Below are positions 1 through 64,000 of a stretch of DNA of 64,000 bases, one piece after another (the first letter of the stretch is position 1; the number at the start of each line of letters is the position of its first letter). Location: assembly GCA_002269645.1 (NCBI GenBank), contig NIVC01003094.1:1-64000 (forward strand), written 5' to 3'. The notes beneath the pieces were generated by a model that was given only the letters and a program-made list of their open reading frames with translations, did not search any database and was not told the DNA's origin. This DNA comes from Macrostomum lignano. Lineage: Eukaryota. The position numbers and the translations under genes are program-made.

Positions 1-297
1 AAGGCCGATTTCAACAGCTTGCGCCGCTGACGTGAGAAGATAAAGAAGATTTATTATAATCAGACAATGATCACCTTTGAAACCGGTGGCCCAGCGCCGC
101 CTTGACCGCCTCCGACACCAGCTGCCGCTGTCTGCCTTTGCCAGCCCGGACTGGCCAGGTCTCCCAGCCTCCTCCAGGGGAATCCTCGCGCCGCCGCCCG
201 CCGACATCCGTGAGGGTCGCCCAGCCGCCTCGGCCGAGAGCAGCGCCAGGGTCAGCAGCAGCAGGAGACTGGCTTTGCCTCGCATCTCTATTCTCAT
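1..297 (-). CDS. First exon(s) of an unknown secreted or membrane protein running off the left edge
   Basis: ATG at 297 (in-frame ATG at 285) gives MRIEMRGKASLLLLLTLALLSAEAAGRPSR, a signal-peptide-like hydrophobic stretch. No stop before the window edge. Plausible short intron ~75-29 (GTGATC...TCAG). Confidence 0.45.
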   Translation of the reverse strand, partial: MRIEMRGKASLLLLLTLALLSAEAAGRPSRMSAGGGARIPLEEAGRPGQSGLAKADSGSWCRRRSRRRWATGFKGDHCLIIINLLYLLTSAAQAVEIGL

Positions 298-995
298 CGC
301 TGCGGTGCAGAGTCCGGTCTATTAACTACTTGGGAAAGTCTGAAGATAATTGTTGGGTGTCTATGTGAGCTTTGGAGACCGTAGCTTAGTCAGTTGGGGG
401 GGGGGTTTCGCTTATTGCTGAGCATAATTTCCGCTTACCTTGTGTCCAGGTGACAAGAACCTCTTGAGCCTGCTTGGGTGAAGTCTATTAATAGCTGACC
501 TGAAGCAACGACGCCCGTCGAAGCGGTTCGTTTCCCTGCTTATAGCCAACTATTTATAAAGTAGCGGAACTCCCTGGTTGAGTGGAGTCTGAGCCAATCA
601 GATGCTGAGGCTGCATGGGAGTTAGCGTTTTTATTATTACGATCCAATCCATTAAATTGCTACATCATGGGCATCACGGACGCACTGCAACGAGTCAAAG
701 CCAGCAGAGGACCTGGAGTTCCTGAACTCGTTTGTAGGCGTTGTCGCATTAATTTTAGGTGGAACTCCCAGAGACTAAGAAGTAATTGAGTTTCTGAGGT
801 GAGGCAATGAACGAAGTGCTCTGTCTGCGTATTAGAGGTCTCTGTCTGTCTGTGTGCTTGGGCGTTGTAAGGACTTCTCTCAATGAATAGGATTAAAATG
901 ATTACATCCATGAACCAAGCACAGTGAAAATTTTTAATGATAAAAGCATTAAAATTTCCTCAAAATTTGCTAATGCGTTTTAGGTAAAAAAATCG

Positions 996-1191
<196 letters not shown>

Positions 1192-1506
1192 GATTTTCTG
1201 TTCGCGAAGTACGTAACGGCGATCTGGTTGAAGACAGCTACATTGTAGGCCAACCCCCATTACGCGACTATTATTTTTAGCAAGACTCCTTTAGCAGCGG
1301 TTCGCTATTATACTGCCAACAGTGCTCACTGCTCAGCATTCAATTATACTCTATGGGATTGATATTACTGCAAATGTCCGTGAGACTTTACTAATGGTAG
1401 TAGCATTCCCAGCAACTGCCTAAACGGAGTCCTGCATCTACTCGTGACTTTTGTTTGAGCTGCTTATAGCTGCTCTTGTAACGCCTGTTTCTCCTGTAAC
1501 AGCCTC

Positions 1507-1712
1507 CCGTCACTTCTCAGTCTGTCACATCATTCCGTCACTTCTCATGCTGTCACATCATTCCGTCACTTCTCAGTCTGTCACATCATTCCGTCACTTC
1601 TCAGGCTGTCACATCATTCCGTCACTTCTCAGTCTGTCACATTATTCCGTCACTTCTCAGTCTGTCACATCATTCCGTCACTTCTCAGTCTGTCACATCA
1701 TTCCTTCACTTC
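1507..1712. repeat. 28-bp minisatellite CCGTCACTTCTCAGTCTGTCACATCATT, ~7 copies
   Basis: Direct reading. Confidence 0.9.
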
Positions 1713-1987
1713 TAGTCACTTTGTTAAAATTACTCTTAAGTATTTTTGGAATAAAAAAGCGCAACTGAAAACTTATCAAGTTATTTGCCAGCTTAAATAG
1801 TTATAGAGATAGAGAGCGTCTGCTAAATAGATTTAAGATAAAGAGATGGCGCACAAAATAAGAGCTGTGACAATTCCAATGATCAACTGATCGTGCCCTA
1901 AAATTAAGTCATATTAATTATTTTTTCTCTGCTAGCTGCATGTCAAGCGCAGTCAAATCCATCACTAGCTGGTCCCTGACTCGCCGG

Positions 1988-4847
1988 CTAATACGTTGGA
2001 CACCAGCTAGAAGCGTTCTTGACCGCGGTGACAAAAATCAGCAGCAAGACGGCCACAGAGCAGCTGACGGAGCAGATTATCAGCAGGCGGTCAATCGCTG
2101 AGCCAATCTGCTGCCACTCGGATCCCGGACTGGTTTTGATTGTTGTCATGGAAACCGACTCGAGCGATTGGGCTTGGTTGCTCTCCTTGCAGTTCTCAAC
2201 GCTTTGCTGCAAAAATTGTGCGACAGTTGCTAACTGCATCCGAGTGAGTTATTAAAGACTCAGAACTTTATGCTCACCACAGTGTTCTTCCAGCCGCACA
2301 GGCGGTTGAGGAACAGCAGCCTCAGCACTGGGCTGCTCACAGCCTCCCGCGATGCAGCTCTCCTGTAGCACAGGTGCACAACTATGCTGCCGATTGTGCT
2401 CAGAGCGGTCACAGCCATGGCCACCGTGAAGTACCAGGCTGGGGATGGGCAGAGACAGACTTGGCTCAGTGTAGCTGCATAGCACAGCACAGCACAGCAC
2501 AGCACAGCACAATACAGCACAGCACAGCACAGCACAGCACAGCACAATACAGCACAGTACAGCACAGCACAGCACAGCACAGCACAGCACAGCACAACAC
2601 AGCACAGCACAGCACAGCACAGCACAGCACAGCACAGCACAGCACACATCAATAGCCATACACTCTGACTCACTGAGCACTGGAACAGACTCGCTCTGAG
2701 CAGGGGTGATGCTGCCCGCCAGCTGCAGGAACACACTCATTGACAGCAGGATGGCCACATTCAGTGCCAGTCGGTCGCCCGAGTCCGCTGGCAGGAGAAA
2801 GCCGAAGATGCAGGTGGCGAGGATGAGGGCGCTGGGGATGATGAGCACGATGACGTAGTAGAGGGGCCGCCTCTGCAAAGGGATGGGGAGCGGGAGACTG
2901 AGCGGGCACTTAATGCCGAGCCTCGGGGACCTTTATATACGAGTATCTAGTTTCTATCTCACCTTGAAGCTGACAGTGATATTCACTATGTCGTGTTGTC
3001 CCATCTTACTATTCCAGGATGTATTGACATTGGTGACGCAGAATTCATTATTTTGGCTAGCAGTCACGACAATCTGCTGGTCATTGGGTCTTGGTAAAGC
3101 CTTCAGCCTGATGTATTTACTACCCTTCGCTACCGAGGACAGGTAGATTGAGCAGTGCTGGGAGTCGAACGGGAAATCGTTCAGCTTCATCTTGCACTTG
3201 TTGGTTGTGCCGTAGGACAGCAGTGCCGTGACCTGGCCATTCGCGAGCACCTTCGCTAGCAGCCTGTTCTTCTCGAAGCTGCGAATGTCGATGCTATGAG
3301 AGAGGTTGAGTAGCTTTTAAGTGAGTTGGTGTCAAAAGTGCAATAATCATCGTATACTTTTTTATAAGCTTTAGTGAATCATATTTGAGTTAGTAGCCAG
3401 CCAAAGATCATGAAAGATACATCGCTTCATATCTTTTTACTTATCATTATAAGTAAAGTACCAGTCAGAGGTTTGAATTATAAGCCGCAAAAACACCAAA
3501 TATTTCTAATACTGAATACCACGGACAACTAAAGCAACGTACAGGACGCGACACTGTACGAGCTAAATCTATACAAAATGTTTTGAAGGCCACTGTTCGC
3601 CGAGAAATACACTATGTAGATAGAAAGTTTTCATTTTTTCAGCTCAAAAATTGTTATTGCTTTCAATAGGAGGCAGACCCAATGCTCATCTTTGAGTTGT
3701 CCTTGGCTTACTGTGTAACAATATGTGTAACAGAAATGATAAAATAGATGCATACGAGCTAAAACTAAAGATTCGAGCCGTGCCATGCATTTTAATGATT
3801 TTTTAGGTACAGGAAATGTACGTAGAATATGAAATTAACATAGAATCCCAATTTTCCGAACAAAGAGCTTTACGAATATCAATAGAGATCTTATCCAAAG
3901 ATGAGCATTGCGTCTGCCTCCTATCGAAAGCAATAACAATTTTTATGCTGAAAAAAGAGAACTTCCTATCTCCGTAGTTCTACCATGTCCTTCTACTTTA
4001 GTAGTCCTTGCTGAATACTACTTTCGATTGTTGGCAATTCAGTAGTATCGACTAATTTTGAATCAATTTTTATCAGGAGCGAATCTGGTGATTGGCCAGT
4101 TGTGCCGTCTGAACGGATTTTGCAATGGTTCGCTCCTTCATCCAACGTGGAGCTGTGGGATTTCGAGGAGTTTGAGACGCGATCCCGGACGAGAAGAGAA
4201 GATAAGAGCAACTTTTGCACTTGAGCTATGGAGCTAATAAACTGAAATCTGATGTCGCACTCACGGCCTCATCACAATGACATCCGGCACCCAAATCATG
4301 TCGAGTGGCAGGAAGATTTCGTCAGTTGTCAGCAGCTCAGCATTGCCCGACCTGTCCCAGGCCAGTCTCCTGTCAGTCCATTGCTTGGGGGCGGAAGAGT
4401 TACAAAGGTTTTTTTCAGCATGAATGTAACATCAATATTTCTAATAACTCATCAAGCTTACCAGCATTATGTAGCTGTCAAGAGAAAACAACTGCTTCAC
4501 ATCATTCTGGAACAGCACAAGATGGAGCATCGTTATCGGACAGGGGTTAATTGAATTAGCGCTAGCGCTACATCACTATTTTTGGACATCTATGGTATTT
4601 ACTGGTGCCAACTCACCACTTCAAGCAGCTCGTTGACAAGGCAGTCCACAGTAACCAAGGTAGCGGTGCCATTGTCCTGCGGCGGAGCCGCCTCCTTGCA
4701 GTACCTGGCGGTCAGGTTCAGCCATCGGATCACCTGCTCCTCTCCAGATGCCGCTTCTTCTGTTTGAGAATGCACTCCTGATGACAGCAAGACGAGCACT
4801 GCTACGCAGAGTCTGCAGCAGAGGTCTGAGTATTGTTGAGTCCGCAT
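1988..4847 (-). CDS. Cys-loop ligand-gated ion channel, nAChR-like non-alpha, paralogue A (7 exons)
   Basis: Exons 4847-4617, 4506-4462 (45 nt), 4383-4265 (QWTDRRLAW..IWVPD), 3293-2963 (Cys-loop CKMKLNDFPFDSQHC), 2872-2674 (M1-M2), 2438-2278 (M3), 2233-1988 (M4 EWQQIGSAIDRLL). All GT-AG with consistent phases and no frameshift. Confidence 0.93.
2480..2647. repeat. (CAGCA)n in intron 5 of paralogue A
   Basis: Direct reading; the same repeat occupies the same intron in B, C and D. Confidence 0.97.
3611..3978. repeat. ~84-bp inverted repeat pair (3611-3694 / 3896-3978) in intron 3 of paralogue A; dispersed repeat family
   Basis: Arms match as reverse complements with few mismatches. Related sequence occurs at ~39935-40000 and ~61360-61450. 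Confidence 0.7.
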
Positions 4848-6513
4848 CGATCTATTCGGGTAGGAGCGCAGGCTCACACAGCAGTATTTGCCAAGTATCA
4901 CAGCGCCAGACTGCTAGCAGTTCACCAAACTAAGTAAGCAGAGCATGAACTGATGTAGACAAGCCTCTTATATATACATACTAGAGCAAATGCAGCCTTT
5001 TGCTATAACCAATAAGCTGATTGCGATTGCTGAGCTGAGTGAATGCGACGCTGATAAAGCAGTTGGTGGCATATTGGCCTGCCGTTTCCCCGACTCACTT
5101 TGCTCAGCGACTGCAAGGCTTTAATTAACAGTCACGACAGTTAAACCAAGCACTGAGCAGAGCACACAAAGGGCCGGGTTAGCATGGTGCTCAAATATTG
5201 AATTAGTAGAAGCTATCGCTGGGAAGCTTCAGAGTTGAATTTGTTTAAGCTGTGAGCAAGCGAAGTGACCATGGCAACATTTTTCGAGAAAGTGAACTTT
5301 CCGGTGCCCTTGCAGTTCACTGCCTAACGGATGAGAAAGTCAGGGCCGCTGTACACCCAGTGTGAGCGAGTGCGTAATCCGTATATGTACTTGGCAGCGT
5401 CCAAGGTACTCAACTTGAAGCAGACTAGAGTGAGTTCAGCTGCGCGCCACTTCAATTCGGCGACTCAAACTTTAATTAATGAGAGTCCGTGCAGCTTATA
5501 AACTTTCGTGCTGTCGTCCGTCAGACACATGGGTTTGATTCCGAGAAGAACAGTTAGTTTTCTGAGTTGCTTCAACTATTGGATATTGTTCAGAGTTGCC
5601 TAATTAGATTCTATTGACTCGGCTCTCTTCGTCACTGATGCACCGAATCAATTTGCTTAAGTGCTACTCAATTGTTTGCTTCCAGCCACCTAGCCAGTGC
5701 CCCGGCCGTATTGTCATGCAATTGTCCAATTTGTCAACTCTAGCTGTTCATCAAATATTATCCGTAAGAGTGCGTGACGCTTACGGTGTGGTTTGTGACC
5801 GGTCGGATGTTCTTTCTCTCCGGCCTCCGTCGCGCCCCGTCTCCGTCTCTCTGGCGCACCCACCTCCCCCCGATCTGGCTTTAAGGCCTTCTTCTCGCGT
5901 TGATTTGCCTCCCCTTTGTCTGTTTGCAGGGACTGCTAAAAATAGCATTACTGTGGTGCCAGCTCTAGAAGTCCCTGGCGATCCCTTGTAGGTGTTCGCG
6001 TCTGGCTTCTTTCGTGCTCTGACTGTGGAGTTAATGAAACCATTTATACTTCCGACTCAGTACCATCTTCATTTTAAAAAGCTCCCTTCTCAAACTCACT
6101 GCACTTACATGTAATAGACACACGGAAAGCTAAACCTTGACAATATCAGTATCGTAAAATCTAATCGAATGAAGAATTCTGAAGCTAATGTTTTTCACTA
6201 ATATAGGTACAAGTAAAACCCACGATGCCCTCAACTCCGGAGGTAACTACATCAGTCCGAAAGATTCAGTCTTCAGTTGCCTTGAAACAAGTGCAATGCG
6301 TCAAAATGATTATTATAGTTTAACAAGATAAAATATAGTTGTAATATATATCTGCTGCGGCAGTTTGGTTAACTGACCTATTGGTTCAATAATTAGCTGC
6401 TAGTGTTGGCTGCTGGAGTATTGCACGGTACACAGCTGATGTATTAGTTTATTAAGGAGTTAGTTTAGTAGTCCTTAAACTCGAATTGATGAGCTCGGTC
6501 ATCAGCACCCCGC

Positions 6514-9028
6514 CTAGTTGCTCTTGTTAGCGGTGGCGCCCAGCAACACGGTGACGGCCACGGAGAGGCTCACAACGCAGACCAGCATCAGTCTGTCCAG
6601 CACGCAGCTCACATGCAGCCACTCGTCTCCAGGATCGCGGCAGCCGTCCTGGACGCTGGCGAGGCTGCTGCTGGATGATGAGGCGGCCGCGGCCTTCGAT
6701 GTGGCGCTGCTGACTCGGTAATTCTGGCGAAAAATGAGAGCAATTTAAAGATTCGACAAGCTGTCAGCAGATAAAGTAAGACCAACGTCGGAAAATCTAA
6801 GTACATATGAGAGAGCACGCACCGACCAGCCGCACAGGCGGTTGAGGAACAGCAGCCTCAGCGCCGGGTTGCTCACAGCCTCCCGCGATGCAGCTCTCCT
6901 GTAGCACAGGTGCACAACTATGCTGCCGATTGTGCTCAGAGCGGTCACAGCCATGGCCACCGTGAAGTACCAGGCTATGGATGGGCAGAGACAGACTTGA
7001 CTCAGTGTAGCTGCACAGCACAGCACAGCACAGCACAGCACAGCACAGCACAGCACAGCACAGCACAGCACAGCACAGCACAATACAGCACAGCACAGCA
7101 CAGCACAGCACAGCACAGCACAGCACAGCACAGTACAGCACAGCACAATACAGCACAGTACAGCACAGCACAGCACAGCACAGCACAGCACAGCACAGTA
7201 CAGCACAGCACAGCACAGCACAGCACAGCACAGCACAGCACACATCAATAGCCATACACTTGGACTCACTGAGCACTGGAACAGACTCGCTCTGAGCAGG
7301 AGTGATGCTGCCCGCCAGCTGCAGGAACACACTCATTGACAGCAGGATGGCCACATTCAGTGCCAGTCGGTCGCCCGAGTCCGCTGGCAGGAGAAAGCCG
7401 AAGATGCAGGTGGCGAGGATGAGGGCGCTGGGGATGATGAGCACGATGACGTAGTAGAGGGGCCGCCTCTGCAATGGGATGGGGAGCGGGAGGCTGAGCG
7501 GGTAGTCAGAACAGAGACTGCTGTGCAATGAGTGAGTACCCAGCACCTCTCAAACATGCGGTATTTTACCTCAAATTCAACTGTAACCAAAAGCTTCTTG
7601 AATTGGGGAAATTGGGTGCTGAAGTCAATAATGACTGAGCGCACGCTAGTAACACAGTACTCATTGTTCTGCAGGTTTATCTCGCTGTAGTTGATAGGCA
7701 GCCCACTTTTTATCTCAAGCTGCAAAAGCGTCTGCTTCTTCGCCGCTGACGAGAAAGAAAACTGGCAAACTTGCGTGTCAAATGGAAAGTCGCGCATCTT
7801 CAGCGGGCACTTGATGGTTATGCCGAGCGGCGTTTCCAGTTTCATCCTACCGTTCGAGCTCACGTCAACCAAGAATTTGTTGGTTTCAAAGCTTTTGACG
7901 TCAACCCTGTCAAAATATTTACGAGAGTATTTGATAAAAGACTGGACTGTCTATGGCCGAGTGCAGTTCTGTGGCATTGGCTTTGGTTGGCTTTATTGTC
8001 TATGGCCGAGTGCAGCTCTGTGGCAGTGGCTTTGGTTGGCTTTATTGTCTATGGCCGAGTGCAGCTCTGTGGCAGTGGCTTTGGTTGGCTTTATTGTCTA
8101 TGGCCGAGTGCAGCTCTGTGGCAGTGGCTTTGATAGGCTTTATTGTCTATGGCCGAGTGCAGTTCTGTGGCAGTGGCTTTGGTTGGCTTTATTGTCTATG
8201 GCCGAGTGCAGCTCTGTGGCAGTGGCTTTGGTTGGCTTTATTGTCTATGGCCGAGTGCAGCTCTGTGGCAGTGGCTTTGATAGGCTTTTTTGATAGGCTG
8301 CAGCGAAAGGGGACTCTCCACCTGATCGGCTTTATTATCAACCAATATAAAAATCAATGCCATATTAAATTGGCAAACAGAACTCACGGATGGCTCAGAC
8401 TCAAGTCCGGAAGCCACACATAGTCTGTTGGTAGAAAGATCTTCTCAAACTTGGCCAGTTTGGGATCGTCGGTCTCGTTCCAGGCGAGTCGCGAATCTGT
8501 CCAAAACTGAAAATTCAGAGTTGTTCGAGGGCGGCCGAGGCAGGTGTTGCGGTAGATGTGCAGCTGCTACTCATTCAGGTAACTTAAAGGTGGATTATCT
8601 AGGAGTCAAACTCACCATCATTATCCAGAGATCCAAGGACACTAGCTGATTCACAACATCCTACAAAGCGTTTTTTCAGACTGATTTAACTGCTTTTAAA
8701 CCGATTACAGTGGCTATCGCATTTTTGAGTAAAAGTTTGAGCAAAAACCTGTAAGTTTGGGGAGTTAAAATACGATATACAATACTGCACCCTCAGCGGC
8801 ACTCACCACGCTGCTGATTCTGATGAGTTTAGTTCTAAACTTGATTACATTGGCCGTGCCGTTGTCTGGCGGAGGTGCCGCCACCTTGTAGTAGCCGGAG
8901 GTGATGTTCAGCAGCCGGATGATCCTCTCTTCGGTTGACATCCTGGAAGGCTCCTTCGCCGAGCAGACGGCGGCCTCGTGGGCTAGCAACGTCAATGTCA
9001 ACGCCAGAATAATCCCCTGTCTCAGCAT
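6514..9028 (-). CDS. Cys-loop ligand-gated ion channel, nAChR-like non-alpha, paralogue B (7 exons)
   Basis: Exons 9028-8807 (signal peptide), 8660-8616, 8506-8388 (FWTDSRLAW..VWLPD), 7906-7570 (CPLKMRDFPFDTQVC), 7468-7270, 6974-6823, 6723-6514 (EWLHVSCVLDRLML). AATAAA on the minus strand at ~6448-6453. Confidence 0.92.
7012..7243. repeat. (CAGCA)n in intron 5 of paralogue B
   Basis: Direct reading. Confidence 0.97.
7947..8292. repeat. 49-bp minisatellite, ~7 copies, intron 3 of paralogue B
   Basis: Unit CTTTGGTTGGCTTTATTGTCTATGGCCGAGTGCAGCTCTGTGGCAGTGG. Confidence 0.92.
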
Positions 9029-9510
9029 TGCTCGCTGGCTGAATTCAGCTGTGCTAATCCGGCTATCGACACCGAATCCCCCGATGGTTTTATTCGTTTA
9101 ATATTTCCCACAGGGGAGAACCACTTTGGGAAATTGCTGAATTAGATTCTGACAACTCCCCGCTCTCTAATTGACTAGAATGCAGCTGGGATAGCATCCC
9201 GTAAATAGGTTATCGTCTAAGTCAATTTGATGGACTGGCAAGCATTGTTTGCTTTCAGCATTATCCTCTGCCTTTTTAGCCACCAATCACTCCCAATTTA
9301 CTCGTCGTAATGCAAATTTGCGAATTTGCGTTGACCAGAAAATGGCTGCTGAGCAAACTTTTTGCTACAATAGACACTAAGTCCATTAAAGGCTCGTTAA
9401 TCAAAGGTCCATTATTGGTACTGATAAAAATTGGAGGTTGCGACAGACACGGAATGGGCGGAGACAGGCTTGGCTCAGTGTAGCTTTTTTGTTACCAATG
9501 CGTTTTTTTT

Positions 9511-10613
9511 GGTTAAAAAGCACATTGGTAACAGAACGGGAGGTTAAAAAGCACATTGGTAACAGAACGGGAGGTTGAAACAGACACATTGGTAACATAA
9601 CGGGAGGTTAAAAAACACATTGGTAACAGAACGGGAGGTTAAAAAACACATTGGTAACATAACGGGAGGTTAAAAAGCACATTGGTAACAGAACGGGAGG
9701 TTGAAACAGACACATTGGTAACAGAACGGGAGGTTAAAACAGACACATTGGTAACAGAACGGGAGGTTAAAACAGACACATTGGTAACAGAACGGGAGGT
9801 TAAAAAACACATTGGTAACATAACGGGAGGTTAAAACAGACACATTGGTAACAGAACGGGAGGTTAAAACAGACACATTGGTAACAGAACGGGAGGTTAA
9901 AAAACACATTGGTAACAGAACGGGAGGTTAAAACAGACACATTGGTAACAGAACGGGAGGTTGAAACAGACACATTGGTAACAGAACGGGAGGTTGAAAC
10001 AGACACATTGGTAACAGAACGGGAGGTTAAAACAGACACATTGGTAACAGAACGGGAGGTTAAAACAGACACATTGGTAACAGAACGGGAGGTTAAAACA
10101 GACACATTGGTAACAGAACGGGAGGTTGAAACAGACACATTGGTAACAGAACGGGAGGTTAAAAAACACATTGGTAACATAACGGGAGGTTAAAACAGAC
10201 ACATTGGTAACAGAACGGGAGGTTGAAACAGACACATTGGTAACAGAACGGGAGGTTGAAACAGACACATTGGTAACAGAACGGGAGGTTGAAACAGACA
10301 CATTGGTAACAGAACGGGAGGTTGAAACAGACACATTGGTAACAGAACGGGAGGTTGAAACAGACACATTGGTAACATAACGGGAGGTTAAAACAGACAC
10401 ATTGGTAACATAACGGGAGGTTAAAACAGACACATTGGTAACAGAACGGGAGGTTAAAAAGCACATTGGTAACAGAACGGGAGGTTAAAAAGCACATTGG
10501 TAACAGAACGGGAGGTTAAAAAGCACATTGGTAACGGAACGGGAGGTTAAAAAGCACATTGGTAACAGACCGGGAGGTTAAAACAGACACATTGGTAACA
10601 GAACGGGAGGTTG
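9511..10613. repeat. 33-bp minisatellite (with shorter variants), ~34 copies
   Basis: Unit AAAACAGACACATTGGTAACAGAACGGGAGGTT. Confidence 0.95.
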
Positions 10614-10764
10614 AGCTTGGGACACCTACACCTACACAGGGGACACCTTGGGACAGCTGCGAAGGGACACAATATTCTTACTATACAAGTGAGTCGATAA
10701 ATTATTGTTTAAATTACGACTCGAATGACAGCTGCTCTCACAATATTTGAATTAATAAATAGCT

Positions 10765-11240
10765 ATTGACTCATTGGTACACAGCCATTGGCTCATTGGT
10801 ACACAGACAAAAGTTCTTTGGTACCCAGCCATTGGCTCATTGGTACACAGACAAATAGTTCTTTGGTACACAGTCATTGGCTCATTGGTATACAGACAAA
10901 AGTTCTTTGGTACACAGTGATTGGCTCATTGGTACACAGACAAATAGTTCTTTGGTACACAGCCATTGGCTCATTGGTACACAGACAAAAGTTCTTTGGT
11001 ACACAGTAATTGGCTCATTGGTACACAGCCATTGGCTCATTTGTACACAGCCATTGGCTCATTTGTACACAGCCATTGGCTCATTGGTACACAGTTATTG
11101 GCTCATTGGTACACAGTTATTGGCTCATTGGTACACAGACAAATAGTTCTTTGGTACACAGCCATTGGCTCATTGGTACACAGTTATTGGCTCATTGGCA
11201 CACAGTTATTAGCTCATCGGTACACAGTTATTGGCTCGTT
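10765..11240. repeat. 21/41-bp minisatellite ATTGGCTCATTGGTACACAG(CC/TT)
   Basis: Direct reading. Confidence 0.9.
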
Positions 11241-11322
11241 TAAAAACAGTTATAATTTTATGATGCCATTCAGATGATTTTACTAGTGTGTCACGGTTAG
11301 TAAGAGGTCGGTGTCAAATCCA

Positions 11323-14300
11323 TCAGCAAGCTACAAAGCCGCTATTGGCAGCTGTGACGACAAGCAGCCCGCCAACAGCTGCAGCGGACAGGACAGCGCA
11401 GGCAATCAGCAGGCGGTCCACTACAGAGCCGATGTGACGCCACGCATCCGCGGGGTCGCTGCCTTGAAAACCGCACAGGCGGTTGAGGAACAACAGCCTC
11501 AGCACTGGGCTGCTCACAGCCTCCCGCGATGCAGCTCTCCTGTAGCACAGGTGCACAACTATGCTGCCGATTGTGCTCAGAGCGGTCACAGCCATGGCCA
11601 CCGTGAAGTACCAGGCTGGGGATGGGCAGAGACAGGCTTGGCTCAGTGTAGCTGCACAGCACAGCACAGCACAGTACAGCACAGCACAGCACAGCACAGC
11701 ACAGCACAGCACAGCACAGCACAGCACAGCACAGCACAGCACAGCACAGCACAGCACAGCACAGCACAGCACAGTACAGCACAGCACAGCACAGTACAGC
11801 ACAGCACAGCACAGCACAGCACAGCACAACACAGCACAGCACAGCACAGCACAGCACAGCACAGCACAGCACAGCACAGCACAGCCCAGCACAGCATAGT
11901 ATAACACAGCACAGCACAGCACAGCACAGCACAGCACAGCACAGCACAGCACAGCACAGCACAGCACAGCACAGCACAGCACAACACAGCACAGCACAGC
12001 ACAGCACAGCACAGCACAGCACAGCACACATCAATAGCCATACACTCTGACTCACTGAGCACTGGAACGGACTCGCTCTGAGCAGGAGTGATGCTGCCCG
12101 CCAGCTGCAGGAACACACTCATTGACAGCAGGATGGCCACATTCAGTGCCAGTCGGTCGCCCGAGTCCGCTGGCAGGAGAAAGCCGAAGATGCAGGTGGC
12201 GAGGATGAGGGCGCTGGGGATGATGAGCACGATGATGTAGTAGAGGGGCCGCCTCTGCAAAGGGGTGGGGTGCGGGAGGCTGAGCGGGCACTCAGCACAG
12301 AGACTGCTGTGCAATGGGGTGGGGAGCGGGAGGCTGAGCGGGCACTTAGCACAGAGACTGCTGTGCAATGGGGTGGGGAGTGAGAGGCTGAGTGATGCAG
12401 CTGGTAAAGCACAGATGTTCAACTCATCTGCTACTTGCCTTGAAGCTGATTGAAACCTGAACTTTTTCGTAATATTCATAGATAGATACTTTTGAAGTTT
12501 CAATGTGGCTGATGCAGAATTCGTTGCTCTCCTTGTTAAGATCGGCATAGGTTTTGTTTGCCTCCTGTCCCAATTCAAGCTGCAAATCCGCAGGCGTTTT
12601 CACAGCCGAGGAGAAGGTTGCGTTACACTGCTGGGAGTCGAAGGGAAAATACGCCATGTTCATCGGACACCTGCTGGTTACTCCGTATGGAATGCCGATT
12701 ATTACAATTCCATTTTGGTAGACAATAGACAAGTGTTTATTGGCCTCATAATTGCGGATTTCGACTCTGCGTTGCAGGAGTAGGTATTGCTCTGTGTTCG
12801 CCACAATGACAAGGCATTGCTTTTAAAGTTACATGATACATGCACATCTACATGATACATGCACATCTACATAATACATGCACATCTACATGATACATGC
12901 ACATCTACATGATACATGCACATCTACATGATACATGCAAAACTACATGATGCATGCACAGCTACATGATACATGCACAGCTACATGATACATGCACAGT
13001 TACATGATACACATCCGCAACTACATGATACACATAAACAGTTACATGATACACATACGCAACTACCGGTACATGATACACATACACAGTTACATGAAAC
13101 ACATACAGAACTACATGTTACTCATACGAAACTCTAAAACACAACCACAGTTAGTTACATTATACACATATACAGTTAAATAATACACATACACAGCTAC
13201 ATGATACACATACGCAACTACATGATACACATATACAGTTACATAATACACATACGCAACTAAATGATACACATACACAGTTACATGATACACATACGCA
13301 ACTACATGATACACATAAACAGTTACATGATACACACACGCAACTACATGATAAACATACACAGTTACATGATGCATGTACTTACGGGTGGTCCACGGTC
13401 ACATCGGGCAGCCACAGCCAGTCAGTCGGCACGAAGATTTTCTCAACCTTGGCTAAGCTTTCATCGCTTGTGTCATTCCAGGCTAATCGGGCATCTGTCC
13501 ATCTCTGAATAAATTTTTTTATTAATAGCACATTGCTATGCTCGTAACTGCATATGAGATTTGATTGAGCTGAGATGCATATGAGATTTGAATGAGCTGA
13601 GATGCATATGAGATTCGATTGAGCTGAGATACATATGAGATTTGATTGAGACGAGATACCTATGAGATTTGATTGAGCTGAAATACCTATGAGATTTGAT
13701 TGAGGTGAGATACCTATGAGATTTGATTGAGGTGAGATACCTATGAGATTTGGTTGAGGTGAGATACCTATGAGAGTTGATTGAGGTGAGATACCTATGA
13801 GAGTTGATTGAGGTGAGATGCATATGAGATTTGGTTGACCTGAGGTGCATATGAAATTCGATTGAGCTGAGATGCATATGAGATTTGGTTGAGGTGAGAT
13901 ACCTATGAGATTTGATTTAGGTGAGATACCTATGAGAGTTGATTTAGGTGAGATACCTATGAGATTTGATTGAGCTGAGGTGCACACACTGAGATGTAAA
14001 CGATGGCTTACCAGTATCATCCAGAGGTCAATGGACACTTGCTGTTTCACAATATCCTGAATGGCAGCAGCAACAGCTTTATTACACAAAGGTAGAGTTG
14101 AGCACAAGATGCACAAGCTGCACTCACCACGCTGCTCAATCGAACAACTTTAATGGACACAATGACAACATTCGCTGTGCCATTGTCTGGAGGCGGCGCC
14201 GCGCCCTTGCAGTAGCCGGAGGTGAGGTTCAGCAGCTCGACAATTCTCTCCTGGTTGGACTTCCTGGATTGCCCGGCCGAAGTCAGAACCCAAGCGAGCG

Positions 14301-14358
14301 CGAGCAGCATTTGCAGCAGGCCGGCTGCCCGGTGAGTCAGTGCTCGAGGAGGCTTCAT
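11323..14358 (-). CDS. Cys-loop ligand-gated ion channel, nAChR-like non-alpha, paralogue C (6 exons, minimal M3-M4 loop)
   Basis: Exons 14358-14128, 14056-14012, 13504-13386 (RWTDARLAW..LWLPD), 12766-12439 (CPMNMAYFPFDSQQC; GC donor AG|GCAAGT), 12254-12056, 11615-11323 (M3 and M4 in one exon). Confidence 0.92.
11652..12028. repeat. (CAGCA)n in intron 5 of paralogue C (longest copy)
   Basis: Direct reading. Confidence 0.97.
12829..13376. repeat. 19-21-bp ACATGATAC(A/ATGC)... minisatellite, intron 3 of C
   Basis: Direct reading. Confidence 0.85.
13548..13985. repeat. 27-bp minisatellite ATATGAGATTTGATTGAGCTGAGATGC, intron 2 of C
   Basis: Direct reading. Confidence 0.9.
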
Positions 14359-14620
14359 CAGCGAGGCTGGACTAATTCCGGGCTCCAGTGCTGCAGAATA
14401 AACTATTAATATTCATAGCCAGTTATCAGTTAGCAAGCAGTCAGACAGTTTGGCTCCATAAAAAATTGCGCAAATACAGAGAGGGGGGGCTCATTTGATT
14501 TGGCTGATCAGCATCTGAGCTGGGCTTAAGTAATTAATCCAGCAGTTCTGTTTGCCGAATAATAACAATGCTCAGACACGCACGCAAACATCCTGAGTTT
14601 GTTGACTTTAGACAGTTGGA

Positions 14621-15144
14621 ATCATTAGCATCGTTAGCACCATTAGCACTATTAGCATCATTAGCACCATTAGCACTATTAGCATCATTAGCACCATTAG
14701 CATCATTAGCATCAATAGCATCATTAGCATCATTAGCATCATTAGCACCATTAGCACCATTAGCACCATTAGCACTATTAGCATCATTAGCACCATTAGC
14801 ACTATTAGCATCATTAGCACCATTAGCACTATTAGCATCATTAGCACCATTAGCATCATTAGCATCGTTAGCACCATTAGCACCATTAGCACTATTAGCA
14901 TCATTAGCATCAATAGCATCATTAGCATCATTAGCATCATTAGCACCATTAGCACCATTAGCATCAATAGCACCATTAGCATTATTAGCATCATTAGCAT
15001 CAATAGCATCATTAGCATCATTAGCATCATTAGCACCATTAGCACCATTAGCATCAATAGCATCATTAGCATCATTAGCACCATTAGCACCATTAGCATC
15101 AATAGCATAATCAGCATAATCAGCATCATTAGCACCATTAGCAC
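14621..15144. repeat. 9-bp TAGCA(T/C)CAT repeat upstream of C
   Basis: Direct reading. Confidence 0.95.
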
Positions 15145-15908
15145 TGGAAACCATTGACATGACATGGCCACTAGTATTACTATAAACTAACATCAGCTCA
15201 GGTTTGTTAGTTTTACTTCTGCAATGTCGATCATAAATTTTGTAGGATGAGCAAAAATAACTCGACCTCTGTGTCCGTTTGAAGCTCGTTGCAACTCAAA
15301 AGTCAATCGACATATTCTGGACACTCACCTGGCTGGCTCTACATCAACTGCGATCACGACAGCGACAGCGCCTTTTTTAAGGGCCTTCCCATCAAGAAGC
15401 TGGAAGCGATCGATACTTTCATCTTCATCGTCCGTTTTTGTGATCGGCTCGTGACCTTCAACACCGACATCACCGCCGTTTTCGGGATGGTCGGGCGTGT
15501 TAAATCCGGATGCTCATGCGGTCGGCGCTGCATCACAACATCCGATTCAGTGCCCAGGCAGTACCAAATTCTCGCTAATCTCGTCTCGACCTGTGTCCGT
15601 TTGAAGCTCATTGAAACTCAAAAGTCTTCGCGCCTCAAGGTGTCAGCTGTTTGCGTTTCAAAGATGGCTCTTTTTCGGGGCGATCGTTGCGATCGGAGCG
15701 GCTTTCCTTCTCAAGAGCCACTCTTGCGATCTTTGCGCACTTCCCTCTTCTCCCGATGTGTATGGCAAAATTCCAGTAGTTGAAAAGTTGTGGATTTAAT
15801 GTTTAAAAAAACTGAAAACTTCAAATCTTGCCAATGCAGTTGGCAGCTGGAATCGGCCTGCAACAAAATCCGCACGATTTGCGGCGGCCTTCTGCTTCAT
15901 TTTTTTTA

Positions 15909-16330
15909 GGATTCGAACCTGAGACTATGATAAGGTGAGGTAAGCAGCATTCGAACCAAGGACCATTATAGGATGCAATAAGCAGGATTCGAACCTAGGA
16001 CAATTTTGGAACTCACTAAGTAGGATTCGAACCTAGGACTATTATAGGATCAACTATATGGATTCGAACCTAGGACTATTATAGGATCAACTATATGGAT
16101 TCGAACCTAGGACTATTATAGGATCAACTATATGGATTCAAAACTAGGACTATTATAGGATCAACTATACGGATTCGAACCTAGGACTATTATAAGATCA
16201 ACTATATGGATTCGAACCTAGGACTATTATAGGATCAACTATATGGATTCGAACCTAGGACTATTATAGGATCAACCATATGGATTCGAACCTAGGACCA
16301 TTAAAGGACTCACTAAGATTCAAACCTAAA
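15909..16330. repeat. 37-bp minisatellite containing a Pol III B-box (GGTTCGAATCC on the minus strand), ~12 copies
   Basis: Unit GGATTCGAACCTAGGACTATTATAGGATCAACTATAT; 9 intact GGATTCGAACC motifs. Confidence 0.9.
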
Positions 16331-16493
16331 ACTACTGGGAGAGTTTATTTCCTATAGCATATCAGGAAAATTAATAAATATCCAGATAATATCGATGACA
16401 GAGGATTATTAGAAAGATGCAGCTTCATAGAACAGAGGAGCTCAGTAAGCAGGCGTCAGCGATCAGGCACGGTGTCCGATGATTGAGCCGGAA

Positions 16494-19400
16494 TCAGAAT
16501 TCAGAAAATCTTATTTTTCTCAAAGCGGGCTCGCAGTCGCCGCTCCCCGCCGCGGTGAGAGCCAGACAGATCAGAATGCCAGCTGAAGCAACGATCGCGC
16601 CGAAGGCCAGCAGCCGATCGATGATGCGACCGATTTGAGGCCACTCGGCAGTTTCCATGGAAGTCGTTGCTGGGGCGACGCTCGTTTGCTTGCCGACCTG
16701 GTCAGCCCAGGCGGAGTCGTCATCGGCCTGCTTTGGGGCGGAATGAAATGCTCAGGTGAAAATTTAGAGGCAGGCATGGGGCTCGAACTCAGGAGCTCCA
16801 GACAGAGTACACATCAGATTTAGGAAGTCAGAACCATTGCCATGTAAAAGTCCAGAATCTCTGCTAATTAATCTAAAATGCGCTAAATAACAAATTTACA
16901 AGCAGAACTCTTAGCTCGTCTCACCACAGTGTTCTTCCAGCCGCACAGGCGGTTGAGGAACAGCAGCCTCAGCACTGGGTTGCTCACAGCCTCCCGCGAT
17001 GCAGCTCTCCTGTAGCACAGGTGCACAACTATGCTGCCGATTGTGCTCAGAGCGGTCACAGCCATGGCCACCGTGAAGTACCAGGCTGGGGATGGGCAGA
17101 GACAGGCTTGACTCAGTGTAGCTGCATAGCACAGCACAGCACAGCACAGCACAGCACAGCACAGCACAGCACAGCACAGCACAGCACAATACAGCACAGC
17201 ACAGCACAGCACAGCACAGCACAGCACAATACAGCACAGCACAGCACACCACAGCACAGCACAGCACAGCACTGCACACATCAATAGCCATACACTTGGA
17301 CTCACTGAGCACTGGAACAGACTCGCTCTGAGCAGGAGTGATGCTGCCCGCCAGCTGCAGGAACACACTCATTGACAGCAGGATGGCCACATTCAGTGCC
17401 AGTCGGTCGCCCGAGTCCGCTGGCAGGAGAAAGCCGAAGATGCAGGTGGCGAGGATGAGGGCGCTGGGGATGATGAGCACTATGACGTAGTACATCGGCA
17501 GTCTCTGGAGTGTTGAGTGTAAATATTTGGCCAGAAATTGAAACAAAATATTTGCGTTATAACAATGCAGTCGTCAGTCAACTAAAAGTCTGTACCTTAA
17601 AAGTAATGATAACCTCCATCTGGTGGTAACTAGAATAGACCCATTTCAGAATCGAGTCAACGGCAGTGACGCAGTACTCGTTGCTGCGGAGAAACCGAAT
17701 CGATAGGTCAATAGCGATGCTTCGCACCACTCTGAGCCGCAGCGAATTGGGCGGTCTCTGGCCCGAGGCCATGCTGAAATTGCACTGCTGTTTGTCAAAC
17801 GGAAAGCTGGCCAGCTGCATGTTGCATTTTTTTGTTAAGCCGAATGCCAGCTTGGTTTGCACCTGACCGTCTGAGCTGATCTCGGCTAGCAGTTTGCTCT
17901 GATCGTGGTTGCGAATCTCCACACTGGAAATGTTCAGGCTATGGTTGTGAAGTTCGGGCACAAGGAAAATAAGGATACTCGTAGAAGTGCAGGAGAGATA
18001 AGGATAGGAATACAGGTGAGATAAAAAAGGATAGGAATAAAGGTGAGATAAGGCTAGGAATACAGGTGAGATAAGGATAGGAATACAGGTGAGATAAGGC
18101 TAGGAATACAGGTGAGATAAGGATAGGAATACAGGTGAGATAAGGATAGGAATACAGGTGATATAAGGCTAGGAATACAGGTGGGATAAGGATAGGAATA
18201 CAGGTGAGATAAGGATAGGAATACAGGTGAGATAAGGCTAGGAATACAGGTGAGATAAAAAGGATAGGAATAAAGGTGAGATAAGGCTAGGAATACAGGT
18301 GAGATATGGATAGGAATACAGGTGAGATAAGGATAGGAATACAGGTGAGATATGGATAGGAATACAGGTGAGATAAGGATAGGAATACAGGTGAGATAAG
18401 GATAGGTATACAGGTGAGATAAGGCTAGGAATACAGGTGAGATATGGATATAAATACAGGTGAGATAAGGATAGGAATACAGGTGAGATAAGGATAGGAA
18501 TACAGGTGAGATAAGGCTAGGAATACAGGTGAGATAAGGAGAGGAATACAGGTGAGATATGGATAGGAATACAGGTGAGATAAGGAGAGGAATACAGGTG
18601 AGATAAGGATAGGAATACAGGTGAGATAAGGATAGGTATACAGGTGAGATAAGGCTAGGAATACAGGTGAGATATGGATATAAATACAGGTGAGATAAGG
18701 ATAGGAATACAGGTGAGATAAGGATAGGAATACAGGCGAGATAAGGCTAGGAATACAGGTGAGATAAGGAGAGGAATACAGGTGAGATATGGATAGGAAT
18801 ACAGGTGAGATAAGGCTAGGAATACAGGTGAGATAAGGAGAGGAATACAGGTGAGATATGGATAGGAATACAGGTGAGATAAGGATAGGAATACAGGTGA
18901 GATAAGGATAGGTATACAGGTGAGATAAGGCTAGGAATACAGGTGAGATATGGATATAAATACAGGTGAGATAAGGATAGGAATACAGGTGAGATAAGGA
19001 TAGGAATACAGGCGAGATAAGGCTAGGAATACAGGTGAGATAAGGAGAGGAATACAGGTGAGATATGGATAGGAATACAGGTGAGATAAGGCTAGGAATA
19101 CAGGTGAGATAAGGAGAGGAATACAGGTGAGATATGGATAGGAATACAGGTGAGATAAGGATAGGAATACAGGTGAGATAAGGATAGGTATACAGGTGAG
19201 ATAAGGCTAGGAATACAGGTGAGATATGGATATAAATACAGGTGAGATAAGGATAGGAATACAGATGAGAAAAGGATATAGGAACACTCGGAAATAAAGA
19301 TACGAGTAGAAACACAAAAATTAGTATTGAATAAGAAGTCAATAAAGAATCCCAGCCGTGCGATGTGTGAAAGTTGATGGCATAAATTACAAGCGGCACC

Positions 19401-21467
19401 CACCAATGTCTGACACAGTCTCCAAAGTGGATTTAATTATAAGCCGCACCATTTTAAAGTAAAGTGTCTTTAAAGTGTCTGTCAAGCCGCATGGGTGGTC
19501 AAATATTGCTAATGGATGCCCAGAGCCTGTCAGTTTTAGACACCATTCGGAGCAAATAGATAAGTAGGATAGTTATCAAACTCACGGCTGGCTAACGCTG
19601 ATGTCAGGTGTCCACAGCCAATCCAGAGGCGCGTAGATGGCGCCAACTGCGGCCAGTTCCGGTCTGGCGATTCCTTTCCAGGCTAGTCGGGGGTCTGTCC
19701 AGTTCTGTTGTATTGACATCAGTGTGGCAGAAATGATTGATGAGTCAACACGTTGGCTTTGGAGTGAGGCTGCGGGTTGGAAGGTTGTCCCAAGGTTGAT
19801 GCAAATAGATCGATGAGGAAGGTGTATGCTTGTATGTGTGCTTGGAAGTAACGAGAAGGCTGTGTTTGGGAAGTGAGGCTGGCATGGGAGTCAGGGGGAG
19901 AGGGTGGTATGAGAGTCAGGGGTGAGCTTTGTGGCATAAGAGTCAGGGGGAGAGGGTGGTATGAGAGTCAGGGGTGAGCTTTGTGGCATAAGAGTCAGGG
20001 GGAGAGGGTGGTATGAGAGTCAGGGGTGAGCTTTGTGGCATAAGAGTCAGGGGGAGAGGGTGGTATGAGAGTCAGGGGTGAGGTTTGTGGCATAAGAGTC
20101 AGGGGGAGAGGGTGGTATGAGAGTCAGGGGTGAGGTTTGTGGCATAAGAGTCAGGGGGAGAGGGTGGTATGAGAGTCAGGGGTGAGGTTTGTGGCATAAG
20201 AGTCAGGGGGAGAGGGTGGTATGAGAGTCAGGGGTGAGGTTTGTGGCATGAGAGTCAGGGGTGAGGTTTGTGGCATGAGAGTCAGGGGGAGAGGGTGGTA
20301 TGAGAGTCAGGGGTGAGGTTTGTGGCATGAGAGTCAGGGGATGAGGCTTGTGGCATGAGAGTCAGGGGTGAGGCTTGTAGCATGAGAGTCAGGGAGTGAG
20401 GCTTGTGGCATGAGAGTCAGGGATTGTGAGGGTGGCATAAGAGTCAGGGGTGAGGGTGGCATGAGAGTCAGGGATTGTGAGGGTGGCATGAGAGTCAGGG
20501 ATTGTGAGGGTGGCATGAGAGTCAGGGATTGTGAGGGTGGCATGAGAGTCAGGGGGTGAGGTGGCATGAGAGTCAGGGATTGTGAGGGTGGCATGAGAGT
20601 CAGGGGGTGAGGTGGCATGAGAGTCAGGGGTGAGGGTGGCATGAGAGTCAGGGATTGTGAGGGTGGCACGAGAGTCAGGGGTGAGGGTGGCATGAGAGTC
20701 AGAGAGTGAGGTGGCATGAGAGTCAGGGGTGAGGGTGGCATGAGAGTCAGGGGTGAGGGTGGCACGAGAGTCATGGGTGGTGGTTGGCATGAGAGTCAGA
20801 GAGTGAGGTGGCATGAGAGTCAGGGGTGAGGGTGGCACGAGAGTCATGGGTGGTGGTTGGCATGAGAGTCAGGGGTGAGGGTGGCATGAGAGTCAGGGGT
20901 GAGGGTGGCACGAGAGTCATGGGTGGTGGTTGGCATGAGAGTCAGAGAGTGAGGTGGCATGAGAGTCAGGGGTGAGGGTGGCACGAGAGTCATGGGTGGT
21001 GGTTGGCATGAAAGTCAGGGGTGAGGGTGGCATGAGAGTCAGGGGTGAGGGTGGCACGAGAGTCATGGGTGGTGGTTGGCATGAGAGTCAGAGAGTGAGG
21101 TGGCATGAGAGTCAGTGCATGTTTAACAGACTGCTTACCATGGAAACTCTGTTCTCCAGCACAATGAACTGCTTGACCATGTCCTGTAAAGAGCACAAAT
21201 AAATTAACAAATGAGAATGCGATGATTTAGCGCAAATCCGGACAAACCGGCTCTACTTACGACATCAATGAGCTTGACTATCTCAATCATGATGGTCACA
21301 ACGACGGCCGTGCCATTGATCGGTCTCGGACTGGCGCCTTTGACATAGCCGCCGTTGGTGAGATTCAGCATCCGGATGATCTGCTCATCGACAGACGCGT
21401 CATCGGCGACAGGTTCCGCCGCATTGGTTGCTAGGAGCAGCTGTGCTAAAATCCCTGCCAGTAGCAT
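16494..21467 (-). CDS. Cys-loop ligand-gated ion channel, nAChR-like non-alpha, paralogue D (7 exons)
   Basis: Exons 21467-21261, 21183-21139, 19704-19586 (NWTDPRLAW..LWTPD), 17923-17596 (CNMQLASFPFDKQQC), 17504-17306, 17085-16925, 16727-16494 (EWPQIGRIIDRLL). Confidence 0.92.
17125..17280. repeat. (CAGCA)n in intron 5 of paralogue D
   Basis: Direct reading. Confidence 0.97.
17986..19275. repeat. 23-bp minisatellite TAAGGATAGGAATACAGGTGAGA, ~55 copies, intron 3 of D
   Basis: Direct reading. Confidence 0.95.
19884..21114. repeat. G-rich ~24-bp minisatellite GGCATGAGAGTCAGGGGTGAGGGT, intron 2 of D
   Basis: Direct reading; the same family occurs at 27155-27540. Confidence 0.93.
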
Positions 21468-21934
21468 GATTCAGAACTCGCTGTCCAGTGTATCCGGGAC
21501 GTGTGGTGGGGCTGCTTCCCTATCAGAGGGTCTGTATAGATATACAGGTAAGTCAGGGTATATTTGCAGGCGTTGTCGGTGACGAAAAATACACACTGGC
21601 ACTGGTAGTGTTTGAACAGGCCAGTTGGTCAAACAGATTCAGCCATCGGATCAGCCATTGGCAAATTGAATGGCGAACAGTTACTTAACAATTGTGCTTT
21701 AGCCGAAAATGGTTGTTTGAGCACTATCATTCTTTGCTTTAGGGATAAGGGACAAAATTCGTTTGTCATGTGATGGACGGTTTTTTATAGCGAACTTTAA
21801 CAGCAGCCTTGAAATAGATGAGCTACTCTCTCTAGCAGCATCTTTATTACCTGCAAATATTAGAATATGAGCCCGGCTAGGGCTGACGCGCTCGTAACTG
21901 ACCAACGAATGAATAAATTTACATTAGCCTGGAT

Positions 21935-22865
21935 CAGCGGCGTCGCCACCGAAAAGGGGGACAGGGGGACATGCCCCCCAGTAAAAGCTATGAGAGGACA
22001 TACCAATGCTTTGTCCCACCACCCAACCTTGTGAGCCGTTATGGAAATCAATAATTTTGCTTCAGGACGACAATCTATAGCGCCTACGGCAAAAAAATGA
22101 GTGCCTGCGGCGCCAAAGTGAGTGCCTGTGGCGCTAAAATAAGTGCCTGCGGCGCTAAAATGAGTGTCTGCGGCGCTAAAATAAGTGCCTGCGGCGCTAA
22201 AATGAGTGCCTGTGGTGCCCAAATGAATGTCTGCGGCGCCAAAATGAGTGACTGCGGCGCCAAAGTGAGTGCCTGCGGCGCCAAAGTGAGATCTTGCGGC
22301 ACGAAAATGAGTGCTTGTGGTGCCCAAATGAGTGTCTGCGGCGCTAAAATAAGTGCCTGCGGCGCTAAAATGAGTGCTTGTGGTGCCCAAATGAGTGTCT
22401 GCGGCGCCAAAATGAGTGACTGCGGCGCCAAAGTGAGATCTTGCGGCGCCAAAATGAGTGTCTGCGGCGCCAAAATGAGTGTCTGCGGCGCCAAAATGAG
22501 TGTCTGCGGCGCCAAAATGAGTGTCTGCGGCGCCAAAATGAGTGACTGTGGCGCCAAAGTGAGATCTTGCGGCGCCAAAGTGAGAGCCTGTGGCACCAAA
22601 ATGAGTGACTGCGGCGCCAAAGTGAGAGCCTGCGGCGCCAAAATGAGTGACTGTGGCGCCAAAACGAGTGACTGTGGCGCCAAAATGAGTGCCTGCGGCG
22701 CCAAAAAGAGTGTCTGCGGCGCCGAAAAGAGTGCCTGCAGCGCTAAAAAGAGTGCCTGCGGCGCCAAAATGAGCGCTGACAACAGTGATGCTGAAAATAA
22801 TGTACATGCAATATGTGGAATTCTCGGCTTTGTCCCCTACCATAAAATCCATGGCGGCGCCCCTG
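21935..22865. mobile_element. hAT-like MITE with expanded internal 21-bp tandem array (~32 units)
   Basis: TIRs CAGCGGCGTCGCCA / TGGCGGCGCCCCTG. 8-bp TSD GCCTGGAT / GCCTGTAT (1 mismatch). Internal unit TGAGTGCCTGCGGCGCCAAAA. Confidence 0.85.
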
Positions 22866-23485
22866 GCCTGTATAGTAAAGTAAACAGAATTAGAGTCAGT
22901 GAAAAGTGGAAAGTGAAAGTGATGAAAACAAGTCTTTAAGTGTCTCGACTTTAGGGCAAAATTAATTATTAGAATTTATCTCTGCATGTGCAAATGCTAC
23001 TACTGTGTACAAACAGTAGTCACACGTGAAGAGTGGAAATTATCTGTGATTGATACGGTGGAGTTTATTGATTACTATTGCTAATTGCTGGCACTTGCCC
23101 CTTGTTATCTCTCACACCTTAATCAGTTTAAAAGCGGTGCAAGTTTCAGCTGTAGGCGAAAGGCATTGGAGGGCGGCCGCACGTGGTCGGGGTTGCATAT
23201 TCCACCGTACTACCAGAGATATCTAATCTATTGCACCGAGCAGGCTTCTCTGCTTTCTCTCTCGCCAGCAAACCAGTTAATATACGAATAGCACCTGGCA
23301 TTGAATCGTTTCAATAGTCGCCGCTTGTTATTCTCGAGCTACTAAAACGGTCAAAGATAAAGCGGAAAGACAAACAAATCTGAGCCAAGATTTTAAAGGT
23401 CTTGCTCACAGTTCAGAAATACGCCCAGTCATTTTTCGGCCGAGATCTGCTGCTCAGGGTTACAGTTTTTGAGTTGCATTCAGGA

Positions 23486-26400
23486 ATGCCTTCAATAGCG
23501 GCCAACAGGGACTCAAACTATGCGTCCATTGATTTTCACTATGGCGAGAATAGCGACGGCTACGGCGACACTCGCGGCTGTTGCTCGTCCCTGCGCCAGA
23601 TCACCTGGGCAAGCCTTCGGCAAGAGATTCAACTGCTGCTCAAGATTGGCTGGCCTGTGGTGAGTCGGGAGGGGGGTCTTCTTTGATAGTTGAGCTTGCT
23701 AGGTAGGACTGTGAAGGCTTTGCAAATTTTCTACATCAAACAGACCCTAAATTTCAAAAACTTGGGGGGGGGGTTCCAGGACATCACTGTACTTTTTCTG
23801 TGAACACACGCTGCTTCGTCATAAATTATATTCTATCATAAAGAGAAATCAATTCTGGAAAAATAGAAATAAACAGACTTACTTTCACACGCAACCTTTA
23901 TAATGGCATGATTAATAATTTCTGCCTTCGAAACAATGCACACCGTTTGCTAATGTAGAGTCTGTGCTTAAATCTTGTTCATGTCGCCACCAATGAGTCA
24001 TCGATCATTGCTCTGACAAGTCGCTTACATTTTCTGACTGAGCTGACATTCCCTATTGTGTAACAGTTCATGCTGTCAAATTTTAATTTATCTTTTTTTC
24101 AGATTGTAACCAATTTTTTAAACTTTGTCATCCTCTCCGAGAGTGTGATGATGTGCGGTCACCTCACGAAGGACGAACTTGATGGGGCTGCACTGGCCAA
24201 TAGTGTAAGCTGTGGCTGGGACTGGCGTGGCCTCGTGGGGCCAATCAGATGGAACTGGGCGTGGGGGGCTCTGAGGGGGAGGGGGCGATCATTTAAGGTG
24301 GGACTCTGTTCAGGTAAGTTCGAGGATCGGAAAGAAGCGGAGAGACAGATTTGTCTAAGAATGAGGGACCTTAGAGGCATGCAGATTCTCAATAATAATG
24401 AGGCAGATTCTCAATGGTAGTGAGGCAGATTCTCAATAATAATAAGGCAGATTCTCAATGGTAGTGAGGCAGATTCCCAATAAAACTGAGGCGTATTTTT
24501 AATGGTGGTGAGGCAGATTCTCAATAATAATGAGGCAGATTCTCAATAATAATGAGGCAGATTCTCAATAATAATGAGGCAGATTCTCAATAATAATGAG
24601 GCAGATTCTCAATAATAATGAGGCAGATTCTCAATAATAATGAGGCAGATTCTCAATAAAAGTGAGGCAGATTCTCAATAAAAGTGAGGCAGATTCTCAA
24701 TAATAATGAGGCAGATTCTCAATAAAAGTGAGGCAGATTCTCAATAAAAGTGAGGCAGATTCTCAATAAAAGTGAGGCAGATTCTCAATAATAATGAGGC
24801 AGATTCTCAATAATAATGAGGCAGATTCTCAATAATAATGAGGCAGATTCTCAATAAAAGTGAGGCAGATTCTCAATAAAAGTGAGGCAGATTCTCAATA
24901 ATAATGAGGCAGATTCTCAATAATAATGAGGCAGATTCTCAATAATAATGAGGCAGATTCTCAATAAAAGTGAGGCAGATTCTCAATAAAAGTGAGGCAG
25001 ATTCTCAATAATAATGAGGCAGATTCTCAATAATAATGAGGCAGATTCTCAATAATAATGAGGCAGATTCTCAATAAAAGTGAGGCAGATTCTCAATAAT
25101 AATGAGGCAGATTCTCAATAATAATAAGGCAGATTCTCAATGGTAGTGAGGCAGATTCCCAATAAAACTGAGGCGTATTTTTAATGGTGGTGAGGCAGAT
25201 TCTCAATAATAATGAGGCAGATTCTCAATAATAATGAGGCAGATTCTCAATAATAATGAGGCAGATTCTCAATAATAATGAGGCAGATTCTCAATAATAA
25301 TGAGGCAGATTCTCAATAATAATGAGGCAGATTCTCAATAATAATGAGGCAGATTCTCAATAAAAGTGAGGCAGATTCTCAATAATAATGAGGCAGATTC
25401 TCAATAAAAGTGAGGCAGATTCTCAATAATAATGAGGCAGATTCTCAATAATAATGAGGCAGATTCTCAATAAAAGTGAGGCAGATTCTCAATAAAAGTG
25501 AGGCAGATTCTCAATAAAAGTGAGGCAGATTCTCAATAATAATGAGGCAGATTCTCAATAATAATGAGGCAGATTCTCAATAATAATGAGGCAGATTCTC
25601 AATAAAAGTGAGGCAGATTCTCAATAAAAGTGAGGCAGATTCTCAATAATAATGAGGCAGATTCTCAATAATAATGAGGCAGATTCTCAATAAAAGTGAG
25701 GCAGATTCTCAATAAAAGTGAGGCAGATTCTCAATAAAAGTGAGGCAGATTCTCAATAATAATGAGGCAGATTCTCAATAATAATGAGGCAGATTCTCAA
25801 TAATAATGAGGCAGATTCTCAATAATAATGAGGCAGATTCTCAATAATAATGAGGCAGATTCTCAATAAAAGTGAGGCAGATTCTCAATAATAATGAGGC
25901 AGATTCTCAATAATAATGAGGCAGATTCTCAATAATAATGAGGCAGATTCTCAATAATAATGAGGCAGATTCTCAATAATAATGAGGCAGATTCTCAATA
26001 ATAATGAGGCAGATTCTCAATAATAATGAGGCAGATTCTCAATAATAATGAGGCAGATTCTCAATAATAATGAGGCAGATTCTCAATAATAATGAGGCAG
26101 ATTCTCAATAAAAGTGAGGCAGATTCTCAATAAAAGTGAGGCAGATTCTCAATAAAAGTGAGGCAGATTCTCAATAAAAGTGAGGCAGATTCTCAAGCGG
26201 GCGGAGAGGCAGATTCTTAAGGACGGAGAGGCAGATTCTTAAGGACGGAGAGGCAGATTCTTAAGGGCGGAGAGGCAGATTCTTAAGAACGAAGAGACAG
26301 ATTCTTAAGGACGGAGAGGCAGATTCTTAAGGGCGGAGAGGCAGATTCTCAAGCGGGCGGAGAGGCAGATTCTCAAGCGGGCGGAGAGGCAGATTCTTAA

Positions 26401-29400
26401 GGACGGAGAGGCAGATTCTTAAGGACGGAGAGGCAGATTCTTAAGGGCGGAGAGGCAGATTCTTAAGGACGGAGAGGCAGATTCTCATGGGCGGAGAGGC
26501 AGATTCTCATGGGCGGAGAGGCAGATTCTCATGGGCGGAGAGGCAGATCAGAAAGCGAACAATTAAGATGCCATACCTCAGAACGATCGCTGCCTTGAAA
26601 GCATCGAATTCCCACCCACTGTACAGCTGATCAACGCCCTGGGGCTCAGCATCGGCGTCGGCCTGTGCACCGGATGCGACACCCTGTTCTCGCAGTCCTA
26701 CGGCAGCGTCAACAAGAGGCGGATGGGCACCTACCTGCTGCAGAGTGAGTGGAATTCTTGTGAGGTATTAATCTACTGGAGTAAGCAAATTGATATTAAA
26801 GTTCACAAGATCCTTCAAGAAAGATATTGTAAATAAGAAAACCGTAATAAAAGATAAAATTAGATAACTCAATTATAAAACAGTAACTGTTCAGCCTTCA
26901 AAAGTTTTCTAAGAAACAAGTGTTTCGCCCATCTATTTTTTTCATCCTTGATAATAACTTTATCAAGTCTGGCGCTCCGACTGACGAAATTAAATGCCGC
27001 AATAAAACCCCAGGTCTGATGATAATTGGCCTGTTTCCGTTTCTGATCTGGGCGGTGCACATCAACATCCTGCCGATACTGCTGGCGCTTGGCCAGCTGC
27101 CCAACGTGTCTCTGTGAGAATCTGCGCGATAATACTGAGTTTTATCGAGTGTCAGGGAGTGAGGATGGTGTGAGAGTCAGGGAGTGTGGATGGTGTGAGA
27201 GTCAGGGGTTGAGGGTGGCATGAGAGTCAGGAGGTGAGGGTGGCATGAGAGTCAGGGGGTGAGGGTGGCATGAGAGTCCGGGGTGAGGGTGGCATGAGAG
27301 TCAGAGAGTGAGATGGGATAAGAGTCAGAGAGTGAGGTGGCATGACAGTCAGTAAGTGAGGTAGGATGAGAGTCAGGGAGTGAGGTGTGAAGCGTGAGAG
27401 TCAGTGAGTGAGGTAGGATGAGAGTCAGGGTGTGAGGCGGGTGGCATGAGAGTCAGTAAGTGAGGTAGGATGAGAGTCAGGGAGTGAGGTATGAAGCGTG
27501 AGAGTCAGTGAGTGAGGTGGGGTGAGAGTCAGTGAGTGAGAGTTATCAAGCCGCTCACCTCATTGCCACAACGCACTGGCATTTCAGCCTGGCAGCCGAG
27601 TACATGCTGTGGTTCTCACCAGGGGTCATAGTAAGTGACCAGATTCCTACAGTTGCCGCTCAGACTTGGCGGGCACAAAGACCAATGTCGTTATTGTTAT
27701 TGTTCATAATAATTCCAGTTCAACTTTTTCTACCTGATCCTGGCTCGGTACTTGCAAAATCAGGACCGAGTCTACGCGCCAATGCTCTGCGCAGTGGCTG
27801 GCAACGTTTTCAATTTGATCTCGCAGTACCTCTGCATCTACGTGTGGAACTTCGGCTTCGTGTGAGTCGTCAGTTTTCATAGGTTTTCAGTTTTTGGCGT
27901 CGTTCGGTGCGTTTTGCTCGAGCGCTTACCTCCCCCAGCCATGGACGCTCACCCTATGGATACTTACTCCCGAGTCAAAGACACTCACCCTATGGATACT
28001 TACTCCCGAGTCAAAGACACTCACCCTATGGATACTTACTCCCGAGTCAAAGACACTCACCCTATGGATACTTACTCCCGAGTCAAAGACACTCACCCTA
28101 TGGATACTTACTCCCGAGTCAAAGACACTCACCCTATGGATACTTACTCCCGAGTCAAAGACACTCACCCTATGGATACTTACTCCCGAGTCAAAGACAC
28201 TCACCCTATGGATACTTACTCCCGAGTCAAAGACACTCACCCTATGGATACTTACTCCCGAGTCAAAGACACTCACCCTATGGATACTTACTCCCGAGTC
28301 AAAGACACTCACCCTATGGATACTTACTCCCGAGTCAAAGACACTCACCCTATGGACGCACCCCCCCCAAGGCGACTCGAGTCAAGGACACTCACCCTAT
28401 GGACGCACCCCCCCCCGAGCGACTCAAGTCAAGGACACTCACCCTATGGACGCACCCCCCAAGCGACTCGAGTCAAGGACACTTACCCGATGGACACTTA
28501 CCCCTTCCCCGAGTCAAGGACACTCACGCTATGGACAGACCCCCTGAGTCAAGGACACTCGCACTATGGACACACCCCCGAGTCAAAAGCACTCACCCTA
28601 TGGACACACCCCTGAGTCAAGGATACTCATCCTATGGATACACCCCGAGCGACTCGAGTCAAGAACACCCCAGAGTCATCCAGAGTCAAGGACACTCACC
28701 CTATGGACACACCCCCGAGTCAAGGACACTCACCCTATGGACACGCCCCTGAGTCAAGGACACCCTCCTATAGGACACTAATCCTATGGACACCTCACCA
28801 TATGGGCACTTCCCTAAGTGATGGACACTCATATTACCTCAGGTCTGCCCCACCCCACCTCTGGCCTGGCACTTAAATAAATTCTCATTGATTCGAAGTT
28901 TGACCCTCTCTTTGCCTTCCACTTCATGGAAGTTGTGTTTGTGCATGACATGCACAAACAGCGCCTCACGCAGCACCAGCTGCAGATAACCCGATCCCAG
29001 CTCTCCCCATTTCACTCTCGCCCAGTTCGAGCGCAGTCTGCCAGGCCCTGACCTTCGTCATCATGTTCGTCCTGCTGATTGGTTACATCGTCTTCAGCCA
29101 TGTGTACGTGGAGACCTGGAATGGCTGGGACGTAGAGAGCCTCTTCAACTGGTGGCAGTTTCTCAAGCTGGCCCTGCCGGGAATGGGAATGGTCAGCTTG
29201 GAAACCTTCTGCTGGGAGGTTGGCACCTTTGTGGCCGGTGAGTGGCGCTTGACTAACTGCCGAACAACTGACTGAGCTTCTAAATGTGCACTTATAAAAA
29301 CCAGAAAAGCTGGTTCATTAATCTTTCTTCCTCAAGAGTCTCGAGTCAAAATAAAAACAGTGAAATTAACGCAGCCATGCCCATTCCTGAGCAGTCACAC

Positions 29401-30477
29401 GGACACGCACGCAGGCTCACACTCATACGATATAAAAATCTCTCCGCAGGCTACATGGGCGAGGAAGAGCTGGGCGCTCAGTCTATCCTATTTCAAACTG
29501 AAACCTGGACTTTCATGGTAAGCCAGTCCCAACTCTGGGGGCATCAAGCCCGAGTGAGCTAACGGTAGATAGATTAAAGTGACACTCCGAAACGCACCCG
29601 CAGATTGCTCTCGGCCTGTCGATTGCGGTCAACATCCGGGTTGGCCAGAGCCTGGGCGCTCTGAACGGCAGCCGGGCCAAGCTGGTGTGGCTGGCCGGCT
29701 GCTGCTGCCTGCTCTGCTCGGCCACCGTCACTACCATCATCTTCATCACCTGCCGCAGCCTGCTGCCCTACATGTTTACTAACGACGCGTACGTTAATCA
29801 CTGCTAAAGTGCATCTCATATAACGCTTTTGCCTTCTAGTAGGTCGTTTGGTGTTTCAGTTTCGCGTGTAGTCTCGGGGCTATTCAACAACTGATACCTG
29901 GTATAAGCAATATTGAATCGCCTATTAACAAGTAGCGAGAAGGATTTTCAAGCGAAAAAAAAGTTAAACGCAGAAAGTTAGATTGAACTTCGAACGTCAT
30001 ACGCGGGTGCCTACGGATAAGTAGGTTCGTAAATGTACATGTAGATAGGCAGTTGAAGGCTGCAAGTAATAAGGCCACTATGTACATCAGTAGTGTGGCT
30101 CGATAGCTCCTTTGATTTTTTCGGCGTGAACGAGCGCTAGAAAACTCACGAGACCGGTCTGGGTCTCTCACGAGTATTGTAGTAAGTAGTAAGTAGTAAA
30201 GTAAGTTTCTCGCCCGACTCAATCTTCACTTTTCCCTCCTCCGCAGGAACATAGCCGCCATCGCTGCCGGCATATTCCCAGTGCTCGGCCTGTTCCAATT
30301 CATCGACGGCATCAGCTGCATCTCAGCTGGCGCTCTGCGCGGCTGCGGCCGCCAAGCCACCGGCGCCCTGCTGGTCATCACGGCCTACTACATCATCGGT
30401 CTGCCCGTCGGAATTCCGGTGGCTCTCACCACCTCGTTGAGGGTATTCGGTGAGTGTGCTTGGATACAGTTATGAGC

Positions 30478-30543
<66 letters not shown>

Positions 30544-32105
30544 CAGAGAGTTCTTCACCATCGGAGCTCGCACACCCACACAGATACTCGTACATACGAC
30601 GGCACATATTCGCGCAGGGTAGACAAGCGGCATGCATTCATCAAACAATTTGCGGGTGAATTGCCGTGAAAACAGAAGCTCTGGACGCACAAATACCCGA
30701 ATCGATCTTCCACCAGGCCTGTGGCTCGGCCTGCTAATCGGCATCTGCATCACGGCTCCGACCTACATTTTCCTGCTCTGCCGGCAGGACTGGAACCGCC
30801 AGGCTGAGCTGGCCCAGGAGCGAATTCAGGTGGCGGAGGAGCGGCAGCAGGTGTACGACACCGAGGCCGAGCTGGAGGACTCCGGGCGGTCACCTTCCAC
30901 CAAGGCTAAGCGGGCCGCCTCTGAAGCCACAGGTGAGCTGATGTTTAACCAATGTGTGCAAGTTCGCATTACCGTTCGTAGCTCCGAGGATCGGAGATCG
31001 CTCAAACAAAGGGGTTGGCAAACTCCGGCCCGCCAAGCCTCTCTATCCGGCCCTCGGGTCTTTGAAACTTCAAAGTAGCAACCCGACTCAAGGTTTGTGT
31101 CTCTTCTCAGCCTTCTCTAGAATCTCCTCTCCCTTCTTTCCTCTCTCCCTTCTCTCTTATCTCCTTTCTCTCCTCTCCCTTCTCTCTTCTCCCCTTACTC
31201 CTCTCCCCTTCTCTCCTCTCCCTTCTTTCCTCTCCCTTCTCTCCTCTCCCCTCTCTCTTCTCCCTCTCTCTTCTCCCCTCACGTTCTCTTTTCCCTTTTC
31301 TCTCTTCTCCCTTCTCCCTTCTCTTCTTTCCCTTCTCTTCTCTCCGTTTTCTCCTCTCCCTTCTCTCCTATACCTTCTCGAATCTCTTGTCCCTTCTCTT
31401 TCTCTCTCCTCTCCTTTCTTCTCCTCCCCCCCCCTGGCCCGCAGTCATACGCTAGATTCTCCATCTAGCCCTTCCTTGAGATAAAAAGTTTCCAGTCCAA
31501 CCCCTACTCAAACCCATCGGCGCAGAGCCATTTAAGAATTGATTGAACCAAACTGTGGCCCGTGGAGCTGCTGTAGCAGAAATTTGTGAGCCGGCAATTA
31601 AGCGCCAGAATGCAAGAACCAGAAGTGATGCTCCGGACTATCTGCGGTACGCCCGATCAGTCAATTGAATTACTGTATCACATGGGAGTCAAGGCTTTCT
31701 AAGCGACTCCCAAATCCTCCAAAATCCCCTCGTCCGCTGCCCTCCGCAGCCCTCCTGGACGACTCGCCTGGTGCAAGACGCCTGTCAACGGCATCAGCAG
31801 GCGGCGGCAGGCGTCACAGGCGGCGGATGCCGAGCAACCCGGCATTCGTGAGCAGCATCCGGGTGGTGCCGCTGCGCATTAAGCCGCACGCTGGCGACCC
31901 GAAAAAGATTTGGCGCATGGCCCTGACCCGACTGGCTATCGGGCTGGCCTGCCTCGGCATCCTGCTGATTGGCGTGATCGGCCGAGTCGCCACCCAGAAC
32001 GTCTACTACAATGGTAACGACGGCGGCGGCTTGAACGAGACTACGACGGTGAATTCAACGGCGATAGAGTTGACAACTGTGGTGGTGGCTGCTTTGGCGA
32101 ATTGA
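23486..32105 (+). CDS. SLC47A: MATE family multidrug and toxin extrusion transporter (SLC47A-like), 12 exons, with 13th TM helix
   Basis: Exons 23486-23659, 24103-24204, 26627-26744, 27014-27113, 27588-27630, 27719-27861, 29026-29237, 29450-29517, 29604-29788, 30247-30449, 30717-30932, 31750-32105. Motifs GCDTLFSQSYG, RYLQNQ, LETFCWEVGTF, ELGAQSI, NIRVGQSLGA, LRGCGRQ. Phases all consistent. Confidence 0.95.
24381..26548. repeat. 22-bp satellite GAGGCAGATTCTCAATAATAAT / ...AATAAAAGT, ~98 copies, MATE intron 2
   Basis: Direct reading; switches to GC-rich ...CTTAAGGACGGA variants after ~26195. Confidence 0.97.
27155..27540. repeat. G-rich GAGAGTCAGGG.GTGAGG minisatellite, MATE intron 4
   Basis: Direct reading. 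Confidence 0.85.
27939..28790. repeat. 36-bp minisatellite TGGATACTTACTCCCGAGTCAAAGACACTCACCCTA (11 perfect plus degenerate copies), MATE intron 6
   Basis: Direct reading. Confidence 0.95.
30481..30549. repeat. (GA)n microsatellite
   Basis: Direct reading. Confidence 0.95.
31120..31430. repeat. CT-rich low-complexity tract, MATE last intron
   Basis: Direct reading. Confidence 0.85.
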
Positions 32106-33021
32106 AATACTGCAATGTAGTAGTTCAGACAATTATTATCGAATGTGGAATATGATAAGCACAATTTACATTTAGTTAGTGCCAGGGAAACCTCTCATTT
32201 AGTTACTTTGTAATGTTTATTGATAGATGAACACCTCATATTCTATTCCAGTCATGGATTTTAACGCTGAAGGCTCTTCCACACCCTTCGTGAATTGAGT
32301 CATGGAATTTTGTAGCAGTGCAAAGCGACGAAAAAGTACATGTATGTAAAATTGGTCTTACTCAATTGCGGTGTGAACGAGTCTCTCGTACACTAGACAG
32401 CATTATTTAGTTAGAAAACATACGAGTAAGTAATCCAATCCCCATGCTTGATAGTCCTCAAGTGATCAAATACCGTATTGAACATTATCTCTTGTTCAGT
32501 AAGGTGCTGCTCTGGTGCCATTTTACAAATGTATAAAAACTAGTGATATACTATAATGCTAACAATATAAACACGTTCGCCTTAATCTGGCTTGAATATA
32601 AGCCTGTGTTAATCCACAACAATTTTATGCACAAAGGATAAATAAGACTACGTCGACCATTTAGTTTAATGCTATTGCGCAGAGACGCGTCAGCGCGTGA
32701 GTCACAGAAGGCCCAATTTGCACACCGAGAGCTAAAAATAGATCCGGGCCAGTGCGACCATTCACCCATCAATGTACAGACAGATTCAGTCAGGTTCTAA
32801 AAATAGACACAAGAGAGGAAATCCCTCTCCGCAGTTGGGCGGCCTGGGGGCTCCATGACTGCTTTTCAACCTCTGCCAGCGTGGCAGAATCCAAACAAGA
32901 AACAGTATTTAAGCTGGATTTACAGCCAGCGCGCACACCAAGAAGGCATACGCAGGCAAGATCTGCTACGCAGAAATCAACAATCGCTTTAACGAGAGTA
33001 GGAGCAATTACAAAAGAGTTC

Positions 33022-33677
33022 ATGGACTACGACTATCTGTTTAAGCTGGTGCTCACTGGCTGCAGTTCAGTAGGTAAGACCAGCCTGCTTCATCGATTCA
33101 TGGACGACGAATTCCTGACCGTGGGCATACCGACAATCGGCGTGGACTTCCGCATCAAGCAGGTGAACATCGATGGTCAGCAGGTGAAGCTACAGATCTG
33201 GGACTCGGCTGGTCAGGAGCGCTTCCAGGCGCTAACCAGACAGTATTACCGAAATGCGAGCGCGCTCTGTGTGGTCTATGACGTCACCGACTACACCAGC
33301 TTTGAGCGGGTGGCCGACTGGCTAGCCGAATTCGAGCTGTACGGCTGCACGGGGCGCCAAAGTACCTGGTTGGCAACAAGAACGACCTGCCCGAGGCTCG
33401 GCGCCAGGTACCCCGTCAGCAGGCTGAGGAATTTGCCAACAGACGCGGCCTGATCTTCTTCGAGACGTCGGCTCGCACGGGTGAACACGTGCAGGACATG
33501 TTCCTTGGCATTGCGGAGGTCCTGCTGGGCATGGCCAAGAGGCAGGAGCTGCTGCCTCTGAACCGAGGCGCCGGGGCAGCGCCCAAGCTGCCCGGTCCGG
33601 CCACCCGGCCAGTGGGGGTGCCGTCCACTGTCCGACTTGGACAGAAGATTCAAGGTGCTCTGTCCTGCTGCCAGTGA
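33022..33677 (+). CDS. Intronless Rab-family small GTPase (Rab1/8/35-like N-terminus), with a 1-nt frameshift at the G-run 33351-33354
   Basis: MDYDYLFKLVLTGCSSVGKTS, PTIGVDF, WDSAGQERF. Adding one G to GGGG restores GAPKYLVGNKND...FFETSAR... and the C-terminal prenylation motif CCQ*. Confidence 0.88.
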
Positions 33678-33751
33678 CTCCAGTGACACTAGCCAATGAA
33701 TCAATGGTAGAGACCGTGACTTAATTACACTCTATGTGCTCTTATTGTGAA

Positions 33752-34088
33752 CAGGGGCGTCGCCACCGGGGGGGGGGGACAGGGGGGACATGTCCCCCCA
33801 GTAAAAGTTATGGGGGGGACATGCCAATTCTTTGTCCACCACGTACCCACCTTTGTTGACCTGTTATGGAAATCAATAATTTTGCTTTAGGGAGACAAAA
33901 CATAGTGCCTGCGGCACCAAAATGAGTGCCTGCGGCGCCAAAATGAGTGCCTGGGGCGCTAAAATGAGCGCTGACAACACTGATTCCTCCAATAGTGTAC
34001 ATGTAGGAATTTAGTCATGTACAAGTACATAAAGAATTCTTGGCTTTGTCCCCCGGCCCCCACCATAAAATAAATGGCGACGCTCCTG
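33752..34088. mobile_element. Second copy of the same hAT-like MITE (~3 internal units)
   Basis: TIRs CAGGGGCGTCGCCA / TGGCGACGCTCCTG. 8-bp TSD ATTGTGAA / ATTGTGGA. Subterminal sequence is shared with 21935-22865. Confidence 0.85.
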
Positions 34089-34792
34089 ATTGTGGACATT
34101 CTATCATACCTGGTCTATCATATGTTAATAAATTCATCGCAGAAATTGTGTTACTTATATTGTACTACTATACATACAAATATAAACTACGACTAAAATT
34201 ACTGTCTTTGTTCCGTTCGAGCGATTAAAGTTGTACAATGGCGCGGCCTTTATTTACTATTTGATACCATTGCAAATTTACATGAAGCTATACATGTAGC
34301 TTTCGCTATGCCTGCTGGAACGCATCATACTTGTAGCAACAAATTTTGTATACTCAACCAAGAACTCACTTTTTTAGTCAAAATAGCTACGCAAATGTTA
34401 GCTCGGCAAGTCATGCTTTATGTATATTTCGTACAGAACAGAGCAAATGCTTTAATAAGTATCAGATATAAAAATGGTCACATTAAAGTGCCACATTTCT
34501 CAACTTAATCTGAGCCTGAATGCTCACAGCATAAACCACAGATTCTAATATCTGAGTCTCTGTGGCCTAGTAAACCTCGGGGTTTGGGCCACAGACATCA
34601 GCTGTTGCTGCAGAAGCTGTAGCTGTAGCATAGCTCGTAAACACCATAGTGGAAGCCAATTCACGGTCAATGGTCTATGGTGCTAAAACCCTGGATTTGA
34701 CCTCCACTAAATAATGCAATTTGGCTGACTGAGATACACACAGAGAAATGCAGTAGTGACTACTATATAGTAGGAATACTAGCAGCAGCGGG

Positions 34793-37700
34793 TCACAGCA
34801 CGCTAACAGGATCGGGCACAGCCGGCAGGCGGCCAAACTCCGAAGCGGCCCGATTGCGCAGGCTGGCCAGCCCCAGCCGGTGGTACAGGTGCGCCAGCAG
34901 CAGACAGCAGAGCCGCTGACGGCCTACGCAGCCAATCGCGCGGAAGCCTCGCCTAGCGGCCAGAAGCCGGCGTACAGCAGCCGGAGCCGGTCCAGAGCCG
35001 ACAGGGCCTGGGCTTCCAGCAGCAGCAGTCGGGCGCGCAGGCACAGCGACGCCTGCGACATCAGGTAGCATCGGCCGGGCGCCAGTTCGGCCAGGGCGTC
35101 GGCCGGCCGGCCGGAGGCGTGCAGAGCGGCAGCCTGGTACAGGCGAATCAGCGGGTCCAAGTTGAACAGGCGGTCGCCAATCAGCTGGCGGCACTGAGCC
35201 AGCTCTGAGTAGATCAGGCTCGGCACCGGCCAATAAGCGCCGCTTCGCACAGCAGCAGGCGCGCCCTGACGGCCAGAGCGGCAGCCGGGGTGCCTTTGTC
35301 GGAGCTGAGCAGGGCCAGGGCCTGGCCGCACAGGCTGTGAGCAGTGTGCAGGTTAGCCAGGCCGAGCTGGGCGACAGCCCGCTTCAGCAGCGAGTCGGCC
35401 GCTATGCAGGCGTCGCCACCGTCGCCAAGCTGTTGGACATCGGCGGCGGCGGCCAAGGAGGCGGCGCGGGCGTGATCAGAGCTGAATAGGGCACGCTGGA
35501 ACTGCAGCTCCCGTCTGGCCGTGTCCAGCGCCTGGGTTAGCGGGGAGCGCAGCTCGCGCAGATTGCGCTGCAGGCTATCCAGCAGGTCGCTGGCCAAGTC
35601 TGAGGCGCCCTGACAGCGGAAGTGTAATCAGGGACGCTTGATCATTGAGTCAGGTGACTTCTGCTACCCTCCATCTATTCACCCTCCATTTGCTACCCTC
35701 CATCTATTCACCCTCCATTTGCTACCCTCCATCTATTCACCCTCCATTTGCTACCCTCCATCTATTCACCCTCCATTTGCTACCCTCCATCTATTCACCC
35801 TCCATTTGCTACCCTCCATCTTTCCACCCTCCTTTGCTATTTTCCATCTATTCACCCTCCATTTGCTACCCTCCATCTATTCACCCTCCATTTGCTACCC
35901 TCCATCTATTCACCCTCCATTTGCTACCCTCCATCTATCCACCCTCCTTTGCTACCATCCATCTCTCACCCTTCATTGCTACCCTCCATCCACCCTCCGT
36001 TGCTACCCTCCATCCACCCTCCGTTGCTACCCTCCATCCACCCTCCGTTGCTACCTCCATCCACCCTCGTTCTCCTCCATACCCTCCATTGCTACCCTCC
36101 ATCCATCCTCTGTTGCTACCCTCCATCCATCCTCCGTTGCTACCCTCCATCCACCTCCGTTGCTACCCTTCATCCATCCCCGTTGCTACCCTCTACCTAC
36201 TTCAGTCACTCACCTGTTCGCCCAGTTGGACAGCCAGTTGAGCAGCTGCCACAGCCACGGACTCATTGAGCAGCGGAATGCCTCTCTCGACAGGTCAGTT
36301 AGCAGCAGCACCTGGGCCAGCACGCTGGACACGCTGTGCAACCCGAACAGGTGACAGGCCGACAGCACCTGCTGCACAGTGGATGCAACAATCAGTTTAG
36401 GCTTGCCGGCAGCCCCGGCCTTGTCCAGCAGGATGCGGGCGAGGACGCCGCGCAGCGGAACTGGGCAGGACAGCAAACGGCGAGCGTCCGAACGCATCTG
36501 CGACAGAGCCAGCTCGGCCGGGGATCTGGCCTGCGGGCGGACGGGGAATTATTCAGTGTTTCTAAATCGGGATTTCCCAGATGTCTCTAATCGGGATTTC
36601 CCAGACATCCTCAATCGAAATCGGGATTTCCCAAATGTCCCTAATCAAAAAAGGGATTACCCAGACATCCCAATAGAATATGGATTTCCCAGATGTCCCT
36701 AATCGAAACCGGGATTTCCCAGATGTCCCCAATCGAAATCGGGATTTCCCAGATGTACTTTATCAAAATTGGGATTTCCCAGGCATCCCTATTCAAAATC
36801 GGAATTTCCCAGATGTCCCGAATCAAAATGAGATTTCCCAGATGAAACTTATCGAAATTGGGATTTCCCAGATGTCCATAATCAAAATCGGAATTTCTCA
36901 GATGTCCCAAATCAAAGTCAGGATTCCCCAGATATACCTAATCAAAACCGGGATTCCTCAGATGTCCCTAATTGAAATCGGGATTTTTTAGATGTCCTCA
37001 ATTGAAATCAGGATTTCCCAGATGTAACTTATCGAAATTGGGATTTCCAAGATGTCCCTAATCAAAATCGGGATTTCTCAGATGTCCCTAATTGAAATCG
37101 GGATTCCCCAGATGTTCCTAACTGAAATCGGGATTTCCCAGGCTTCTTGAGTATAATCGGAACATTTGCAGGAAAGCCACGCTACTCACCCTATCGGGAC
37201 CGGCCTCGCCCCTGGCCAAGCAGTGCAGCAGGGCTTCCTTAAGCGGCATCTGGGCCTCGTCTCTGAAACCGAAATAGTGCATCATAGACGCCAGCGCCAT
37301 CACGTCGTAGGCGTTGCCTAAACCGCCATCGCCGCGTTCGCCGCGCAAATCGAAATAGCGCGCGCAGATGGCGCTCAGCGCCGGTCCGATCGCGCTGGCG
37401 GACAGAATTGAGATAGCGCAGGAACAGCAGCGAGTCCAGGCCCGGGTGCAGGCTGCACAGCCGGCTTAGCCGCTCCTCCAATTCGTTAGGATCGGCCGCT
37501 TCAGATGGATTGTGCTCAAGTAGGAAGGCCTGCTCAGCAACCAGAGCCTCAGCTCGGCGCCTGTCCAGTTGCCAGGCGTCAGGCTCGTCCTCAGGCAGGA
37601 ACCGATTCGTGTCCAGCAGGCCGTGCGTGTGAAGCTCCTGGCGTGGGGATGGTTTTACAGTGCTGCACTCTTGGCTGCCCAGCAGAGTCATAGGTGAATG

Positions 37701-39575
37701 CATGTCTGCTATTCTTTGTCTACCTTTCTGAATTTTCCCAATTCCTTAATCTAATTCAGTTCTTTGGTTCCCCTGGTTGGTTAAACCCGACCCATAACCC
37801 TACCCTAAACCCCCCATAACCCTACCCTAAAGCCCATACCCTAAACCCGCCCCATAACCCTACCCTAACCATAACCCTACCCTAAACCGCCCCATAGCCC
37901 TACCCTAAACCCGCCCCATAACCCTACCCTAACCATAACCCTACCCTAAACCCGCCCCATAGCCCTACCCTAAACCCGCCCCATAACCCTACCCTAACCA
38001 TAACCCTACCCTAAACCCCCCATAACCCGCCCATAACCCGCCCCATAGCCCTAACCTAAACCCGCCCCATAACCCGCCCCATAGCCCTACCCTAACCGCC
38101 CCATAACCATAGCCCTAGCCTAAACCCGCCCCATAGCCCTACCCTAAACCTCTCAACCCCTTTTCCATTTCGGCACGCACCACCTCCTCATTCTGCCTCC
38201 TTCGGAGGTCGTCCGGCCCCGGGAAAGTGTCGTTAGCGTCCACGCTGCGCGCGTAATAGTACATCCGCAGTCGGCCAACAAGTTATAGGCCTGGCAAACG
38301 TCCTAGACTGGAACGCGTACACAACTTTGCGCATGAAAGCACCGCACACGCTGCTGGGCGACAGGCCGGGACCGCCGTTGCGCGCCGCGGACTTCGTCTC
38401 GGTAAAGCGAATTAAGCGCCTGAGAAGACAGGTAGGTCTCCAGCATGTGGAACGGGCTGCGCGTCTCTTTGGCCGGCTGCTTCATGAAGAATTGACGGAT
38501 GCGTCTGTCCACCTGGTGGATTTGGTTACAGTTGGAATATTAAGTTGATAGACAGCAGACAAGAGAACTGACAGCTTTCCCGACCACTTTGCGAGCTATA
38601 GTACTAGCTAACTACTGCAATATATAACTAGTTAGGTAAGTAACTGAATAATTAGCTAACTAACTAGCCAACTAACTAACTAGCTAACTAACTAACTAAC
38701 TAATTAACAAGCTAACTAATTAACTAACTAATTAATTAACTAACTAACCAACTAACTAACCAACTAATTAACTAACTAACCAACTAACTAACCAACTAAT
38801 TAACTAACTAACTGACTAACTAACAACTAACAACTAATTAACTAACTGACTAACTAGCTCCTCGTAACTAACTTTTCCAACGGAAAATCATCGATAACCA
38901 CGGATACTATGATAACTAGATTGGTCACATAGCCATATTTGCATACTGGGACAATTTCTCAACTTTCAGCTCAGTAGCGAGGAAGAATGTGTAAGCTGGC
39001 CCAGATAAGAGGCTAAGAAGGATAAGAGGCCCAATAAACGATTACTGTCTTTGAATAAATCAATTCCCAACAGACTATTTCTTTATTCAATCATAGATGA
39101 GACTCACCTGCTTGCACAGGGTCGGCTTCATCACAGCCCGACCGCGCGACATCAGCGTCTCCATAGGAAACAGCTGCTCAGCATCCAGCTGATCCAGAAT
39201 GAAGTTAAACAGTTCGAATTTCTCTAATGGCGTTCGAGCTAAGCCGGAGTCTTGCTGCTTCTGCTGCAGGCCCATCGCCGAAAGGCCGCTTGTGTCGGCG
39301 CCTCCCGCTCCGTCTGACATCATCGACACGGAGGCCAGCTGCGAGCCGTCCAGCGCGCAGCCGCTAGTGGTGTGGCACAGCTGCAGATACTCTCTAATGA
39401 TGACAAACATGCACACATTGTGCGGAGTCAGATACTCCTGATAGGTCTCGGCCGCTCTAGCCAGATCGTCTTCGCTGTGCAGCTGCGCGGCCGCCGCCGT
39501 AGCAGCCGGATCGTGGTCGCCGAAACCGCCGACGCCGCCGCCGGCGACGCTGGCAGTGCCGCCGCTGAGAAACAT
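34793..39575 (-). CDS. ANAPC5: Anaphase-promoting complex subunit 5 (multi-exon, ~7 apparent frameshifts)
   Basis: Recognisable APC5 blocks: YLTPHNVCMFVII; PSSVCGAFMRKVVYAF; AEALVAEQAFLL..LFLRYLNSVR; MALASMMHYFG; NESVAVAAAQLA..EQ; C-terminal LYHRLG..RNRAASEF. Exons ~39575-39108, ~38515-38185, ~37650-37192, ~36530-36213, ~35610-34793. The frame switches several times inside exons. Confidence 0.85.
35660..36195. repeat. 29/24-bp CCATCTATTCACCCTCCATTTGCTACCCT minisatellite, ANAPC5 intron
   Basis: Direct reading. Confidence 0.9.
36565..37140. repeat. ~30-bp AATCGGGATTTCCCAGATGTCCCTAATCAA minisatellite, ANAPC5 intron
   Basis: Direct reading. Confidence 0.9.
37787..38150. repeat. Telomere-like C-rich repeat (CCCATAACCCTACCCTAAACCCG), ANAPC5 intron
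   Basis: Direct reading; runs of GGG on the minus strand. Confidence 0.85.
38626..38857. repeat. (TAAC)n degenerate microsatellite
   Basis: Direct reading. Confidence 0.9.
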
Positions 39576-40412
39576 GAAGAGAGCCGACTGTAAGCAGCAC
39601 TAACTATTGTCTTTCTTTCAATCTCTTTAACTGTTGGCTCAGTGAGAGTGTTTGACAGCAGGAAATCAATGAGGAGACACTGATGCTTTTTATATTTAGT
39701 TTACCGGTTTTCGAAAGTCGAAAACCAAGCCCACTCGGCACCTTGACTTCCATATACTAAAAATGGTCTGTCGGTATCTATCTATCTAGGTATGTAGGTA
39801 TGTGATCGATTTTGTCACGTGACTGCCCCGACCCAATAACGACTTTATTAATCCTGGAAGGGCTTAAATGCTCATTGGATTGCCAAAGAGTGTCAGCCGA
39901 TATGTAGCGTTAATAATTTACGTTTCTTGGAAATTCCTAGGAGGCAGGTTTTACCGAAAAAAGACATTAAGGAGAATGGAGGTTTTCATTTTTCGGCACA
40001 AAATTTGCAATTGATTTTGATAGTAGACAGTAGATCCTACCTACAAGTCCCGTGCCTAAAAATCATAAAAATAACACTGCTCAACTCATTGGTTTTATGA
40101 ATCGAGACAATAATAAATTTTAAGAGGCTCTCGTCAAACTGAAAGCCAGTGTTTGACAAAAAACATATGATAAAAATAGGCACTTTTATTTCCTATTAAC
40201 AAACAAAAATGAACAATGCAATAGTTAGTTTCAATATCAAGGCAACAAATAAATAAACTAATAAATTATAGCTGGGACGGAGATATCTCGCCTATTTAAG
40301 TGGAGATTTAACTCGTCTATAAAACAGAACGAAATCTAAAATCTGCAGTTTTAAGATTTGGCTTTATCAGCGCTAGAAATATGTGGAATGTCCCGGATTT
40401 CCTCATTATTAA

Positions 40413-40895
40413 TTAATTATCCTCCTGCTGTCCCTGTTTGGCAGTCAGCCGGTCCAAGAATGCCGCATTTGCCGCGCGCATCTCCTCGCGCCGGCGCTTC
40501 TCAGCAACGCCGCCAGCAGCGGCGCCACCGCGCCCAGCGCCCGAAGTTCGCGCAGGAGGCGCGCGTCGAACAGACGGCGAAGCGGCTGGCGCCACCGACG
40601 GGCCGCCGGGCGCCAATCGACGCAGATTCGACGACTTCGCGGCGCCGCCAGCACTAGAAGTCGTTGCGTTTGTCGACGCCCGAGTCGTTGTTCTAGCGCC
40701 GACTGTTGGCGCCGGCGCCTGTCGCGGCGCCACCGTAGGCGCCAAACGAACGCCGCGACCAGGAAATCCGGGAGCTGAAGATGAGGCGGCAGCGGCCGTC
40801 CGACTGGGCCTCTCTGAGGAAGCTGGAGCGGCGGCGGCTGCCGGCCGATGCAAACTGACAGCACCGCCTGAGCGTCCCGAGCCGCGCGAGGCCAT
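40413..40895 (-). CDS. Unknown intronless 160-aa Ala/Arg/Pro-rich protein with C-terminal helix (EKRRREEMRAANAAFLDRL)
   Basis: GC-rich ATG-to-stop ORF between AT-rich flanks, with AATAAA downstream (~40185). The C-terminal motif loosely recalls the KIAA1430/CFAP97-type helix (unverified). Confidence 0.55.
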   Translation of the reverse strand: MASRGSGRSGGAVSLHRPAAAAAPASSERPSRTAAAASSSAPGFPGRGVRLAPTVAPRQAPAPTVGARTTTRASTNATTSSAGGAAKSSNLRRLAPGGPSVAPAASPSVRRAPPARTSGAGRGGAAAGGVAEKRRREEMRAANAAFLDRLTAKQGQQEDN

Positions 40896-41015
40896 GACCG
40901 GAAGCGAATAAGCTTGAGCATTTTAGATCCTGATATCCATCATAACCATAGCCATAATAATCTAGGTGGCGACTCGTTAATTTAAAATTTCTAACACAAC
41001 CATACTTTACAGTAT

Positions 41016-41455
41016 CCTACAGCCTTATCAGCAGCCCCAGCATCTTACAGCCTCATCAGCAGCCCCAGCATCCTACAGCCTCATCAGCAGCCCCAGCATC
41101 CTACAGCCTCAACAGCAGCCCCAGCATCTTACAGCCTTATCAGCAGCCCCAGCATCCTACAGCCTCAACAGCAGCCCCAGCATCTTACAGCCTTATCAGC
41201 AGCCCCAGCATCCTACAGCCTCATCAGCAGCCCCAGCATCCTACAGCCTCAACAGCAGCCCCAGCATCCTACAGCCTCATCAGCAGCCCCAGCATCTTAC
41301 AGCCTCATCAACAATTCCAGCATCCTACAGTCCAGTCCCATCAACAGCCTCAGCATCCAAAAATATATCAACAGCCTTAGAATCCCAGTCTCAGCAACAA
41401 TTCCAGCATCCTACAGTCCTATAAACAATTCCAGCATCCTACAGTCTCAGCAAAA
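41016..41455. repeat. 28-bp CAGCAGCCCCAGCATCCTACAGCCTCAT minisatellite; same family at 43725-43959 and 46666-47040
   Basis: Direct reading; the LTR element is inserted inside the intronic copy. Confidence 0.88.
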
Positions 41456-41728
41456 ACTCCATCACACACTGTTGGTAGTTCCCAGAATAAATGATGACTA
41501 GAAATTATCAAATAAGAAATAAAGCCGATTAGCATGAATTTATAGTTAGGCAACAAAATTATATTTCATAACAAACTATAAACAGCAAGACTGAGAAAAG
41601 TACAAATTTCAGGTACAGGTAACTGTAGCAATAAGTTTCTAGCAGCAATAAATTCAGCAGTTAATTGGCTTCTTTTTAAGACAATTAAATGCACTATTTT
41701 AATTTAAAAGTACAACGTTATAGCGAAA

Positions 41729-44700
41729 TCAATCGCGCTTTTTCGCCTCACTGTCACCTTGCATTCGCCGTCTGTAGGCATCAAACAGGCGCCAGGCAAT
41801 CCAGGCGTTGCTTAGCAACACAAACAGACTGGCTAGCCAGACTAATTCAACTATAGGCAGGCGGCGAAACTCCAGCAGGTAGGCCAGGCCGAGCCAGACA
41901 GCCTGCGGCAGCAGCCAAGCTATGGCCAGCTGGCATAGCAACCACCGGCCACTGGACGGGAACAGACGGTACAGCAATAGCGGTAGAAACACCAGGTACC
42001 AAAGGAAGTACTGAGAAGTTATTACCTGAAGCCAGAGGGGGTAAACACATCCAGTATATATGCTACCAAGATACTGACAGAACTCAGTAGTTAGAGTAGT
42101 TATAGTATCATAGCTTTTTGCTTTTCTTCAACCTACGTTTGAAAAATCCAAAACAGAATGGGACTCGAACACAGTTTCCCAGGCCTCACAAATGCACTCA
42201 TATTTAACACAACACCCAGTCTATGCAATCCAGTGTAACACTGACACCTAATCCAATCCACTCCAGTGTAACACTGACACCTAATCCAATCCACTCCAGT
42301 GTAATACTGATACCTAATCCAATCCACTCCAGTGTAACACTGACACCTAATCCAATCCACTCCAGTGTAATACTGATACCTAATCCAATCCACTCCAGTG
42401 TAACACTGACACCTAATCCAATCCACTCCAGTGTAATACTGATACCTAATCCAATCCACTCCAGTGTAACACTGACACCTAATCCAATCCACTCCAGTGT
42501 AATACTGATACCTAATCCAATCCACTCCAGTGTAATACTGACACCGAGTCCATCCACTCCAGTGTAATACTGACACCCAGTCCATCCACTCCAGTGTAAT
42601 ACTGATACACAGTCCATCCACTCCAGTGTAATACTGACACCCAGTCCATCCATTCCAGTGTAATACTGATACACAGTCCATCCATTCCAGTGTAATACTG
42701 ATACACAGTCCATCCACTCCAGTGTAATACTGATACCCAGTCCATCCACTCCAGTGTAATACTGATACACAGTCCATCCATTCCAGTGTAATACTGACAC
42801 CCAGTCCATCCACTCCAGTGTAATACTGACACCCAGTCCATCCACTCCAGTGTAATACTGACACCCAGTCCATCCATTCCAGTGTAATACTGACACCCAG
42901 TCCATCGACTCCAGTGTAACACTGACACCCAGTCCACCCACTCCAGTGTATAGATATGAATAATACTGACACATAGTGCATCCACTCCAGTGTATGAATA
43001 ATACTGACACCCAGTCCATCCACTCCAGTACTGGACTATCCCTGACACCTAATCTCTTACATAATGCGAAAAAAGGTCGCACAGATGCGCCCAAAGGTGA
43101 GTTCGCTGGCTCAGTGATTAAGAAGACCAGCTGACGAAAAGAGAAAAGTAAAATACTGGGAGTTCAAATACTAATTTTGGACACCCATTTCGAACAGGCT
43201 CGCACCTTATTCAGACTGACAAAGCCGAAGGTGACAAAGAACCAGCAGGCATCCTGATGAGGCACAGCCCAGGAAAACAGCAGCACGGAGCCGGCCTGCA
43301 AGCCGAACGCCAGGCCGGACACGGCGCGCAGAATCCGAGGCCCGAGCAGTCGCATTGGCAGAAAGTACACCGAGAAATTGTGCTGCGGATCCAGCCGACC
43401 AAAATGGTACAGGTAGGCCTGCGACATGAACTCATTGCCATAGAGATGATAGAACAGCGCTAGTGGTGCGCCAAAGCTGAGGGCGGCGCAGATGGCTAAG
43501 CGGATCAGGCGACTAACAGCTTGAGAGGCGCTGGCAGATGTGCGCCAGACATGCAGACAGATCGCTGGACAGTAGATCACCGGGTACAGCTTGGCGTGCA
43601 CCTGCATCGGTATAAAAAAGCCAACAGTTAATTAAGCAACTCTATTTGTACCTCGATATAGACTAGCCTCGCTGACTTAAAAATCATCCGGGTGCTAAAT
43701 TTTACTCGGATGAGCATTAAACAGGCTCATCAACAGTCCCAGCAGCTCACAGCCTCATCAACAGTCTGCATCCCACAGCCTCATAAACAGTCCCTGCATC
43801 CTACAGCCTCATTAACATTCCCAGCAGCTCACAGCCTCATCAACAACCCCAGCATCCCACAGCCTCATCAACAGCCTCAGCATCCCACAGTCTGCCCAGC
43901 AGTCCCAGCATCCCACAGCCTTATCAACAGCCTCAGCATCCCACAGTCTGCCCAGCAGTTGTCGCGAAATTTCAGCTTACGCTAATAGAATTCACTTGCT
44001 CCCTTTTCATTTTCTTCCATTCCCTGTGTGCCTAGTCCATCTTCTATCTCTTATCTTGTTTTCCGATTATCGATCGGTGAGTTTTCAGTCAGCCCCCCCC
44101 TCGGTCTCGTTAGAGCATTTTAGCCCTCGCCCTTCTTACCCATTTTCTTCTTATCTATTCTCTACCCCCCTCTCTCAACCACGCAAATAAATATACTGCT
44201 GGAGGAGCCTTTTCATCTTAACTTTGTTTTTCAAGTTGTTATTGTCAACGTATTCACTGGCCTCACTGGACTCCGTTTCCTCAACCGGTGGCCGAAGAGT
44301 CCACGTCTCAGTCTGGTACAGTGCTTCTTGCCTCTGTGGCTGCAACCACGCTCCTTGATCGTGAGTCTGGTTCGGATTCCCCAACTTCGGACATGTCTTC
44401 AATTATTGATGTCGAGCGGTTCTCTAGTTTTAACAAGTTACTTCGCGTCACAGCTTGGGTCAGGCGTTTCGTTCTGAATTTAAAAGCCTCGTTGGCGCGG
44501 TCACCGCTGCAAAAATTCAATTTTGTGACCGCAGCAGAGTTGCACACGTGTGAAACACTCTGGCTCCGTTCTGCTCAACGTTCTGGATTCTCGAAAGAAA
44601 TCGATCACCTCTCGAAACACTCGACAGCTACTCCGCTGTGCAGGGATCTAAATCTGGTTCTCGACGACGAAGGTTTGCTTCGATCGAAAGGACGAATCGG

Positions 44701-47510
44701 TGAAGCCTTTCCCTATGCGACCAATTATCCGATTCTAATTCCTCGTCATTCTCACCTGGAACAGCTCCTCATCAGGAGGGCTCATCAGTCAGTCGCGCAC
44801 GGGGGAGTGGCTCCCACGCTCTGCAAGATTCGAGAGAAGTTTTGGGTACTCAAAGGTAGACAGCGAGTGAAGCAGGAGTTGTCTCGGTGTGTTGTATGTC
44901 GGAAGATTCAAGGGCGTACGTACACCGTGCCGGTCGTTCCCCAGTTACCGAACTTTCGTTTGGCGGATCTTCGCCCCTTTCAGACTGTTGGTCTCGACTA
45001 TTTTGGTCCGATTTTTTATCGGACGGGGGAGAGTGACGTCTCGACTAGTGAGCCTGCTAAAGGGTACGTGTTGCTCTTCACATGCTCGACCACTCGAGCA
45101 GTGCATTTGGAGCTGCTATCAGATATGTCAACTCAACAGTTTCTTCACGGCTTGCGACGTTTTGTGGCGCGTCGAGGACTTCCTTCGTTGATCAGCGACA
45201 ACGCAAAGACCTTCCGTTCAGCAGCTCGGATCCTCGGTGCCAGCACTAGCGATCAGGTGCAGGCGTTCTGTGCCGAAAGGAGAATTACCTGGCAGTTCAT
45301 ACCGGAAAAGGCCCCATGGTGGGGCGGATTCTGGGAGCGGTTAGTTGGAGTCATTAAGAGTTCTTTGAAGAAAAGCATCGGTCGTGCTCAGTTAAACTTT
45401 GATCAGTTGTCGTCTACAATCATCGAAATCGAAGCTATCATCAACAGTAGGCCATTGTTGTACGTCTCTGCCGATGACCGGAGTGAAGTTATTACTCCTT
45501 CACACTTTCTACTTGGAGTGCGACTCACTTGGGAACCTGATCAAGGTGCGACTCAATCGTCAACGCTGCTGTCACTACCTAGACGACTCGATCTTCTGCG
45601 CAACGCTCTGAATCGTTTTTGGAAGGTTTGGCAAGAGGACTACGTCACCGCTCTCCGCGAGAAGCCATTGCATGGGCAAGGATGCGGTCCCTTTCCGAAA
45701 CCTGGTGATGTTGTGGTGGTGTGCGGTGAATCACACCAGCCGAGGCTGATGTGGAAGCTCGGTGTAGTTGAGTCGGTTTCTGTTGGTCGTGATGGTGTTA
45801 GTCGCTCTGCTCTGGTTCGTGTAGTTAGCGGTGTGGGAGCTAGGAGGAGGGAGCGCATTAGGCGCCCGGTGCGAGCCTTGGTGCCACTCGAAGTCTCTGA
45901 GTGAATGTGAAAGTGTCGAGAGAGTTCAATTTCAAACTTTACTTTTCCGCCATTACTATTTAATGATCGCGCATTTTGCTTTCGGTTTCTTTGTTGCAAG
46001 AGGTCACTCGTTTAGCCTTGGTAGTTTTTTTGTTTCCTAGTGACAGTTTCCTATTGGCCTTAGCGTCATCGTGTTATTTTCTCTAAATCACTAAGTGTTT
46101 TGTCACCAACCTTTTGTATGTTTCATGTCATTTATTACAATTTTTTTCATTGTTTGTCGAATCTTTAGTGATGATTGGTGAAGGAATCCTCAACCTTTTC
46201 AATGGTCTAAATTATCTTATAATGAAGTCATTGTCATTTCCTGTGTTTGTTTTTTGCGTTTTTTGGAATTTTTGGTATCGGGAAAAATGTGATCATTTTT
46301 GGGGGAGTGTCGCGAAATTTCAGCTTGCGCTAATAGAATTCACTTGCTCCCTTTTCATTTTCTTCCATTCCCTGTGTGCCTAGTCCATCTTCTATCTACC
46401 GCGCTCTACGTACTGTACATTCTTATCTTGTTTTCCGATTATCGATCGGTGAGTTTTCAGTCAGCCCCCCCCCCTCGGTCTCGTTAGAGCATTTTAGCCC
46501 TCGCCCTTCTTACCCATTTTCTTCTTATCTATTCTCTACCCCCCTCTCTCAACTACGCAAATAAATATACTGCTGGAGGAGCCTTTTCATCTTAACTTTG
46601 TTTTTCAAGTTGTTATTGTCAACGTATTCACTGGCCAGTGTTATTTCTTCAGTTATTTTTCTACAGCAGTCCCAGCATCCCACAGCCTCATCAACAGCCC
46701 CAAAATCCCACAGCCTCATCAACAGCCTCAGCATCCCACAGTCTGCCCAGCAGTCCCAGCATCCCACAGCCTTATCAACAGCCTCAGCATCCCACAGTCT
46801 GCCCAGCAGTCCCAGCATCCCACAGCCTCATCAACAGCCCCAGCATCCCACAGCCTCATCAACAACCCCAGCATCCATCAGCTTCATCAACAGCCCCAGC
46901 ATCCCACAGTCTGCCCAGCAGTCCCAGCATCCCACAGTCTGCCCAGCAGTCCCAGCATCCCACAGCCTCATCAACAACTTCAGCATCCCACAGCCTCATT
47001 AACAGCCCCAGCATCCCACAGTCTGCCCAGCAGTCCCAGCCTCACCGACAGTCCAAGCGCCAAGCCGCAGGCAGCAAAGCGGCCAGCCAGCAGGCAGCGC
47101 AGACAGGCCAGCACGCAGAGCAGAATCAAAGGCTCAGCGCTGCCACGGCTGGACACGCCGAGCACGATAGGGTTCCACAGCCAGGCGGCTGCGGCTGGCC
47201 AACTAGTCAATCCGGCTAGCAGGCAGCCGCAGGCGACATCCGCAGCGGCGAATACAAATTTGCCAAAGCCGCTGTGCAGCAGAAAATTGCCCAGAGTGAC
47301 AAGCGCAATCAGCGGAGTATAGCGGTACTCAGACTCAAGATAAGGCGACCGGCCTTGGAGCATGTGACGCGAGGCATTGTTAAACACCAGGTAGTCAATA
47401 TCCGTGTACTTCACTTCAAATAGGGCGTCGTGTGCGTAGCTATAGGCAATTAGGCCGATGCGAACAGCGCAGCAAATGGCAAGTTGGTGACGCCAAAACA
47501 GACGCCACAT
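41729..47510 (-). CDS. PIGM: GPI mannosyltransferase 1 (PIG-M), 3 exons
   Basis: Exons 47510 (or 47588)-47046, 43601-43206, 42025-41729. Motifs VKYTDIDY, GRSPY..YRYTPL, NP..SSRGSAE, SVHAKLYP, R.DPQHNFS.YF, LNKV.TSQYFLWY; C-terminus KKRD*. Confidence 0.95.
42218..43028. repeat. 32/33-bp CCACTCCAGTGTAATACTGACACCCAGTCCAT minisatellite, PIG-M intron 2
   Basis: Direct reading. Confidence 0.93.
43960..46665 (+). mobile_element. Internally deleted BEL/Pao LTR retrotransposon in PIG-M intron 1
   Basis: 5' LTR 43960-44262 (3'-truncated) and 3' LTR 46308-46665 (TGT...ACA). PPT GGGGGAG at 46301-46307. 5-bp TSD GCAGT on both sides (43955-59, 46666-70). Confidence 0.93.
44288..45904 (+). CDS. BEL/Pao pol C-terminus: integrase (H2C2 zinc finger, DDE core) plus DUF5641-type tail
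   Basis: AHQSVAHGG...CVVC; GLDYFGP; AVHLEL; SDNAKTF; APWWGGFWERLV; LNSRP-like INSRPL; GDVVVV..W.LG.V..GRDG..R..LVR. Confidence 0.92.
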   Translation: MAEESTSQSGTVLLASVAATTLLDRESGSDSPTSDMSSIIDVERFSSFNKLLRVTAWVRRFVLNLKASLARSPLQKFNFVTAAELHTCETLWLRSAQRSGFSKEIDHLSKHSTATPLCRDLNLVLDDEGLLRSKGRIGEAFPYATNYPILIPRHSHLEQLLIRRAHQSVAHGGVAPTLCKIREKFWVLKGRQRVKQELSRCVVCRKIQGRTYTVPVVPQLPNFRLADLRPFQTVGLDYFGPIFYRTGESDVSTSEPAKGYVLLFTCSTTRAVHLELLSDMSTQQFLHGLRRFVARRGLPSLISDNAKTFRSAARILGASTSDQVQAFCAERRITWQFIPEKAPWWGGFWERLVGVIKSSLKKSIGRAQLNFDQLSSTIIEIEAIINSRPLLYVSADDRSEVITPSHFLLGVRLTWEPDQGATQSSTLLSLPRRLDLLRNALNRFWKVWQEDYVTALREKPLHGQGCGPFPKPGDVVVVCGESHQPRLMWKLGVVESVSVGRDGVSRSALVRVVSGVGARRRERIRRPVRALVPLEVSE

Positions 47511-49206
47511 TGGAGACCAATTTTTGCTTGCAGACGTCTGGAGTGTGTAATTGCGTGCTAAGCATAAGCATAATATAAGCATGGGCATAATTACATCGTA
47601 TTTAATTCAGACAAGGATGAGTCGATATATAAGCTTGCAGCAGGGTGCAACTATGCTTTTATAGCCAAGACAACTGAAAATTCCCATTTGTGGTCATTAT
47701 GAGAAACATCTATACTATTTAGCTTCAGAATTGACATAGAATGCATAGAAGGCGAAGGCAACCAATTTTGAGCCCCATTCTAACTCAAGGCTGCCTCTAG
47801 AGATGTAAAACTAGCAAGACATCTCAACAAACCAAAGCATTGACTTGCCCATAAATATAGCAAAATAAACTTGTATCAATTATTGGACAATAGCTTTAAT
47901 AGCACATTATCAAGGATGCTAATGAATCTTTAATTGTAATATTAGATGTCTCACTATTATAGATGTCTCATGCTTTAATAAACTGATCTTGTATACTTAG
48001 GTTCATTCAAAGGAAAATAGCCTAATGGACAAGCATTTGAATAATCAAAGAATGCTTTTTAGGCTGTGCTGAGCTAACTAAAACAATAGACTGTAGCACT
48101 ATAGCCAAATACTAATAGTGAATTATCATGACTTACCTAGCCTAGCTATTCTAGGCAATGGTTAAGACTTCTAATATATAACATTAGACCTAGATAGCCA
48201 TAATAGTATTGAAGATAGTCTATATGCCAGAATGTTTCAGTGTACATAGGGGTTTAGAGGTGCAGCTTTAGTATACAAATTGGTATACATAAAAAAATCA
48301 ATGTGGCTAGCATATAGGCTAGCAAATAGCAATTTTAGACATACAAATTAAGTGATATAACATACATGATATAATGTTAGGAATGTTTTTTGTTTTTTTT
48401 TAAAGTTATTTTTAATATTCTAAATGCTGGCTAATATAAAAATTGTTTACTATTTTTAATATTAAAAATAGCAATTTTAGTATTAAGTAATATATATAGT
48501 CTTCATTTTGTTTACCTTAATCTTTTGCAATTTTTTGGTGCAACATTTACTACTAGAAAGTATTTTTTGCTATATACTAGCATATAGTTTTCTCAAAGCA
48601 AATTTTTATTATGCCATATACATGCTATCTTTCAGACTATAGGATAGCATAAGAAATGCTAGAGTGCTAGAGAAGTTGCTTGACTTAGCACACTTGGCCT
48701 TGCTATGTGTCAACTTTGGTATCTACCTTTTGGACCCTAGAGCACATCTCTAATACTACCCTCTACAATTGAACAGTTGCAATTAGTTACATAGTGTATA
48801 CTAAGGCCTATTGTCTAGAGCCAATATAAAAAATTGCTTCTGACTATGCAAGGCCTTTATACTAGGGATAGGCTAAGATTTGCTATTATATAAAATGTCT
48901 TTTATTCACTAATGCTAGTCTTAGCAAGTATCAAAATAGAGACAAAAATACTTTAAGCCACTTTGCACTTAAGCTTAGTTCTAAACTAGCAATCTACGCC
49001 CCCCGTTGGGGAGCCAAAGAAATGCTATACACGTTTTTTTAATAAGCTACATGTATCCTTGAAATCTTAAAAAATCTCCTGTCAAACCTTGTAAGCCTTG
49101 ACATGTCAGTAATCCCCCCCCCAGCTTTAACATATCAACTTCCCCCCTTGACATCTCAGCAATGCCCCAATAAGCCTTGGAAATCTAAAAATATCTGTCA
49201 ACCTTC

Positions 49207-49250
49207 TAACCCTAGCCCTAACCCTAACCCTAACCCTAACCTAACCCTAA
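49207..49250. repeat. Short interstitial (CCCTAA)n telomeric-type tract
   Basis: CTAACCCTAGCCCTAACCCTAACCCTAACCCTAACCTAACCCTAA; a degenerate second tract lies at ~49575-49620. Confidence 0.85.
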
Positions 49251-50029
49251 AGCATTGAAATTTCAGTAATTCTCTCTAAGAGTCATTATAGCACTACTAC
49301 AGCATTATAGCGATAAGCTTCTTTTATTTTTTACATAACGCTTTTTTTATCAGCGATCCCTTGCCTGAGGAGGCATCAAATAATGTAATAAAAAGTTTTC
49401 AATAAACTACATGTAGCTTCTGACTTTAGCCTTGAAATCTCATTTATACCCCCGTGAGCCTTGACATCTCAGCTATTCCCCCCCATCCGTAAGCCTTGAC
49501 ATGTCAGCGATGGCCCCCATAAACCTTGAAATCTAAAAAATCTACTGTTAACCTTGAAACCCGATAAAATATAACCCTCAACCTACACCTGACCTAAACC
49601 TAACTTTAACCCAACCTAAAGCCTTGAAATCTCAGCAATTCTTCTCCCCTAAGCCTTGACATTTTAGTGATTCCTTCTTTAAGAATCACAGCACTATAAC
49701 GATTTCCACCAAGCTTTGACATCGTAGCAATTCCCAAATGAATCTTTTAACTTCGACATGACTTGTCTTTTATGTATACATAGTGCTACTTTTATTTTTT
49801 ACATGACTCTTCTTCTATCAGCACCCCCCCATGGCGAGCCAACAAAGAATGCAATAAAAAATTGAGTAAAGTACATGAACTTTGAAGTAGCTTCTGACTT
49901 TTGCTTTGAGATCCCAGAAACAACCCCCCCTCATAATCTCAGTTATTCTCTGAGAGCCTTTACGTCTCAGTTTTTCTTCCCAGCACAGCATTATAGCTGC
50001 ATTTCATTTTTACATGACATCCTTCATGT

Positions 50030-51990
50030 CTGACATGACGCTTCTTTTGATTTTTACATTACACTTCTTTTATTCTTCCATGATGCTTCTTAATTTTTTA
50101 AATGATGCTTTCATTAGTTTTTAAATGAGGCTTCTATAATTTTTTCATGACGCTTCTATGATTGTTTACATGACGCTTCTATGCTTTTTACATGACGCTT
50201 CTATGCTTTTTACATGACGCTTCTATGATTATTTCATGACGCTTCGATGATTGTTTACATGACGCTTCTATGATTGTTTACATGATGCTTCTACGATTTC
50301 TGCAGGATGCTTCTATGATTTTTACATGATGCTTGTATGATTTTTTCATGACGCTCCTATGATTTTTTCATGACGCTTCTATGATTGTTTACATGACGCT
50401 TCTATGCTTTTTACATGACGCTTCTATGCTTTTTACATGACGCTTCCATGATTTTTTACATGACACTTCTATGATTTTTACATGATGCTTCCATGATTTT
50501 TTTATGACGCTTCTGTGATTGTTTATATGACACTTCTATGCTTTTTATATGACGCTTCCATGATTTTTTACATGACACTTCTATGATTTATACATGACGC
50601 TTCTATGATTTTTTCATGACGCTTCTGTGATTGTTTATAAGATGCTTCTATGCTTTTTATATGACGCTTCTATGATTATTTACATGACGCTTCTATGCTT
50701 TTTATATGACGATTCTATGATTTTTACATGACACTTCTATGATTTTTACATGACGTTTCTATGATTTTTTCATGACGCTCCTATGTTTTTTTCATGACGC
50801 TTCTATGATTTTTTGCATGACACTTCTATGATTTTTTACATGACGCTTCTATGATTGTTTACATGACGCTTCTATAATTTTTACATGATGCTTCTATGAT
50901 TGTTTACATGACACTTCTATGATTTTTTACATGACGCTTTTATGATTGTTTACATGACGCTTCTATGATATTTTACATGACGCTACTATGATTTTTACAT
51001 GACGCTTCCATGATTTTTTACATGACGCTTCTATGATTTTTTACATGACGCTTCCATGATTTTTTACATGACACTTCTATGATTTTTACATGACGCTTCC
51101 ATGATTTTTTTCATGACGCTTCCATGATTTTTTACATGACGCTTCCATGATTTTTTCATGACGCTTCTATGATTTTTACATGACACTTCCATGATTTTTT
51201 ACATGGCACTTCTATGATTTTTTGCATGACGCTTCTATGATTGTTTACATGACGCTTCTATGATTTTTTACATGACGCTTCTATGATTGTTTACATGACA
51301 CTTCTATGATTTTTTACATGACGCTTCTATGATTGTTTACATGACGCTTCTATGATTTTTTACATGACGCTTCTATGATATTTTCATGACGCTTCTATGA
51401 TTTTTTACATGACGCTTCTATGATATTTTCATGACGCTTCCACAATTTTTTACATGACGCTTCTATGATTGTTTACATGACGCTTCTATGATTTTTACAT
51501 GATGCTTCTACGATTTCTGCAGGACGCTTCTATGATTTTTACATGATGCTTCTATGATTTTTTCATGACGCTCCTTCGATTTTTTCATGACGCTTTCATG
51601 ATTTTTTACATGACGCTTCTATGATTTTTTACAGGACGCTTCTATGATTTTTACATGATGCTTCTACGATTTCTGCAGGACGCTTCTATGATTTTTACAT
51701 GATGCTTCTATGATTTTTTCATGACGCTTCTATGATTGTTTACATAACGCTTCTATGATTTTTACATGATGCTTCTACGATTTCTGCAGGACACTTCTAT
51801 GATTTTTACATGATGCTTCTATGATTTTTTTATGACGCTCCTATGATTTTTTCATGACGCTTCCATGATTTTTTACATGATGCTTCCATGATTTTTTATA
51901 TGACGCTTCTATGATTTTTTACATGACGCTTCTATGATTTTTTACATGACGCTTCTATGATTTTTTACATGACACTTCTATGATTTTTTA
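50030..51990. repeat. ~23-bp AT-rich satellite TTCTATGATTTTT(T)ACATGACGC, ~85 copies
   Basis: Direct reading. Confidence 0.95.
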
Positions 51991-52039
51991 GTTTTCTTTT
52001 TGGTGTTAAAAAGCTTTAATTAAAAAAATTCCACTCTCT

Positions 52040-52098
52040 AAAAATTCGAACCATCGTCCTTGCATTTAGCAGTCAGTCTGTTTACCTCTAGGCTAGCT
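52040..52098 (-). ncRNA. tRNA-derived (Ser-GCT-like) SINE head or pseudo-tRNA
   Basis: Minus strand reads A-box TAGCCTAGAGG, anticodon-loop-like GACTGCTAA and B-box GGTTCGAAT at normal spacing. The acceptor stem is not formed. Confidence 0.4.
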
Positions 52099-55000
52099 CT
52101 CATCGTTTTGATAATATGAATTTTAGCACTTATAATTATAAGTTTCAAAACTCCAAGCATGGAGTAAATCACACGAAGCAGTTATGACATAATCAATTTC
52201 TCAGTCAGTCAGTATCAGTTAACAATATGGTTACACAATCTAAATCACGTCTGGTGTTTCGCTTCCACACTGCATTTTCAATACTGTGACGCAATTCAAG
52301 TCGGAGTTACAATTCAGTTATGATGCAATCTATTTTAGAATCAGAATTCAACCAGTCAATTTTTTTCTAGCATTCTTACAATGCATTTCAAGTCGAAAAG
52401 TTTGCTTGACCTTTGCAAAAAAGCATGTTTTTCGAGTATTTAATGCCTTTAGCATCGAGCAATTTCTTAGCCAAGACACATGTACCATCACGGGAAAATT
52501 TCTGATCGAACAGTGCAAGTCTTATGAAAATCAGTTAAGCCATTTTTTCTCTAATCAATTACAAGCAAGCAAGCAAGCAAGATTTTCATTTTTAGTATAT
52601 AGGAAGATTGCTTAAAAGCCCAAAAGGCCCACAGAGCAGGCTATAGACAAACTGGTCTTTTTGCTTAATTAGAGGCATACCCTAAAAGCAAAGTATACCA
52701 TAGAGTTCTACTAGTACTTGCATAAACCTTCTTTATCCATAAATAAATTCTATGCACCTGAAAAAGAAAGCTAAAAGTGACACTTTGTGGAGACAAAGAC
52801 TCAATTCCAATTTGGAAGATACATTATCAAGCAATGACTCAATAGAGATTGAGTCAAAAACAGAGTTGGAAAATATAGATTCAGAATCTAATGAGAGCAA
52901 AGATGAGGCAACCACATAATGGGTTGAAATAGCCCTTGGAAATGACAAATTGTTTGACCTGAATGGGCTGCCAGAATTCCAAGGGTTTTTAGCCATTAAT
53001 CTAATCACTGATCTATTAAATGCAAACAAAGGTATGATAGACATAAGACTTTTTATCAATTTTCCTGACTAAAGAGTTTTTGAATGGTCTTATAACATAG
53101 AAATATATGATGGACTTCTTTAAATCATCCATGGTCTACATAAGGCCTAACTTAAGTGAATGGAGAAAGGGTTTTTGATGCCATAGACATTGACATTGGC
53201 TTATTGACATTGAGTTGTGTTAGATGCTTAGATGGTTTATAGAAAATCTCTGATGTTAGTTATTACCACAGTGCATACTCTATGGCCAAAACTATTAAGC
53301 GGTACTCTTTTTGTTAAAGTGAGCAGAGCCACAAGGCTCAAATATACTGAGTATGAGTAGAGAGAGCAGCTCAACTGGAGCACTCCAATTTGTAGCTACA
53401 TGCTGCATAACTAAACTGGTTTCCTTTGTAAACCAACACAAAGTAACAAGTTGAGGCATTGCCAACCTGAAATTAGTTTATTAGCATAGTTTTTCTTATA
53501 TTTCAAATGGTTTAGTAATATTGTTTTCAATGTTATTAATGATAGTTTCTTTATTCATGATGCATTTTTTTATGTTGGGTTCTATTACTCACATTTGTTG
53601 GGTTTTCACTTGCAAAATTAGCAAGTGCTCAAGTACTCTAGCTAAAATTTGAGTCAATAGTTGAAGACTAAATCATTTACACTAGATGTCTGGTCCAAAG
53701 CAAGAGGCCTACTGAAATATGTGCAAAAACAATTAAGTCTTCTTTGACATTCATTCTTCTAATGCTCTTAACAAAGGAATAAAAATGTTTACAACAATGC
53801 TGCAAGGTTCCAAATGCTGCAGCAATGAATAACAACTGGACTTAATACTTTGACTGCTCTAGTAACTGCTATGCACAAAGATAAGACCTATCATGCTTTC
53901 TAGAATGAATTCCAATAAAAGACCAAATAGAAAGGAATCATACAAAGCACTAATAGGCCTAGAAGTTTGTCTTCTAGGCTAGATAGCAAACAACAAATGC
54001 TATATAACTTTTCATTAGATGATGTACTTCTTTCACTAGATATAGAATTCTTTGACATTGTTGCTAGGCTATTATAATATATTATTGATCAGTGAGTTAA
54101 AGTTGTTTGAACTATATTTGAGTATGTAGTTAACTGTATGGCAATAGTTGATCTTAGTCAGTTTATAAAGAATTTCAAAAATGGATAGACTACAAATAAA
54201 AAGTTGCTATTGCTGATAAGATCTACAAAATCTGAAATTTACTTTTATAAAATTTTAAATATTTATCTAAGCATTTGGTTTTAGGTTCAACTAGCCTAGA
54301 ATGAGGATTGCAAAATAGATAGAGACCCTTTTTCTGCAAGCAGCAAAAACAAAATGATTTGAATAAAGAAATTCTGGCTAATGCAAACAATTTGCAAGTC
54401 TAATTAAAAGACTTTTGTCTTGATGACCTTCATTCTAAGCTTTGTTCAAGTTATTTTTAATTGTTATATGGTAAACTTGAGAGGTGTAGGACCAAGACCG
54501 CCACACACCAAGACCGCCACACTTGGGGGAGCTAGGGGGGAGGAATTTGGCTCGTCATGTTATTGGATGGTGCTGGGGAGGGGTGAGATGGGGACGACAA
54601 GGCCGCGAGAGAGGAACCGGTGAGTGAGCGGGCCGGGTGGGTGCGAGACCGTGAGTGAGCCCTCGTTTTTTTCATTCAATTTGAATTGTAAAGGAACTAT
54701 CAATCCTAAATAAACAGCTACTTTTAGTAGAAAGCTGTGAAAAAAGGCTCTTGACTTAACTACATTCTTAATTCGCAGTTTTGAATGTGGTCCTTGAGTT
54801 GGTTGTCATTGTTATAATTTGTTATAATGTTAGTTTTCATGTGTGATTCGAGCATGTTCGATTGCCAATGTGCCATTGGTGAGTCGTGCAGCCATACCGT
54901 TTTTATTACGTGTACATGTACAGGCTTCCTATAAAACGACACTCAAGTAGTCCGTGATATGTACTAGCTGGGCCTCGATCGAGTTGTACCGAGGCCTGGT

Positions 55001-55514
55001 AAGCAGCTTTCATATACTCACTTTTGAATCACTCAATCACTATATAACTCACTCACTCTCTCACCCTCTCATTTAGCTCACTCGCTCACTCACTCGCACA
55101 CATGATCACTCACTCAAAAGTTACTGTGATCGCTCTTAATACAATCAAAATGTATGGCACGAAAATGCATGTACATCACATGTACATGTAATCGTTTACT
55201 TTGATTTCGGATGTTCTCCCTGTTCATTAAAAAATACGTTCTAAAACTATTTGAACGTATAATAGCTATAAATGTACATCTGTACATCACATTGGGTACC
55301 AGTAGTATACTCGTGCTTGTACGCCGTTCTGACCATACAACAGCCGGACAGTATGTCGCTACACTACTTGCTTTTAATTTACCATGCAATCAATTGGCAA
55401 TGATCGACCTGGTATACAGTATGCGCATTGTGTGATAGATACAGGTACATGTATATCCATGCTCTGTACAGCTAAATTGGATTAGGAAATAATCTCTCGA
55501 GGTCTCTCTTTAAT

Positions 55515-56420
55515 TATCTCACACTGTCTCCTCTCTCACCCTCCCTCCACTCTCACCCTCTCTCCACTCTCAGCCTCTCTCCACTTTCAGTCTCTCTTTA
55601 CTTTCAGCCTCTCTCCACTTTCAGCCTCTCTTTACTCTCACCCTCTACTCTCAGTCTCTTGCAACTCTCACCCTCTCTCCACTCTCATCCTCTCTTCACT
55701 CAGTCTCTTTCAACTCTCAGCATCTGTCCACTCTTACCCTCTACGGCTACTCTCAACCTCTCTCCATTTTCGGCCTCTCTTCACTCTCAGTCTCTTTCAA
55801 CTCTCACCCTCTCTCCACTCTCACCCTCTACTCTCAGTCTCTTTCAACTCTCAGCCTCTCTTTACTCTCAGCCTCTACTCTCAGTCTCTTTCAACTCTCA
55901 CCCTCTCTCCACTCTCATCCTCTCTTCACTCAGTCTCTTTCAACTCTCAGCATCTGTCCACTCTTACCCTCTACGGCTACTCTCAACCTCTCTCCACTTT
56001 CGGCCTCTCTTCACTCTCAGTCTCTTTCAACTCTCACCCTCTCTCCACTCTCACCCTCTACTCTCAGTCTCTTTCAACTCTCAGCCTCTCTCCACTCTCA
56101 CCCTCTACTCTCAGTCTCTTTCAACTCTCACCCTCTCTCCACTCTCACCCTCTACTCTCAGTCTCTTTCAACTCTCAACCTCTCTCCACTTTCAGCCTCT
56201 CTTTACTCTCACCCTCTCTCCACTTTCGGCCTCTCTTCACTCTCAGTCTCTTTCAACTCTCACCCTCTCTCCACTCTCACCCTCTACTCTCAGTCTCTTT
56301 CAACTCTCAGCCTCTCTTTACTCTCACCCTCTACTCTCAGTCTCTTTCAACTCTCACCCTCTCTCCACTCTCACCCTCTCTCCACTCTCACCCTCTCTCC
56401 ACTCTCACCCTCTCTCCACT
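55515..56420. repeat. CT-rich composite minisatellite
   Basis: Units such as CTCTCAGTCTCTTTCAACTCTCACCCT. Confidence 0.9.
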
Positions 56421-56433
56421 CTCCGAGAAACAA

Positions 56434-56700
56434 TGGGTGAGAAACAGTGGGTGAAACATTGGGTGAAACAGTGGGTGAAACAGTGGGTGAAACATTGGGT
56501 GAAACAGTGGGTGAAACAGTGGGTGAAACATTGGGTGAAGCAGTGGGTGAAACAGTGGGTGAAACAGTGGGTGAAACATTGGGTGAAACAGTGGGTGAAA
56601 CAGTGGGTGAAACAGTGGGTGAAACAGTGGGTGAAACAGTGGGTGAAACAGTGGGTGAAACAGTGGGTGAAACATTGGGTGAAACAGTGGGTAAGAAACA
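56434..56700. repeat. 12-bp GTGGGTGAAACA repeat, ~21 copies
   Basis: Direct reading. Confidence 0.95.
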
Positions 56701-56944
56701 GTGATTTTTTACCATAAAATTTATTTTTGGCAGTGGATTGATCGCTCTTCCAAAAATTCCAGAACTCTCATTGGCTGGGCGCTCATCAAATAGCAGTTAT
56801 CCCCCCCCCCCCACTGATACGGGCCCCGAATTTTGAATTTTCTGTTTATGTATAACTGTATTAGATTAGCATATCTATATAATAAAAACTGGTTTTCTGA
56901 TATCGGAGCTTAAATAGTTTTTGATCAAGAAATATAGCATTAAA

Positions 56945-57070
56945 ATGGCAGGTGCATACCCATGTGTAGTGTGTGTGCAGCCTGTTGTCAATGGAGAGGA
57001 AGCTATTGAGTGCTCGCAGTGTAGCGAATGGCAGCATCGTGCGTGTAACAGTCGCGTAACAGTCGCGTAA
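56945..57070 (+). pseudogene. PHD-finger-like exon fragment inside the TIR element
   Basis: MAGAYPCVVCVQPVVNGEEAIECSQCSEWQHRACNS = C-x2-C..C-x2-C..W-x-H-x2-C. An 11-bp tandem duplication precedes a GTAAGC donor. Confidence 0.55.
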
Positions 57071-59079
57071 GCCCTAACTCAATGTGGCACTTATTTATAT
57101 TTAATCTCTAATCCAAATATACTAAATCTCTAAGGTTTGTATGTTTGCTTGTCCATAACGCTCTAGTAGTATGCTAAAATTACTATATCTGCATGTACTA
57201 ATGAGGTAGAACTAGATTGCACAATCACTGTTCAAACTGCACACAGAATAGCCTGCGCAAAAAAGTTCAAATTAATTTCAATACACGACCCCATCTCTGT
57301 CTGTGACCCCTCTCTACTACATCTTTGTCTCTCCTGCATCGAAGTTCTGATAGTTTAAATCAAAGCGACTTCTTTTCCAGCTTTGCATAACATTATCTGC
57401 ATAAATTAGCTACTCCAGCAATAGCATATTGTCGGGCAAGGTAACAAAAATTTATCACTTTTTTAGAATGAATGCATTGACAGCTGGCTTGGTCAGCCAA
57501 CTGTCTCAGGGTTGTTATTAAATCAAGATAAAAAGCAAATACTCCACCCAGTTACCACGAATAGATCGAATAGTAACAAAAAACAGCTGTACTTGACTTT
57601 TATCTCTTATAGGTTCTGACTTCATCGCTATAGCTATAGCTACAGCCTACATGCAACGGCCGTGCATTTTTAATACCAAGCCATAAATCTTGAACGGAAC
57701 GAGGGGCGTACTCAAAAAATTTAGGGGGGGGGGTTTGTTACGGAGAGAGGTGGCACTGGCAGACCCCGGAATTTTCCTCCCTCGACCCCTCCCCCTCTGG
57801 GTGCAACCCCTGAACTGCATGGACTCGAGTCGAGCTTAAAAAACTGTTTGTATATATAACTGTGAGTTCCAATTAACGTACTGAATTCAAGAGGAGGGCA
57901 CAAAAAAGATTTGGATAGTAACGCATTTTTTACGAGGGGCCGGCGTTAGTGATATAGCTATCAAATATTCCAAAATAGCTGCAGGTAATAAATATTAGTG
58001 TGATGCAATTGAATTTCCGAGCAACGTATGTGGGCGCGGCATCTATATTGTAGTTGGTGTTCCCATGTGTAGAAGTGCAACCAAACAAGGCCCCCGGATC
58101 TGCCAAGTGCAGCATGAGCATGAGGTCATGACCTCAGAATAACATACAAACTTTGATGGGACTAAAAGTTGCATCCCAGATGGGACTATGTAAAATAAAA
58201 AAATGATTATGCCTTTGGTCCGATCTTATGGTATTTTGCATATTTCGAACGCATGTCCGCATAGTAGCTACATGTACTACTGTACTAACAGATAAATGCA
58301 AGCATTTTGCAAAAGTATGCAACCATTGTTTTCTCACAATTTGTTCGCAAATCTCCCTTCCATCTGCCCTATCCACTGATATCTTCAAGGTTGCAGGTTT
58401 TTTCACCAAATTCCAGCATCTCCACCGCATGGACTCCCGAAATATAAACGGAGCGAGCAGCTTATACGAGTTTATGCCGGTGCCCTTCCCAAAGTTTATT
58501 GGCAAGATTTAGAAAAATATGTTCTTCGCTAATATCACATCTTTCTAATATATCACATCACACCACATTACTTATTTGCGAGCGGCAAGGCTACATGCAG
58601 TTTGTGCTTTACTCGTAAAAACGGCTTTGATTTCGCAAATATTTCCTTTTGCATAACGCTGAATGTGATTTCAGCTGCGGAAATTTAAAAAAATTTGACT
58701 GCTATTGATAATTCCTGATCGGCTAGAAAAAACGTCACAGATAGAATGGATAACGTGTACATGTACATGTATCTTGCACTTATATGCACATACGTGCATC
58801 TCACATGTATTACATGTATTACATTACATATATCAAGAAGTTTGGTACATGTATATTTTGGAGAGATGTCAGAATGTCAGAATCAGTATTTATCGATCAG
58901 TACCCTTTGAAAAAATGCATGTACATGTAGCTCACACTGTACCTGTGCAAAGTTGCCGCAGTGCGCGAGAGTAAACTATATTTGCATTTAAAAATCGGAG
59001 GCAAAAGATCAAATGTGTGAAAAATGCTGTAATTTGTGTATTATAGTGCCTGAAATTCAGAAATGAATTAAAAGCGCGA

Positions 59080-59400
59080 GAATGAGTGAGTGAGAGAGAA
59101 AGCGAGAATATAGGAGTGAGGGTGAGAGAGTGAGTGAGTGAGTGAGAGAGTGAGTGAGTGAGTGAGTGAGAGAGAGTGAGAGAGAGAGAAAGCGAGAATA
59201 TAGGAGTGAGGGTGAGTGAGGGTGAGTAAGTGAGTGAGTGAGAGAGAGTGAGTGAGAGAGAAAGCGAGAATATAGGAGTGAGGGTGAGAGAGTGAGTGAG
59301 TGAGAGAGAGAGAAAGAGAGAGAGTGAGTGAGTGAGTGAGTGAGAGAGTGAGTTAAAGAGAGAGTGAGAGAGAGAGAGAGAGTGAGTGAGAGAGTGAGAG
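59080..59400. repeat. GA/GAGT-rich microsatellite
   Basis: Direct reading. Confidence 0.9.
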
Positions 59401-62400
59401 ATCTCCTAACCCCCGGATCCATATATTCTCTCAAATTACATGTGCATGTACATTTACTCTCATCCCCTCCCTTTGCTTTCACCAAAATTCTCGGCTTTGA
59501 GTACACAATAAAATACACACAATAATGCTCGTACATTTACACAGACATTCTCATAGGCATTGGGCCTAAGATGCGCTTTTTCTGTTATGTGAGTGAACGA
59601 TAGTGGTTAACTTGCTTTCGTCAAAGCACATGTAAACCTTCGTCAAAATGAATGGCACCTCTAAATCCACGTACCATAGCACAATATCAAGCCGCTAGAT
59701 TTGTTTGTCCGTAATAATGCACTAGACGCACCCAGACGCCGAATATACACTCAAATAATCGTGCGAGCTCGTAAAAAAACTTTTCAAATTACAGCAACTT
59801 GCAATTGAACTTTTGAGAGGCTTTTTGAAAGTGAAGTTAAAATTAATTACTCAAGCTTTTGCTCTCAAAAGCATTATTCATGCTCATCCACTGCTAAAAG
59901 TAACAAATTGTGCTTTTGTTAAAGATATTTTTAAAATTGCCCTTGTTGACTTGCAATCGTTTTGGGCCACTTAATTATTCATCTTATTCCTGACCAATCT
60001 TGGGACGCTTCTTCCTCATCTAACTCCACAACCCATCACAACCAATAGCAATGCTGGAAGATTGGTAGCTCCCCCTCAATTCCAGTAGCCAGTAAGAGCT
60101 GTGGCGGTCTTGGTGTGTGGCGGTCTTGGTCATGCGCCCTATGAGTATGACATTTGCCTTTGGCTTTAAAATGGTTTATGGTTATAAGCTTGCTTTTGAA
60201 AAATTGGCTTTTAGCAAGCCTTATAATATGGCCAATGAACTTTCCTTACATTTTATTCGTATCTTTTCGCCATCTTTTTATTCTTACTTTTTTATAGGCC
60301 TATTTTTCTTATAAAGTTTGTTATTGTAGAAAACATTACATAGGCCTATAAAGTTTACAATAAAAAAGATATACCTAGGCCTAAACACTATATAGTGCAC
60401 CACTGGAAATTTCTTAAAATATCATTGTTGCACTTATCAAGGTCTAGGGTCGATAAGAAGTAACAATAACAGGATTGCACCCTACGAGTACGCCTGACAC
60501 TGTGCAATGAAATGTATGGTTTTTTATAGAAAACAAAAATGTATTCAGCAGCTGAGTCAGCTGAAGAGCTAGTCTGACAAGACTGACCTTAGATAGGCGT
60601 AGATCGTCTTTATCCTCTTTCATATCGTATCAGGCTAGGTAGGCTAGCAATCAACAAGATGTGAAATCTGAAAAAGAACGTTACTGTACTTTTCAAACTT
60701 GTATGTTTCTTAGAAAAAATAATCGTGCTTCTAAATATAACACATAAAAGATGTGCGTAGGACTTAAATATTTACTAATTTGTATTAAAATTTCCTATCT
60801 TAATTAGATTTTTAGGCCTTTTTGTGTGCTATAAGTAGGCACGAAATTGTGTTCTAAACTTTTGTTGAGTAAGTGTTGAGTTTAAATTATCTTTTTAACT
60901 GTAAATCAACTTGAGTTTATACTACATATATGACTTTGACTTGGGGAAAAATAATATCAATTTCAAGAGTAGTGATCGAATGATCTAATTAGGCCTAATG
61001 ACAGTCATAATCGTACCTTAATTATGTATAGATCAAAAGGACTACTTAAGCAGTCCTTGATGCATCCATCCCTGTGTGTATGTCCATGTTACCTTGTATA
61101 GATATATTTAATTTTAAGTTTTTTGTCTAATGATAAGACATTTTAGTGCCTTCCCCTTAGGAAATTAGAATAGGCCTAGGCTATGGAATGCAAATCAGGC
61201 TTTCAACTTTCAAGTCTGTGTCTTTGCATATTTAGACCTGTAAACTTTAACTCTAGCTATTGTATAGGCCTAATATTGATAGAGCAATAAGAAAGGCACA
61301 ACATATCACAAGATGAACACTGGAACTGCCTCCTAGCCTATCAAAAGCAATTTAGGCCTAACATTTTTTGTGCCGAAAAAATGGAAACTTCCTATCTCCG
61401 TAGTGTATTTTTTCGGGAAAACCTGCCTTTTAAAATTTTCTAAGAAATGAGGTTTCCTGTCGTTCTACTTAAGTCATCCTTGTCTATGTTATGCACATTG
61501 CACATAATGGTCTATATGTACAAAATATTAGGCCCTACATTTCAATAAAAGTTTGTATAGATAAAGTAAGACAGATTATAGATAGGCTTAGAGTAAATTT
61601 GCTAATAATTACAATTACAAGACAATATCACAATGATAATGTAATGATAATAGGCAGCCTAGGGAGTAGGGACTATCAACTTGATAATAGACCTAGGAGA
61701 TGAGATAAAATGTCTAAACTAATAATACTAACTAGGTCTACTAGGATGTTGAAGAATCTAAAACTAAGTCATATACTCATATCATATAGATATAGGCTAT
61801 AGCCATTATGCACAATGCAGTACTATATAAGCTAGGCAGTCTTACTTATACCTAACTCAATATAGGCCTAACATAGGCCTATCTATTGATAGATATCCAG
61901 AATCCAGGATAGGCCATAAGCGATGGATATCTTGCATGCTTTAACTATTGAATGAAAGACTTGACAATGTTGACTACTCTACTCTGTCACTCTGACTGTG
62001 CTCTATCTACCTACATCATTATCCATACTATAACATTAACAACAATGCAACTAATCATGCAAAGCTTATAATTTTTTAGTGTGAAGTGAAACGTGTTTAA
62101 AAAAATTTGAGTGACCTAACAAAGCTGAGCTAAAGCTATGCAAGGAGACAGGGCTGTGCTTTTTATAACTGGTCATAATTATTATTTAAAAATATGGAAA
62201 AAAAATCTTAAGCCTATCATGCACATCCAACTTCGTGGTGAAGGGGCTAGTGTCCATTTAAGGATGTACTGTCCTGCTGTGTGCTTGCTTCTTAAACTTG
62301 TCCATCTAATTTTGCTAGCCTATCCACACCTGCTTTATTGCATCATGTTAGCTTAATTAATTTAATTCTACCCTCTTTCTGTATTATTGCCTTATGATGC

Positions 62401-62989
62401 TGATTGCTCAGCGAAACATGTCACGAAAACATCAATAAAACTCTATGGTTTAAAGAAAAAGAAAATAAAGAAGAAAACATGTGCGAATGTTCGATTTTGC
62501 GTTCATTTTCCTATAGCATTCCTAAAACGGTGGTGTACCCAACCTCAACTCTAAGAAATCCGGACTTTTTGCTGGCTCTCAATCAGAGACTTTATAAATT
62601 GAGAAAAAAAATAAAAAAATAAAAATAATAAAAAACTAAAAGTGATGTTTCCTCAAGCTGCTAAATTAAGTATTCCATTCCATAATTTAATGTCAGAAGT
62701 GACTGCAATACCAAACTTTCCAGCCAAAAAATTGTTTTTCCCGAACCAGACATTTATATTACATACTCGTATGCACACACCACATTAAGAAAATCAAGCT
62801 GATCTCTAAGGCCCACAGGGCAATATAAGAGCCAACCATGCTGGGACTACTTGCGTGGCATAGCCCTAGAGTACACTCTGGCAAAATTCAGAGTGCACTC
62901 TAGGCCAAAGTGCACTATCTCTGCACTATCCCAAAGTTGTACTATCTCAATGTGCACTCTAGGCCTGAGTGCACTCTGGCCAAAGTGCA

Positions 62990-63650
62990 CTATCCTTCGA
63001 AACCGCATTCAACTCATCATCAACCACAGGCTTCTCAACATCCAGAGCGGCTTTCGATCTGGACGCTGTGATCATCATTGACACCTGCGATCGAGACTCG
63101 CCAAAAGGCGGTGTCAATTGTTTTTGTAGATTTCTGCAAAGCTTTTGACTCCGTCAGCCCCGCGGGCGGCCATTGCCTGCAGCTCCTCCAGCAGCATGGA
63201 GTTCCTCAGCTGCTGTTTCAGGCGATCATGGACCTCTACAGCTCGTCCAAGGCTTTTTTCCAGACTGAACACGGCCCTACACCTGAATTTGCCACCACCT
63301 CCGATCTGGGGTCCTGCAAGGTGACCCTATCACCGTTTCTATTCGTTATCCTGATTGACTACGTCATGCGGCTGGCTCTGCGCGACGAAGACGGCTATGA
63401 AGTGGTGCCTCGCCGCAGCTCCCGCTTTCCCTGTGTCAAGCTGACCTGCCTCGCCTTCGCCGACGACTTGGCGCTGACCTGCTGCAGCCCCGGAGCTGCG
63501 CAGAGGGCGGTGAGTCGGCTGGCTGACGAGGGGAAGCGCGTGGGGCTCCACATCAAATAGGCTCGTACAGCAAGACAGAGGTGCTGCATTTTGGCATTGC
63601 CAACTCTCCACCGCCGCTGCTTCTACCGGACGGCAACACCATCAGACCTG
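62990..63650 (+). mobile_element. Degenerate non-LTR retrotransposon (RTE-like) reverse transcriptase fragment
   Basis: QSGFRSGR; VFVDFCKAFDSVS; GVLQGD(T)LSPFLF recoverable across frameshifts; LAFADDLAL; VGLHI followed by a stop. Confidence 0.85.
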
Positions 63651-64000
63651 AGTGTGGGCTCTGCCGCTGAGGATCGAGTAGGTCTACCAGCGGATAAATA
63701 TCGGGCCACCAAAGTGGGTTGATAAAATTCCCAAGGGGTTTAGAGGGCCCTTTTGGAGATGGGTGTCTTTACTGCAAATGTCGCAACTACTACACGGCTT
63801 GACTCCGGCCAACCGGCTGTAGACCTGCGGTTTTAGAGATGGGATCTTGCCAACGAGGTCGCACGTACTAGCATGAGAGCGAACACTTCTTACAGCGTGA
63901 AATCTAGCTTAGCAACAATTCATGGACCTTTTAGACTACAGTATATAACAGTAGGGACGGCAAGCGGAAATTTTACGTTACTTAGAAAATCGAAGAGGAA

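What the first reader, a model, noticed from the sequence alone, without database searches (positions are those of the whole stretch)
1988..21467. Tandem array of nAChR-like subunits lacking the acetylcholine-binding aromatic box: candidate chemoreceptors
Seen: all four keep the 13-residue Cys-loop, W.D.RL.W, W.PD and the nAChR-type 45-nt exon. The loop A Tyr position is M/S/D/S, the loop B Trp position is V/A/A/G (SSVAK, SSAAK, SSAVK, ASGQR), and loop C is short without CC (NSKMGQHD, STQFPQF, IYEYYE, VYSSYH). Loop D varies Y/W/W/R. M2 has -1' Asp and no -2' Pro, so it is cation-type. Established: alpha-nAChR agonist binding needs those residues, and cephalopod chemotactile receptors are nAChR-derived, tandemly expanded, lack them, and sense environmental ligands. 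Inference: this may be an independent, non-cholinergic sensory channel family.
Basis: partly seen in the sequence, partly recalled or inferred. Interest (0 to 1): 0.78.

Follow-up and report, generated by a model that had tools for sequence, protein, structure and literature searches.

The report
Flatworm orphan Cys-loop receptor gene array
Four neighbouring genes of the flatworm Macrostomum lignano encode cation-channel subunits related to acetylcholine and serotonin receptors; they lack the usual transmitter-binding residues, differ widely in their outer domains and share an almost identical pore, but nothing yet shows that they are sensory receptors.

Summary
Window 1988-21467 (minus strand) holds four intact, intron-containing Cys-loop receptor genes of 404-434 aa.

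- **Organism:** Macrostomum lignano; three of the genes match its UniRef proteins.
- **Family:** they belong to a Macrostomum-only clade (95/100 bootstrap). It is 25-26% identical both to 5-HT3 receptors and to alpha-type nAChRs, so "nAChR-like" is too narrow a label. It is not the cephalopod chemotactile-receptor clade.
- **Missing aromatics:** this alone is weak evidence for a non-cholinergic role. The Torpedo nAChR gamma subunit lacks the same loop A Tyr and loop B Trp. However, the complementary face (loops D and E) is not conserved here either.
- **New finding:** a sharply bounded 540-830 bp tract is 93-100% identical between the four genes (dS 0.02-0.07). It covers M1, M2, intron 5 with a (GCACA)n repeat, and M3. 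The extracellular exons have saturated divergence (dS above 1.4, dN/dS about 0.3). This indicates gene conversion that keeps one pore under four different ligand domains.

**Verdict:** these are orphan cation-channel subunits with an unknown ligand. A sensory role is untested, and a role as auxiliary non-alpha subunits remains a serious rival. The finding is a new member of a known kind and moderately interesting.

The parts
1988..4847 (-). Gene g1 (434 aa). Exons: 4847-4617, 4506-4462 (45 nt), 4383-4265, 3293-2963, 2872-2674 (M1-M2), 2438-2278 (M3), 2206-1988 (M4 and stop).
   Evidence: Splice junctions read. Identical to M. lignano UniRef protein P0001 except that P0001 omits the 45-nt exon. 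Pfam match.
6514..9028 (-). Gene g2 (427 aa). Exons: 9028-8807, 8660-8616 (45 nt), 8506-8388, 7906-7570, 7468-7270 (M1-M2), 6974-6823 (M3), 6723-6514 (M4 and stop).
   Evidence: P0051 is 99.6% identical over the ECD, and P0002 confirms the acceptor of the M4 exon. Pfam match.
11323..14358 (-). Gene g3 (404 aa). Exons: 14358-14128, 14056-14012 (45 nt), 13504-13386, 12766-12439 (GC donor), 12254-12056 (M1-M2), 11615-11323 (M3 to M4 and stop, with no intron between them). It has the shortest M3-M4 loop.
   Evidence: No database entry for this protein. An in-frame GT donor 18 nt upstream is an alternative end for exon 4. Pfam match.
16494..21467 (-). Gene g4 (431 aa). Exons: 21467-21261, 21183-21139 (45 nt), 19704-19586, 17923-17596, 17504-17306 (M1-M2), 17085-16925 (M3), 16730-16494 (M4 and stop).
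   Evidence: P0035 is 100% identical over 139 aa, and P0003 is a mis-spliced model of the same gene. The M4 acceptor could be 16730 or 16727 (NAGNAG).
2290..2915 (-). Homogenised (gene-conversion) tract in g1: the last ~45 nt of intron 4, exon 5 (M1-M2), intron 5 and exon 6 (M3 to ...NRLCG).
   Evidence: 93-100% nucleotide identity to the other three copies where they align (the repeat region cannot be compared), against roughly 20-70% (mostly 30-60%) on either side. dS is 0.02-0.05.
6825..7510 (-). Homogenised tract in g2.
11469..12297 (-). Homogenised tract in g3.
16937..17480 (-). Homogenised tract in g4. It starts about 25 nt inside exon 5, so the pre-M1 sequence is RLPMYY rather than RRPLYY.
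2477..2646 (.). (GCACA)34 microsatellite in intron 5 of g1. The equivalent repeats are at 7013-7242 (46 copies, g2), 11654-12028 (75 copies, g3) and 17124-17278 (31 copies, g4). Each lies inside its homogenised tract, with about 200-270 nt of tract on the M1 side and about 185-190 nt on the M3 side.
   Evidence: Arm lengths computed.
23540..23653 (-). Possible extra 5' exon of g4, used by the database model P0003. It has a GT donor at 23539 and is spliced to an AG acceptor inside my exon 1 at 21440.
   Evidence: The open stretch has no in-frame ATG, so it may be a UTR or an annotation artefact.

Best explanation
The region holds four intact, tandemly duplicated genes of Macrostomum lignano. 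They encode subunits of pentameric Cys-loop channels of the cationic nAChR/5-HT3 branch.

They belong to a Macrostomum-specific clade whose members have lost the canonical agonist-binding aromatic residues. In the four genes here neither face of the classical pocket is conserved. The gating elements are kept: Cys-loop FPFD, pre-M1 Arg, M2 9' Leu and the M2-M3 Pro. So is a cation-type M2 (-4' Asp, -1' Asp, no -2' Pro).

The most likely working model is inferred, not shown. The subunits form cation channels, alone or with each other, that are gated by something other than acetylcholine at a remodelled subunit interface. The four divergent extracellular domains would give different specificities.

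One further point is shown. Non-allelic gene conversion keeps the M1-M2-M3 pore module and its intron nearly identical in all four genes. An inference from this is that conversion may start at the (GCACA)n repeat in intron 5. As a result the array behaves as variable ligand domains on one constant pore. The M3-M4 loop is unusually short, from about 50 residues in g3 to about 80 in g1 and g4. Whether the channels sit in sensory cells, neurons or elsewhere is unknown.
For: - **Gene models and domains:**
- **Organism and independent models:** UniRef M. lignano proteins equal g1, g2 and g4.
- **Binding-site and pore residues:**
- **Loop E:** the positions equivalent to Torpedo gamma L109/Y111/Y117/L119 are K/L/T/L, D/S/K/E, I/Y/I/G and E/S/Q/K in g1 to g4.
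- **Purifying selection:** ECD dN/dS is 0.24-0.35 and all reading frames are intact.
- **Clade:** 10 M. lignano segments are monophyletic in 95/100 NJ bootstraps. Five of the six other M. lignano segments have Ile or Ala at the loop B Trp position and none has the vicinal Cys; the sixth, P0040, is scored Trp, but its Cys-loop and loop B region could not be confirmed in the sequence.
- **Distance to outside sequences:** only 34 of 7558 hits in 1.84 billion representatives reach E <= 1e-30. The closest sequences outside the species are about 25-30% identical.
- **Conversion tract:** 93-100% nucleotide identity including intron 5, against 44-80% (mostly about 50-65%) in the ECD exons and roughly 40-65% in the M4 exon. 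dS is 0.02-0.07 against above 1.4. GC3 is 0.78-0.81 against 0.60-0.67.
- **Other M. lignano arrays:** they show only 60-83% M1-M3 identity.
Against: - No functional, expression or ligand data exist here.
- Loss of the loop A Tyr and loop B Trp also occurs in a bona fide ACh-receptor subunit, Torpedo gamma. g2 and g3 keep the loop D Trp, so a role as partner of an alpha subunit is not excluded.
- The extracellular ring of negative charge at 20' is absent (Ser), and 2' and 6' are Ala (read from the alignment). Conductance and selectivity are therefore uncertain.
- The structure model was poor (pLDDT 60.6), so the pocket could not be inspected.
- No close protein relatives from other transcriptome or genome assemblies were found. 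This gives no support for expression.
Confidence: 0.55

Rival explanations
1. The four proteins are non-alpha (auxiliary or structural) subunits of heteromeric acetylcholine-gated receptors. They would contribute no principal face and would co-assemble with alpha-type subunits encoded elsewhere, tuning pharmacology, assembly or localisation.
For: - Torpedo gamma lacks the loop A Tyr (Glu) and the loop B Trp (Gln) but keeps the loop D Trp, exactly like g2 and g3.
- 37 of 182 related segments lack an aromatic residue at loop B.
- In oyster only 33 of 132 nAChR genes are alpha-type (PMC6896357).
- An identical M1-M3 block would make the four interchangeable within one pentamer.
Against: - The loop E positions that line the complementary ACh site are charged or polar in g2 and g4, and loop D is Arg in g4 and Tyr in g1.
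- The clade is lineage-specific, not a conserved non-alpha orthogroup.
- It scores as well against 5-HT3A as against any nAChR subunit.
- The M3-M4 loop is very short compared with those of the nAChR and 5-HT3A chains aligned.
Confidence: 0.28
2. The genes are peripheral chemoreceptors that arose independently of the cephalopod chemotactile receptors and sense environmental ligands in sensory cells.
For: - The genes form a tandem, lineage-specific expansion with strongly diversified ligand-binding domains on a conserved channel core.
- Canonical transmitter-binding residues are lost on both faces.
- There is a precedent: chemotactile receptors evolved from nAChRs, with diversification in the pocket (PMC11526382).
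Against: - There is no expression or ligand evidence of any kind.
- The same sequence features fit auxiliary subunits or orphan neuronal receptors.
- Synonymous divergence in the ECD is saturated, so positive selection cannot be tested.
- Only a handful of clade members are visible at the 50% clustering level. This is not a large chemoreceptor-like repertoire.
Confidence: 0.2
3. The genes are decaying or non-functional duplicates, and the missing binding residues reflect relaxed constraint.
For: - The binding loops are highly variable.
- g3 has a GC donor and has lost an intron.
- No transcript-derived relatives were found.
Against: - All four reading frames are open across 6-7 exons with canonical junctions.
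- ECD dN/dS is 0.24-0.35 despite saturated dS.
- Gating motifs and two N-glycosylation sequons are invariant.
Confidence: 0.05

Closest known systems
Cephalopod chemotactile receptors (CRs; octopus CRT1, squid CRB1)
   Same: - Cys-loop cation-channel subunits that have lost the ACh-binding residues.
- Lineage-specific expansion.
- Diversified pocket on a conserved channel core (PMC11526382).
   Different: - The clade here is a separate, Macrostomum-only clade. No entry named as a chemotactile receptor appeared among the best 60 PDB sequences or the best 50 fold matches.
- It is as close to 5-HT3A as to nAChRs.
- No evidence of sensory expression or of hydrophobic ligands.
- The pore module is kept identical by gene conversion.
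Expanded lophotrochozoan nAChR-like genes (oyster and pearl-oyster tandem arrays; orphan Alpo4 of Alvinella)
   Same: - Tandem arrays of divergent subunits, most of them without conserved principal binding sites.
- Ligands unknown (PMC6896357, PMC10338036).
   Different: - The molluscan expansions are largely intron-poor retrogenes. These genes keep 5-6 introns, including the 45-nt exon.
- Alpo4 keeps the aromatic cage (PMC10338036); these genes do not.
- Flatworms were not covered by that survey.
Vertebrate 5-HT3A receptor
   Same: - Best-scoring solved relative (8e-39, 137 bits).
- Same domain order, the same PxDSG(E/D)R M2 start, and a similar loop C length in g2.
   Different: - Only about 25% identity.
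- 5-HT3A keeps the loop B Trp and the loop C aromatic residues.
- 5-HT3A has a much longer M3-M4 loop.
Muscle-type non-alpha nAChR subunits (for example Torpedo gamma)
   Same: - No loop A Tyr, no loop B Trp and no vicinal Cys.
- Loop D Trp present, as in g2 and g3.
   Different: - The hydrophobic and aromatic loop E residues of gamma are not conserved here.
- About 21-24% identity in the fold matches.
- Not the same orthogroup.
Partial gene conversion in clustered receptor genes (for example clustered protocadherin variable exons; from memory, not checked here)
   Same: The membrane-proximal or constant part is homogenised among tandem paralogues, while the ligand- or recognition-facing part diverges.
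   Different: - Here every gene carries its own copy of the constant module.
- The tract includes an intron with a microsatellite.
- I found no description of this pattern for pentameric ligand-gated channels.

Membership tests
Cys-loop (pentameric ligand-gated channel) superfamily | Neur_chan_LBD plus Neur_chan_memb domains in that order | tested here: met
   All four proteins match, with LBD E-values of 1e-26 to 1e-33 and TM E-values of 1e-16 to 1e-18.
Cys-loop (pentameric ligand-gated channel) superfamily | Two Cys 13 residues apart with the FPFD core; pre-M1 Arg; M2 9' Leu; four TM helices | tested here: met
   Helices M1-M4 appear in the model of P0001 (low confidence).
Cation-selective branch (nAChR / 5-HT3 / ZAC) | M2 cytoplasmic end G-(E/D)-(K/R) with no -2' Pro / -1' Ala | tested here: met
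   G-D-R in all four. Relatives have Glu (164/182) or Asp (10/182) at -1'. Ion selectivity itself was not measured.
nAChR alpha subunit | Vicinal Cys-Cys in loop C, plus loop A Tyr, loop B Trp and the loop C Tyr residues | tested here: not met
   No CC. Loop A is M/S/D/S and loop B is V/A/A/G.
nAChR family proper (as opposed to 5-HT3-like or other cationic clades) | Phylogenetic nesting within nAChR subunits to the exclusion of 5-HT3 receptors | tested here: inconclusive
   PDB scores tie: 5-HT3A 137 bits, alpha7 134, beta2 133. NJ bootstraps group the clade with 5-HT3 sequences, apart from CC-alpha subunits, in 35-64 of 100 replicates. No anionic outgroup, ZAC or CR sequences were available.
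Non-alpha complementary nAChR subunit (gamma/delta/epsilon-like) | Loop D Trp and conserved loop E residues that form the minus face of an ACh site | tested here: inconclusive
   Loop D Trp is present in g2 and g3 only. Loop E equivalents vary and are often charged. Co-assembly with an alpha subunit cannot be tested here.
Cephalopod chemotactile receptors | Membership of the cephalopod CR clade | tested here: not met
   The nearest relatives are M. lignano paralogues, then sequences of a seisonid rotifer, annelid, bivalve, nematodes and vertebrates. No CR appears among the top PDB sequence or fold matches.
Cephalopod chemotactile receptors | Expression in peripheral sensory cells and activation by poorly soluble environmental molecules | not testable with these tools
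   No expression or electrophysiology data are available.
Flatworm acetylcholine-gated chloride channels (SmACC type; from memory) | Anion-type Pro-Ala-Arg motif at the start of M2 | tested here: not met
   The motif here is S-G-D-R.

The most novel reading that the evidence does not exclude
A flatworm evolved, independently of cephalopods, a family of pentameric-channel chemoreceptors. In this reading, tandem genes diversify their ligand-binding domains while microsatellite-centred gene conversion keeps a single shared pore module. This would be a gene-conversion version of the "variable domain, constant domain" design.
Probability: 0.18. Interest if true: 0.8.

Novelty: new member of a known kind. 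Interest (0 to 1): 0.5.

Why it matters
Divergent nAChR-like expansions are known in molluscs, annelids and cephalopods. No paper found here describes such a clade in a flatworm. Macrostomum lignano is, to my knowledge, a flatworm model in which transgenesis is established, so these orphan channels could be de-orphanised and localised directly.

The sharply bounded homogenised pore module is a clean natural example of mosaic concerted evolution inside a channel gene. It marks the ligand domain and the M1-M3 pore module as separately evolving modules. It also predicts that the four subunits are interchangeable in the membrane.

If the sensory reading proved right, this would be a second independent recruitment of Cys-loop channels as chemoreceptors.

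Tried and rejected
- I used the database protein P0001 instead, which is g1 without the 45-nt exon.
- **Structure model too weak.** The AlphaFold model of P0001 had pLDDT 60.6 and pTM 0.45, too low to inspect the pocket. The Foldseek search only confirmed a pLGIC fold, with TM-scores of 0.32-0.41.
- **No genomic or transcript context.** No contig encodes exactly P0001. The Logan contig for P0102 gave only a run accession, not an organism.
- **First NJ bootstrap flawed.** It had undefined distances for the most divergent pairs, so I repeated it with a lower cap. Two of my split tests were trivially true, and I ignore them.
- **Purifying selection rejected as the cause of M1-M3 identity.** Intron 5 and the end of intron 4 are just as identical, and dS is 0.02-0.07.
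- **Assembly collapse rejected.** The copies differ in repeat number (31-75) and at a few sites. Separately deposited UniRef models of g1, g2 and g4 show the same TM sequences in the parts they cover.
- **Anion channel rejected**, because there is no PAR motif.
- **Literature.** Searches found no paper on this family in Macrostomum.


Full report
**What is there.** Reading the minus strand of 1900-21600 in three frames showed four sets of exons with Cys-loop receptor motifs. I fixed the junctions from the DNA and assembled four open reading frames of 434, 427, 404 and 431 aa.
- All introns are GT-AG except one GC-AG (AAG|GCAAGT) at the end of exon 4 of g3.
- The exon plan is the same in all four: signal peptide and N-terminus (207-231 nt), a phase-0 exon of exactly 45 nt, 119 nt, 328-337 nt (Cys-loop to loop C), 199 nt (M1-M2), 152-161 nt (M3), and an M4 exon.
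- g3 has no intron between M3 and M4.
- All four match Pfam Neur_chan_LBD and Neur_chan_memb.
- A tblastn search with the models finds no other copy in the 64 kb.

**Organism and independent support for the models.** The closest database proteins are UniRef entries of the free-living flatworm Macrostomum lignano.
- P0001 equals g1 but skips the 45-nt exon.
- P0051 and P0002 equal g2, and P0035 and P0003 equal g4. Two of these are mis-spliced.
- They confirm my choice of M4-exon acceptor for g1 and g2.
- g3 has no database entry.

An hmmalign against fish alpha9 subunits and a MAFFT alignment with sequences taken from PDB matches give the same answer. The PDB sequences were human alpha3 and beta2, Torpedo gamma and mouse 5-HT3A.
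- Loop D is Y/W/W/R, loop A is M/S/D/S, and loop B is V/A/A/G.
- There is no vicinal Cys. The Cys-loop is C-13-C with FPFD.
- M2 has -2' Gly, -1' Asp, 0' Arg, 9' Leu and 13' Val.
- Loop C is 5 residues shorter than in alpha3/alpha9 in g1, g3 and g4. In g2 it is as long as in beta2 and 5-HT3A.
- Additional points read from the same alignment: 20' is Ser rather than Glu/Asp, and 2' and 6' are Ala. There is a three-residue insertion after WxDxRLxW, which explains 119 rather than 110 nt for that exon. The usual RPV motif is replaced by APPPDNGT. A Cys in NE(F/Y)C is invariant.
- The M3-M4 loop is short, from about 50 residues in g3 to about 80 in g1 and g4.

**Where the family sits.** Against all PDB sequences, g3 scores 137 bits with mouse 5-HT3A, 134 with human alpha7, 133 with beta2 and 109 with DEG-3. 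No chemotactile receptor, ZAC or Alpo4 appears in the best 60.
- An exhaustive HMMER search with P0001 of 1.84 billion representatives gave 7558 hits, but only 34 at E <= 1e-30.
- The best hits are M. lignano paralogues at 30-38% identity (P0025, P0026, P0027, P0030, P0033, P0040). Several of these are fused predictions of further tandem arrays.
- The next hits come from an annelid, a bivalve, nematodes, a seisonid rotifer, unnamed transcript assemblies and fish or frog 5-HT3A-like genes.
- In neighbour-joining trees on 307 aligned columns, the ten M. lignano segments are monophyletic in 95 of 100 bootstraps. Their position relative to 5-HT3 receptors and CC-bearing alpha subunits is unresolved, at 35-64 of 100.
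- Mean identity of g1-g4 is 25% to the 5-HT3 group, 26% to alpha-type nAChRs and 35% to the other M. lignano members.

"nAChR-like" is thus too specific. This is a lineage-specific clade of the cationic Cys-loop branch, and it is not the cephalopod CR clade.

**Is the missing aromatic box meaningful?** Five of the six other M. lignano segments have Ile or Ala at the loop B position and none has CC; the sixth, P0040, is scored Trp, but its Cys-loop region could not be confirmed in the sequence. The loss is therefore old within this clade.

The loss is not diagnostic, however.
- Among 182 related segments from other organisms, 37 have no aromatic residue at loop B and only 75 have CC.
- Torpedo gamma is an undisputed ACh-receptor subunit. 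It reads WLPDVVLENN and FRSQTYN, that is Glu and Gln at the two positions, and it keeps the loop D Trp.
- Human beta2 and beta4 keep both residues.
- In oyster only 33 of 132 nAChR genes are alpha-type, and only 13 of those conserve the principal site (PMC6896357).

The complementary face gives it some support. The positions equivalent to gamma L109/Y111/Y117/L119 are K/L/T/L, D/S/K/E, I/Y/I/G and E/S/Q/K in g1-g4, and loop D is Arg in g4. Neither face of a canonical ACh site is conserved. The gating elements, two N-glycosylation sequons and the reading frames are all kept. ECD dN/dS is 0.24-0.35. The genes are functional, but not as classical ACh-binding subunits.

Exon by exon, nucleotide identity between the four genes is 44-80% (mostly about 50-65%) for the four ECD exons. 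It is 96-99.5% for the M1-M2 exon and 95-99% for the M3 exon.
- A genomic alignment shows a sharply bounded tract. It begins about 45 nt before exon 5, or about 25 nt inside it in g4. It runs through intron 5 and stops at ...NRLCG at the end of exon 6. On either side identity drops to roughly 20-70% (mostly 30-60%).
- Synonymous divergence is 0.02-0.07 inside the tract and 1.4 to saturation in the ECD.
- GC3 is 0.78-0.81 inside and 0.60-0.67 outside.
- Between exon 5 nt 25 and exon 6 nt 105, only two exonic sites vary among the four genes.
- Because the intron is as similar as the exons, selection on the protein cannot be the cause. Non-allelic gene conversion is the straightforward explanation.
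- Each tract contains a (GCACA)n repeat of 31-75 units, with about 200-270 nt of tract on the M1 side and about 185-190 nt on the M3 side. This suggests, as an inference, that conversion initiates at the repeat.
- At protein level the four share 37-48% of ECD positions but 97-100% of M1-M3. Neighbouring copies in other M. lignano arrays show 60-83% in M1-M3 at similar ECD identity.
- Copy-specific repeat lengths and SNPs argue against an assembly artefact, and so do the separately deposited UniRef models, which show the same TM sequences.

**Interpretation.** What is shown:
- four functional-looking subunit genes of a Macrostomum-specific cationic Cys-loop clade;
- a remodelled and mutually divergent canonical pocket;
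- one shared pore module maintained by gene conversion.

What is inferred: they form cation channels gated by something other than ACh (confidence 0.55). The identical M1-M3 would make them freely co-assembling.

The main rival is that they are auxiliary non-alpha subunits of ACh-gated heteromers (0.28). The specific sensory-chemoreceptor reading is possible but has no direct support (about 0.2). Pseudogenes are unlikely (0.05).

**What did not help.**
- Structure prediction was possible only for P0001 and was poor (pLDDT 60.6). Foldseek returned muscle nAChR, alpha7 and 5-HT3A chains at TM 0.32-0.41.
- No expression evidence could be obtained.
- No paper describing this family in Macrostomum was found. 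The survey of lophotrochozoan nAChR expansions did not include flatworms.

**Comparison and novelty.** The general phenomenon is already known from molluscs, annelids and cephalopods (PMC6896357, PMC10338036, PMC11526382). It consists of tandem, lineage-specific, nAChR-like subunits without binding residues and with unknown or non-cholinergic ligands.
- This is a new member of that kind, in a new phylum-level lineage.
- Three distinguishing traits are retention of the ancestral intron plan, a very short M3-M4 loop and a gene-conversion-maintained constant pore.
- I score interest at 0.5. It is a sound and tractable lead in a genetically accessible flatworm, but the chemoreceptor claim is at present speculation.

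Noticed in passing
window 2477-2646, 7013-7242, 11654-12028, 17124-17278: A (GCACA)n microsatellite of 31-75 units sits in the M2-M3 intron of every gene, inside the homogenised tract. It may be where conversion starts.
   Followed up: partly
window 12439 (g3 exon 4 donor) and 11615-11323: g3 uses a GC-AG intron (AAG|GCAAGT), with an in-frame GT donor 18 nt upstream as an alternative. It has lost the intron between M3 and M4, which gives it the shortest M3-M4 loop. It is also the only one of the four genes with no database protein.
   Followed up: partly
window 23540-23653 (minus strand): The UniRef model P0003 joins an upstream exon (GT donor) to an acceptor inside g4 exon 1 at 21440. The open stretch has no in-frame ATG, so the true 5' end of g4 is uncertain.
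   Followed up: partly
g3 residue C216 (NE[FY]C motif); window about 12530 in g3 and the equivalent positions in g1, g2 and g4: A third ECD cysteine is invariant in all four proteins, at the start of the strand before loop C. It replaces the Asp/Glu that follows GEW in other subunits, and there is no invariant partner cysteine.
   Followed up: no
window 7948-8292, 9511-10612, 10761-11237, 12830-13373, 13553-13979, 14621-15143, 15949-16308, 17990-19278, 19873-21115, 22094-22773: Introns and intergenic spacers of the array are packed with long minisatellites (periods of 9-89 nt, up to 1.3 kb). These account for most of the size differences between the four genes.
   Followed up: no
window 41732-47606 (minus strand) and 43960-46636: A PIG-M type GPI mannosyltransferase gene is interrupted, within an intron, by a retroelement remnant. 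The remnant has an integrase ORF (44222-45901, plus strand) flanked by 99% identical direct repeats at 43960-44262 and 46308-46636.
   Followed up: partly
window 30200-30472 (+), 32701-33450 (+), 63072-63557 (+): Other coding pieces are present: a MatE-family transporter exon, a Ras/Rab-type small GTPase, and a reverse-transcriptase fragment at the right end of the window.
   Followed up: partly
window 48000-54000 and 60000-62000: G+C content falls to 0.32-0.35 here, against 0.43-0.55 over most of the rest of the window. No long open frames have family matches in these stretches.
   Followed up: no
proteins P0025, P0026, P0174 (M. lignano, not in the window): These database proteins are fusions of two to four pLGIC units, so M. 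lignano has further tandem arrays of this clade. Their neighbouring units share 60-83% of M1-M3 at 32-47% ECD identity, which may reflect older or weaker homogenisation.
   Followed up: partly
protein P0030 (M. lignano, not in the window): The source names this clade member a C-type lectin domain-containing protein (979 aa, with the pLGIC part at residues 186-616). This could be a real fusion or a merged gene prediction.
   Followed up: no

What the first reader, a model, noticed from the sequence alone, without database searches (positions are those of the whole stretch)
2278..17504. Constant pore, variable sensor: near-identical M1-M3 module (including an intron) in four otherwise highly divergent Cys-loop receptors
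Seen: exon 5 (199 nt), intron 5 with its (CAGCA)n tract, and the M3 exon are almost identical in A (2278-2872), B (6823-7468), C (~11470-12254) and D (16925-17504), including synonymous and intronic sites; the proteins differ at only a few residues. The flanking extracellular exons and M4/C-tail exons are only about one-third identical by eye. The identity has sharp, paralogue-specific edges. D diverges in the first ~8 codons (RLPMYY vs RRPLYY) and in its upstream intron, while A/B/C share part of intron 4. At the 3' end A and D share sequence through WKNTV|GTGAG, B only to CGW, C only to CG. Purifying selection cannot explain intronic identity. Inference: localised gene conversion or unequal exchange keeps one pore (M2 GDRLALNVAILLSMSVFLQ) while ligand-binding domains diversify, a constant/variable receptor architecture.
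Basis: partly seen in the sequence, partly recalled or inferred. Interest (0 to 1): 0.9.

Follow-up and report, generated by a model that had tools for sequence, protein, structure and literature searches.

The report
Gene conversion homogenises receptor pore module
Four neighbouring ion-channel receptor genes of the flatworm Macrostomum lignano differ widely in their ligand-binding halves but share an almost identical 0.6-0.9 kb membrane-pore segment, intron included, because the copies overwrite one another there by gene conversion, a known process not previously reported for this receptor family.

Summary
The window is Macrostomum lignano, assembly Mlig_3_7, contig NIVC01003094.1. It holds four tandem minus-strand Cys-loop receptor genes, A to D. 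Their extracellular domains are 36-48% identical, with saturated synonymous sites (pS 0.62-0.75). Their M4 tails are 23-41% identical. Exon 5, the unique flanks of intron 5 and most of exon 6 (pre-M1 to post-M3) are 97-99% identical (dS 0.02-0.07). At 4-fold sites in shared codons, 60/64 are identical in all four genes inside the module and 5/26 outside (p=4e-12). The tract edges differ per gene. The few variable sites support all three possible groupings of the four copies, a mosaic. The assembly holds two further subgenome copies of the locus. In one of them, gene B carries a gene-C-type module at 11/11 diagnostic sites, flanked by B-type sequence at 7/7 sites. That looks like a C-to-B conversion tract of about 0.6-1 kb. 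Localised interlocus gene conversion is therefore strongly supported, and a simple assembly artefact or purifying selection is not. An adaptive "constant pore / variable sensor" design is untested, because homology-limited conversion explains the pattern without it. Protocadherin clusters and TLR1/TLR6 show the same process, so this is a new member of a known kind.

The parts
1988..4847 (-). Gene A, Cys-loop receptor, 7 exons (4847-4617, 4506-4462, 4383-4265, 3293-2963, 2872-2674, 2438-2278, 2206-1988), 434 aa
   Evidence: Gene model. Identical to NCBI PAA50078.1/P0005. Pfam Neur_chan_LBD + Neur_chan_memb.
6514..9028 (-). Gene B, 7 exons (9028-8807, 8660-8616, 8506-8388, 7906-7570, 7468-7270, 6974-6823, 6723-6514), 427 aa
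   Evidence: The ECD matches UniRef M. lignano models P0155 and P0002.
11323..14358 (-). Gene C, 6 exons (14358-14128, 14056-14012, 13504-13386, 12766-12439 with a GC donor, 12254-12056, 11615-11323), 404 aa. It has no intron 6, and exon 6 runs in frame into M4 with a shortened intracellular loop.
16494..21467 (-). Gene D, 7 exons (21467-21261, 21183-21139, 19704-19586, 17923-17596, 17504-17306, 17085-16925, 16730-16494), 431 aa
   Evidence: The P0018 fragment is contained in this model.
2273..2906 (-). Homogenised tract in A: last ~34 nt of intron 4, exon 5, intron 5, exon 6 and GTGAG
6826..7530 (-). Homogenised tract in B. Its 5' edge lies ~60 nt into intron 4 (shared with C). Its 3' edge comes after TGCGGCTGG (exon 6 +149).
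   Evidence: (family D16).
11471..12316 (-). Homogenised tract in C. Its 3' edge comes after TGCGG (exon 6 +145).
16920..17480 (-). Homogenised tract in D. Its 5' edge lies inside exon 5 at +25. Its 3' edge is the end of exon 6 plus GTGAG.
2477..2646 (-). Intron 5 microsatellite (GTGCT)n of gene A, 33 units
7013..7242 (-). Intron 5 microsatellite of gene B, 45 units
11654..12028 (-). Intron 5 microsatellite of gene C, 74 units
17124..17278 (-). Intron 5 microsatellite of gene D, 30 units
12256..12392 (-). 54-nt tandem repeat (2.5 copies) that duplicates the 3' end of intron 4 of gene C. The L002 locus copy has 5 copies.
9451..9485 (-). Orphan 35-nt copy of the 3' flank of intron 5 in the B-C intergenic region, next to a 33-nt minisatellite

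Best explanation
A to D are four old tandem paralogues of a Macrostomum-specific group of cation-type Cys-loop (pentameric ligand-gated) channel subunits. A 0.6-0.9 kb genomic segment is kept almost identical among them by recurrent non-allelic gene conversion, that is, repair of one copy using a neighbouring copy as template. The segment runs from the end of intron 4 or the start of exon 5, through intron 5, to near the end of exon 6, and encodes pre-M1, M1, M2 (the pore), M3 and the first ~35 residues of the intracellular loop.

Shown:
- The identity extends to synonymous and intronic sites.
- The tract edges are gene-specific and ignore exon borders.
- The residual variants form a mosaic.
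- At least one apparent C-to-B tract arose after the three subgenome copies of the locus separated.

Inferred:
- Conversion is confined to this segment because heteroduplex cannot extend into flanks that are only ~50-60% identical. The process would then be self-reinforcing, with the flanks having escaped long ago.
- The (GTGCT)n microsatellite at the centre of every tract may serve as a homology anchor that point mutation cannot erode, or as a break-prone initiation site.
- The functional result is four subunits with one pore and one set of transmembrane interfaces but four different extracellular domains. Whether selection favours this outcome is not known.
For: - Four intact genes with Neur_chan_LBD + Neur_chan_memb domains.
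- By region: ECD pS 0.62-0.75, module dS 0.02-0.07, tail dS 0.9-1.9.
- 4-fold sites identical in all four genes: 60/64 in the module against 5/26 outside, p=3.7e-12.
- The intron-5 flanks are near identical and the tract edges differ per gene.
- All three two-by-two partitions occur among the variable sites.
- The locus exists in three contigs of Mlig_3_7 (window=L003, L001, L002). This fits the three subgenomes described in PMC10733133.
- L002 gene B differs from the other two B copies at 13/390 core sites, but from gene C at only 2-4. It matches C at 11/11 diagnostic sites from exon 5 +19 to exon 6 +123. It matches B at 7/7 diagnostic sites just outside that span.
- L002 gene B keeps an intact ORF.
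- The microsatellite arrays are copy-specific in length and interruptions, so the copies are physically distinct.
- GC3 is 0.79 in the module against 0.60-0.67 in the ECD, the direction expected from GC-biased conversion.
- Another M. lignano array with comparable ECD divergence (36-47%) has only 74-81% TM identity. Ordinary constraint therefore does not give 97-99%.
Against: - No raw reads were available. Polishing with multi-mapping reads could have exaggerated identity, or could have produced the C-type module of L002 gene B.
- Gene D could be examined in one subgenome copy only.
- No sister-species sequence was available, so the classical test (paralogues closer than orthologues) could not be run.
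- The roles proposed for the microsatellite and for homology limitation are inference only.
- The GC3 difference could reflect the codon usage of hydrophobic segments.
- Only gene A is annotated or transcript-supported in the NCBI record. Expression of B, C and D is not shown.
Confidence: 0.9

Rival explanations
1. Assembly or polishing artefact. The near-identity of the modules would be created by collapsed reads or by consensus polishing with mis-mapped reads, and the real copies would be as diverged as their flanks.
For: M. lignano is a neopolyploid with about three copies of most loci, and 93% of read pairs map to multiple places (PMC10733133). Mis-polishing is therefore a real risk in this assembly. 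The single L002 B event in particular could be a polishing product.
Against: - The module sits in frame, with correct splice sites, in four different genes on each of three contigs.
- It is also visible in proteins predicted from the older assembly (P0002, P0004, P0018).
- Each copy has private SNPs and its own microsatellite length and interruption pattern.
- Polishing cannot turn ~55% identical sequence into 98% identical sequence.
- The L002 B tract switches type twice within about 1 kb and carries two private changes, which is not what a mis-join produces.
Confidence: 0.03
2. Purifying selection on the nucleotide sequence itself keeps the segment identical without any exchange between copies. 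The selected function could be an overlapping antisense transcript, an RNA structure or splicing elements.
For: - The segment includes a peculiar intronic (GUGCU)n repeat that could bind RNA-binding proteins.
- The TM region is the most constrained part of the family.
Against: - Selection would have to hold 60/64 4-fold sites and 64/70 intron-flank sites for a time in which ECD synonymous sites became saturated.
- It does not explain gene-specific edges, incompatible partitions, or the B copy that carries C-specific derived variants.
Confidence: 0.02
3. One-off recent replacement. A single event of exon shuffling, template switching or segmental copying placed the same segment into all four genes shortly before the genome duplication, and there is no continuing conversion.
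For: Module divergence (1-3%) is of the same order as the divergence between subgenomes (2.2% genome-wide, 1.1% in CDS). Most of the homogenisation could therefore date from one period.
Against: - Four different 5' and 3' edges and mosaic site patterns need several events.
- The L002 B tract post-dates the split of the subgenome copies.
- Mechanistically, each such replacement would still be a gene conversion.
Confidence: 0.05

Closest known systems
Regional gene conversion in clustered protocadherin genes (fugu, zebrafish, human; PMC1852091 and the work it cites)
   Same: - Tandem paralogues of a neural membrane receptor.
- The N-terminal recognition domains (EC1-EC3) stay diverse.
- The membrane-proximal, TM and cytoplasmic-proximal part is nearly 100% identical among paralogues, including synonymous sites.
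- GC3 is raised in the converted part.
- Converted regions differ between subclusters.
   Different: - Protocadherin variable regions are single large exons, so no intron is co-converted.
- The alpha and gamma clusters additionally share true constant exons by splicing. Here every gene has its own copy of everything.
- Here the tract is an internal segment, with a divergent M4 tail downstream.
- The protein is an ion-channel subunit, not an adhesion molecule.
TLR1/TLR6 gene conversion in mammals (PMC2077338)
   Same: Tandem paralogues in which a C-terminal block that includes the transmembrane domain is repeatedly homogenised by independent conversion events, while the N-terminal ligand-recognition part diverges. 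The authors propose that conversion limits the divergence of functional regions.
   Different: - Two genes rather than four.
- An intronless coding region.
- Recurrent conversion was shown there by comparing nine species, which could not be done here.
Lineage-specific tandem expansions of nAChR-like Cys-loop genes in lophotrochozoans (PMC6896357)
   Same: Large lineage-specific arrays of divergent nAChR-like subunits. Tandem duplication is a main driver.
   Different: - That study reports retroposition and stepwise duplication. The word 'conversion' does not occur in its text.
- The molluscan expansions are mostly intron-poor. These flatworm genes keep 5-6 introns.
- No shared TM module was described there.

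Membership tests
Cys-loop / pentameric ligand-gated ion channel superfamily | Extracellular ligand-binding domain (Pfam PF02931) followed by the transmembrane region (PF02932) | tested here: met
   All four proteins score above the gathering thresholds for both domains.
Cys-loop / pentameric ligand-gated ion channel superfamily | Signature disulphide loop, two Cys separated by 13 residues, with the FPFD motif | tested here: met
   Read directly from the models: A has CKMKLNDFPFDSQHC, and B, C and D have the equivalent.
Cys-loop / pentameric ligand-gated ion channel superfamily | Four membrane helices M1-M4 | tested here: met
   Full-length alignment to 5-HT3A and nAChR chains covers M1-M3 and the M4 segment.
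Cation-selective branch (nAChR / 5-HT3 type pore) | Acidic residue at M2 -1', Leu at 9', Val at 13' | tested here: met
   SGDRLALNVAILLSMSVF aligns with SGERVSFKITLLLGYSVF of 5-HT3A. Best PDB matches are 5-HT3A, nAChR alpha7 and beta, E~1e-33 to 1e-34. Ion selectivity itself was not measured.
Canonical acetylcholine/serotonin-binding subunit | Loop B tryptophan (cation-pi residue; W183 of 5-HT3A) | tested here: not met
   The aligned position is V in A (alignment) and A, A and G in B, C and D.
Canonical acetylcholine/serotonin-binding subunit | Vicinal Cys pair in loop C (alpha-type nAChR) | tested here: not met
   Only a single Cys is present (NEFCV / NEYCV) in all four.
Canonical acetylcholine/serotonin-binding subunit | Gating by ACh or 5-HT | not testable with these tools
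   Needs electrophysiology.
Regional interlocus gene conversion (concerted evolution of a gene segment) | Paralogues identical at synonymous and intronic sites in one segment, with saturated flanks | tested here: met
Regional interlocus gene conversion (concerted evolution of a gene segment) | Breakpoints that differ among copies, and phylogenetically incompatible sites (a mosaic) | tested here: met
   AC|BD, AB|CD and AD|BC are all present.
Regional interlocus gene conversion (concerted evolution of a gene segment) | Paralogues within a lineage closer than orthologues between lineages | tested here: inconclusive
   Seen once between subgenome copies: the L002 B module is 2-4 differences from C but 13 from the other B copies. 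No sister-species sequence was available.
Regional interlocus gene conversion (concerted evolution of a gene segment) | Raised GC3 in the converted segment | tested here: met
   0.78-0.79 against 0.60-0.67 in the ECD. This is weak evidence, because amino-acid composition differs between the regions.
Shared constant exons joined to variable exons by splicing (protocadherin alpha/gamma, UGT1A type) | One genomic copy of the constant exons serves many variable exons | tested here: not met
   Each of the four genes has its own exon 5, intron 5, exon 6, M4 exon and stop codon.

The most novel reading that the evidence does not exclude
The shared module is not just a by-product of homology-limited repair. 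On this reading it is a selected arrangement. The four subunits must keep identical pore-lining and TM-interface helices so that they can co-assemble in any combination, which would give a combinatorial set of receptors with one channel and many sensors. The (GTGCT)n microsatellite in intron 5, found nowhere else in the 64 kb, would act as a cis-acting homology anchor or break hotspot that drives the homogenisation.
Probability: 0.15. Interest if true: 0.75.

Novelty: new member of a known kind. Interest (0 to 1): 0.5.

Why it matters
- It is a very clean example of domain-restricted concerted evolution in a pentameric ligand-gated channel family. My literature searches found no earlier case in this family.
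- An intron is co-converted, which rules out protein-level selection. One tract is visible as a difference between subgenome copies.
- Trees built from full-length or TM sequences of such arrays will be wrong. Only the ECD records the gene history.
- Annotation and read mapping in M. lignano will confuse these genes.
- The array offers four natural chimeras (four ECDs on one pore) for asking how orphan ECDs couple to a common channel.
- The three subgenomes of M. lignano allow conversion rate and tract length to be measured in a transgenesis-capable animal.

Tried and rejected
- **GENECONV-style permutation.** I permuted the longest concordant run over polymorphic sites only. It was uninformative because the tract is shared by all four sequences and so contributes almost no polymorphic sites. 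I replaced it with the 4-fold-site contrast and the diagnostic-site analysis.
- **Contig look-ups.** P0001, P0003, P0018 and P0010 are not on record. I therefore could not get DNA for gene D in the other two subgenome copies, or for the other M. lignano Cys-loop arrays. L004 covers gene A only.
- **Unequal crossing-over as the sole mechanism.** Rejected, because both flanks of every module remain gene-specific.
- **Module as part of a mobile element.** Rejected. It replaces homologous exons in frame, and the only stray piece is a 35-nt fragment.
- **cDNA-mediated conversion.** Rejected, because the intron is included.
- **More module-bearing genes.** The word-based search and the exhaustive HMMER search (checked) found the module only in A-, B- and D-derived proteins. 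Gene C appears only as a frameshifted piece inside P0002.
Full report
**What the window is.** The first 14,847 bases are 100% identical to GenBank contig NIVC01003094.1 of assembly GCA_002269645.1. All close protein matches are named Macrostomum lignano. This is the Mlig_3_7 assembly of the free-living flatworm. That genome is a recent neopolyploid, and about 85% of the sequence is present in three paralogous copies. Those copies differ by 2.2% SNPs genome-wide and 1.1% in coding sequence (PMC10733133).

**Gene anatomy.** tblastn and reading of the minus strand give four tandem genes in the same orientation: A 1988-4847, B 6514-9028, C 11323-14358 and D 16494-21467. Each has the exon pattern 207-231 / 45 / 119 / 328-337 / 199 / 152-161 / ~210-237 nt. 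Introns are GT-AG, with one GC-AG intron in C, and the reading frames are intact. Gene C has no intron 6, and its exon 6 continues in frame into M4 with a much shorter intracellular loop. My model of A is identical to NCBI protein PAA50078.1 (P0005). Parts of B and D match UniRef models from the older assembly. In the NCBI record only gene A is called.

**Family.** All four proteins have Pfam Neur_chan_LBD and Neur_chan_memb domains and a 13-residue Cys-loop with FPFD. The best solved relatives are 5-HT3A and nAChR alpha7/beta (E about 1e-33 to 1e-34).
- The M2 helix (SGDRLALNVAILLSMSVF) keeps an acidic -1', Leu 9' and Val 13' when aligned to 5-HT3A. A cation-type pore is therefore likely.
- The loop B tryptophan is replaced by V, A, A and G, and loop C has one Cys instead of a vicinal pair. 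These are orphan subunits, not canonical ACh or 5-HT receptors.
- The nearest relatives are other M. lignano arrays at ~35% identity, then an annelid protein at ~30%.

- blastn of the A module finds three other copies in the 64 kb and nothing more, apart from a 35-nt fragment.
- Mean pairwise nucleotide identity along the coding alignment is 0.34-0.62 across most of the ECD. It reaches 0.69 in the window that straddles the junction with the module, 0.96-1.00 over about 300 columns, and then falls back to 0.53-0.69.
- By region: ECD 36-48% aa with pS 0.62-0.75 (saturated); module 97-99% aa with dS 0.022-0.074; tail 23-41% aa with dS 0.9-1.9.
- Among 4-fold sites in codons whose amino acid is shared by all four genes, 60/64 are identical in all four inside the module and 5/26 outside (p=3.7e-12).
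- The 30 + 40 nt of unique sequence flanking the intron-5 microsatellite have only six variable positions.
A, B and C share the last 34-60 nt of intron 4, and B and C share the most. D joins only at exon 5 +25. At the 3' end A and D run to the end of exon 6 plus GTGAG, B stops at +149 and C at +145.

**Why this is conversion and not constraint or artefact.**
- Identity at synonymous and intronic sites excludes protein-level selection.
- The edges do not follow exon borders and the intron is included, so the exchange is between genomic DNA copies and not cDNA.
- The few informative sites support all three possible splits of four sequences. AC|BD is supported at intron 5 +8/+9 and -26 and at exon 6 +106. 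AB|CD is supported at intron 5 -21. AD|BC is supported at the last microsatellite unit. No single tree fits this, which is the mosaic expected from repeated partial tracts.
- The microsatellite arrays differ in length (33, 45, 74 and 30 units) and in their interruptions. The four copies are therefore physically distinct and not one collapsed sequence.
- For comparison, another M. lignano array (P0008/P0003) with similar ECD divergence (36-47%) has 74-81% TM identity, not 97-99%.

**A conversion seen between subgenome copies.** Gene A's protein is encoded on three contigs. L001 (NIVC01000984.1) and L002 (NIVC01003722.1) carry genes C, B and A at 97-99.5% identity to the window. All have intact ORFs.
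- In the 390-nt unique core of the module, the three A copies are identical, and the window and L001 copies of B are identical.
- L002 gene B differs from those B copies at 13 sites, but from gene C at only 2-4 sites.
- Site by site, L002 B has the C state at all 11 positions where B and C differ between exon 5 +19 and exon 6 +123, including the intron flanks. It has the B state at all 7 diagnostic positions just outside (intron 4 -7, -11, -17; exon 6 +146 to +150).
- It encodes the C-type residues V248I, N343S and A345V.
- This looks like a C-to-B conversion tract. It corresponds to window 7450-6852 at minimum and 7474-6830 at maximum, and it arose after the subgenome copies separated.
- Caveat: without reads I cannot exclude that polishing with mis-mapped reads produced this one pattern. 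The double switch and two private changes argue against that.

**Mechanism, with shown and inferred steps separated.** Shown: recurrent, short (about 0.6-1 kb), DNA-level, non-reciprocal-looking exchanges among tandem paralogues, confined to one segment. The following steps are inferred.
- The flanks are only ~50-60% identical, so heteroduplex cannot extend into them. The tract is thus self-limiting and self-perpetuating, and each edge marks where a given copy has escaped.
- This explains the 'constant pore, variable sensor' picture without any adaptive design.
- The (GTGCT)n repeat lies in the middle of every tract and occurs nowhere else in the 64 kb. It is a stretch of homology that point mutation cannot erode and a plausible fragile site, so it may seed the exchanges.
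- GC3 is higher in the module (0.79 against 0.60-0.67). This is the direction expected from GC-biased conversion, but the evidence is weak.

**What is not shown.**
- That the ECDs are diversifying under positive selection. Their divergence is simply old, and dN/dS cannot be estimated with saturated dS.
- That B, C and D are expressed.
- That the subunits co-assemble.
- That selection maintains the shared pore.

**Comparison with what is known.** Regional homogenisation of the membrane-proximal, TM or cytoplasmic part of tandem receptor paralogues, with N-terminal recognition domains left diverse, is established for protocadherin clusters (PMC1852091) and for TLR1/TLR6 (PMC2077338). The survey of lophotrochozoan nAChR expansions reports tandem duplication and retroposition but no conversion (PMC6896357). 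Full-text searches combining gene conversion with Cys-loop or ligand-gated channel terms returned nothing relevant. This is therefore a new member of a known kind. It is well documented and useful, but not a new principle.

**Verdict.** The gene-conversion inference is supported with confidence about 0.9. The adaptive constant/variable reading is open, at about 0.15. Interest is 0.5.

Noticed in passing
window 9451-9485 (minus strand): An isolated 35-nt copy of the 3' flank of intron 5 (GCTACACTGAGCCAAGCCTGTCTC..., identical to gene C's version over 24 nt) sits in the B-C intergenic region. It lies directly beside a 33-nt minisatellite (9511-10612). Its origin is unknown. It could be the relic of a lost gene copy or of a template switch.
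   Followed up: partly
window 11323-11615 and 12439-12766: Gene C has lost intron 6. An in-frame deletion fuses exon 6 to the M4 exon, leaving a very short M3-M4 loop. The donor of its intron 4 is GC instead of GT.
   Followed up: partly
window 12256-12392; L002 2290-2540: The 3' end of intron 4 of gene C, including an AG-containing pseudo-acceptor (TTGCACAG), is tandemly repeated as a 54-nt unit. There are 2.5 copies in the window and 5 copies in the L002 subgenome copy.
   Followed up: partly
window 1-22000: Many of the introns and all the intergenic spacers of the array carry their own distinct mini- or microsatellites, with periods of 3, 9, 19-28, 33, 37, 49 and 52 nt. The largest are more than 1 kb, in introns 2 and 3 of gene D (17990-19278, 19873-21115).
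   Followed up: no
L001 10881-12618 (insertion point = window ~3968-3972, intron 3 of gene A): One subgenome copy has a 1.74-kb insertion with ~100-nt terminal inverted repeats (a foldback or TIR-type element). It is absent from the window and from L002.
   Followed up: partly
L002 7237-7833 (intron 5 of gene B): The microsatellite of the converted B copy is 597 nt, against 225-230 nt in the other B copies. It contains an internal ~225-nt duplication and a 2-nt register shift. This is either a real expansion that accompanied the conversion or a long-read assembly error.
   Followed up: no
window 6514-21467; L001-L003 gene tables: Genes B and C are not annotated in the NCBI record of Mlig_3_7, where only gene A is called within 10 kb. 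The gene tables did not reach gene D. B and D appear only as fragmentary or fused models from the older assembly in UniRef.
   Followed up: partly
intron 5 of all four genes (2477-2646, 7013-7242, 11654-12028, 17124-17278): In the pre-mRNA the repeat reads (GUGCU)n, which is 30-74 tandem UGCU (YGCY-type) motifs. From my own knowledge, that motif class is bound by muscleblind-like splicing factors. A splicing-regulatory role was not tested.
   Followed up: no
window 32752-33453 (+), 43164-43607 (-), 44288-45904 (+), 63078-63560 (+): The rest of the window holds several other features:
- a Ras/Rab-family GTPase exon;
- a PIG-M mannosyltransferase exon;
- a retrotransposon integrase ORF (Integrase_H2C2, rve, DUF5641), upstream of that PIG-M exon on the opposite strand;
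- a reverse-transcriptase fragment.
   Followed up: partly
proteins P0008, P0009, P0003, P0158 (other M. lignano loci, no DNA held): Other M. lignano Cys-loop arrays were predicted as fused multi-receptor proteins. Their M2 region (ECGERVSFSITIVLSMCVFLQLAGNYTPTQSESVPL) is nearly invariant, and TM identity is 74-81% against 36-47% in the ECD. Older or weaker regional homogenisation there cannot be judged without DNA.
   Followed up: partly
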